This document shows, in pieces, positions 1 through 64,000 of a DNA stretch of 64,000 nt. This stretch comes from Octopus bimaculoides. Taxonomy: Eukaryota. The position numbers were made by a program, and so were the translations under genes. Every line of letters begins with the position of its first letter. Position 1 is the stretch's first letter. The DNA lies in contig NC_068997.1 of the NCBI RefSeq assembly GCF_001194135.2, forward strand, positions 12,423,923 to 12,487,922, given 5' to 3'. A model generated the notes under the pieces. It was not told the origin of the DNA. It did no database searches and worked only from the letters and a program-made list of their open reading frames with translations.

Positions 1-95
1 GAACCTGCAGCACCGACTGTAGCTGCTCCAGCACCAATGTATTTTGCTGCCTGATCAATATCGTTTCGTACAGAGCTGGTCTGGAAAAATCGTAC
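1..95 (-). CDS. ATP5MC: ATP synthase F0 subunit c (proteolipid), coding exon 4, truncated by window edge
   Basis: Translates [32 protein letters not shown], matching the RxFQTS end of the presequence and the conserved mature c-subunit start (vertebrate [21 protein letters not shown]). Acceptor AG at 97-96, phase 0. Confidence 0.97.
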
Positions 96-228
96 CTGTT
101 GCAGTAGAAAAATTATCAAATATGTAGCATGAGCTAGAAGGTGAGATAATGATAAACTTATGCTAAAAAAATGAGCAAAGAATAAGACAAAAAAAAAAAC
201 AAAAAGAGAAGAGTAAAGCATGACAAAC

Positions 229-318
229 CTGGTTCTGGATTAGGGAAAGCATTTGTGATTGTGAAATAGAAAAGCTAGTGCAGCTAGCCAATGGCACAAG
301 AGACTGAGACTGTGAGTT
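229..318 (-). CDS. ATP5MC: ATP synthase subunit c, coding exon 3 (presequence)
   Basis: 90-nt phase 0/0 exon NSQSQSLVPLASCTSFSISQSQMLSLIQNQ. Acceptor TTTTTCAG, donor CAG|GTTTGT. S/Q-rich with no acidic residues, as expected for a mitochondrial targeting peptide. Confidence 0.8.
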
Positions 319-377
319 CTGAAAAATTAAACAAAAAAATTTGTAATGATTCAGATTGAGAAAATGCATCAAGCCAA

Positions 378-700
378 GTAAAATTGCTGTCATCCATACA
401 TACAGGCTTGTCCTTTACAGGTGCCAGTACCATGTACCATCACTGGCATCCATACTTACAGACCTGTCCTCTACAGGTGCCAGTACCATGTACTATCACT
501 GGCATCCATACATACAGGCCTGTCCTCTACAGGTGCCAGTACCATGTACTATCACTGGCATCCATACATACAGGCCTGTCCTGTACAGGTGCCAGTACCA
601 TGTAAAATTGCTGTCATCCATACATACAGGCCTGTCCTCTACAGGTGCCAGCATCATGTAAAATTGCTGTCATCCATATATACAGGTGTCAGCGCCATGT
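378..700 (+). repeat. 56-bp minisatellite (~6 units) inside an RTE-tailed SINE-like element
   Basis: GTGCCAGT recurs at 421, 477, 533, 589 and 645. Followed by an RTE-type tail (GCCAGCATGGAAAAC..GTTAAACAATGATGA) at ~820-860. Confidence 0.9.
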
Positions 701-989
701 AGAATGCATTCACACCAGTGCTGTGTAAATGCAGCCAGCACACACTAAAGTGGTTGTGAGGAAGGAACCATGCCACTACAGACAATTTGGAGTCTGAATG
801 GCAACTGTCAAGCCGTGCAACCGATGCCAGCATGGAAAACATGTTAAACAATGATGAATACATTGCTAAAATCTATGTGATGTACAACTTAACATTTACT
901 GAATTAATATCTACACTTAAGACCAACAGGCTATTTGATCAGAGTATGTTAAAGTATAAAGGTTTAGGTCAAGTCCAAGGGTGATGAAA

Positions 990-1175
990 GGCGGCGAGCT
1001 GCCAGAAACACTTAGTAGTACTTCGTCTGTCTTTACGTCTCGAGTTCAAATTCCGATGAGGTCGATTTTGCCTTTTGGGAGGTCAATAAATTCAGTACCA
1101 GTTGCATACTGGGGTTGATTTAATTGACTGGCCCCTTTCACCAAAATTTCGGGCTTTGTGTCAAGAGTAGAAAAT
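990..1175 (+). mobile_element. tRNA-derived SINE, family A (octopus OK/Nin-domain-like)
   Basis: GGCGGCGAGCT..CAGAA head, B box GAGTTCAAATTCC, GTCGA.TTTGCCTTT core. Many further copies in the window. Confidence 0.85.
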
Positions 1176-1426
1176 ACAAGGGAGATGAACAGATTTAATT
1201 TTGATTTCTAACTCAATTTGCGCTTTGACCTCAAGTGTGTAAACATCAAATATGAATGGGGGTGGGTGGTGAAATCTATTCATAACATTGACAAAGGTGC
1301 ATTAGACCACTTGTAAAGAACCATCTTCTCTAAGATATTCCTGGGCACTGTAACATTGGTTATTCAAAATCAAATTTTAGTGGGTAACAAAAAACTCGCC
1401 AAAACAAAAGTTTTAATAAAGCTTAC

Positions 1427-1486
1427 CTCTTGCATTGGTATCACAGTGGAACCTAGAGGTCTCAGAGCCGACCTGCTGCTGGTAAG
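1427..1486 (-). CDS. ATP5MC: ATP synthase subunit c, coding exon 2 (presequence)
   Basis: 60-nt phase 0/0 exon LTSSRSALRPLGSTVIPMQE; contains the LRPL motif typical of subunit-c presequences. Acceptor TATTCTAG, donor GAG|GTAAGC. Confidence 0.88.
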
Positions 1487-4333
1487 CTAGAATATAGGAA
1501 AAGAATGGAATCAAAAGATGATGAATAAAAATTCAAAAAGAGTATCCAAGTACAATTTAAAATAGATGGGGTAAAAAAAAAAAAATCATGTCAATGCTAG
1601 TAGCAACAAGCTATCACCTTGAAAAATAGAAACCCACTAGAAACAGCAGCCTCCCCACCTTATCAGCTTTTTTAAAAAGTGGGAATGAATTTACTTCGAC
1701 GTTCCATACTTCATGATAAAAGAAAAGGATATATTTTCTTTGTTTTAAATATTCCTTGATTTCAAACAACGGAAATTACGATTCTGAAAGTTAATTTTAA
1801 ATTTATTCCCAAAGCATTGTATCTTTTTCTTTCTAATGAGGTAATGGGGCCTTAGGAGGCAGCTAGTCCAAAATTCCGAATGAAGTACGACAGTAGAGGT
1901 TATCCTGACCGAGTACTTGTGCGACCGTAAAAACTCGAAGATATTCGAAAACTACCATTTAACAAGTGGTCATCACGTTATGTAATGTCTGATCAATAAT
2001 TGTCAGATTCATTTTCAGTCATGTCGCTAAATGATCTAAATGATTATTACCGCTTAAATAAATTTAAAAAATAAAATAATTTATTTACTAATTTAAAAAA
2101 AACTATCCGACCAACATAGCTTTGGGTTTTTTTTTTTTTTTAATCAATGAGAAAAACCATTTAAAAATTCTAGTAAGACTAGACTTAAAAATTCTTTGTC
2201 CATATTCGTTTACTGTTAGTTGTAATTCTGGCAGATATACCAAATTATAAAAATACATCAAACAACGCAATGCGGCATGAAATTAGTCAAGATGAAGCGA
2301 ATAGTGTGACTTTTGTCGAAATGATTAACAGATAAAAAAAAAAATAATAATAATAATCTCAAAGTAAACTTGAGACAAGATATCTTAAGCAATTTAGTTT
2401 CTAGGACATTTCAATGACACAGGTGAAACTGTTAATTAAGACAAGTTGTTCGAGGTGAAATTAAGGAAAAAAGGGCATTTTTAGGTGTGACCTTAAGTGA
2501 CCTTCGTAAACAACGAACGGTTTTGTTGACTGCATAGGAAAAAGGAAAACTAAGTAAATAGCTAAGGTTTCTTATTGAACACATGACTGGTTAGGGTCAA
2601 ATTTGGGACAAATACAGAAAGAAAAAAAACGAGGGAGAGAGAGTGATAGAGAAGTACAGAATGATAGAGAGATATACAAAAGATGCAGACAGAACGTAAG
2701 ACAATGGAGGGTCACGAAATCAATAAAAATGTCTAAACCCCATCACTGTAGGACAAACCTATAAGCAAAGTTATGGTAACCGGAACCCTTTTATTTTCTC
2801 AATGGTACTTGGGGGTTACATTATCCAGTGTATCTTTCACTTGCAATTTAACTGCTATTTCTAGCAGATGAACCCACCATATTTAAGACAGTTACTGCAT
2901 CGCCCAAGATTAAAGCTTAGCCTCAGGCAAATTCTAAATCAAGCCAACCTGGCCGAAAGCATTGCCAGCCATCCGTGAACATCACGTCTTTTAAAAGGGT
3001 GTTGGTGGTGTAGAACTACATTATGCAATTTGCCCTCCCCCCCACACATTTTAAGACGGTACTGCGACCACGTAGAGGCTACCTTGAAGGGAGGTTACTC
3101 TAGATTTGTGGCTAAATTATTATGGAGAGTAGGGAGGTGACCTCAGTGGAAAACCACTAAATGAAATTCATTAGGAGTTATGGAGACATCAAGCATTTAC
3201 ATACACAGGAGATATACATTGGAGACATTATATAATATGTAATATATAAAGGAATCTCATGTATATTCCCGATCTCCCATTGATAAAACGGTTATATAGT
3301 CATATTACGTTACACTGCTGAGAAAATAAAATCGAAATATATTCAGCTTTCACGTAAGCATATGAAAAGCACATTTGGAAGGAAAGTGGGAGGTAAAAGG
3401 AAAATGAATTATGTGGCATTCATGACTTTCTGAAGGGCATTTGAAAATTAACAGCATGTAATGGTAGTTTTGATTATAATTACAAAGGGTTGTAAGGTGC
3501 ATGACTTCCTCAAGGGCGTTAGATAAGCGAGATTAAACGAAAAGCCAACGGAGAGAGAGAAACGAAACCGTGTCACGATCTAGTCGAGACCAAAATGCTG
3601 CAGAGTACTGCCTACTACATCAACTTAACAGCTAAGATCTCTGCAGAAGAAAATAAGATGTTGGGACATATATGCCCCTCTCAAGGACAACAGATTTTGA
3701 AAGAGTAGAGTTTTCCGATTAGGAATCGAAACTGGAATCACAGGATCAGATAACTAGGCACTAAAAATGCACTTGCTACGGTTCATTTGGGGGAAATGCT
3801 AGTTGAAAAACATTTTTTATGAATCTCAGAGATTTATATAAAGGGCAAAGCGAACTGATTAAACTGAATTAAATCAGGCGATAGGACATCGATTACAAAG
3901 GAAAATACAGAACAAAAACGTCGATCTTTTAAATATATTTCTAGATAATCCTATTTGAGCAGTAAATAAGTATATAACAAAATACTACACGCGACAGACT
4001 TAAAACAGGATGAAAGTAGAACAGCGGAAAAATAGGGTGTGTGATTTGAATTAGGTGAATATTAAAGAGACAGGTATCTGAAATAAATGACTGGTGTGAA
4101 GAGGTAAGGATAAAGCAATGAAGGTAAAATCATATGAGCAAAAACAATTTGCCCTTGAGAGGGAAGGAATAAAATATTGGTTACTAGAATGGAGGGGAAA
4201 ATGTATTTATAGGACCAATAGAATATAAATTTGACCTTCAAACAAGTGAAATTTTCAATTGGCATGCATTAATAATTGAGGAAAATGATTAATGAATTTT
4301 TGAATTTAACGAAGTAAAATGTAAATTACGAAC

Positions 4334-4378
4334 CATGCAGCGAGTAGCCGAGGGGATGTATCTGGTGCAGGCGTACAT
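4334..4378 (-). CDS. ATP5MC: ATP synthase subunit c, first coding exon
   Basis: ATG at 4378-4376, MYACTRYIPSATRCM, phase-0 donor ATG|GTTCGT. The exon has an upstream acceptor (TTCTTCAG at 4413-4412), implying a non-coding exon 1, possibly ~4690-4638 (donor GCG|GTTAAG). Confidence 0.82.
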
Positions 4379-4411
4379 ATTTCTCAACAGTGAGTTTTAC
4401 CCAAGGTAAAC

Positions 4412-4951
4412 CTGAAGAAAATAGAAAAAGAAAGAAAAAAATGCCGGCTGAAGGTTAGTTGGAGGATAAAGAACAGGGGGGAAAATCCGAAGAAACTGTA
4501 ATAAAAGATAGTAACTGTTAATTTTTTTTCTTAAACAACTGAATGTTGAATGCAAAAGCTTTTCTAAAATCCAAGTAAGAAATAATGATGGCAAAAATTT
4601 ACCAGTTAATAAGATGGATTGATCAGGGTAGCTTAACCGCAGAGACGACTCGACAGACTGATTGATCAAGTCAAGAGGGAGAGACCAACTCACGCATGCG
4701 TAAGGCAGCTATTTCAATTCGTTTCGAGATTAGGCCTAGTTTGAGAATATTTTTTTTTTACTATCAATATTTATTATTAAAGTTGACAGATTTGTCTATG
4801 AAATTGAATGCATAATGTATATATTTAGCTAAAATTAAAAACAATATTGTTATTTTATATTTCATGACGGAAATTCACGAATGAATTCCGTCAACCACAT
4901 GCGTAGCGGCCTGCGTGCATATGGCTACCTTGAGTCTGTAGAAGTTGGCAA
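4412..4951. promoter_or_regulatory. Bidirectional promoter region shared by ATP5MC (-) and JAZF1 (+)
   Basis: Lies between divergent start codons. Palindrome ACGCATGCGT (NRF1-like) at 4692-4701, further GCG/TGCG motifs at ~4898-4920, and YY1-like AAATGGCG overlapping the JAZF1 ATG. Confidence 0.7.
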
Positions 4952-5051
4952 ATGGCGGTGTTTCTCATTAATAACTGTCAATTTCAAGGATGCGGACTGC
5001 GATTTACGACATTAACAGAACTCATACAACATATAGAAGACACTCATTTAG
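4952..5051 (+). CDS. JAZF1: JAZF1 coding exon 1 (zinc finger 1)
   Basis: MAVFLINNCQFQGCGLRFTTLTELIQHIEDTHL(G), compare human FFSNTCRFGGCGLHFPTLADLIEHIEDNHI. Phase-1 donor G|GTAGGT. Confidence 0.93.
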
Positions 5052-5629
5052 GTAGGTTCTTCTGCTGCTCTTACTTCTGTATCATTTCCTCGGTAATAAC
5101 CAATTGAAGTGAGGCCCCGGCCCGACTTACGCTCAGATCCATCACTCCTTGCTTGAATCACTTCGATTGAAAACAAGTTTGTTTACATTCACATTTCTAT
5201 TGGAAATACTTGTACATCGTCTTTCTTTCAACGCTCTTTGGCATGACATGCATTGTGCATTTACACTGAGGAATATTTAATATTATTGCACGGATGATTG
5301 GCGGAGCGCAGCGGACAGATAACGGTGGTGGGGTTAGCTCCCGGCGAACCGAGTCTGCGACCCGGTTTCGTTTCCTGGTTGTAAAGCTGTTGTTATTTCC
5401 AACAATGATGTTAATTACAAACACACGAACCTCACACGATCTATTTTCTCTTATATACCCACGAATCTGAACGATTTAAGGTTGTGTATATAGAAATGAT
5501 CGTCTTTACACGATCATGTCCGCGAATTGTCAACGCGACTGCTGTCTTGCAACCAGTTCTCCGCCTTGTTTGCTTGTTATGAAGGTGTGGTGTCTGATAG
5601 CTTTTGCCGGTATTGAACACAGCTGGTCA

Positions 5630-5830
5630 CATCTATCTATCCATCCATCCATCCACCCATAAGTCTGTCTGTCTATCTATCTATCTATCTATCTATCTGC
5701 GTATGTACGTATATATGTGTGTATGTACTTATGCACGTAAGCACGTATGTATGAATGTATCTATCTATCTATCTATCTATCTGTCTGTCTGTCTATCCAT
5801 CTATCCATCGATCTATCTCTTGTACGTCTA
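5630..5830. repeat. (CTAT)n/(CATC)n/(TATG)n microsatellite mosaic
   Basis: Direct inspection; one of dozens of (CA)n, (TA)n, (CT)n, (GAT)n, (ATT)n and (ACC)n tracts, many abutting N-gaps. Confidence 0.95.
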
Positions 5831-6190
5831 TGCATCTACACATAAGTCACACACACATGCGTACATCATAAACTTACCTACATGTATACATACATACTGA
5901 AATACGCCCTAACAGCTGCATGCCATCCATGTCATATCACAAAAATGGCTCGACTGTCATGTTATCCAGCTCGTCTATGCAGTGTAATGTTATCATATAT
6001 CCAAATTTATTAATTATATCTGCTCTGTCCGCACCACCACTACCGCCTTCTCTGATTATCTCTACGCACGTACACACACGCATGTGTATGTGTGCATAGA
6101 TATATGCATCGTATATATATATCCAAAGAGTGTGTGTGTGTGTGTATCAGCAAATAAGTGTGCATGCACATGTTAATGGGCGATTGTGTT

Positions 6191-6233
<43 letters not shown>

Positions 6234-7057
6234 NNNNNNNNNNNNNNNNNNNNNNNNNNNNNNNNNNNNNNNNNNNNNNNNNNNNNNNNNNNNNNNNNNN
6301 NNNNNNNNNNNNNNNNNNNNNNNNNNNNNNNNNNNNNNNNNNNNNNNNNNNNNNNNNNNNNNNNNNNNNNNNNNNNNNNNNNNNNNNNNNNNNNNNNNNN
6401 NNNNNNNNNNNNNNNNNNNNNNNNNNNNNNNNNNNNNNNNNNNNNNNNNNNNNNNNNNNNNNNNNNNNNNNNNNNNNNNNNNNNNNNNNNNNNNNNNNNN
6501 NNNNNNNNNNNNNNNNNNNNNNNNNNNNNNNNNNNNNNNNNNNNNNNNNNNNNNNNNNNNNNNNNNNNNNNNNNNNNNNNNNNNNNNNNNNNNNNNNNNN
6601 NNNNNNNNNNNNNNNNNNNNNNNNNNNNNNNNNNNNNNNNNNNNNNNNNNNNNNNNNNNNNNNNNNNNNNNNNNNNNNNNNNNNNNNNNNNNNNNNNNNN
6701 NNNNNNNNNNNNNNNNNNNNNNNNNNNNNNNNNNNNNNNNNNNNNNNNNNNNNNNNNNNNNNNNNNNNNNNNNNNNNNNNNNNNNNNNNNNNNNNNNNNN
6801 NNNNNNNNNNNNNNNNNNNNNNNNNNNNNNNNNNNNNNNNNNNNNNNNNNNNNNNNNNNNNNNNNNNNNNNNNNNNNNNNNNNNNNNNNNNNNNNNNNNN
6901 NNNNNNNNNNNNNNNNNNNNNNNNNNNNNNNNNNNNNNNNNNNNNNNNNNNNNNNNNNNNNNNNNNNNNNNNNNNNNNNNNNNNNNNNNNNNNNNNNNNN
7001 NNNNNNNNNNNNNNNNNNNNNNNNNNNNNNNNNNNNNNNNNNNNNNNNNNNNNNNNN

Positions 7058-7126
<69 letters not shown>

Positions 7127-7719
7127 ACATCTATATATGTAGGAAGGTGTGTATTTCTGTATTTGTGTCATGGAAACTTAGCTTATTGAGTGAATGAGAA
7201 GTTTATCGTGTCCCAGGTTCGACCTCACTGTGTGTATATGTGTGTGTGTGTATGCATGTGTGACATTTCGGGCCACTAACTTTTACTGTCAGCTCAGGTC
7301 TTTCAGCCGAAATTGGGTTGACTGAAACTTTGTGGAAGCTTGTAGCGTGGATCGTACCTTTAAATTCAAGCTTCTCGCCCTGCTTGTCACGTTATTGATG
7401 ATGGTGACTCCACCCGAGAATTTTTCATTGGCAGCACTTGAAGTGAATGTTAATCCACATGCACGTTAATTTAGAGAGTGTGGGGGGGGGGGAGAATTAA
7501 AATTGTAAAACTGCCAGAGGATCTATCATCATTGTATATGTCTGTGTGACAGTTTCATCGTAGAAGAATCATTTTCAGCCATTTAAAAACATTTAAAATT
7601 CGTCGCATTCATTTCCCGGTTGTTGCCTGTTAGACAATGTCTTATGTAAGTTCGTCTGCAATACTATTCCATTTAATAAAGATGTATGTGTAAATATAGT
7701 GTCAAGTACGAGTGCTTCA

Positions 7720-7755
<36 letters not shown>

Positions 7756-8314
7756 CATAGGTCCCTATATAGATATATATACACACTCACACACACATAT
7801 GCACATTTATAAACATATATACAATACAATGCTTCACCAAAACCACTTTTTTATACATACACACACACACACACACACACACCAAGTGCGGCCCCAGGAA
7901 TTTTTTGAAGGGAAGGCACCAAGTCAGAAGGGAATGCAATTCTAGGAGAAAAGAGCATAATAACATTATTTAGAAGGGCGCACTTCTTTTCTTGGGCATG
8001 CGCTCCTTAGGCCCCCTCCTTGGGTCCGCCCCTGCACACACATGGAAGAAGCTGGAATATAAAAAGTGCCAGTTAGATATCTCAGCTGCATAGTTGGTTT
8101 AAACGTTGTCCCAAAAACCATTTCCTCAAAGTGTTCCATCTGTGTTGGCCATCACTGGGGAACAACAGCAACCCTTCTTCTTGTTGATGTAGGTCACACC
8201 CCTTTTGGAAGTATGTTCCATGACCTTTGGTAATTTGTTGTGCTTAGGAAGACTTGACAAGCCAAGTGAAATTGTAGTTTTTGGCCAGTGCCAATGACAC
8301 AAAACAGCTTCTGT

Positions 8315-8564
8315 GCCGGCGACGCGTAAAAGCACCCATGCCAGCGACGCGTAAAAATACCTGTGCCGTCGACACGTAAAAGCACAAATGCTGGTGATGC
8401 GTAAAAGCATTTGTGCCGGCGATGTATGAAAGCACCCATGCCGGTGACATGTAGAAGCACCCGTGCCGGTGATGCGTAAAAGCATTTGTGCCGGCGATGT
8501 GTGAAAGCACCCATGCCGGTGACATGTAGAAGCACCCGTGCCGGTGATGCGTAAAAACATCCGG
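8315..8564 (+). repeat. 25-bp VNTR, 10 units, with a 75-bp higher-order repeat
   Basis: Unit GCCGGYGAYRYGTAAAAGCAYYYRT begins every 25 nt from 8315; the A-B-C triplet repeats at 8390 and 8465. Confidence 0.92.
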
Positions 8565-8589
8565 CAGCTAACTCAGCAACAGAGTGATG

Positions 8590-8945
8590 CACTGCCTTTG
8601 TATGGTCTTCCAGAAATTCTCAAAGCCAGTCTCTCATTAACACCTTTCGTCAGTTGTCAATGTTCAGTGTATCATTCACTAAATAGGTTCTTTGCAGATG
8701 TTATCAACCCACTAATAGATAAATATCAGTCCTATCAAAATATTTCAACATGACTAATAGACATAATTAAATATAGTCTTATTCATTCCAGCGAGATAGT
8801 GAGTTTGGATGTGGTGAGCCTATTTACCAAGAATCTCACAGATGAGGCTCTATCGGTAGTTGGAGATATCATGAAATTGAATTCTTCAATTGGAGAATGT
8901 ACCAGTGATCCAAAAGATAGCTTGATGGAGATGTTAACATTCAGT
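8590..8945 (+). mobile_element. Penelope-like element reverse transcriptase relic
   Basis: One frame with one stop: LPLYGLPEILKASLSLTPFVS..LNRFFADVINPL..*..VSLDVVSLFTKNLTDEAL, matching PLE RT motifs LYGLPKIHK..LRPIVS and SxDVxSLFT..DEAL. Confidence 0.8.
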
Positions 8946-9644
8946 GCACAAGCAACATCATCATCATCACCGTTTAATGTCTGCTTTCATACTGGCATGA
9001 GTTAGACAGCGCTTGATGGGAACTGGTAAGCTGGAGAGTTGCACCAGGTTCCAATCTGAATTTGGCTTGGTTTCTACAGTTGGATGCCCTTCCTAACGCC
9101 AACCACTCTGAGAGTGTAGTGTATGCCTTTTACATGTCACCGACACGGGTGCTTTTACGCATCACTGGCATGGGTGCCTTCTTATCTTGCAGTAGCTACC
9201 ATCTCCTACTAAGCTTACCAGTTTTCCTTAGTATTCCAGTTTATCAGTACCAAATGCCATTTTTCTGCCTGCTGTAGTATCATTATACTGGTACCATTCT
9301 GCAAAGTTCTAATAACCATTCTTTTCCATCTTGTGATGATCAGTTCTGAAAGCCTTGCTTTTCTTCAGTGCTTCTCTCACTTTCCATCTGATCTCATCAG
9401 ACAGACCAGTAGTAAATAGACCTCTTCTAATACAGTTGTTGAAAGCATGGCTTGTGAATGGCTGTAGAAACCATGCTGAAGCAGATACTGGAGCACAAAA
9501 CAGTCCTTGGGTCACTCAGATACTGTCAGACCATCCCAGTCCATGTGAGCATGGAAAAAGCGGATGTTAAATGATGGTGGTGGTGATGATGATGATGATG
9601 ATATATAAATGTGTGTATATTGACATTGTTGTATAAATTTGATT

Positions 9645-9930
9645 GCAGAAGATCTGTGAAGGTTAGAAGAAAGGAAATGTATTAGACATGTACTCATAAG
9701 TAGCCTAAAGAGGCGCCCTGAGAGAACAGTTGGGTATCAAAAGGATTGATTGATGTATGCAAGAGAGACAACTGCAATGGTTTTAGCCACGTGATGTGAA
9801 TGAAGGTGGATGTTGAAGGGGGGGGGGACGATTTTGGTCCTAACAATGAAGTAAACCCTGGTAGAAGAAGACCAAGCAAAACAGGAGAAGCAACATGGTG
9901 AAATCTCAGGATGCTGGCGTTGTCAGATGA
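9645..9930 (+). mobile_element. Degraded RTE LINE 3' coding relic
   Basis: Frameshifted similarity to the RTE C-terminus (LRExLGI..MQERRLRWFGHVMRM..EG.RGRPRKTW). Confidence 0.55.
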
Positions 9931-10222
9931 GATGGATAACTCAGGATGAAGAATAGCAGCATGAAAAACCCAACTATTCTATGTTAACACCTTTTATCTT
10001 TTACTTATTTCAGTCATTAGACAGCGGCCATGCTGGGGCACCACTTGAAGAATTTTTAGTTGAATGAATTGACCCCTAGGACTTTCTTTCTTTAAGCCTA
10101 GTACTTATTTTACCAGTGCTTTTTTTTTTTTTGGCTAAACTGCAAAGTTACAGGGATGTAAACACACCAACACCTGTTGTCAAGTGATGGTTTGAGACAA
10201 TCATACACACATAGATATATAA

Positions 10223-10259
<37 letters not shown>

Positions 10260-11248
10260 ATGTTCAGGTGCAATAAAGACTGTAAACAAACAGGAAACAA
10301 CTTCTATCCCATTCCAGGGTGAAAAACTAGAGGTAGTCGATAGCTTCCGCTANNNNNNNNNNNNNNNNNNNNNNNNNNNNNNNNNNNNNNNNNNNNNNNN
10401 NNNNNNNNNNNNNNNNNNNNNNNNNNNNNNNNNNNNNNNNNNNNNNNNNNNNNNNNNNNNNNNNNNNNNNNNNNNNNNNNNNNNNNNNNNNNNNNNNNNN
10501 NNNNNNNNNNNNNNNNNNNNNNNNNNNNNNNNNNNNNNNNNNNNNNNNNNNNNNNNNNNNNNNNNNNNNNNNNNNNNNNNNNNNNNNNNNNNNNNNNNNN
10601 NNNNNNNNNNNNNNNNNNNNNNNNNNNNNNNNNNNNNNNNNNNNNNNNNNNNNNNNNNNNNNNNNNNNNNNNNNNNNNNNNNNNNNNNNNNNNNNNNNNN
10701 NNNNNNNNNNNNNNNNNNNNNNNNNNNNNNNNNNNNNNNNNNNNNNNNNNNNNNNNNNNNNNNNNNNNNNNNNNNNNNNNNNNNNNNNNNNNNNNNNNNN
10801 NNNNNNNNNNNNNNNNNNNNNNNNNNNNNNNNNNNNNNNNNNNNNNNNNNNNNNNNNNNNNNNNNNNNNNNNNNNNNNNNNNNNNNNNNNNNNNNNNNNN
10901 NNNNNNNNNNNNNNNNNNNNNNNNNNNNNNNNNNNNNNNNNNNNNNNNNNNNNNNNNNNNNNNNNNNNNNNNNNNNNNNNNNNNNNNNNNNNNNNNNNNN
11001 NNNNNNNNNGGCACATAAAAGACACCATTTCGAGCGTGGCCGTTTTTGTGCGGGTGACACGTAAAAGCACCCACTACACTCTCTGAGTGGTTGGCGTTAG
11101 GAAGGGCATCCAGCTGTAGAAACTCTGCCAAATTAGATTGGAGCCTGGTGTTGCCATCCGGTTTCACCAGTCCTCAGTCAAATCGTCCAACCCATGCTAG
11201 CATGGAAAGCGGACGTTAAACGATGATGATAATGATAATGCCCACTCA

Positions 11249-11650
11249 TTGACTAGCATGCTGGTGGCATGTAAAAAGCACCATCTGAACGTGGTTGATG
11301 CCAGTTACTCCTGACTGGCTCCCATACCGGTGGTGCATAAAAAGCGCCATTCGAACATGGTTGATGTCAGTACCCCCTGAGTGGCTCCTGTGCCAGTGGC
11401 ATGTAAAGAGCACAACCAAGGTGTGGTCGATGCCAGTGCCGTTTGATTGGCTCCCATGTCGGTGGCACATAAAAAGCACCCACTACACGCTCAGAGTGGT
11501 TGGCATGAGGAAAGGCATCCAGCTGTAGAAATCTTGCCAGATCAGATTGGAGCCTGGTGCAACCTCCTGGCTTGCCAGTCCTCAGTCAAACCATCCAACC
11601 CATGCTAGCACGGAAAGCAGACATTAAATGATGATGATGATGATGATGAT
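11249..11650 (+). mobile_element. RTE-tailed SINE, family C, with internal ~66-bp repeats and (GAT)n tail
   Basis: GGCAC.TAAAAAGCACC units, then GTTGGC.T.AGGAAGGGCATCCAGCTGTAGAAA and a (GAT)n tail. Other copies at ~11010-11230, 12320-12550(-), 13010-13340, 17690-18530, 22110-22400(-), 47330-47605, 48430-48780, 53025-53320(-). Confidence 0.85.
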
Positions 11651-12257
11651 GATGGGCTTCTTTGAGTTTCCAGATCCACTCACAAGGCTTTGACTGGCCT
11701 GATACAATAGTAGAAGACACTTGCCCAAAGTGCCATGCTGCATCTTTGGAAAACAAATATTAAATTGCTACTATTGATGATGATGATGATGATGATGATG
11801 GCCATCAAATGCACAAATTAAAAATTTTCGTGTAACTAAACTGAAACGGGAAAAGAAAAAAAGAAAAGATTAATTGCCTAATCAGTATTTACCATTTATC
11901 AAATGTCTAATTAAGTGTAATTACATCAGGTTAATTAATTGCAGCAGTTCAGTCAAGCGCAGTCTAATTTAAAACATCATAAAGTACCATTTAAGATGAA
12001 GGCATAAATTGACTGTAAACACCAATCTGTTATCTCGTCTATCTCTTACTTGGTTCAGTCCTCTGACTGTGGCCATGCTGGGGCACCATTTTGGAAGGTT
12101 TAGTCAGACAAATTGACCCCAGCAGTTACTTTTCTAGTCTGGTACTTATTCTGTTGGTCGCTTTTGCCCAAACTGCTAAGTTATAGGGACATAAACAAAC
12201 TAACACTGATTATTTAGTGGTGGTGGTGGTGGGGAGAAATGCAAACATACCATGCAA

Positions 12258-12322
<65 letters not shown>

Positions 12323-14156
12323 TCATCATCATTTAACGTCTGCTTTCCATTCTGGCATGGGTTGGACATCATCATCATCATCATCATCGTTTAACGTCCG
12401 CTTTCCATTCTGGCATGGGTTAGACAGTATGACTGAAAACTGGTAAGCCAGGGAGCTGCACCATGTTCCGATCTGATTTGGCAAGGTTTCTGTGGCTGGA
12501 TACTCTTCCTAATGCCAACCACTCTGAGACTGTAGTGGATGTTTTTTACGTATGTAAATATACACACACACATACATGTATGTGTGTCTGTCTATCTATC
12601 TATCTGTCTATTTATATATAAAAAGCCACATCAGATGCCATGATGGAACTAAGGTGTAGGTACAGGAGGTGGTCAGATTCTTCATAAGGAATAGACAACT
12701 ACCATATATATAAATGCACACACACACCCACATACAGTTTCCATCTATATATATACATAACATTGTATGTATGTATGTCTATACCTATGCATATTTGTAT
12801 GTATGTATGTATATTTATGCATAAATATACATAACAACAGATGGTTTGAGGTTCACTACAGCTGTTTCAGACATGTTATCTTGTGCCTACAGTGGACCGT
12901 ACACATTGGTAGTGCACAAGTGCGCTATTCCCCACTCTACCTTGGTGCCTTTATTATTCAAATACCTTGATTCTCTCAGATCCTGAAAATTTTATGATAT
13001 AAGTATATATATTGGTGGCACGTAAAAAGCACCATTGGAGCATGGTCGATGCCAGTGCCGCCTGATTGGCTCCTGTGCTCGTGGCACGTAAAAAGCACCA
13101 TTCGAGCGTGGTTGATGCCAGTGCCACCTGACTGGCCCCCATGCTGTTAGCATGTAAAAAGTGCCCACTACACTCTTGGGGTGGTTGGCATTAGGAAGGG
13201 CATCCAGCTGTAGAAACCTTGCCAGATCAGATTGGAGCCTGGTGCAGCCTCCTGGCTTGCCAGTCCTCAGTTAAACTGTCCAACCCATGCCAGCATGGAA
13301 AGTGGGTGTTAAACGATGATGATGATGATGATGACGATGAGAAAAGGAGAGAGAGCGACAGAGGTGTTCTTTCATCAAAGTTTAAGCCCTCTCTTGTTCA
13401 CAATGCTGAAATGTTCCACAGTTTGAATTCTTTCACATTTTGCATCTATTTTCATCTTTCTCTGGCAAACTACTGAAATGAAATAGCGACTGGAAGGTAC
13501 TAAAGGGATGAGCAACAGGTTTTGAGCTCATACAACTTTTTAATATCAGTTCATTTTATCAGGCTTGAAACGTGTAGCCTCAATGGTAGCTATATTTTAC
13601 TGCATCTCTTGAATTATTAAGTTGTGGTGGTCATATAATACGCTATCTATGCAGTTGCTATTTATACTCTTATAACATTTATGAAACTGATAACTGTTGA
13701 AAATGGCCTTTGCTCCTCATCAGGCATCTCGTTTCTGAATGTCAGAGTGCCAAAAATGCCATTGAACTAACAACCCTTATTTCACAACTAAGGGCCATTT
13801 GGTGGCTGTTGGGGTTAGGGGTATTTTTTAGAGTGTTAATCTATTAAAGTGGTTATTTTTTTTTTATATTGTCTGTAAAGGAGGGCTATGTAGTTAACCT
13901 GATCTCAAGCCGAGTTTTGTGTCCAATGAAGGAGACGACGTTGACATGGGTGCCAGTCGTCTAATTTAGTTCGATTTCGATATACATATATATATATATA
14001 TTTAAAAAAATAACATCGACCACTAATGTGGACAATTAATGCGCTAGAAATAGATCACATCTTGTGTCTATTAAGACCTAAAAAGTTCTCAACATGAAAT
14101 ATAGCAGCATACCAAAAACGTGAGCGGGCAAGACATTTAAAATCACCTAAAAAAAT

Positions 14157-14235
14157 CATTATTAAACAGGAACCAGGTTTCGGATTTAACAAATTCTTAC
14201 CATTTGTCTATTCCTCATCAGCCTGATTTGTAATG
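14157..14235 (-). ncRNA. Candidate type I hammerhead ribozyme (Penelope-like minimal type)
   Basis: Minus strand reads CAUUACAAAUCAGG-CUGAUGA-GGA..GACAAAU-GGUAAGA-AUUUGUU..UCC-GAAA-CCUGGUU-CCUGUUUAAUAAUG. All core nucleotides are present and stems I, II and III can form. Confidence 0.7.
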
Positions 14236-15610
14236 TAACAGCAATTATCAGAATTGTATACATAGTTGCCCACCGCCATGGGTGCGCGTGCATATGGTTC
14301 TGCTAATTACAGCTTAATGGTAAAATTCAAAAGTCTTCGTTTTGGCTCGCTAATTTCAGGAATATATCCGCAGAAATATATATGTGCTTCTAAATTAAGT
14401 TAATTTTTTNNNNNNNNNNNNNNNNNNNNNNNNNNNNNNNNNNNNNNNNNNNNNNNNNNNNNNNNNNNNNNNNNNNNNNNNNNNNNNNNNNNNNNNNNNN
14501 NNNNNNNNNNNNNNNNNNNNNNNNNNNNNNNNNNNNNNNNNNNNNNNNNNNNNNNNNNNNNNNNNNNNNNNNNNNNNNNNNNNNNNNNNNNNNNNNNNNN
14601 NNNNNNNNNNNNNNNNNNNNNNNNNNNNNNNNNNNNNNNNNNNNNNNNNNNNNNNNNNNNNNNNNNNNNNNNNNNNNNNNNNNNNNNNNNNNNNNNNNNN
14701 NNNNNNNNNNNNNNNNNNNNNNNNNNNNNNNNNNNNNNNNNNNNNNNNNNNNNNNNNNNNNNNNNNNNNNNNNNNNNNNNNNNNNNNNNNNNNNNNNNNN
14801 NNNNNNNNNNNNNNNNNNNNNNNNNNNNNNNAAGTCAAATTTTAAGGTAAGTCTTGAATTGAATTCACACACTTACACACACACACACAGACACACACAC
14901 ACACCAAATTTACTTGTCTATAATTTGATGCTATTTTAACTGGAAAACTTATGGTGTGACTTACGCAGGGCAAAGCTAAAATTGTAAAGGGAAAATATTT
15001 TGTACCAAGATTTATCACTAAATTAGGGATGCACTTCATACATGAATAAATACAGTGTGTGTGTGTGTGTGTGTGTGAGGTGGGGCTGAAAAGTTCCTGG
15101 CTTTAATGGTATCTATGATAGCCTCAGGGCGACCAAAGCCTTGTGAGTGGATTTGGTAGATGGAAACTGAAAGAAGTCCTTGATACACATCATCATCATC
15201 ATCTTCAAATAACGTCTGTCTTCCGTGCTGGCATGGGTTGGACAGTTTCACAAGAGCTGGCCAGGTGGAAGACTACACCAGGCTACTGTGTCTGTTTTGG
15301 CATGATTTTTACAGTTGGATGCCCTTCCTAACACCAAACAACCTGTGTGTCCTTGTGTCTATGTTTGTCCCTGCATCACTGCTTGACATCTGTTGTTGGT
15401 GTGTTTACATCCTCTTAGTGGTTTGGCAAAAGAGTCCAACAGGATAAGTACTAGGCTTAAAAAAGAAAAATAGGTCCTGGGGTCGATTAGTTCAACTGAA
15501 AAACCTTTGAGGCAGTGCTCCAGCATGGCTGCAGTCATTTTGACTGAAACTAATAAAAGAATGAAAGAATATATATATTCTAATCCTTATTTTGTAACTT
15601 TTGTTTGCAG

Positions 15611-15702
15611 AATATCAGCAGATGCTGCTAAAAGGGCACAAGCTGAGTTGATCCGAAAGCGGTCCCGCGCTCAATCCCCCGTGTGTTCTCCTTCAAATAA
15701 TG
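15611..15702 (+). CDS. JAZF1: JAZF1 coding exon 3
   Basis: (R)ISADAAKRAQAELIRKRSRAQSPVCSPSNN(G), compare human RFMTDAARREQESLKKK. Acceptor TTTGCAG, donor G|GTAAGT, phase 2 to phase 1. Confidence 0.88.
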
Positions 15703-15813
15703 GTAAGTGATTATCAACCAGATATAATACACCCAATAGACAAACTGGTGCTGTAAGCAATCTGTTTACATTCAGATAATGAAATATCATGGTTATATCC
15801 TGTCTACATATAC

Positions 15814-16376
15814 CAGGGGTCAGCAAGCCGTAGTAAATTATCCCAAGTGGGGTAAAACTGAAATTCTTGAGGGTAATGAGGACTTATTAGATATAAGTAA
15901 AATTATACAAAAAAACCTGTTCTTTGTTTCGACAAAAATTTAAATTTTGGCATGAGGAGGCACCTAAAATGGTGCTGCTTTTTACAACAACCTACCTTTG
16001 CAAACAAGGATTTTCCACTCTAATGAACATAAAAACAAAGCAGAGTAATCGATTGGACCCCATAGACTGTATCCAAATTCTTTTGGCATCAGAATGTCCC
16101 AATTTTGATGTAATTGTAACAAAAACGAAACATCATTTCTCCAAAACCTGAAGCTTTTTGAAAAATCCTTTTGTTTGATAATGAGGATCTTAATTTATTT
16201 TATCACATTTGTTTTATGCTTTTTATTTATAATTGTATTCTCTGTATAAATAGATTCAATAAAGCTTTTGAATTCAAAGAATCTATGATTTTCTTCCTTT
16301 CAAATCAAATAGGTAAAGTTGACATAAATAAGTATATTTTGGAGTAATTGGTTAAAAAAACTTCCACAACTCCCTG
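15814..16376 (+). mobile_element. Non-autonomous hAT (Buster/Charlie-type) element with transposase C-terminal relic
   Basis: Ends CAGGGG...CCCTG; 8-bp target duplication ACATATAC/ACATATGC; internal frame LLFTTTYLCKQGFSTLMNIKTKQSNRL resembles the hAT dimerisation domain. Confidence 0.85.
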
Positions 16377-17554
16377 ACATATGCAATATTTTCCAGACAA
16401 AAATTTACAACCAAAACCGGTAGACCATCTTATACAGCAAGACAACTTCGGAGGACCAAAACTTCCATGTGAAACGCAGCAGGGTTTGGGAAAATAGTAA
16501 CAATGTTTGAATGTTTACACTATATAATACATCGACATGTATAATAGAAAAAATTTACATGATGCAAAGTCAGGGGACAAGTTTGAAGTGAAAGTAACAA
16601 GTTTAAACATTTCTCGGAGTGCAACTTGTATCCAACTTATTCCAGGTTGGTTTGATTAGAATAGAATCCAACATTCAGAATTGGAATAACTAGAATGGCA
16701 TATCCCTATTCATGAGAGTAATGGTGTGATTCTGTTTTCGTTTTGCAAGATTCCTGGTGTACAATTGTGTGTTGAAACAGTTAACAACATGATTGTAATA
16801 ATACCTCAGACTAAAAGACTGGAGTTTTAAGAATGCATTCTAATCTTTGTTCTAGAGTGAGAGATAGAATCTCAAACCCATGACTTGAGTTAGATACTTA
16901 GTATATTGTGAGTCAAGAAAGGTTTTATTAAAATTCCACCTTTAATCAAAATGCAAAAAAAAAAAAAATGCAAAACACCACATTGATGTATACTTGTTAA
17001 GGCAGGTAATCAAATATTCCCCACTCAAAACAAGGTAACTAGAATAGCAGCACTTTTTAAAAACTAAGTAAGTACAAACCATGGACAGATAAGATTTTTG
17101 TATTTGTTTTCCAACAGTCAGATTGAAACCTTGAGCAACAGATACAGCCAGAAATTTCCTAATGACTGGTATAAATGGACAATAGTCACAAGAGTGGGAA
17201 TGGTATTAAGACATCAGCTGGCACATATTTAAGAATGTAATTTGAGGTATACTTTCTGAACAGATAAAAAGAAAACAAAAAAAAAGACATGGTCAAACCT
17301 GACGTCTGCTCTGTCAAGAATGACTTGGAGCTTAACAACAACAACAACAGGCTTCACTCACAGCTATATTGAATTCACAGTCAGAATGACATCCAGCTAC
17401 AGAAACAATTTGCTCATGCAATTTGCCAGTATCAAAATTTCAATAACAAACAATAATGTATTCTGTTTTATGAGAAATGGATGTAAAATAAGTGAAACAT
17501 TTCTGTAACTTTAATCAAATTTTCAGAACTCTTGTTCTTTTTATTCTTTCACAG

Positions 17555-17653
17555 AAGTCAACCATTCCAAAACTGCTCTTGTGTTGAACGTTGAACAGTC
17601 TAGCATGCAGTCATCGCCAACTACTACTTATACGCGAAGTAACTCTACGACAG
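17555..17653 (+). CDS. JAZF1: JAZF1 coding exon 4 (S/T-rich linker)
   Basis: 99-nt phase 1/1 exon (E)VNHSKTALVLNVEQSSMQSSPTTTYTRSNSTT(G), compare human SFRSSTPTG. Acceptor TTTCACAG, donor G|GTTGGT. Confidence 0.8.
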
Positions 17654-18169
17654 GTTGGTAACAGGCCATGTTCTGTTTGTTTAATTTGCTACATAAAGTT
17701 TTTATATTCATATTTTTTTTTACTTTGCATGATCTTCAAACGTTGAGCCTCAAGTATGCAGTGGCCAGTGACTGAGACTTTTGCCGATATGCTGTGCTTG
17801 CGAAGACCTGTCAAGCCAAGTGACACTATAGTTGTGGCCAATGCCAGTGTCATGTGACAAACATCCATGCCAGTGGCACGTAAAAAGCACCCTTTGGACA
17901 TTGGGCCTCACGGAGACAATACTAAGTGACCGAGACCTTTGGCAATATGTTGTGCTTGAGAAGACTCATCCAGCCAAATGAAATCATAGTTGTAGTCAAT
18001 GTTGGTGTCACATAGCTGGCACCCATGCTGATGGTGTGTAAGAGGCACCCATTACACTCTCTGGAGTGGTTGGCATTAGGAAGGGCATCCAGCCATAGAA
18101 ACTATGCCAAATCAGATTGGAACCTGGTGCAACTCTCCAGTTTACCAATTTCAGTCAAACCATCTAACC

Positions 18170-18474
18170 CAGCGTTTCTCAACAGGGGATTCCACAAAAG
18201 GTTCCTAGGGGTTCCTCAAGAAAGAGTGAGATAAGCTAATGCTAATTTCATGATTATAATATTACTATACATGCATAACATATTGGTTATTCTAATATAG
18301 ACATCATCCTAACTAACCTATTATATTATAACCATTGGGGATATATTATATATATGTATATATGTATTTGTGATTCATCATGTGAACTACAATGGAAAAA
18401 TATGAGAAAGATATATAATTTTTTTTGCAGGGGTTCCTTGAGATGTAATTTATCTTAAGGGTTGAGAGACATTG
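18170..18474. mobile_element. Charlie-like hAT MITE inserted in a family C SINE
   Basis: Terminal inverted repeats CAGCGTTTCTCAAC / GTTGAGAGACATTG; interrupts the SINE tail between AAACCATCTAACC and CCATGCCAGCATGG. Confidence 0.65.
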
Positions 18475-19232
18475 GGCCAATCCATGCCAGCATGGAAAGC
18501 AGATACTAAATGATGATGATGATGATGATGATGATTCATGAGATACTGGAGCAAGAATCTTCTGCTACCATAGCATCATGGCCTCATGAGGGGAAACGGG
18601 GAGACAGGAACTCTGTGGAATCTTCTTAGTTGGTCTATATTCTAGTGCGTCTAAGAGCAGTAACTCAGCAGAATTCACCGTAATTAGGCTATAGTTCATT
18701 GAACAGTTGGCTCCATTGATTGAACTACTGGAGCACACGTCAAAAACTGATGTTTGATCCATCGTATTATTTTATTTATTTATTTATTTTACATGTTTCA
18801 GTCATTCGACTGTTGCCATGCTGGGGCACCACCTTGAAGTTGTTTGAAGTGAAACAAATTGATCTCAGTCGTGCATATTGTATTGGCCTTTTTTGATGAA
18901 CCAATAGCCTATGAGAACGTAAATAAACCAACACCGGTTGCTTTGTTGGGTGACAAACACACACATATATACAATGGGCTTCCACACAGTTTCCATCTAC
19001 CAAATTCTCTCACAAGGCATTGGTTGGCCCTGAGATATAATAGAAGACTTGCCCAAGGTGCTGTGCAGTGGTGTTGAACCAGAAACCATGTAGTTGCAAA
19101 GCAAAGTTCTGTACCTATCAGCCATGCCTATGCTTGTATTAACCTTCCTTTTATTGAAGTCAATATATTTTATTGAAGTTGTTGCTGTTGTTGTCGTTGT
19201 TATAGCACTGTTTTTGTTATGTTGTTTTTCAG

Positions 19233-19326
19233 GAAGTGAATTTGATGAAGAAGAAGTAAGTGAAAATGAAGACAGTGATGATTCTTGGACCAATCAGGAA
19301 GAGTTCTCGTCTGATCTAATTTTAAG
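19233..19326 (+). CDS. JAZF1: JAZF1 coding exon 5 (acidic region)
   Basis: (G)SEFDEEEVSENEDSDDSWTNQEEFSSDLIL(S), compare human GSEYDEEEVDYEESDSDESWTTESAISSEAILS. AG/GT boundaries. Confidence 0.93.
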
Positions 19327-20398
19327 GTTAGTTAAAATTCTGTTCTCTAACCCGATAGCATTGTAATTATCCTGTCAAATGTCATGTCTATTTAGTCACA
19401 TTGTTTCCAATTAATCACGCTTTATCTCATAGCTTTGAGATTTTTGAGGATGTAATTGTCTATTTTTAGATTGGCATTGTAGGATAAGTGTGGGAGGCTG
19501 GATACGACTTGACAGGGCCAAGAAAACTCAAAATCACGTGATCTAGTGGTCTTGGTGGTGGTGATTTATCTGCCCACTAGTGATGTAAACAAGAATGCAT
19601 TTTGCACCAAAAGCTAATAGGAGAGTATCTCTCGTGGTATTTATTGCAGTATAGTTTGTTCCAACAGAACATCCATGTTTAAGTGAGGATAAATATTACT
19701 TCTCGGTAGTAATACCGCCTCTGTCGCCAATAAATATACTTTAACAAGCACTCTGTAAAGTGGTTGGTGTTAAGAATGGTATCCAGTCATAGAAACCATT
19801 CCAAAGCAGGCGGAGGCTTGTGCAGTCTTTTGACTTGCCAACTCTTATTTCTTTGTTGCTCATAACGGGCTAAACATAGAGGGGACAAATAAGGACAGAC
19901 AAAGGGATTAAGTCGATTACATCAACCCCTGTGCGTAACTGGTACTTAATTTATTGACCCTGAAACGATGAAAGGCAAAGTCGACCGCGGTGGAATTTGA
20001 ACTCAGAACATAATGGCAGATGAAATACCGCTAAGCATTTCGCCTGGCATGCTAACGTTTCTGCCAGCCCACCGCCTTCTTGTCAACTCTTGTCAAACCA
20101 ACCCAAGGGGGATGGACTTTAGCTCTTTAACATTCAGATTAGTTTGTTAAAATATAATGCTTATTTATTCACATTGTTTTGAAATTCATCATAGACTGTC
20201 TTGCAGCTTTTAAGATTTTGATGATGTGTTTGTTTACTGGTCAGTTTCAACAGAAAACAAGTAGAATATCTGGGCCAGATATGGTCAGTTTGAATGCTAA
20301 AGGGTTAAACAAGAACGAGGCAATACAGGTTGTTTAAATCCATACCAGTGTATTTTACTGGTTGATCTTTTTTTTGGTTTTTTTTTTTTCCTTCACAG

Positions 20399-20527
20399 CA
20401 TGAAGAACATGAAAGAAGTGGATGGAGATAAACCATTTAGATGTCCTGTACCAGGTTGTAAAAAACGGTATAAGAATATCAATGGAATCAAGTATCATGC
20501 ACGACATGGTCACCGCAAGGACGCACG
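20399..20527 (+). CDS. JAZF1: JAZF1 coding exon 6 (zinc finger 2)
   Basis: MKNMKEVDGDKPFRCPVPGCKKRYKNINGIKYHARHGHRKDA(R), near-identical to human KPFACPVPGCKKRYKNVNGIKYHAKNGHR. Phase 2/2. Confidence 0.96.
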
Positions 20528-21244
20528 GTATGGAACAAACGAACAAACTAGCTTTTCATTCTTTACAACAGATTTTGCTTGTGGCTTGATTTTTGTTTCC
20601 TTATTTCACTCGCTGTGTATAAAGTTAAAATATAAAAATGTTGCATAATAAAAAAAAAGGTTTGGCCTCATGGAAGCGACAACAAGTGACTGAGATCTTT
20701 GGCGATATGCTATGATTGAAGAAGCCTCATCAGGCCAAGCGAAACCGTAGCCATGGTCATTGCCAGTATCCTGTAAATGGCACCCGTGAAATTGTAATTT
20801 TGGCTGTTGCCGGTGTCATGTAAATGGCACCCATGCTGGTGGCACGTAAAATGCCCCCATTACACTCTAGGAGTGGTTGGTGTTAGGAAGGGCATCCAGC
20901 TGTAGAAACCATGCCAAACCAAACTGGAACCTGGTGCAGCTTTCCGGCTTACCACTTCCAGACTGGATGCTCTTCCTAACTCCAACCCTTCCAAGAGCAT
21001 AATGGGTGTTAGTTATGTGACACTGGCATTGGCCACAACTATGGTTTCACTTGGCTTGACTGGCCTTTTTAAGCATGGTATATCGCCAAAGGTCTTGATC
21101 ACTTATTATTGCATCTGTGAGGCCTAAAGTTCGAAGGGTGCTTTTAATGTGCCACTGGCACAGGTACCAGTTATGTGACACTGGCATGTCTTGTATGTAT
21201 GTCTGCATGTCTGTCTATCTGTATGTGTCTGCATGTCTGTCTGT

Positions 21245-21550
21245 GTGTATGTGGCTTAGTGGTTAGGGTATTTGACTCACGGTTGTAAGATCATGGGTTC
21301 AATTCCTTGAGCAAGAGGCTTTATTTCACATTGCTCCAGACCACTCAGCTGACAAAACCGAGTTGTACCTGTATTTCAAGGGAGCCAGCCTTCTCACATC
21401 CTGTGTCACACTGAATCTCCCTGAGAACTACATTAAGGGTATGCATGTCTGTAGAGTACTCAGCCACTTGCACATTAATTTCGTGGGCAGGCTGTTGTGT
21501 TGATTAAATCAACTGGAACCCTCATTATTGTCATAACTGATGGGGGCCAG
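21245..21550 (+). mobile_element. tRNA-derived SINE, family D (Meta/V-domain-like)
   Basis: GTGGTTAGGG..GGTTCAATTCC head and CCTTGAGCAAG..TTCACATTGCTCCAG core; 3' half shared with 51175-51540(+) and 37814-38150(-). Confidence 0.75.
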
Positions 21551-22573
21551 TTAGTTAAGTTGTGTGTGTGTGTGTGTATTTGCAGCATAATCAAATGGTT
21601 AAGGGGTTTGCTCTGATGCCACAACATGATATTTCGTACAAGTGTCTTTTGTCATGATGTTGGATCGACCCAACCTTTGTGAATGAAAAATAAGTTGATG
21701 GATATTGTGCAGAAGCCTGTTGGATGGATTGTATTTCAAAGATCTGACCTTGTCACCCACTATTCTACTCATTCAGCCTGAGAATTGTGTTAAGGTTACG
21801 TGTGTCTGTGGAATATTCAACCATTTATGTACAAATTCAAAGCACAGCGAGTGCAATGGTTTGATGAACAACTGAATGCTAATTATTGAAACCAACAGAG
21901 ATCAATCTGCATGTGTGTGTGTGTGTGTGTGTACAGTTATGTATGTACATGTGTATATGTATGTATGTTTGAATACAAATTTATATTTATGGATGTATAT
22001 GTATGTATATCTGTGTGTATATGTATGTATATTTTTGTATGAATGTTTATGTATGTATGGATGGACGTATATGCATACGCATTTGTGTATGAATGTGTAT
22101 GTGTGAATCATCATCATCATTTAACATCCGCTTTCCATGCTAGCATGGGTTCGACGATTTGACTGGGGACTGGCGAAGCAGATGGCTACACCAGACTCCA
22201 ATCTGATCTGGCAAAGTTTCTACAGCTGGATGCCTTTCCTAACGCCAACCACTCCGAGAGTGTAGTGAGTGCTTTTTATGTGCCACCGGCACGAGAGCCA
22301 GTCCGGCGTTACTGGCAACGGCCACTCTCAAATGGTGTTTTTTATGTGCCACCTGCACAGGAGTCAGCCAATATTTTGTTCACATGCCATCGGCACAAGT
22401 GGCAGTTAGGCGAAGCTGATATGTCTGTCTCTACCTGTCTATTTATCTATCTTTATCTCTCTACCTATCTTTATCTTTCTACCTATATATGTATATATGT
22501 ATGTACATATGTATATTAGCTGTAGCCAATAAAAATGAAAAGCATGTTGATGCATATTTTTTGGCATTTTCAG

Positions 22574-23084
22574 AGTAAGGAAAGGTTACCGGTGTCATTG
22601 TGGAAAAAGCTACAAAACTCCTCAAGGTTTACGCAGTCACAACATTAACCACCATCCTGCGTTTGACATTCTCTCTTTATCACAACAGAACTGCACACCA
22701 CAACAAGTGCAATCCTTACAACTGCCAACACAACAACAACCACCACAACAACAACCACAACAGCAGCAGCAGCAGCCACCAGTGCGACCAACACATTTGA
22801 CGGTGTCGCCAGCCAAGCCCTCTGCTGCGCAACTGACTTGCACAACTTCGACGGCTGCCGTCAGTACGCCTTCGATTACGCCAACAAATCTCACATCAGT
22901 TAGCCCGTCATTAGCTGCTGCCCTTTCGCAGACAATGCTAACACCATCCCAGCTGATGGCTCAGCTGCCGTCCGGCATTCCCTCAATGTCAGTTCCGTCA
23001 GCTAATTCTGCTCCGTCTGTTGGTCATGTTCAGTTGATTAGCCAACCGGCTGCGCTCGTCACTACTGCAGCATATGAGAAGTGA
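22574..23084 (+). CDS. JAZF1: JAZF1 last coding exon (zinc finger 3 plus Q/P/S/T-rich tail)
   Basis: (R)VRKGYRCHCGKSYKTPQGLRSHNINHH, compare human VRKPFKCRCGKSYKTAQGLRHHTINFH. Open frame continues to TGA at 23082-23084. Confidence 0.92.
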
Positions 23085-24394
23085 AACTTGAAAAACTTGC
23101 AAAAAAAAAAACACAAAAAAAAAAGTAAGAAACACAATATTTTTTTTGTGCTTGTTGAATATTTAAATTCAACAGCAAAAACCAAAAAAAATCTCACTCT
23201 CTCCCACCCACCCCAACACCCATATTATATACAAAAAAGAAAAAAAAATTAATNNNNNNNNNNNNNNNNNNNNNNNNNNNNNNNNNNNNNNNNNNNNNNN
23301 NNNNNNNNNNNNNNNNNNNNNNNNNNNNNNNNNNNNNNNNNNNNNNNNNNNNNNNNNNNNNNNNNNNNNNNNNNNNNNNNNNNNNNNNNNNNNNNNNNNN
23401 NNNNNNNNNNNNNNNNNNNNNNNNNNNNNNNNNNNNNNNNNNNNNNNNNNNNNNNNNNNNNNNNNNNNNNNNNNNNNNNNNNNNNNNNNNNNNNNNNNNN
23501 NNNNNNNNNNNNNNNNNNNNNNNNNNNNNNNNNNNNNNNNNNNNNNNNNNNNNNNNNNNNNNNNNNNNNNNNNNNNNNNNNNNNNNNNNNNNNNNNNNNN
23601 NNNNNNNNNNNNNNNNNNNNNNNNNNNNNNNNNNNNNNNNNNNNNNNNNNNNNNNNNNNNNNNNNNNNNNNNNNNNNNNNNNNNNTTTAGATGTGTTTTT
23701 ACCATGATCCACCAAAACACCTTCACCACTACCACCACCACTTTCACAACTGCCATCACTTTCACCACCACCACCACCACCACCACCACCACCACTGACA
23801 CAATTTCTTCATTCTATCTTTTGTCACACACATACACATTGTATATCATCATCATCACCTTTATTTTCTACTCTACTCACTCTCATCTTCATATACAGTC
23901 ATTCAACATCCATCACTCTCCAAACAATTTCATTTTTTGTTGTTGTTGTTGTTGATATGTATATTGCCATGGCAACTATTACCACTACCACTGCCACCCC
24001 ACCTCCACCACCACCACCACTACCAAATTCTTCACTGTTTCTAACTCCTGCCCTTCATTCAGATACATTGATCACTACTATTTTTTGCCCTCCAATTTTA
24101 CACTGTCTCCCACCTGTAATTATTATTATTATTATTATTAATATTATCTCACTGCTACCACCACCACCATCATCGTCATCACCATCCTTATCACTAAAGA
24201 AGAAAAATATAGACAAACAAAAAAAAAATACAAAACAAAGCATCATCTCATCAACGAAGAAATATTTCTGGTACCATAGTAACACCACCATCACCACCAC
24301 CACCACCACCACCAACTTTGTTTTCTGTGGTTTCCAAAAGAAATATTAGTGAGTAACCTGACTGATATATATATTTGCACATATATGACAAAAG

Positions 24395-24656
24395 ATTTTC
24401 TTAAACGTTATTAACTATTTAAAAAAAAAAATATTTAGAAAAAACAGACTGACATGAACCTTTTGGAACATAGGTTTTGTATTGTGTGTAAGCACTGTCT
24501 GTCATTGTTCAGCTTTTTCAGATGTGTGTGCTTAAGGGTAACAAAAGTGCTTAAACTCAGTACACAAACTTCATTTCAAAAGTTTCATGTTATTCAGTTT
24601 TTCTAGGACTTTAAAAAATTTTTTTTTTAAAGATAGTTAATAACATTTAAGAAAAT
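24395..24656. repeat. Foldback palindrome (MITE-like), ~105-bp imperfect arms
   Basis: ATTTTCTTAAACGTTATTAACTA (24395-24417) pairs with TAGTTAATAACATTTAAGAAAAT (24634-24656); similarity continues inward to ~24500/24540. Confidence 0.8.
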
Positions 24657-25153
24657 TTTCCTTCGTACATTGTGACTGTCAAATATTTTTTGCAAAAACT
24701 TTGAAATATACAAACATACATACATACATACACACACATATATATATATATATTGGGATTCCATAGCTGCTATCTCTGAAGAGTACAGAGTTGCATAATC
24801 ATGCTGTTACCTACCTAACACTGTTGAACCCCTAGTGCAAGACTGATTGGTAAGATGGCTGTAATGGATATATATTACTGTGCACTTTGATTAATATATA
24901 TATATATATATATATGTATATGTATGTATGTATCTAAGGGCTTGATGATACAAACAGGAACATAGAACTCTACACATCATTATAAATAATTATGTTTATT
25001 ATATTTAATTGGCATAAGTTACAGGATTCTGTCAGTTAAGACTGAGAACCTTGAGCATTGGCACTAATTGATAACTGCGCCAGTGTACAAAACTCTTGAC
25101 CCTTGATTCACTCTTTAACTCCTTCCAATTATATATAATATGCATTATATGTA

Positions 25154-25188
<35 letters not shown>

Positions 25189-25694
25189 CACACACACACA
25201 GACTAGTGGATAGAAAAATGGATACCCCATACATATACACATGCATATATTTCACATACAGTTGTTTTGTTGTTCACAGAAAAAAGCAAAAAAACCAACA
25301 AAAATGGCGTCTCAATAATTTTTTTTTTTTGCTGTTATCATAACCACATTCCTCTCATTTGTTGTCTTGTGTTTTATGACATGTCTTATATTAAGACATG
25401 TCTTACATTGAGATAATTACACAAAGTTGAGGTGTTTTTGCTTCTTTTTTTTTTCAACATTTGTAGTTGTTTTTTTTTTCTTCTTTATTTGGAATCAAAA
25501 TCTTTTTTTTTTTGTGTGTGTTTTAACATTATTATTTGATTTTAATAATTTTTATGCAATTTTTTTTTTTTTTGCATGGCACACACACACACACACACTC
25601 ACTATATGTGTGTGTATGTGTGTGTGTGTGTACGTACGTGTATTTATAACTGAATTTCAAATATGGAATTCTCATTGAGATTACGTGGCTGTGC

Positions 25695-25730
<36 letters not shown>

Positions 25731-26038
25731 AGTCCGGCAGAAAGTGTTCCAAAACTAAATGGTGGGGACAGTTCCTCCACCTCCTTTCACAAGTCTGTGT
25801 GTGTGTGTGTATATATATATATGTACACACACACACATATCCACCCTACTTCCCTCCTCCCTCCATCACATGTGGCCCATTGTTTTTGCAATATTGTAGT
25901 TTTTGTGTATATTAGTTAATTCTTGTCAAAGCTGAACAGCATATGCAATGTGTGTGTGTGTGCACACACACACGTACACATACTTACACAAATGTGTATG
26001 TATGTGCATTTGCTTATTGTGAATAATAGTTTTTCTTG

Positions 26039-26070
<32 letters not shown>

Positions 26071-26423
26071 CATTATTATAATCTGAAAGAAATGATCTCT
26101 GTCTGTCACTTGTTTTTTTTTTTCTTTCTTTTGCATTGTTTTCTTTCCCTTCCCCCCCTCATCCATCCATCCATCCATTCATTCCTCTTCCGCTTTTCTT
26201 CTCCCACAAACCCAATCAGATAATCACCCTGTAAGTGTTCAGTCTCTCCCAGTGAGCATCGCTTCCCCGCCAAAAAAAAAAACACATTGCTGCTTTGAGC
26301 TAAGCTTAAAGACAGTTAGTCATGAGTCGGGTGGTAAGATGAAGCGTAGACTTGCAAAGGTCCCGATTTCAGCCAGGGCATCGGGTGGGTCTGGTTCCCA
26401 ATGTGTCTGTCACAGTCGGTGGA

Positions 26424-26429
26424 AATAAA
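26424..26429 (+). terminator. Candidate JAZF1 polyadenylation signal
   Basis: First AATAAA I could see after the JAZF1 stop (gap 23254-23685 is unreadable), followed by U-rich sequence. Would imply a ~3.3-kb 3'UTR. Confidence 0.35.
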
Positions 26430-27149
26430 GAAACGAAATTCACTTGGTGCCAAGAGTCCTCTTTAGTTCTTCCTTGTTGCTCTCATTCTCCACATCTACC
26501 ATCATAAGTACTAATGACTGTTACATTTGTTATCAACTCTACCACCATCGCCACCACAACCATTTCCACCAACACCACCATCACCATGCCATTGTCACTG
26601 CCACCATTGATTTATTTGGTAAGGTGTTAGGATTTCGAATGTCTCATTGATCCACTGAACATTTGCATTTTTATATATTTATCATTTGAAAGAAAGTCGT
26701 TGGGTTTTGAAGAGAAAGTTCATACACACTCTATGGTTGATGATAGTTGTGAGTGATAGTGCTGGCGTTGGTAGAGTTGGTGGTGCTTGTTTTTTTGGTT
26801 GTCTAACTAGAGAAATAGCTGATATGGTACTATGTGTCCAGATTACAGTAGATTGAAGAACTAACTGTGATCCCTCAATCTATTGCTTGTGGTATTCTGT
26901 GCCAGTACTTAGCAAAGGACCATACTATATAACTAGCTGAATATACAGTATGGCAGTTTTGGCATTTTGATTTTGTTTGTTCTGGGGTTGTTTTTTTCCT
27001 TTGCCTAGTAATATGTTTATAAGTTCTGCTAGTAGCCATTGAAGCATGACAATTTCTGCTCCGTTTCTTTGATCTCTGGTGCTGTGTCTACAGCATTGTG
27101 TTTAGGGCTATTGATGTTGCTGCTGTTGTTTTTTTGTGTTTTTTTTATG

Positions 27150-27945
27150 TGTATGTAATTAATTTATGTGTTGGTCTTGGGCTGATTGGGGCTGTAGTAG
27201 TTTTCTTATGATACATGTTATACTAGTGCTGTAGGGTACTGTAAAGGTGTTTGGTTGTTTGAGGTCAGGAACTGTACAAAGACTGGAGCTTTTTGCAGCT
27301 AGACATTGTTGTTGCTCACATAAAGTAGTCACATTTGGATGAATGGCATACTTCAGGATAAGCTGCTGCCTGTTGCTGTATATAATGTTGGGCAAGAAGT
27401 TTGTGTGAGAGAGACAGAGTGAAACATGGTATGGATGGTGAAAGGAGACAGAGAGGCTCGTAAAACCTCGATTTAAATGACTGTTGTATTGCCACCTGAA
27501 CTTGAGGAAAGTCAGGTCCAAAATGTAAATATCTCTTAAACCTCAAGAGGTTTCCAGTCTGTTGTAACATTCCTTGATGATCTCTAAATGTATATCAAAC
27601 ACTTATGTGAACTTGGCAATGTAGAATTTGTTTGTGTACAGTTCAAATAGTGTACTGAATACTTGGTCATTTAGCTTCTTCTACCTGCTTTAGTAGAGGT
27701 AATTGACGGAAGAAAAGGCTCAGTGTAACAATGGGGTAGATCATTGTATGATTTACTCTGACTTATAAACTGGTATCAGTTGATGGACTACATTTGTACT
27801 TCAGGGGTTTTCAATCAATAATATTGGCCCCAATACTTAATTCAGATTGGTGCTGATTTTATATTTCATTTTACTGATTGGTTAAAATTACCATTTTGAC
27901 ACAAACCCAGTTTTTTTTTTTATAGCCACTAGTGTTGTTTCACAC

Positions 27946-27994
<49 letters not shown>

Positions 27995-28990
27995 GAGGAG
28001 AGTTCCTATCTCATGATGGTAGTGGTTTACTACTAAAAAAGGAGCCCAATATTAAAAGCAAAGTATTGTATTTTTCCACATTCTTATGCCATGGCCATTG
28101 TATTTCAACACACTGTGCATTAACTGAACTTCGTCATATAAGACATATTTCTTTGACAGAACTTAGTAACTAGTCTGCTAAAGCACCATGGCCATGTTGG
28201 GAGAACAGTTTTTGTCTGCCAAATTCCACTCACAAAGTACTAATCAATCTGCGATTGTTGTAAAAGACCCTTGTTCAATGTGCTGTATGGTGGGAATGAA
28301 CCTAAAACCACGTGGTTGTGAAATCTATTGTTTGAACTCGCAGACATGCCTGCATTGCATGTCACAGGTGGTCTATTAGTCAGACTAATATAGATCCGAT
28401 CATGGTCTAAGAGATTTAGAGACAGTTGATGCACGAGGAGGTAACCTGTTGGTAGTAATGTTTATTTGGGTCTTGTAGAAGATGGTCAGCTGCAAAGAAC
28501 CGAAATATTTCTTTGGCTCTGAGAGAACAAGAGAAGCATTATGATTAATGAGAGACATGTGTAAGATGTTAGATCGTTAAGTGAAAATGAGGAAATTGTG
28601 TGAGTAATGGTAGACTTGCCCTCACACATCCTTCTTTGTTTGCTAAGAGAATGTGACACTGACCAATCTTATGTACCGATCATTTGTGTACTTGATGGCT
28701 GGATATTCTTTTTCTAAGATCAAGAGATGTTGGGAGGAATTCTGAAATGACCACACTTGTGCTTCACTGTTGTTTGAGAGTCATGTTGCATAACACAGGA
28801 AATATTGTTGCGGAATACAGGGGTTCACATTATATACTCCCAAAGGATTATATTCTGTACTTTTTTTGTAGCATAGGGTTGAAAGGGTAAGGTAATGATC
28901 CCTTTCTGGGTCTCCATCTAGTTGTAAGAAGTTATCCTCAGAAGAGACACCTTTCAATGCTTGCAACAAACTGGACATTGCTAAAGGCAG
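27150..28990 (-). mobile_element. Highly degraded Penelope-like element
   Basis: Fragmentary motifs LDLT..HHPYH, FTVPY..IIRKL and VQFVASIERCL in different frames, in the order expected for a PLE ORF. Confidence 0.45.
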
Positions 28991-29142
28991 CCATGGGCTT
29001 GTGGTGTTGGTGTTAAACTGGGTGATGGTTTAAGACTACCACTTAACATCTGTTGGTCGTAGTAAAAGATTCAGACAGAAAGCACAGTACAACTTGACAT
29101 TGTGAGGGAATTTGTTGACTAGAGACGGATAATCTGCATACA

Positions 29143-29201
<59 letters not shown>

Positions 29202-32200
29202 AACATCTATAATACATCTATTATCAAATGATGAATAGGCACATTTTCCATGATTCCCATTTCTTATGTTGGGAGAACATCTGCTGACAAGTCGCAGAAA
29301 GAGATTGGGAGTCTTTGAGTATGCTGATGTTAGTGGAAGTGGAAGTGGAAAATAGAGGATAGTGATGATGATGATGATGATGTTGTTTAGCCCTGGGTAA
29401 ATCATGAAACAGTAGATGAACCGATGGTCAAAGGTATTCCAGTCTTGACCATTCCGCTTTGATATATTCAAGATTGTGGAGTTGCACTGGTGATCGTAAG
29501 ATTGTGGTTTCGATTCCTAAACTGGGTGATGGCATTGTGTCCTTGAGCAAAACACTTCATTTCACATTGCTCCAGTTCACTCAGCTAGCCAAGTGAATAA
29601 TCCTGTGATGGATTAGCAACCTGTCCAGTGGGGGAATATGTATGTCATAGTCAGGGAAACTTGCTTTATGAGCCTTTGGCTTAGGAGGGACCTTTGATCC
29701 TTTTTTTTTTTTTATATTGAGGACAACTTTTATATAATGTACCCCCCTTTTTTTAAAGATGACATTTAAAAAAAAAAAAAAGACTTTTGGAGGAGGTGCC
29801 TTCCCAGGCCTTCCAAGACTTGGGTGAATGATATGTTAATGTTCTGTTCAAACTGTTGCATGATGTCACTTGCTGGAGAGACATTTTGCAGGGAGAGAAT
29901 TGCCAAAGAAAGATTGGGGATAGGAGTTAGTACAGGGCTAAGGATATGTTGGGTATGGCATAAGGTTATAAGAGGAGAAGTGATGAAGATGAATGAAGTG
30001 GAAGTTGTACCGCAATACCAGCTATGTCTGAAGAACAAAAGACATTATATATAATAGTGGTAGAAAAGGCAGAGAGAGAGAGAGGAGACTGTATTTCTGG
30101 AGTGTCAGAGGCTGAAATATGTCTGAGTGGTTTCATGCCAATCAGTTGAGTGACTTTGTTCTGAGGCAAATTTGATGATGATGATGATGATAAGGATAAA
30201 GAACTTGGGGATAATATAATGAAGTTATTGTACAGTTCATATCGTGTGTCTATAGCTGGCGCTTTGATTTTTCTGTTTTTTTCTTTTTCTTTCTTTTTTT
30301 TGTTGTTGCAATTTTTATATTTTAAATCTGTGATGGGTAAATGAGCAGTTTCAGATGTTGTTTAGCCTGCAGATCATCCTCAATTGAACAGACCACTAAT
30401 AAAAAGCATTCCAGCCATGACCATCTGTCTTAATATCCAATACAGGATAATGTAGTTCTAANNNNNNNNNNNNNNNNNTTTGGCTGCTATTTCTAGCTGA
30501 TGAAGCTACCACTTGGAGGTTCCCTCATTTTGGTATTTTGCTTCCTGGAGTTAAATCTCAATAGGAGAGATGTATGTGTAGGGGTGGGTCACCCTTTTTT
30601 TTTTCCTTTTTGTTCTGTCCAACCCATGGACAATGGACAAATGATGAAGAATATGATGTTTCTCAGAAATTGAAGTGTGTTAAAGTACCAGTTATACACT
30701 GCACGAAAATATCGAATCAAGTATCCTGCCTTCAATGCCTTTCTTTCTTTCTTTCTCTTTTTTTTTTTTTTTTTTTTTACAAATTTAACCCTCCCCCAAC
30801 AACCCCCCATCTAATACAATGAAATTCTTATATTTTTCACTTTGCAAAACAACAATAACCAAGGTTCGATATGGAACCATTTTCTTGGAGGTTGACCGGC
30901 TAGATGTTCATATTCTACTCCATGCATTGTATTAAATTTTGTGCCTGAGAATCAGACACTCAAATCTTTACATGCTTAATGAGTTCACACTTCATTTTCA
31001 CTGAGGTCAGCTTTGCCTTCCATCCTTTCTGGATCGATGAAATAAGCACCAGTCTGTCACTGAGGTCGATACAATCGACTTCCGAAATTTTCTGGCCTTG
31101 TACCGAAATTTGAAACCATTATATCAGTTTGCAAGTAGAACCATTAGCACACCAGACAGAAAATGCTTAACGGCATTCATTCTGGGCTTTTATATTCTGA
31201 GAACAATTTCCACCAAAGTCGACTTAGCTTTTCTATGCTTTCGGTGTTGATAAAATAAATACATACCAGTCGAGTACTGGAATCGATGTAATTAGCTAAC
31301 CCCCGCCCACCACCCCTCACCATCCCTATCCCCGAAATTTCAGGCCTTGTGATTGTGTTTGGAAGAATTTTTTTTTTTTAAATTAGTACACCTAGTAGTT
31401 TTTATTTCTTTCTTGCCCTCCTATTATCACCGGCCCCTCCTCAAACAGGGGGGGGGGGGGGGGGAGAAAGAAAATACAAAAATACAAAATACATTTCAAA
31501 TGTCCTCCCATCACATGCTTTTTTTTTTTTTTTTTTTTTTTCCAATCCAACCTGTATTTCTGCTTTGTTTCTGTATTTGGTTTGCAAGATTCTTGATGTG
31601 AAACAAATCTTGTTGTGTCTTGTTGGGAAGATCGTAGCGCCACTGTTGTTAATAATAACAGACAATTGACTGACAAAAACGAAGTGATATTGAACCAGTG
31701 CATGTGTTATTATTAGTGTGATGACCTTCCCAAGACACAACAAGATGTATTTGTACTTCTTTCATCCTATGTCTTTCATCTGTCTCATCTTTGTATTTGC
31801 CTTTCACTTCTGTTTTTGCATCCCACCCCTATCCTCTACCTCCTTCCGCTCTTTGTACCTTCTACCTCTCCTTCTTGTCTTTTGCCTTTATGTCTTTCTT
31901 CTCACTGCTTCTTCCTGTCTCTTACCCACTGTATGACATCTACTTCCTGTGTCCTGCATTTACAACCATGTCCTACCTCTCTCCTTTGCATCCAGTCTCC
32001 TGTCACCAAATTTCCCCCCTCCCCTCCTCTCTCTTTCTCCCCGTTCCTCCATCTATTTCTTTCACTCCTGCTTCTGTTCTCTGTCTCCCACTACTACTGT
32101 TGTCTTCCACTCCTGTTCCCCCCCCCCCGTGACTTTTGATTCCCATCTCCTTCCTCTGTCTCTTTCCTCCTCCTCAATTAATATTCTAAGGTTGTACACA

Positions 32201-32476
32201 TCATCCGCTGTCTTTGGAAACGGTAAATAATGCAGGTTTGAAAAAGGAAAAAAAAGGGCTTCATATTTATGACTGTTGATGTTTTTTTTTTTTTTTTNNN
32301 NNNNNNNNNNNNNNNNNNNNNNNNNNNNNNNNNNNNNNNNNNNNNNNNNNNNNNNNNNNNNNNNNNNNNNNNNNNNNNNNNNNNNNNNNNNNNNNNNNNN
32401 NNNNNNNNNNNNNNNNNNNNNNNNNNNNNNNNNNNNNNNNNNNNNNNNNNNNNNNNNNNNNNNNNNNNNNNNNNNN

Positions 32477-32516
<40 letters not shown>

Positions 32517-33419
32517 CAAGGCATAAAGGTGTTTCCTCTGCAGTGCTATATATTATAAATTCATTCTCTTCTCCTTCCTGCAATAGAATGTTTTTTTTTT
32601 CTGTATCTGGAGATATTTTGATGATTCTTTAAATTACCTCTCTATCAATTGGTGCTATAAATTACGAGTCGTTAAGCTCAATTCATTCAGTTATTGGCAT
32701 CTCATCTAAGAGAAACTGCGCCAGTTTTTATACGAGAGAGAAAGAGAAAAAATGAGCATAATCGGTTTGAATTAACTCCAGTTTATTATCATTATTGTTG
32801 TGCTAATTTTTTTTTCCATCTCCACTCATGCCTGATAGGGAAGGAAAACTAAAGTGGACTGACCCCATAACGCTGTGATATGAACTCAGAACCTAGGGTT
32901 TTAAATAGCTGTTTTTGTTTTGTTGTTGTTGTGTGGTCCCAAGTTAGCTTTGACTGACCAATGTCCCATGTCCTGCAATTTCATTGTTCCAGATATCCAT
33001 GCTTCTGCCTAGTTGAGGACCATACTGCACACTCTCTGACGTGCAGTGACTTATAGCATGGCAGGCACCGTGTTCTGTTCTCCCCGTTGTTCCAGATTTA
33101 TTTCTGTACGCTTCTTGTTGTTTTTCTTTTTTCCTTTGTTATTGTTTAAATCCCACATCTATCCTGATTTAGCAGAACTATGTTCAAAGGCAATTCCAGC
33201 AATGACTAACCGATTGTGTTTTTTTTAGGAGTACAAAGGACCGATTACGTTATCCAACATAATCTTCTTTTTCTTAAAATGGGAATGTGTAAATTGAGGA
33301 AGATTTAGCTGCTGTTGTCTTGTAGCCAATCAAATGACCATGTTAAAACTCCCTCAGTGTATGTTACATGTATGGAGGATGCACAATAACATTATTATTG
33401 TTATTATTATTATTATTAT

Positions 33420-34667
33420 GACGGCGAGCTGGCAGAATTGCTAGCATGCTAGATGAAATGCTTTACGTTCTGAGTTCAAAATCTGCCAAGGTCAACTTTG
33501 CCGTTCATCCTTTTGGGGTCGATAAATTAAGTACCAGTGAAACACTGGGTTCGATGTGAAATCGATTAGTCCCCTTCCCAGAAATTTCAGGCCTTGTACC
33601 TACAGCAGAAAGGATTATTATAATTATAAAGCTTGATATATTAAGTACCAGTGGTCAATAAACTAAATACCAGTAAAATACTGGAGTCAATGTAATCAAC
33701 TAGTCCCCTTCCCCAAATATTTCAGGCCTTGTGTTTTTTAGTAGAAAGGGTTATTATTATAAAGTTGGGAGTTAGCAGAATTGTTAGCATGCTAGGTTGA
33801 AGTGCTTAGCGGAATTTTGTCCATCTCTATGCTCTGAGTTCAAATTCCACTGAGGTCGACTATGCCTGTCATCTTTGCAGCATCAATAAATTAAGTACCA
33901 GTGAAACACTGGGGTCAGTGTAATTGACTAGTCAAAGTTTTGTAGAAAGGATTATGGTTATTATTGTTTAGGTGGCGAGTTGGCTGAATGCTTAGCAGCA
34001 TTTTGTTCATCTCTATGCTCTGAGTTCAAATTCCACTGAGGTCGACTTGGCCTTTCGGGGTTGATAAGATAAGTACCAGTTTAGCATGGGATTCATATAA
34101 TCGACCAGCCTCTTCTCCCAAAATTTCAGGCCTTGTGCCAGTAGTAGAAAGGGTTATAATTATTATTTGTCTGTATTGGATCTTTCTACTACTGTTAAAA
34201 TCATCTAAACAGCAGGATGCTTCGGGTCCAAGAATTGTTGTTTCTGAAAGACTGAAAATAGTAGTTTCTAATTTAGGCACAAGGCCAGCAATTTTGAGAA
34301 TAGTTTGCTGATTAGATCAGCCCCAGTATTCAACTGGTCGACTTTGCTTTTGTCCTTTCAGGGTTGAGAAATTAAGTACCAGTCAAGTACTGGGGTCGAT
34401 ATAATTGACTGTCCCCCTTCCCCACAAATTTCAGGCCTTGTGCCTATAGTAGAAAGGATTATTATTATTAAGGTGGCAAGTGCTAGACAAAACACCTAGC
34501 ACCACATCTCCTGGCCTTATGCTCTGAGTTCAAATGCCACCAAGGTTGACTTTACCTTCCATCCTTTTGGAAGTTGATGTAAAAAGTACCAGGTGTGCAC
34601 TGGGGTTAATGGAATCGACTTAACCCACCCCTAAAATTTCAGACCCTTGTGCCTATGACAGAAAAGT

Positions 34668-34680
<13 letters not shown>
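33420..34680 (+). mobile_element. Head-to-tail train of ~6 family A SINE copies or fragments joined by (ATT)n
   Basis: Repeated GAGTTCAAAT..GTCGAC..AAGTACCAG..AAATTTCAGGCCTTGT..GTAGAAAGGATTATTATT modules. Confidence 0.88.
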
Positions 34681-34699
<19 letters not shown>

Positions 34700-35316
34700 A
34701 TCAGTGTGGAGGTATGTTCTAGTGGGTAGGGTGTTTCACTCATGAGATTGTGATTTCAATCCCTAGGCCGGGTGGTGCATTGTATTCTTGAGTAAACCAC
34801 TTCGTCTCACCTTGCTCTGTGATCATTTGGACACCTGTAGATGAAACTGTAACATTTTCATGTCATTATTTTGCCCAGTAAAATTTATTTCAGCTGGTTG
34901 CGAATCCTTGTTGAACAGTTTCTATTTCAGAGATTCTTTTCTCCTAGATGGATGGTCTTCGTTATGAATGGTGAGCGCCATCTCCCCTTGGCTGTATTGG
35001 ATGGCCGTTGACACTCGCCCTAGTTTTACTCTGCCCTTTGATGGGCCTCGTTTTTCATCCCTCAGCGTCTCCAGAAGTCACCTCCTCACCAAATGTGTAT
35101 CATACCGGTGGGATACTATTAAAATAAGGATAAAAATCTTGACTTAAGAGGATTCATATGTATGTATATTTTCTAGTGTGCTAGAAATAGCAGCTCACTT
35201 TACTCAACTGCCAAAGGACATTAAGTTTCATCATTCTGCGTTCTGAGTTCAAATCATATCGGTGGAGTCAACAAAAATCTTTTTATCAGGCATGTACTGA
35301 GATCAATATGAATAAT

Positions 35317-35352
<36 letters not shown>

Positions 35353-35404
35353 TACATACCCTCTCCCTCGACAGATTTCTGGTCCCTATACCAATGTGAA
35401 GAAA

Positions 35405-35435
<31 letters not shown>

Positions 35436-37813
35436 AAGAGTTTTCTATGTATTATGTTGTTGATATTGTTGTTTCTGCTACTGCTGCTGCTGCTGTTGCT
35501 TTTGTTGTTATTTTTTCATATTCAAGTGATTTTTTTTTGTTTTAATTTTTTTTTTCAACTAACAATTTTTGAGTTTTGTCTCAATTTAAAAAAAAAAAGG
35601 ATTTTTTTTTTCTCAACACCTCCCTACCAACATTGTAAATATATATTTTTTCNNNNNNNNNNNNNNNNNNNNNNNNNNNNNNNNNNNNNNNNNNNNNNNN
35701 NNNNNNNNNNNNNNNNNNNNNNNNNNNNNNNNNNNNNNNNNNNNNNNNNNNNNNNNNNNNNNNNNNNNNNNNNNNNNNNNNNNNNNNNNNNNNNNNNNNN
35801 NNNNNNNNNNNNNNNNNNNNNNNNNNNNNNNNNNNNNNNNNNNNNNNNNNNNNNNNNNNNNNNNNNNNNNNNNNNNNNNNNNNNNNNNNNNNNNNNNNNN
35901 NNNNNNNNNNNNNNNNNNNNNNNNNNNNNNNNNNNNNNNNNNNNNNNNNNNNNNNNNNNNNNNNNNNNNNNNNNNNNNNNNNNNNNNNNNNNNNNNNNNN
36001 NNNNNNNNNNNNNNNNNNNNNNNNNNNNNNNNNNNNNNNNNNNNNNNNNNNNNNNNNNNNNNNNNNNNNNNNNNNNNNNNNNNNNNNNNNNNNNNNNNNN
36101 NNNNNNNNNNNNNNNNNNNNNNNNNNNNNNNNNNNNNNNNNNNNNNNNNNNNNNNNNNNNNNNNNNNNNNNNNNNNNNNNNNNNNNNNNNNNNNNNNNNN
36201 NNNNNNNNNNNNNNNNNNNNNNNNNNNNNNNNNNNNNNNNNNNNNNNNNNNNNNNNNNNNNNNNNNNNNNNNNNNNNNNNNNNNNNNNNNNNNNNNAAAA
36301 TCCACTGTCACATATAGAAAAATTAATAATTAAAAGCACAATAAATAAGTATAATATAATACAAAATCCACTTGTGACATTGGATTTTCATCGATGAGTT
36401 CATGAACCTTGGGTTTTTTCCCTAAAACTATATATTTATATATATATATATATATATATATAAAGAGAGACTGACCCAGGAATTGAACTCATGTTCTCCA
36501 AGTAAATCACTACAATTGATGCTTAATTCTCCAGGCGTGCAATGAGCAAGTGGCTGGGTGAATATCCTTGGTGTGGACAATGGAATGAGAATAATTCTAC
36601 CTGCCCCGCTTCCTTGTGGATTTATTAAAAGGTTTGACTTGAAATTCCAGGAATATTACCAAATATGAAAGATAAAAGTTTGGAGAATACAACAACGCTA
36701 ACATTGTGATTATTATAACAATTAAACGAGGACACTCATCTGAATATATTAACGAATAATATTGGTAACTCTTCATCTCAGTAATTCAGATGAAATTCAT
36801 CTCTAGGGATAAACATGTTTTTTTTTTTCTTTTTTAACAATACTTACATTTGTACAAAGTTTCAATCAGTTTGATTCCTGGTTGTCATCAAATGCTATGG
36901 TTGCTAGAGGCTTATATGTGTACATAGTACCAGGCTAGGTTGGAACTCGGTACCTAGTAGTTCTAAACAAAGCGTCATAACATTCTTATTCACTATGCCG
37001 TTACACATCCAGTGTGGAAACTATGTCCATATCCAGAAATATAATTTCTGATGATGACCAAGATCAAACAAATTGAAATGTGATTGTAAATATTTAAGAA
37101 GAAAAAAAAAAAAAAAAAANNNNNNNNNNNNNNNNNNNNNNNNNNNNNNNNNNNNNNNNNNNNNNNNNNNNNNNNNNNNNNNNNNNNNNNNNNNNNNNNN
37201 NNNNNNNNNNNNNNNNNNNNNNNNNNNNNNNNNNNNNNNNNNNNNNNNNNNNNNNNNNNNNNNNNNNNNNNNNNNNNNNNNNNNNNNNNNNNNNNNNNNN
37301 NNNNNNNNNNNNNNNNNNNNNNNNNNNNNNNNNNNNNNNNNNNNNNNNNNNNNNNNNNNNNNNNNNNNNNNNNNNNNNNNNNNNNNNNNNNNNNNNNNNN
37401 NNNNNNNNNNNNNNNNNNNNNNNNNNNNNNNNNNNNNNNNNNNNNNNNNNNNNNNNNNNNNNNNNNNNNNNNNNNNNNNNNNNNNNNNNNNNNNNNNNNN
37501 NNNNNNNNNNNNNNNNNNNNNNNNNNNNNNNNNNNNNNNNNNNNNNNNNNNNNNNNNNNNNNNNNNNNNNNNNNNNNNNNNNNNNNNNNNNNNNNNNNNN
37601 NNNNNNNNNNNNNNNNNNNNNNNNNNNNNNNNNNNNNNNNNNNNNNNNNNNNNNNNNNNNNNNNNNNNNNNNNNNNNNNNNNNNNNNNNNNNNNNNNNNN
37701 NNNNNNNNNNNNNNNNNNNNNNNNNNNNNNNNNNNNNNNNNNNNNNNNNNNNNNNNNNNNNNNNNNNNNNNNNNNNNNNNNNNNNNNNNNNNNNNNNNNN
37801 NNNNNNNNNNNNN

Positions 37814-38150
37814 TTATATTGTTGGCACTCCGTCGCTTACGACGTCGAGGGTTCCAGTTGATCCGATCAACGGAACAGCCTGCTCGTGAAATTGACGTGC
37901 AAGTGGCTGAGCATTCCACAGACACGTGTACCCTTAACGTAGTTCTCGGGAATATTCAGCATGACACAATGTGACAAGGCTGACCCTTTGAATTACAGGC
38001 ACAACAGAAACGGGAAGTAAGAGTGAGAGAAAGTTGTGGCGAAAGAGTACAGCAGGGTTCGCCACCATCCCCTGCCGGAGCCTCGTGGAGCTTTAGGTGT
38101 ATTCGCTCAATAAACACTCACAACGCCCAGTCTGGGAATCGAAACCGCGA
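37814..38150 (-). mobile_element. Family D SINE, near full length
   Basis: Reverse complement of the 51175-51540 copy. Confidence 0.85.
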
Positions 38151-40567
38151 TCCTATATAATTCAATGTGTTATCCTCTCTCTCCAAAATTTGGCCTTGTG
38201 CCTTTTCCAAAAGTGTTATAGACCTTCATATTCTGAGTTCAGATCACACCAAGGTCAGCTTTGCCTTTCTACTTTCTAGGGGGTCAGTCTTATAAAGTAC
38301 CAATCAAGTAGTTGGGGAGGTGGAGGGCCGATACAATCAGCTACCTCTAAGTGTAATGCTTATTCTGTGTTAGAGAGTATTATTATAATTAAGGCGATGA
38401 GCTGGCTGAATCATAAGCGGTATTTCGCCCATTGCTACGATCTGAATTCAAATTCCACCAAGGTTAACTTTGCCTTTCATTCTTTTGGGGTCAATAAATT
38501 AAGTATCAGTGAAAAACTGGGGTCGATGTATCTGACTAATCCTCTCAGTCCCAAAATTTCAGGCCTTGTGCCTATAGTAAGGATTATTATTATTATTATT
38601 ATTTTTCTTAAGGTTGAGCTTTGCTTTTACCCTTTGGGGAGATGGTGAGGGGAAACCTGGAAATCCTACCAGTCAAGAACTTAGGTTGGTATAATTGACT
38701 GCCTCCCAAATGTTTGACCTTGTTCCATTGTTAAATGTTTATCATTGTAATTCATCATCATCCTTTAATGTCTGTTTTCCATGCTGGCATGGGTCGGATG
38801 GTTTGGCAGGAGGTGTCCAGCTGGAGGGCTTCCCAGGCTCCAATTCTCTGTTTTGGCATGGTTTCTGCAGCCAGATGCCCTTCCTAATGCCAGCCACATT
38901 ATACCCAGTGAACTGGGTACTTTCTATGTGGCACCAATATGAGTGGTTCCACACAAGTGCAGTGCTTAATAATAAAAAGAAAAAAATACATGGGCAGTGG
39001 ATTAGCAAACTCAAAAATCTTCAGAGTGTCAGACAAAATGCCTTACTACATTAATTCCAGCTCTTTGCATTCTGAGTTCAAATCCTACCAAGGTGGGCTT
39101 TGACTTTCATCCCTTTTGGGGGTCAATAAAGCAAGTACTAGTTGAGCCCTGTGGTCTTTGTAACTGACCAGGTCCCTCCCCCCAAAATTGTTGACCTCAT
39201 GCCTAAAATAGAATGGATTATTACGATTGATACTGCACATAAGCCATTGAAAGTTACCTGAGGTTATTGTTACTGAGGGCTGTTGATAGACAGAATCAGT
39301 AGAGCATTGGACTAAATGACTTGTGGTATTTACATTATAGTTATAATTTCAGTTCCTGCAAGGGCCAGCTTTGCTCCTTATCCTTAAGGGATTGATGTAA
39401 TTAAGTAATGATAGCAATTTAATTAACAATACTTATTGCAGTGTTGTACCAAAGTTAGAAGTTCTTAATAGAATCATTAGGGAATCAGGTAAACTGCTGA
39501 GCTGCATTTCATTCAACTTTGTTCTGAGTTTGAATTTCACTGAGGTTAACTTTGCCTTTCATCTTTTTGGGGTTGATAAAATTAGTACCAGTTGAACACT
39601 GGGGTCAATGTAATCAACTTAGCCCCTCATCTGAAATTGCTGGCCTTGTGCCAAAATTTGAAATGGTAATTCTGCACTGAGCTAGCAGAATCGTTAGCAG
39701 GCTGGATAAAATGCTTAGTGGCATTCCAGCTGTCTTTGGGTTCGGAGCTCAAATTCTTCTGAGGTTGACTTTGATTTTCATCCTTTCAGGGTAGATAAAA
39801 CAAATACCAGTCAAGTACTGGGGTCAATGTAATCGACTTCCCCCCACTTCAAAAACTGTTGACCCTGTGCTAAAATGTGAAACCATTATTATTGTTATTA
39901 CTGTGGTAGTGTTGGACAAAAGTATTTAATAATGTTCTGAGATGAAATCCTGTAAAACTAATTTTTCTTCTTATACACCAGTAATATAATGAAGCAGAAA
40001 TATGCCAAGTGAAATAGACCTCTCCAAATTTCTGATCCTGTGTCAAATCACAAGAACATTTTTCCTGAAAGGAGAGTTGCTGACAGATTCAATAGGATGG
40101 TGGACAGTCTTTTGTAACATCTTATATTTGGTAGTTCAAGTCCCCACAAGGCTGACTCTGCTCTTCCTGCATTTGTGAGATGTTAAAATAAGTACCAGTG
40201 GCATACTAGGGAGGGGGTCTGGTGATATAGTTAAATCTACCTTATCTTTGATAAAATGCCATGCAGTACTTTTTCTGCTTCTTAACCTTCTAAGTTCAAA
40301 ACCTCAGCCATTTGCACGTTAATTTCACAAGCAAGCTCTTCCATTGATTGTATCAGCTGGGATGCTCATCATCATAACCAAAGGAGTGCTCCTTAAATGC
40401 ATCGTCACCATTGTTTAACGTCCGCTTTCCATGCTAGCATGGGTTGGATGATTTGACTGAGGACTGGCAAACCAGATGGCTGCACCAGGCTCCAATCTGA
40501 TCTGGCAGAGTTTCTACAGCTGGATGCCCTTCCTAACGCCAACCACTCTAAGAGTATATATATATTC

Positions 40568-41370
40568 TTTTAGTTTCAGTCATTTGACTCTGGCCATGCT
40601 GGGGCACTACCGTTAGTCGAACAAATCGATCCCATGACTTAACTTATTCTTTGTAAGCCTAGTACTTATTCTATCAGTCTCTTTTGCTGAACTACTTAAG
40701 TTACGGGGATGTAAACACACCAACATCGGTTGTCAAACGATGGTGGGGTGACAAACACAGACAAACAAATATATATATATATGTATATATATAGGCGTAG
40801 GTGTGGCTGTGTGGTAAGCAGCTTGCTTACCAACCACATGGTTCTGGGTTCAGTCTCACTGCGTGGCACCTTGGGCAAGTGTCTTCTACTATAGCCTTGG
40901 GCCGACCAAAGCCTTGTGAGTGGATTTGGTAGACGGAAACTGAAAGAAGCCCGTCGTATATATATGTATATATATATATGTGTGTGTGTGTGTGTATATG
41001 TTTGTGTGTCTGTGTTTGTCCCCCCCAACATCGCTTGACAACCGATGCTGGTGTGTTTACGTCCCCGTAACTTAGCGGTTCGGCAAAAAGAGACCGATAG
41101 TATAAGTACTAGGCTTCCAAAGAATAAGTCCTGGGGTCGATTTGCTCGACTATAAAGGCGGTGCTCCAGCATGGCTGCAGTCAAATGACTGAAACAAGTA
41201 AAAGAGTATATACGATGGGCTTCTTTCAGTTTCTATCTACCAAATCCACTCACAAGGCTTTGGTTGGCCCGAGGTTATAGTAGAAGACACTTGCCCAAGG
41301 TGCCATGCAGTGGGACTGAACCTGGAACCACGTGGTTGGTAAGCAAGCTACTTACCACAGCCTCTCCTAT
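40568..41370. mobile_element. CORE-like tRNA SINE (family B): full sense copy 40793-41208 nested in an antisense copy
   Basis: Antisense 3' half at 40568-40790 and antisense 5' half at 41209-41370 flank a complete sense copy. Core GTGGCACCTTGGGCAAGTGTCTT; internal (TA)n(TG)n. Confidence 0.88.
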
Positions 41371-41379
41371 ATATAGTTC

Positions 41380-42330
41380 AAATTCCGCTGTGGTTGACTT
41401 TTCCTTTCATCCTTTTGAGATCAATTAAATAAGTACCAGTTATGCATTGGGGTCGATTTTATCAACTATCCCCCTTCCCCCAAAATTTTGAAGGCTTTGT
41501 GCCTAGTGTAGAAATAATAATAATAATAATAATTATTATTATTAAGGTGGAGAGCTGGCAGAAACATTAGAATTCTGTGTGAAATGCTTAGCAGTATTTC
41601 ATGTCTTTACATTCTGAGTTCAAATTCCACCAGGGTCGACTTTGCCTTTCATCCTTTTGGGGGTCGATTAAATAAGTAGCAGTTACACAATGGGGTCAAG
41701 GTAATTGACTTAATCCCCTCCCACAAGTTGTGGCAAAAGTTTGAAATCAACATCATCATTATTATTATTACGGTGGAGAGCTGGCAGAATCGTTAGCACG
41801 CCAAGCAAAAATGCTTAGCGATGAGATCAATTGTCCCCCTCCACACAAAATTTCAGGCCTTGTACCTATAGTAGAAAGGATTATTATTATTATTACTGAA
41901 AGCTGAATAGCAAAATCATTAAAGCTTTAGATGTTCTAGCTTTTTAAATTGAGAGTTCAAACCCTGTGAAAGTCAGCTTTATTTTACATTCCACTGGGGT
42001 TTGATAAAATAATTTGCTAGTCAAGTTCTGGGTGGTAAGGAATTTAATCAACTAAGTTCGTTAAATCTTTGGACAATTACTATTATTATTATTATTAAGG
42101 TGGTGAGCTGGCAGAAACGTTAGCACACCGGGCAAAATACTTAGCAGTATTTTGTCTGTTTTCATGTTCTGAGTTCAAATTCCATTGAGGTTGACTTTGC
42201 CTTTCATCATTTTGGGGATCGATAAATTAAGTACCAGTTGCATACTGGGTCGATCTAATCGAGTAGGCCCCTCTCCCCAAATTTGAGGACATGTGCCTAT
42301 AGTAGAAAGGATTATTATTATTATTAACCT
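41380..42330 (+). mobile_element. Second family A SINE train
   Basis: Four to five copies separated by (AAT/ATT)n tracts. Confidence 0.85.
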
Positions 42331-44470
42331 CAGTTCAAATCTTACCAAGATTAACTTTGCCATTCATTCCTCTGTGGTTGAGAGAATAAATATCTCTCAT
42401 ATACTGAGCTTGATCCAGATGACTATAGCCCATCCCTACATCTAACTACATGACCTGAGACAAGCTTAGAAATCATCACAGTCATCATCATCATCATTGC
42501 TATCATCATGATTATCATCTTTACCATTATCAATATTTATTGAACTATTCCTGGTGAAACTGTTAAAAAAATAATATCAATTTCTAAATATCAAGAATTC
42601 CATAAAATCAATTGATAAACGTTAACCTGTTTTTAATTAACATCTTTTTCTGAAGTTTTTATATCATTTATCCATTTTATATACATATATATATATATAT
42701 ATATATAATTTGATGCTTTTTAAACGTGCATGCATTTTTATGTATTGTATGGATGAGTGGAATTTATGTATATATATGTATACACACACACACACACGTG
42801 TGTTTGTGTCAGTATGTGTGTATATATATATATGTGTGTGTGTGTTGTCTAATGAATGCAGGAGTTAGATGTGAGCTACTTCAAGTTTCATGCTTGGTCA
42901 GATAATGCAGTAATTGGATATGCTTGTACATAGTACAGTACGCAAGCCTGTCTGATTACCACACTATCTCACCAATCATGAAACCTGAAGTAGCTCATGT
43001 ATAACTATTGCATTCATTAAATGATATCTATTTCTTGTTGAAATGAGTGCTTTTTTGCTGATCCAAAATATGGACATAACAGCTAATGATTTTGAGGATA
43101 GATTTAAGCAATATACATCCTCCATCAGATGTAGAGACAGAGAAAACTCCATTTTCTTGACTGGACACTCCAGAACCAAGGAAATGACTTCCTCATGTTA
43201 CATGGAATGAACTTGAATGCATTCTTTGACTACCGGGGTCAATGCAATTGACCAGGCTCCAGAAAGGATTATTATTTGAAACCATTATCATTATTATTAT
43301 TATTATCAGCAGTTGCATCAAAGAAAAAAAACCATCAACTGGCAGAATTGTTAACATGTCAAACAAAATGCCTCATATTATTTGTTCCAAATCTAATTCT
43401 GTGTTCAAATCTTGCTGAGATCAGCTTTACTTTTCATCCCTCTAGGGCCGATAAAATAAAGTACCAGTTATTTACTGGAGTCAATATAATTGATAATCCC
43501 CTTCCCCTAAATCCCAGGCTTTCTGCCTGAGTTAGAAATTATTGTTAAGCTGTAAATTAGCAGAGTCAGTAGAGCGTAGAGAAAATGTCTTGTGGCAGTT
43601 GTTTCAGCTCTTTACATTCTGAGTTCAAATCATACCGGAGTTTAGCTTTGCTTTTCCTCCACCTAGTTTCAATGAATTAAATCAGTGGTTCCCAAAGTGG
43701 GCAGTATTGCACCCTTTGGGGCAGTGGAAAGTTTCATAGGGGCTAAACAAATCGATTACATCGACTCCAGTGTGTAACTGGTACTTAATTTATTGACCCC
43801 AAAAGGATGAAAGGCAGAGTCGACATTAGCAGAATTTGAACTCAGAACGTAACGGTAGACGAAATACCGCTAAGCATTTCACCTGGCTTTATACCGTTTC
43901 TGCCAGCTTGCTGCTTTGGCATGGTTTCTATGGCTGGATATCTTTCCTAATGAAAACTACAATAGTTGTGTATCATTTACTTTGAAAGACATAATGACAG
44001 ATTAATTCGACATAAATCTTGTAATTATCAGGATATGTGAAGTATGGATCAACATGTCCCATGCAAGTTGTCAGTAGAACAATTTGATTCCGTTTACTAT
44101 TCCTGTTATTAAAAACCACACAAACATAAACAAACCAAAGAAGGAGTCTCCATGAGGTCACTTCATGTGCTAGACATTACAGCTTAATCTCCCTTGAATC
44201 ACACTCTACTGCATTAAAAAAGAACTGACAGAGACTACGTTTATATAGATACAAAAAAGGACAGAATGGTCAAGGATGGAATGCCCTTGTTGTTATTTAG
44301 ACCTAGGTTGTCTCTGCTTCATCAGAGCAGATGTAAGTCTAGAAAACAGCAACAACAACACTCACAAAGACACAGAACACAAACAGAAAAGCAAGCAAGA
44401 CAGAGATGGATTAACTGAATTTAATAGCAATGAAGTACATAATATATGCTGTCTAGGCCCCATCACAGCA

Positions 44471-44921
44471 TCACTTTGATTTTGATGATGCGCTGGAGCT
44501 GTCCTTTTTGTCAGAGTCCTTTTTCTCTTTGTCGTTGTCCTTCTCATCCTTTTTCTCTTTCTTCTCTTTGTCTTTCTCCTTGCCTTCGCTCTTCTCAGCA
44601 TCACGGTTCTGGATTTTGTTGTTGATGAGATTGTGCAGTGCAATGATGCTGCGTATTAGAGCAGCGACATACACGACCAGGTATTGGTCGTTAGTTTTAA
44701 CGTACATTGCCTTCACAAATTCAAGCAGGTTGACGTCAGGCAGCAGGTTAAAGACATCCTGGAGGTGGTATATGATCTGATGGTTAACTGGTAGTTGTCC
44801 GGAGGCCACCTTCTGCAGGTACCGACTCACGTCCTCTATGTGGTTGTGCAGACCTTTAAGACCTGTTAACTGGTTTGTTATTCTTTGTGACAGAGTACCT
44901 ACAGTTGTATCTTTGATATCC
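44471..44921 (-). CDS. PSMD7: 26S proteasome lid subunit Rpn8 (PSMD7), last coding exon
   Basis: (R)[63 protein letters not shown]...[11 protein letters not shown], then the KEKE-like tail and stop. Acceptor ATAACAG. Confidence 0.97.
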
Positions 44922-46986
44922 CTGTTATGTGAAATAAAAAAAAAATATCAGTGATATATATAAAAAAAAGCTATACACACACACACACATATATATATCT
45001 TATCTTTTACTTGTTTCAATTATTAGACTGCAACCATACTGGGGCAACTCCTTGAAGAATTTTAGTTGAATGAATTGACCTCACTACTTTTATCTAGAGC
45101 ATGGTAGTTATTCTATCAATCTCTTTTGCTGAACCACTAAGTTACAGGGATGTAAACACACCAGCACCAGTTGTCAAGTGGTGGCAGGGGAACAAACACA
45201 GACACAAACACACATATCTACCAAATCCACTCACAAGGCTTTAATTAGCCCGAGACTATAGTAGAAGACACTTGTCCAAGGTGCCATGAAGTGGGACTGT
45301 ACCCAGAACCATGTAGTTGGAAGCAAGCTTCTTACCACACAACCCCAATAAAACTGCAAAGCATTCGAAGGGGTGCAAATCATCCTATTATTATTATTAT
45401 TTGTTTAACATCTGTTTTTCTATGCAAGTGGGAGTTAAATACAGACATGAAGCAGGATTTTATGGCTGGATTCTCATCTTGTCACCAACCATCACTTGTT
45501 ATTTTTCAAGAAAGAAATTTCTTTCCACACCAGAAGTCTTCAAAAGCACAAAATAACTGGTCATAATGTCAACAAGGAATGCCAACACCACCAATTTCGT
45601 TGAAGGAGTGATAAGCATAGAATATCACCCCCATTGCAATATCAACACTCATGCCAACAGACACACACAAGTGCCAATGCACGAAGCGCTCGGACCTTTA
45701 CTCACTCTGTTACTTCTGCTAAATATTAATAAAAATATACATTTACTAACAATTAAAGTTAATTGCCCCATCAAAGTGGTTGTTCCGTGTTACTACTAGT
45801 TTAACCCCAAGCAGATCTCTCGCCCGCTGGTAATCGGTGTGATGCTGCACCCTGTATCATCATCGTTTAACGTCCGCTTTCCATGCTAGCATGGGTTGGA
45901 TGATTTGACTGAGAACTGGTGAACCAGGTGGCTACACCAGGCTCCAATCTGATTTGGCAGAGTTTCTACAAAATATATATGCAATATATATTGCTAGCAG
46001 GGGGAGCGAACCCCTACCATCCTCTAGCAGAACAACAAGATCGTGAAACTCAAACACTTTAGGCAATAAGTGCTGAAAAATACCAACAGTCTTTTCAAGT
46101 TACCTCTAGTGGAATTGATAAATGTGGTTTTGATTACTTGGTTATCATCATCTCCATGAACTGCAAGAGAGATAACGCTGAAACGAATTTGGAAACTGTA
46201 TTTTCTATAGCAACCCTCACTCGCTTCAAAGTGATGTAGTATTTCTCCATGTCTTTGCAACGGTGAACAGTTCAAAGGCTGGACATGTTTTTGTAGAAGA
46301 TTGCATGAACGGTGACTTTGTTTTTAGTTAGCACACAAATGTAGATACAGTCCTAACACATAGATATGTCAGTGCTATGTAAACATACCAGTGCTGGTAA
46401 CATGTTAAAAAGGCACCCAGCATTTTCGGTGTTGGAAAGGGCATCAAGTTGTAGAGACCATGCCAAAACAGACAAGTGGAGTCTAGCCAGCTCCTGTCAA
46501 AATTGTTCAACCCATGCCACCTGGTAAACGGATGTTAAATGATGATGATGATGATATGTGGATGGGTGTCTGATGGCTCTCTTGCAGCTTCCATCCGCCC
46601 AATTCCCTCACAAACCACTGCTCAGCCTGCGACTATAGTAGAAAATATTAGACAAGTGCATGTGGTTCTAAAACAGCTCCTAATCTAGTCATATCTGCAC
46701 ACACAAAAAACACACACCATATATAGGTATGTTTTTATAACATATATGTGTGGGTGTGCACACTGGCATGAACTGGTGGTAAACAGTGTATTAAATGAAA
46801 ATTCTCTGTTGTATATAGCCATGTTTCAGTGAGCTGTCTTTGCTTGTAGCTGACCTTGTCTTTCCTACCTTTTCACGCCAAGATCAATGAAACAAGCACT
46901 AGACCAAGCAAACAGTTGATATAATCAACTATATAATAACTTGTAAGTGGTGCACCAGCTTGGCCACAGTGCCACGACTGCAATCA

Positions 46987-47142
<156 letters not shown>

Positions 47143-48218
47143 CTAAGGAAGATAATGTCAATAGCTGTGACATCAGAGTAACCTTTAATAGTTATGAATC
47201 ACAAAAGCACCTCCAGTCCTTACACACCCACATTTTACTCCACCTAGCTATATTCCTGGCCTCACAATAATATACGTGAGTGAAAATTGGGTTAGATTGA
47301 ATGGCCAAGGTTTTGTGAATAAATTTGGTAGCCAGTGCCGATGGACTGGCTCCTGTGCAGGTGGCACGTAAAATACACCATTTTGAGTGTGGCTGTTGCC
47401 AGTACCGCCTGACTAGCCCTCGTGCCGGTGGCACGTAAAAGCACCCACTACACTATCGGAGTGGTTGGCGTTAGGAAGGGCATCCAGCTGTAGAAACTCT
47501 GCCAAATCAGATTGGAGCCTGATGTCGCCTCCTAGTCCACCAGTCCTCAGTCAAATCGTCCAACCCATGCTAGCATGGAAAGCGGACGTTAAACGACGAT
47601 GATGAAACTAAAAGGAGCCCATTGTAAGTCAGGGTACTGGAAAGTTTCTGGCTTTAAGGGTATTGCAAAAGGCCTGGTTGGAGGCCCCAACCGTCCAAGT
47701 TCATTTACAGGGTTTAAAAAAAACTGAAGGATCGCTGCAATAAGCGTGAGAATTTGAGAGAGGAATAAAATCAGAATTCACTGATCCGCCTGTATTTTCT
47801 TTTACTCAAAGCCAGAAGCTTTTCAGCATCCCTTCATACGTGTGTGTGTGTGTGTGTGTGTGTGTGACTGTGTGAATGCTTGAAACTGTGCAGTGAGGTA
47901 CACTACAAACATTGTTTGTAGCTGAGCTGAAAGCAGGGACATCACCATTTGAAGTGGGGCTCTAAACAGAGACATTTGTTGGTATTTCTTATCAACAAAT
48001 TATAAGTTAGTTCTATGCTTTTGAATCCTTCTGGGATTAAAATTCCCTTGTTAGGAAAACAGGCAAGGGTTAGCAACAGGAAGAGCATCCATTCATAACA
48101 CCCCCTGTGTCAAATATCTCTCCATCTAATATTTGCTAGCAGCCAAAAACAGTTTAATGAACAAAAGAGTCAAAAGCTTAACTAAAATATCAAATATAAA
48201 TTGAAATATCATACTGAC

Positions 48219-48299
48219 ATCATGTACTTCTTCAACAGCAATGTAAGCTTCAGTAGGTAATCCAAGGTCTTTAGGTTTGGCATCAATAACAACAAGGAC
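48219..48299 (-). CDS. PSMD7: PSMD7 coding exon 4
   Basis: [27 protein letters not shown], 81 nt, AG/GT boundaries. Confidence 0.97.
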
Positions 48300-49429
48300 C
48301 TGTGACAAAAAAATTGAAAGTTTACTTATAAATAGGTGGACATTTAGAAGTGCAGACAAGTGAGAATGATGTAGAATGTTTATGGTAGTGAGACATTTTT
48401 TTTTATTTCATTCACTCATTTTCAGTCTCCTTCATTGGACACGAAACTCAGCTTGCGAAGACTTGTTGGGGCAAGCGAAAGCGAAATCGTAATGGCACCT
48501 GTGCCCAGCGTCGCCTTTCTGGCACTTGTGCCCGCGGCATGTGTAAGGACTTTCGAGCGAGATCGTTGCCAGTGCCCCTAGACTGGCTCTTGTGCAGGTG
48601 GCACATAAAATACACCATTTTGAGCGAGGCCGTTGCCAGTACCGCCTGACTGGCCTTCGTGCCAGTGGCACATAAAAGCACCTACTACACTCTCGGAGTG
48701 GTTGGCGTTAGGAAGGGCATCCAGCTGTAGAAACTCTGCCATAACAGATTGGAGCCTGGTGTAGCCTTCTAGTTTCACCANNNNNNNNNNNNNNNNNNNN
48801 NNNNNNNNNNNNNNNNNNNNNNNNNNNNNNNNNNNNNNNNNNNNNNNNNNNNNNNNNNNNNNNNNNNNNNNNNNNNNNNNNNNNNNNNNNNNNNNNNNNN
48901 NNNNNNNNNNNNNNNNNNNNNNNNNNNNNNNNNNNNNNNNNNNNNNNNNNNNNNNNNNNNNNNNNNNNNNNNNNNNNNNNNNNNNNNNNNNNNNNNNNNN
49001 NNNNNNNNNNNNNNNNNNNNNNNNNNNNNNNNNNNNNNNNNNNNNNNNNNNNNNNNNNNNNNNAGAGAAATAATATTCTTAAGATTATAAATTTGGAAAA
49101 GTACAGGACAGGTTATTACACTTGGAAAAGTTCAGGGCAAGTTATTACATCTGATAAAGTACAGAAGAAGAAAATTTTTACTTGGAATATTGCAGCTTAA
49201 GGATAAATTTCAAATAAAATATTAGCTTTTATTAAAATTAAAAAAATTTTTTTACAAGTTATTATTTCTATTTGTTATTGCTTGTTACTTCAATTAAAAA
49301 TAAAATATTTTTTGCACTTTAAAAAAAATCACTTTTTTATAATTATTAATTAATCATTAGAAGTTTTAAAATAGGTTATAAAAAAATAACAGTAGTACAA
49401 TAAACAAAATAATATGAAAATTAGTTATA

Positions 49430-49925
49430 TAAAGGGCCTTTGAGTCAATGTAGCAAAAACCAAAGTCCTAATAAGTAGGAAGGCAGACAAATCACAAACC
49501 CCTTCAGGTAGAAAAGGTGTAGGTGGAAACTCCATAAGATGTACGGAGGGTAAGCTATGGACACGTAAGAGGTGCAGCAATATCAAAGGAAGGGTAATCA
49601 AGATGATAGTTTTTGTGTGCGGCAGATGCACAGAGGCCAATAAACACCGAAGATGTTCAGGAAACAGATTCCATCACATGCCAGGGGAAGAAATTAAGAA
49701 GTAGTTGATAGCTTCTGCTATCTAGGCGACCAAGACTATAGTGGAGGTGGATGCTCTGAGAGCGTTGCCACTAGAATGAGAATAGCCTGGGCAAAGTTCA
49801 GAAAGCTCCTACCTATGCTGGTAAGAAAAAGCCTCTCACTCAGAGTAAAAGGTAGATTGTATGATGCATGTGTGCGAACAGCCATGCTACATGGCAGTGA
49901 AACATGGGCCATGACAGTTGAAGAC
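49430..49925 (+). mobile_element. RTE LINE reverse-transcriptase C-terminal relic
   Basis: KGLxVNVAKTKVL..VVDSFCYLGD..SGGGCSESVATRMRIAWAKFRKLLPML..RVKGRLYDACVRTAMLHGSETW. Confidence 0.9.
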
Positions 49926-61330: not shown

Positions 61331-63214
61331 CCGCAAAGGCATTTTTTTCACGTCCTAATGGTTTTGTGAATTCACCACACTCTGCTCGGATATTCTGCAA
61401 AGAAAGTTTCTAGATTTTGGACGTAAGCATCTTCGAATTTGCAAGGACTACGAAGCTTTCCACGTCCTGAAGGGAGTGCTTCGTTGGCTGTAAATATTAT
61501 GAGTGGTGTTGTTTTGAGGAAGAAGTCTGTCAATTTTATGTTTGATGTAATCTCTTACGGATTCTCCTCAATCTACACAGCATTCCTCTCGTCCTTCTTT
61601 ATCTCATTCAGGGTTTCCAATAAAATTTTGCAATTGATTAGGCCAACTGTGAGGTCAAAGAACTTCAGGCGGTTAGGTACCCTTTCGTTAAGGACTTTCA
61701 ATCTCTTAATTGCCTTTTATCTGAACTCAACCTTGTTTGTTACATCCCCTCTTTCTTCTTCACTGTCTTCGACAGTGTTAAACCATTATCCTGTCTTTCA
61801 TCTCCGTAAGATGCTATGTTGGTTCTGGTGCTCGAAGACCCTTGTCAGTTCTGTACTTGGGTAAGAGAACCGTCTGTTTCTCGTCGGTCTTCGTCGGCAC
61901 CTGGTGCTGGTGGTCTTGAATGCGAGGCAAGTTCATTTGCTTCCCTGTGGCTCTTCCATACTTGAGATTGATGGTATTCTGAAAGTAGAGTAGCAGTGAA
62001 TACCGCAGGGACATGGAAGCGCCTCAGATAGTGTAATAGAAATTCATATGAAACTATCGAAGAAATAATGATGATGATGATGACGATTGTGATGATGATT
62101 TCAAACAGAATAATAAACACAGATTGCAACAGATCAAGCATTGAAGAGGACCTCACAGAAACGATAAAGAAAATAAAAGGAAAATGGGACGTAACATAAT
62201 CGATAAACATCGATCAAAGTAAACATCTGTTTCTGTTATACACGAACAAATAGCTTCATAAAATAATAAATAAATGTAAGAAGATCCCTGCAAGAAATTC
62301 TGTTCATGACAACAATCTACCTGAATATGAAAAGTGATGAGATCCGGGCTTGTCTGTAATGCGGTCAGACCTCCAAGAAAAAGGGGGGGGGGAAAGATTT
62401 GTGGTATACATGAACCGAGAAGAAAACAAAAGAAACTTTCCTCTCTAGATAAAGAAACAACAAAAAAAGTACAAACAAGAAGCTAAGCAGGATGAAGAGA
62501 AAGTATTTAGATGAGGAGACAATAAAAGGAAACGGTTGAACACATGTATAAACGACGTTCTGTACATAAAGTTTTCGTTCACAATGTTAAGATTCTTCTG
62601 TGATAAAATTAATGTCTGTTGTTGATTTGTATCTGATGGTGTTGTCAATTATGTATCCCGATGCAAAATTGGTATTAGTGCAGCTTGAATTATTTCTACA
62701 AAAGCCAGATTGTTAGTCTCTTAAAATGATTTCAGTTGTCTCCGTCATTATGTTTAACAACAATTAATGAAAGTAGTTCGCTGTTCGCCATAACTACAGA
62801 AACTACACTCTCGTTTGAACAATCACCACCTTATTTCTTTGACAGTTTCTCAATGACAAATGTTTTCCACTTTCTTGGTATTTTTCTATTATAGATCATG
62901 TTTCAAAGGATAAGCAAGCATTTCTCTTTCGTTTTCCCCCTCCATATTTAACAAGCTCACCAGTAACTCCATCTATACTAACAATTTTATTATTTTCCTA
63001 GATAATTTAAACAATCAGTTACCTGTAAAAGCTCGCCCGGTTCAGGTTGATTTTAACATCTCTTAGAAATGTTCCCTCCACCACCTCGCCCGTCTTTTCA
63101 TTTCGTTCTCTTCTTCCTTTAGACACTCGTCATTCTTGCCATTTACATGCATCCTCCCATTGTTGTTTCCACACCAATGCTATGTGATTCTTGAATAATT
63201 GCTACAGTAGCTGA

Positions 63215-63570
63215 AAAATAAATCAAATGAAAAATAAAGAAAGCTTCTAACAATACAGAAAGCTTTAAAATAAACACTTTATACTTCGGGCGTAAAACCC
63301 CTTTATACTTTGGGCGCAAACCCTTTTTGTACTTCGGGCGTAAAGGTTTATCTTCAAAAGAATACAGTCAAAGAAATGTGTATTTACATAGATCTTACCA
63401 TTTTGGATTGTCCGAATTCTAACACCAGGTTATCCAAAATGGCAGGAGCTATGTAAATACATCTTTCTTTGAAGATAAGCCTTTGCACCCGAAATGTATA
63501 GGTTTTTAAACCTTTCTGCATCGTTAGAAGCTTTCCTTATTTCTCATTTTATTCAATTTTCTACTTCTTT
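63215..63570. repeat. Foldback/MITE-like palindrome centred at ~63420
   Basis: Core 39-bp stem 63370-63408/63432-63470; outer arms e.g. AAAGCTTCTAACAATACAGAAAG vs the reverse complement of 63510-63532. Confidence 0.8.
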
Positions 63571-63599
63571 ATCACAATGCTTCAAGCGAACTACAACGC

Positions 63600-63965
63600 T
63601 CTTCTTGAGTTTTTACAGTACTTTCTGTGGTCTTCAATCCACTTTTCTTTATCTTCCAGGCAACGCTTCTTTATTTCTCCATCACAAAGTGCTTTATACG
63701 TTTCTTTAGCGTTATATACCTTTTATCTTTCTGCTCAGGTCACTTATCGCTAACCTTTCATGTCTTGGGACCTTATCATTACTCTCTCTCTTTTCCTCCC
63801 TTTTTTCTTCTTCAATTTTTACCTGTATCAACTTAAATGTTGTTGATTTTACTCCAATGTTTAACTATACCTGTTTCTGCAATTTCTGCGGTGCATCGGT
63901 TCTTAAGGTCTTGCTTCTACGATTTTATGACGTCACTTTCATTAAGTTTTCTAATATCAAAAGCT
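63600..63965 (-). mobile_element. Degraded RTE LINE relic (EN-RT linker region)
   Basis: FDIRKLNE..DLKNR..HWSKI..KK..KE and YKALCDGEIKKRCLEDKEKWIED, with stops. Confidence 0.6.
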
Positions 63966-64000
63966 TCTTCTCAGGCGTGGCTGTATGGTAAGTTGCTTGC

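What the first reader, a model, noticed from the sequence alone, without database searches (positions are those of the whole stretch)
14157..14235. Intact-core type I hammerhead ribozyme, antisense in a JAZF1 intron, with Penelope-type minimal stem III
Seen on the minus strand: C3-A9 CUGAUGA (14221-14215); stem II closed by G10.1-C11.1 (GGA/UCC, then GACAAAU/AUUUGUU with a GGUAAGA loop); G12-A15.1 GAAA (14181-14178); stem III A-U and C-G with a 3-nt loop (ACCUGGU); cleavage triplet GUU with predicted cut between 14171 and 14170; stem I CAGG/CCUG, bulge, AAA/UUU, CAUUA/UAAUG. Established: Penelope-like elements (PLEs) carry minimal type I hammerheads whose very short, palindromic stem III is completed by dimerisation, and ACCUGGU is self-complementary apart from a central U-U. 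Inference: this is a PLE terminal-repeat or retrozyme-like relic that may still self-cleave. It is antisense to JAZF1, so it would cut only an antisense transcript, not the JAZF1 pre-mRNA. Two PLE RT relics and three decayed look-alikes in the window fit a PLE-hammerhead family in this genome.
Basis: partly seen in the sequence, partly recalled or inferred. Interest (0 to 1): 0.85.

Follow-up and report, generated by a model that had tools for sequence, protein, structure and literature searches.

The report
Lone hammerhead-like motif in octopus intron
A complete hammerhead-ribozyme consensus really sits on the antisense strand of intron 1 of the Octopus bimaculoides JAZF1-like gene, but it is a single, unconserved, atypical copy, so it is most likely a stranded relic of a ribozyme-carrying mobile element (or a lucky chance match) rather than a working, host-relevant ribozyme.

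Summary
On the minus strand at 14235-14157, every conserved hammerhead position and the type I helix layout are present at the stated coordinates. The window is Octopus bimaculoides, and the motif lies antisense in intron 1 of a JAZF1-like gene.

A Markov null makes such a motif improbable in one window: 4e-3 for a minimal descriptor, down to about 2e-6 with all observed features. That still allows roughly 0.1 to 160 chance copies per 2.7 Gb genome.

Independent support is weak.
- No Rfam hit reaches threshold. The best is HH9 at 12.8 bits against a gathering score of 52.
- No second copy exists in the window or in two orthologous loci.
- The hammerhead fold (-8.0 kcal/mol) loses to a competing fold (-14.7 kcal/mol).
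- Stem III is unstable, and there is no partner copy for dimerisation.
- The 467-bp host segment (13909-14375) is absent from O. vulgaris and O. sinensis, where unrelated DNA fills the same slot.

Penelope-like elements are present. I found RT relics at about 8.1-9.0 kb and two Penelope-type minimal hammerhead-like motifs at about 59.4 and 60.9 kb. Their build differs from the candidate's.

Best reading (about 0.45): an orphan relic of a retrozyme-like, hammerhead-bearing element. Chance is about 0.35. Interest is low to moderate.

The parts
14157..14235 (-). Whole type I hammerhead-like motif (79 nt)
   Evidence: Read directly. It is the only hit of the bulge-free descriptor scans. Rfam HH9 aligns end to end at 12.8 bits.
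14222..14235 (-). Helix I 5' strand: CAUUA-C-AAA-U-CAGG
   Evidence: Pairing to 14170-14157 has only about 10% ensemble probability, because AAUCAGG prefers CCUGGUU.
14215..14221 (-). Core C3-A9, CUGAUGA
14182..14214 (-). Helix II: GGA/UCC (G10.1-C11.1), two A-A mismatches around one U-A pair, a 7-bp distal stem and a 7-nt loop
   Evidence: Pair probabilities are 0.91-1.00. Only 17% of null hits have a helix II this stable.
14178..14181 (-). Core G12 A13 A14 A15.1, GAAA
14171..14178 (-). Helix III A-U and C-G around a CUG loop, then U17. The predicted cleavage is 3' of 14171 (GUU triplet).
   Evidence: The hairpin alone is +3.7 kcal/mol with pair probability about 0. Two copies could form a -8.7 kcal/mol duplex with a central U-U.
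14157..14170 (-). Helix I 3' strand: CCUG-UUU-AA-UAAUG
13909..14375 (-). 467-bp, 36% G+C segment found only in O. bimaculoides, which carries the motif. O. vulgaris and O. sinensis have an unrelated ~454 bp between the same ~90%-identical flanks.
   Evidence: The minus-strand RNA folds better than shuffles (z = -2.6, 3 of 300 shuffles as good), while the plus strand does not (z = -0.8).
13980..14001 (.). (AT)11 microsatellite inside the segment. TA repeats also sit at the 14369-14381 junction, and at the same junction in O. vulgaris.
13909..13936 (-). 28 nt matching the 5' end of a SINE-like repeat (second copy at 48425-48452 +), at the edge of the lineage-specific segment
4952..5050 (+). JAZF1-like exon 1 (upstream end of the host intron)
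14832..14846 (+). Visible tail of JAZF1-like exon 2. The rest lies in the N gap 14410-14831.
8523..9002 (+). Penelope-like element RT relic (context; about 5 kb from the motif), shared with O. vulgaris and O. sinensis. A weak inverted fragment lies at 8056-8139 (-).

Best explanation
The motif is a solitary, evolutionarily young relic of a hammerhead-bearing non-autonomous retroelement. Such elements are retrozyme-like and of the kind thought to be mobilised by Penelope-like elements. This one landed in, or was copied into, a (TA)n-flanked spot of JAZF1 intron 1 in the O. bimaculoides lineage.

Shown: the full type I hammerhead consensus lies inside a 467-bp, AT-rich, lineage-specific segment whose hammerhead-strand RNA is unusually foldable.

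Inferred mechanism: in the parent element, transcripts of tandem copies would pair their near-palindromic ACCUGGU stretches into an extended helix III (a double hammerhead). They would then cut 3' of the GUU triplet and release unit-length RNA that can be circularised and reverse-transcribed.

Inferred present state: this copy is alone, so it has no partner for dimerisation. Its monomer stem III is unstable, and its helix I strand is sequestered by an alternative pairing. It is therefore probably inactive or very weakly active. Being antisense, it cannot cut the JAZF1 pre-mRNA.
For: - All conserved positions, G10.1-C11.1 and the three helices are present at the stated coordinates.
- The null expectation per window is 4e-3 down to about 2e-6, depending on how many observed features are required.
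- The HH9 model aligns end to end with the same helices.
- The host segment is absent from the orthologous intron of two congeners, as expected for a recent insertion.
- The segment has 36% G+C, within the low G+C (<50%; <45% in the paper's figure legend) reported for animal retrozymes, but at 467 bp it is slightly above the 150-450 bp repeat size reported there (PMC7229834). It abuts TA repeats, and PLEs insert preferentially in microsatellites (PMC8557442).
- The RNA fold is strand-asymmetric and favours the hammerhead strand: z = -2.6 against -0.8, with ordinary control windows between -2.3 and +0.9.
- PLEs and PLE-type hammerhead-like motifs exist in the same window, so hammerhead-carrying retroelements have been active in this genome.
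- Short, near-palindromic helix III and a non-optimal hammerhead fold are normal for dimer-acting animal hammerheads (PMC4209133, PMC7229834).
Against: - No Rfam hammerhead hit appears at gathering threshold, or at E<=10 in 600 nt. The HH9 score of 12.8 bits against 52 equals E of about 0.14 per family per window.
- No homologous copy, tandem array or second hammerhead of this type was found in the window, the two orthologous loci, a 5.8-billion-protein six-frame search or the metagenome scans.
- Several features are atypical: a GUU triplet, helix II with only 3 bp before the mismatches, helix I with only 4 bp before a bulge, no recognisable loop-loop contacts, and a central U-U in the 'palindrome'.
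- No target-site duplication was seen.
- O. vulgaris carries a different segment of similar length at the same place. That is not what a simple insertion predicts.
- The structure z-score is modest and was computed post hoc.
Confidence: 0.45

Rival explanations
1. It is a chance occurrence. AT-rich intronic DNA happens to spell the 13 or so fixed hammerhead positions with pairable flanks. There is no ribozyme ancestry and no activity.
For: - The minimal-descriptor null gives 4e-3 per window. That is about 160 chance motifs per 2.7 Gb genome, and still 0.1-2 with all features required. Any large scan will therefore meet some.
- The CM score is far below threshold.
- No relatives and no conservation were found.
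- The hammerhead fold is 6.7 kcal/mol worse than the MFE, and helix III is never populated.
- The 79-nt fold z-score is only -1.24.
- Hammerhead surveys discard hits that cannot be grouped into a family (PMC4209133).
Against: - The joint probability of the full core, G10.1-C11.1 and helices this stable is about 2e-6 per window.
- The motif sits in a lineage-specific segment whose hammerhead strand folds unusually well.
- The window shows other signs of hammerhead-bearing retroelements.
Confidence: 0.35
2. The motif is a Penelope-like-element terminal-repeat (pLTR) hammerhead of the minimal Penelope type, left behind by a decayed PLE.
For: - Canonical EN+ PLE relics are in the window.
- Canonical PLEs carry hammerheads in their pLTRs (PMC4209133, PMC8557442).
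- The candidate has a near-palindromic 15.x-16.x region and G10.1-C11.1.
- TA repeats lie at the junction.
Against: - PLE hammerheads seen here (L006 11829, L008 153, and window 59388-59348 and 60946-60909) all have an extra nucleotide after A9, a compact 5-7 bp helix II and no helix III hairpin. The candidate has none of these.
- No PLE coding relic lies within 5 kb. The nearest one is ancient and shared with congeners, whereas the host segment is specific to O. bimaculoides.
- There is no sequence similarity to the PLE loci fetched.
Confidence: 0.1
3. It is an active ribozyme used by the host. It would process an antisense transcript of the JAZF1 locus, in the way HH9 and HH10 are thought to act in amniote genes.
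For: The core is intact, helix II is well formed, and the motif lies roughly 0.5 kb upstream of exon 2.
Against: - It is not conserved even within the genus Octopus.
- It is antisense to the only gene present.
- Stem III is unstable and a competing fold dominates.
- GUU is a rare cleavage triplet in natural hammerheads (my own knowledge of the NUH rule literature).
- No evidence of antisense transcription is available.
Confidence: 0.05
4. It is a box C/D snoRNA, reading UGAUGA as the C box.
For: Weak Rfam snoRNA matches overlap the area: SNORD48 at 17.8 bits, and SNORD82 and sR7 at 12-16 bits.
Against: - All scores are far below gathering.
- No CUGA D box occurs in the 130 nt downstream on that strand.
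- The strand is antisense to the host gene, whereas intronic snoRNAs are sense.
Confidence: 0.01

Closest known systems
Canonical metazoan type I hammerheads of satellite or non-LTR retrozyme repeats (newt satellite 2, Schistosoma, Mytilus, axolotl; PMC7229834, PMC4209133)
   Same: - Type I topology, full core and G10.1-C11.1.
- Very short helix III (2 bp, 3-nt loop) that is nearly self-complementary and could be completed by dimerisation.
- Host DNA is AT-rich (36% G+C), though at 467 bp it is slightly above the 150-450 bp repeat size reported for these elements.
- The hammerhead fold is not the most stable fold.
   Different: - Not in a tandem repeat, and no second copy nearby.
- Helix I has 4 bp and helix II has 3 bp before irregularities, instead of about 6 and 4.
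- Helix II carries a long extension, with 33 nt between A9 and G12.
- No recognisable loop 1-loop 2 contact nucleotides.
- GUU instead of GUC.
- A central U-U in the palindrome.
- Fails the Rfam thresholds.
Minimal hammerheads of Penelope-like elements (Cervera & de la Pena 2014, PMC4209133)
   Same: - The core and G10.1-C11.1.
- Reliance on an intermolecular or dimeric helix III.
- PLE relics and PLE-type motifs are present in the same window.
   Different: - PLE min-HHRs have a nucleotide between A9 and G10.1, a compact helix II of about 6 bp and no helix III hairpin.
- They lie in pLTRs next to the RT/GIY-YIG ORF.
- The candidate meets none of these.
Rfam Hammerhead_HH9 (RF02275), the conserved intronic hammerhead of amniotes
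   Same: It is the best-scoring Rfam model and aligns over all 77 model positions with the same helices. It shares the CUGAUGAG...CGAAACC..GGU string.
   Different: - The score is 12.8 bits against a gathering score of 52.
- There are 29 rather than 10 unshown residues in helix II.
- Loop 3 is 4 nt shorter.
- U17 replaces C17.
- The motif is antisense, not sense, to the host gene.
- It is not conserved between congeners.
Double-hammerhead (dimer-only) self-cleavage of newt and viroid RNAs (Forster et al. 1988, cited in PMC4209133)
   Same: A weak monomer helix III. Two copies could form a 7-position ACCUGGU/ACCUGGU duplex of -8.7 kcal/mol.
   Different: That mechanism needs two copies on one multimeric transcript. 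Here only one copy exists within at least 64 kb.

Membership tests
Hammerhead ribozyme, type I | Conserved core: C3 U4 G5 A6 N7 G8 A9, G12 A13 A14, A15.1-U16.1, H17 not G | tested here: met
   CUGAUGA, GAAA, U16.1 and U17 were read at 14221-14171.
Hammerhead ribozyme, type I | Three helices around the core, with helix I open and helices II and III closed by loops | tested here: inconclusive
   The pairings can be drawn. In the ensemble, helix II is 0.91-1.0, helix I about 0.1 and helix III about 0. The hammerhead fold is -8.0 against an MFE of -14.7 kcal/mol.
Hammerhead ribozyme, type I | Match to a curated covariance model at its gathering score (Rfam clan CL00010) | tested here: not met
   No hit at gathering and none at E<=10 in 601 nt. 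HH9 scores 12.8 bits against 52 in a 101-nt scan.
Hammerhead ribozyme, type I | Site-specific Mg2+-dependent self-cleavage 3' of position 17 | not testable with these tools
   This needs in vitro transcription of the monomer and a tandem dimer, with G5 or G12 mutant controls.
Hammerhead ribozyme, type I | Loop 1/loop 2 tertiary contacts of natural fast-cleaving hammerheads | tested here: inconclusive
   Helices I and II carry bulges and internal loops 4 and 3 bp from the core. They do not have the canonical 6 bp/4 bp geometry described in PMC4209133. Contacts cannot be predicted here.
Penelope-like element minimal hammerhead | Located in a pLTR flanking a PLE RT/GIY-YIG ORF | tested here: not met
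   The nearest PLE relic is at 8056-9002, about 5 kb away, and is shared with congeners, while the host segment is not.
Penelope-like element minimal hammerhead | Extra nucleotide between A9 and G10.1, compact helix II of about 6 bp, no helix III hairpin | tested here: not met
   The candidate has CUGAUGA followed directly by GGA, then 3 bp, mismatches and 7 bp, and a 2-bp/3-nt hairpin. PLE examples L006 11829 and L008 153 show the family build.
Penelope-like element minimal hammerhead | Palindromic 15.x-16.x region; G10.1-C11.1 | tested here: met
   ACCUGGU is self-complementary except for the central U, and the G-C pair closes helix II.
Penelope-like element minimal hammerhead | Second motif in tandem or within 50 kb, allowing dimers | tested here: not met
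   No second motif of this sequence type is in the window. The two min-HHR-like motifs at about 59.4 and 60.9 kb are about 45 kb away and have different stem III sequences.
Metazoan non-LTR retrozyme | Short tandem repeats of 150-450 bp, each with a type I hammerhead | tested here: not met
   Tandem Repeats Finder reports only (AT)11 in 13500-14409. The self-BLAST shows no repeat. A solo monomer remains possible.
Metazoan non-LTR retrozyme | Low G+C (<45-50%) unit of a few hundred nt | tested here: met
   The segment is 467 bp with 36% G+C (composition; boundaries).
Metazoan non-LTR retrozyme | Multi-copy family in the genome; expressed as linear and circular RNA | not testable with these tools
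   No octopus genome or transcriptome could be searched at the DNA level. The indirect searches were empty.
Conserved intronic hammerheads (HH9/HH10 type) | Sequence conservation of the motif across species at the orthologous intron | tested here: not met
   The orthologous slot in O. vulgaris and O. sinensis holds unrelated sequence, while the flanks are about 90% identical.
Box C/D snoRNA | C box plus a downstream CUGA D box with a terminal stem, sense in the host intron | tested here: not met
   There is no CUGA downstream and the strand is antisense. Rfam snoRNA scores are 12-18 bits against gathering scores of 36-55.

The most novel reading that the evidence does not exclude
The 467-bp segment is a recent solo insertion of an undescribed cephalopod family of retrozyme-like elements. 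Its type I hammerhead would have an unusually long, mismatched helix II and a GUU site, and would still cleave as a dimer or co-transcriptionally and yield circular RNAs. I found no paper describing hammerheads or retrozymes in cephalopods.
Probability: 0.15. Interest if true: 0.45.

Novelty: new member of a known kind. Interest (0 to 1): 0.25.

Why it matters
If genuine, it would be a first pointer to hammerhead-bearing retroelements of the satellite or retrozyme type in cephalopods. It would also be an example of a very young solo insertion, which helps date and trace the mobilisation of such elements.

It would not bear on JAZF1 expression, because the motif is antisense and is not conserved. 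Type I hammerheads are already known in thousands to hundreds of thousands of copies in many animal genomes, so one more unverified copy changes little.

The practical lesson concerns scans. A perfect hammerhead core in a 64-kb window is statistically striking locally. Genome-wide it is expected at a rate of units to hundreds, so family membership or a cleavage assay is needed before calling it a ribozyme.

Tried and rejected
- **Rfam scans.** I ran gathering on the whole window and E<=10 on 601 nt. Neither gave a hammerhead. Only a 101-nt scan surfaced HH9, at 12.8 bits.
- **Repeat searches.** Self-BLAST and repeat searches for copies of 13500-14394 in the window found only microsatellite hits and one 34-bp SINE-like match.
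- **Orthologous loci.** BLAST of the O. bimaculoides and O. vulgaris slot sequences against all loci, both strands, word size 7, showed no homology and no inversion.
- **Six-frame protein search.** I searched the six-frame translation of the segment against 5.8 billion proteins, hoping to catch Logan contigs. There were no hits.
- **PLE relic word search.** A word-indexed search with the PLE relic found nothing. The exhaustive HMMER search then worked.
- **Metagenome scans.** Two exact-pattern scans were run. One was empty and the other gave two chance 20-mer hits in a GC-rich, probably bacterial, metagenome contig.
- **Rfam on orthologous and PLE loci.** No hammerhead was found, which shows that Rfam models miss PLE minimal hammerheads.
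- **snoRNA reading.** Rejected, because there is no D box.
- **tRNA/SINE and tandem-array readings of the segment.** Rejected.
- **Other RT-like ORFs.** The ORFs at 49698-50138 and 59555-60091 gave no Pfam match, and the PLE protein queries found no significant similarity in those regions, so they are not counted as PLE relics.
- **Source organisms of the PLE relatives.** No names are on record, so octopus PLE terminal repeats could not be fetched for direct comparison.

Full report
**What the window is.** The window is 35% G+C with twelve N gaps. It is 100% identical to Octopus bimaculoides chromosome record CM046617.1 (locus L003). A JAZF1-like gene lies on the + strand and is 96% identical at protein level to the O. 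vulgaris protein. Its exons are at 4952-5050, about 15.6 kb, 17554-17655, 19229-19324, 20397-20528 and 22572-23081. Exon 2 is mostly inside the assembly gap 14410-14831, and only its last 15 nt (14832-14846) are visible.

**Observation check.** On the minus strand, 14235-14157 reads CAUUACAAAUCAGG-CUGAUGA-GGAAUAGACAAAUGGUAAGAAUUUGUUAAAUCC-GAAA-CCUGG-U-U-CCUGUUUAAUAAUG.
- the C3-A9 core at 14221-14215;
- the G10.1-C11.1 pair;
- the 7-bp distal stem with a GGUAAGA loop;
- GAAA at 14181-14178;
- a 2-bp helix III with a 3-nt loop;
- U17 at 14171;
- helix I as CAGG/CCUG, AAA/UUU and CAUUA/UAAUG.

Among 8 CTGATGA and 28 CTGANGA sites on both strands, it is the only one that passes even a very relaxed type I descriptor without a bulge after A9.

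**Is it more than chance?** I sampled millions of sequence contexts around a fixed CTGATGA from an order-3 Markov model of the window. The expected number of motifs per 64-kb window is as follows:
- 0.08 for a relaxed descriptor;
- 0.004 for helix I >=4 bp, helix II >=3 bp and helix III >=2 bp;
- 1.4e-4 if G10.1-C11.1 is also required.

Among null hits, 17% have a helix II as stable as observed, 7% a helix I as stable, and 1.4% both. This takes the joint expectation to about 5e-5, or about 2e-6 with the G-C pair. The motif is therefore very unlikely in this particular window. A 2.7 Gb genome (size from my own knowledge) holds about 42,000 such windows, so chance alone predicts between about 0.1 and 160 such motifs genome-wide. 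The thresholds were set after seeing the data, and real DNA is richer in hairpins than a Markov chain. The statistics favour a real origin but do not settle it.

**Covariance models.** Rfam finds nothing at gathering thresholds in the window. It finds no hammerhead at E<=10 in 13900-14500. Only when 101 nt are searched does Hammerhead_HH9 appear, aligned over all 77 model positions with the same helices. The score is 12.8 bits against a gathering score of 52, with E = 0.94. Rescaled to one family and the whole window, that is E of about 0.14. The penalties come from 29 instead of 10 residues inside helix II, a loop 3 that is 4 nt shorter, and U17.

**Thermodynamics.** The drawn hammerhead structure is worth -8.0 kcal/mol. 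The MFE is -14.7 kcal/mol. Helix II is solid, with pair probabilities of 0.91-1.0. Helix I has about 0.1 and helix III about 0, because AAUCAGG pairs with CCUGGUU, which covers positions 15.2 to 17, at about 0.89 probability. The stem III hairpin alone costs +3.7 kcal/mol. Two copies could form an ACCUGGU/ACCUGGU duplex of -8.7 kcal/mol with a central U-U. This is the pattern of dimer-acting animal and viroid hammerheads (PMC4209133, PMC7229834). It also means that a lone copy should be a poor ribozyme.

**Comparative evidence.** I fetched the orthologous loci of O. vulgaris (L001) and O. sinensis (L002). Most of the intron aligns at 82-92% identity. Window 13909-14375 has no counterpart. Between the same sharply bounded, ~90%-identical flanks, the other two species carry about 454 bp of unrelated sequence. 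There is no inversion and no copy elsewhere in any locus. The motif is therefore not a conserved intronic ribozyme. Its host segment is lineage-specific, and TA repeats sit at one junction in both lineages and inside the segment. I saw no target-site duplication, and with only two lineages I could not polarise the change.

**Search for relatives.** Every search I could run came back empty:
- no copy in the window;
- no tandem array;
- no protein-level echo of the segment in 5.8 billion predicted proteins;
- nothing meaningful in the metagenome scans.

A DNA search of the octopus genome, which would be the decisive test, is not possible with these tools.

**Penelope-like element (PLE) context.** The frame 8523-9002 (+) is a decayed reverse transcriptase. 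An exhaustive HMMER search gives 479 hits. [quoted passage not shown] A weak inverted fragment lies at 8056-8139 (-). Both are shared with O. vulgaris and O. sinensis, so they are old.

Two loci carrying related PLE ORFs have hammerheads just outside the ORF (L006 at 11829, L008 at 153). Their build matches that described by Cervera & de la Pena: CUGANGA, one extra nucleotide, a 6-7 bp helix II, GAAA, two nucleotides, then U-H, with no helix III hairpin. Rfam does not detect these.

The same descriptor finds two such motifs in the window, at 59388-59348 and 60946-60909 on the minus strand. The null expectation for that quality is 0.004 per window. Hammerhead-bearing PLE-type sequences therefore very probably exist in this genome, which raises the prior for the candidate. 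The candidate itself does not have that build. It has no extra nucleotide, a 3 bp + mismatches + 7 bp helix II, and a helix III hairpin. It resembles more the 'canonical' animal type I hammerhead of satellite or retrozyme repeats, though with non-standard helix lengths and GUU.

**The segment as an RNA.** The 467-nt minus-strand transcript folds to -113.3 kcal/mol, with z = -2.6 and 3 of 300 dinucleotide shuffles as good. The plus strand gives -96.9 kcal/mol and z = -0.8. In 14 control windows, ordinary sequence ranged from -2.3 to +0.9, and only microsatellite or inverted-repeat windows were lower. This strand-specific excess of structure, built on G-U pairs, is what a structured retrozyme-like RNA would leave. 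It is modest, and I looked for it after the fact.

**Interpretation.** I put about 0.45 on a genuine but orphaned hammerhead from a retrozyme-like, probably PLE-mobilised, element that is now functionally inert.
- Shown: the motif, its context, its lack of conservation, its weak model score and its unfavourable monomer fold.
- Inferred: the mobile-element origin and the dimer mechanism.

**Comparison and novelty.** It works like, or once worked like, the dimer-dependent type I hammerheads of animal satellite and retrozyme repeats. It cannot be filed in that family, because the tandem-repeat and multi-copy criteria are unmet or untestable. It fails the defining build of PLE minimal hammerheads. 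If real, it is a new member of a known kind. The literature I searched holds no description of cephalopod hammerheads, which gives it minor novelty. Interest is 0.25.

Noticed in passing
window 59348-59388 (-) and 60909-60946 (-): Two Penelope-type minimal hammerhead-like motifs: GUUA-CUGAAGA-G-AUUGCA/AGAG/UGCAAU-GAAA-UAA-UU-UAAC, and GAU-CUGAAGA-A-GGAAU/UUUUAU/AUUCC-GAAA-UA-UU-AUU. They have the same build as the hammerheads beside PLE ORFs in L006 and L008. The chance expectation for this quality is 0.004 per window. They are not homologous to each other, and no PLE coding relic lies nearby.
   Followed up: partly
window 8126-8245 and 8793-8930 (+); gap 14410-14831: The NCBI gene model XP_014776259.1 for the O. 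bimaculoides JAZF1-like gene uses the Penelope-like RT relic as its N-terminal exons (sequence EIVSLDVVSLFTKNL...). It skips the true exon 1 (4952-5050) and exon 2 (ETDVKTLEKQEMHPPASVPLSQILR in O. vulgaris), apparently because exon 2 lies in the assembly gap.
   Followed up: yes
window 8523-9002 (+), 8056-8139 (-), 9168-9401 (-): A cluster of head-to-head Penelope-like element fragments, conserved in O. vulgaris and O. sinensis. The homologues have RVT_1 plus a C-terminal GIY-YIG motif.
   Followed up: yes
window 13909-14375 versus L001 30999-31452 and L002 about 31569-32033: There is a sharp replacement of about 460 bp by unrelated sequence of similar length, between ~90%-identical flanks and next to a TA microsatellite. 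The mechanism is unresolved. It could be independent insertions into the microsatellite or a templated repair.
   Followed up: partly
window 12296-13009 versus L001 20520-30117: O. vulgaris and O. sinensis carry about 9.6 kb of extra microsatellite- and SINE-rich DNA in the same intron, which is absent from O. bimaculoides.
   Followed up: no
window 44474-44947 (-): An exon of a PSMD7/Rpn8-like proteasome subunit (Pfam MitMem_reg PF13012, E = 3e-33).
   Followed up: partly
window 60314-61400 and 48425-48780; also near many N gaps: Several copies of ~220-bp SINE-like repeats (GGTCGATAAAATAAGTACCAGT...). A second repeat rich in GGCAC.../TGGCACATAAAA units flanks many assembly gaps.
   Followed up: no
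L006 11660-11860 (+): In an unidentified eukaryotic contig, a tRNA-like stretch (GGTGGTCTAGTGGATAGCG...GGTTCGAATCC) sits between the stop codon of a PLE ORF and its 3' minimal hammerhead.
   Followed up: no
window 40823-41290 and 42732-43200: These windows have extreme predicted fold stability on both strands (z between -12 and -16). They overlap TA- and CA-type microsatellites, and long microsatellite or inverted-repeat structures are the likely cause.
   Followed up: no
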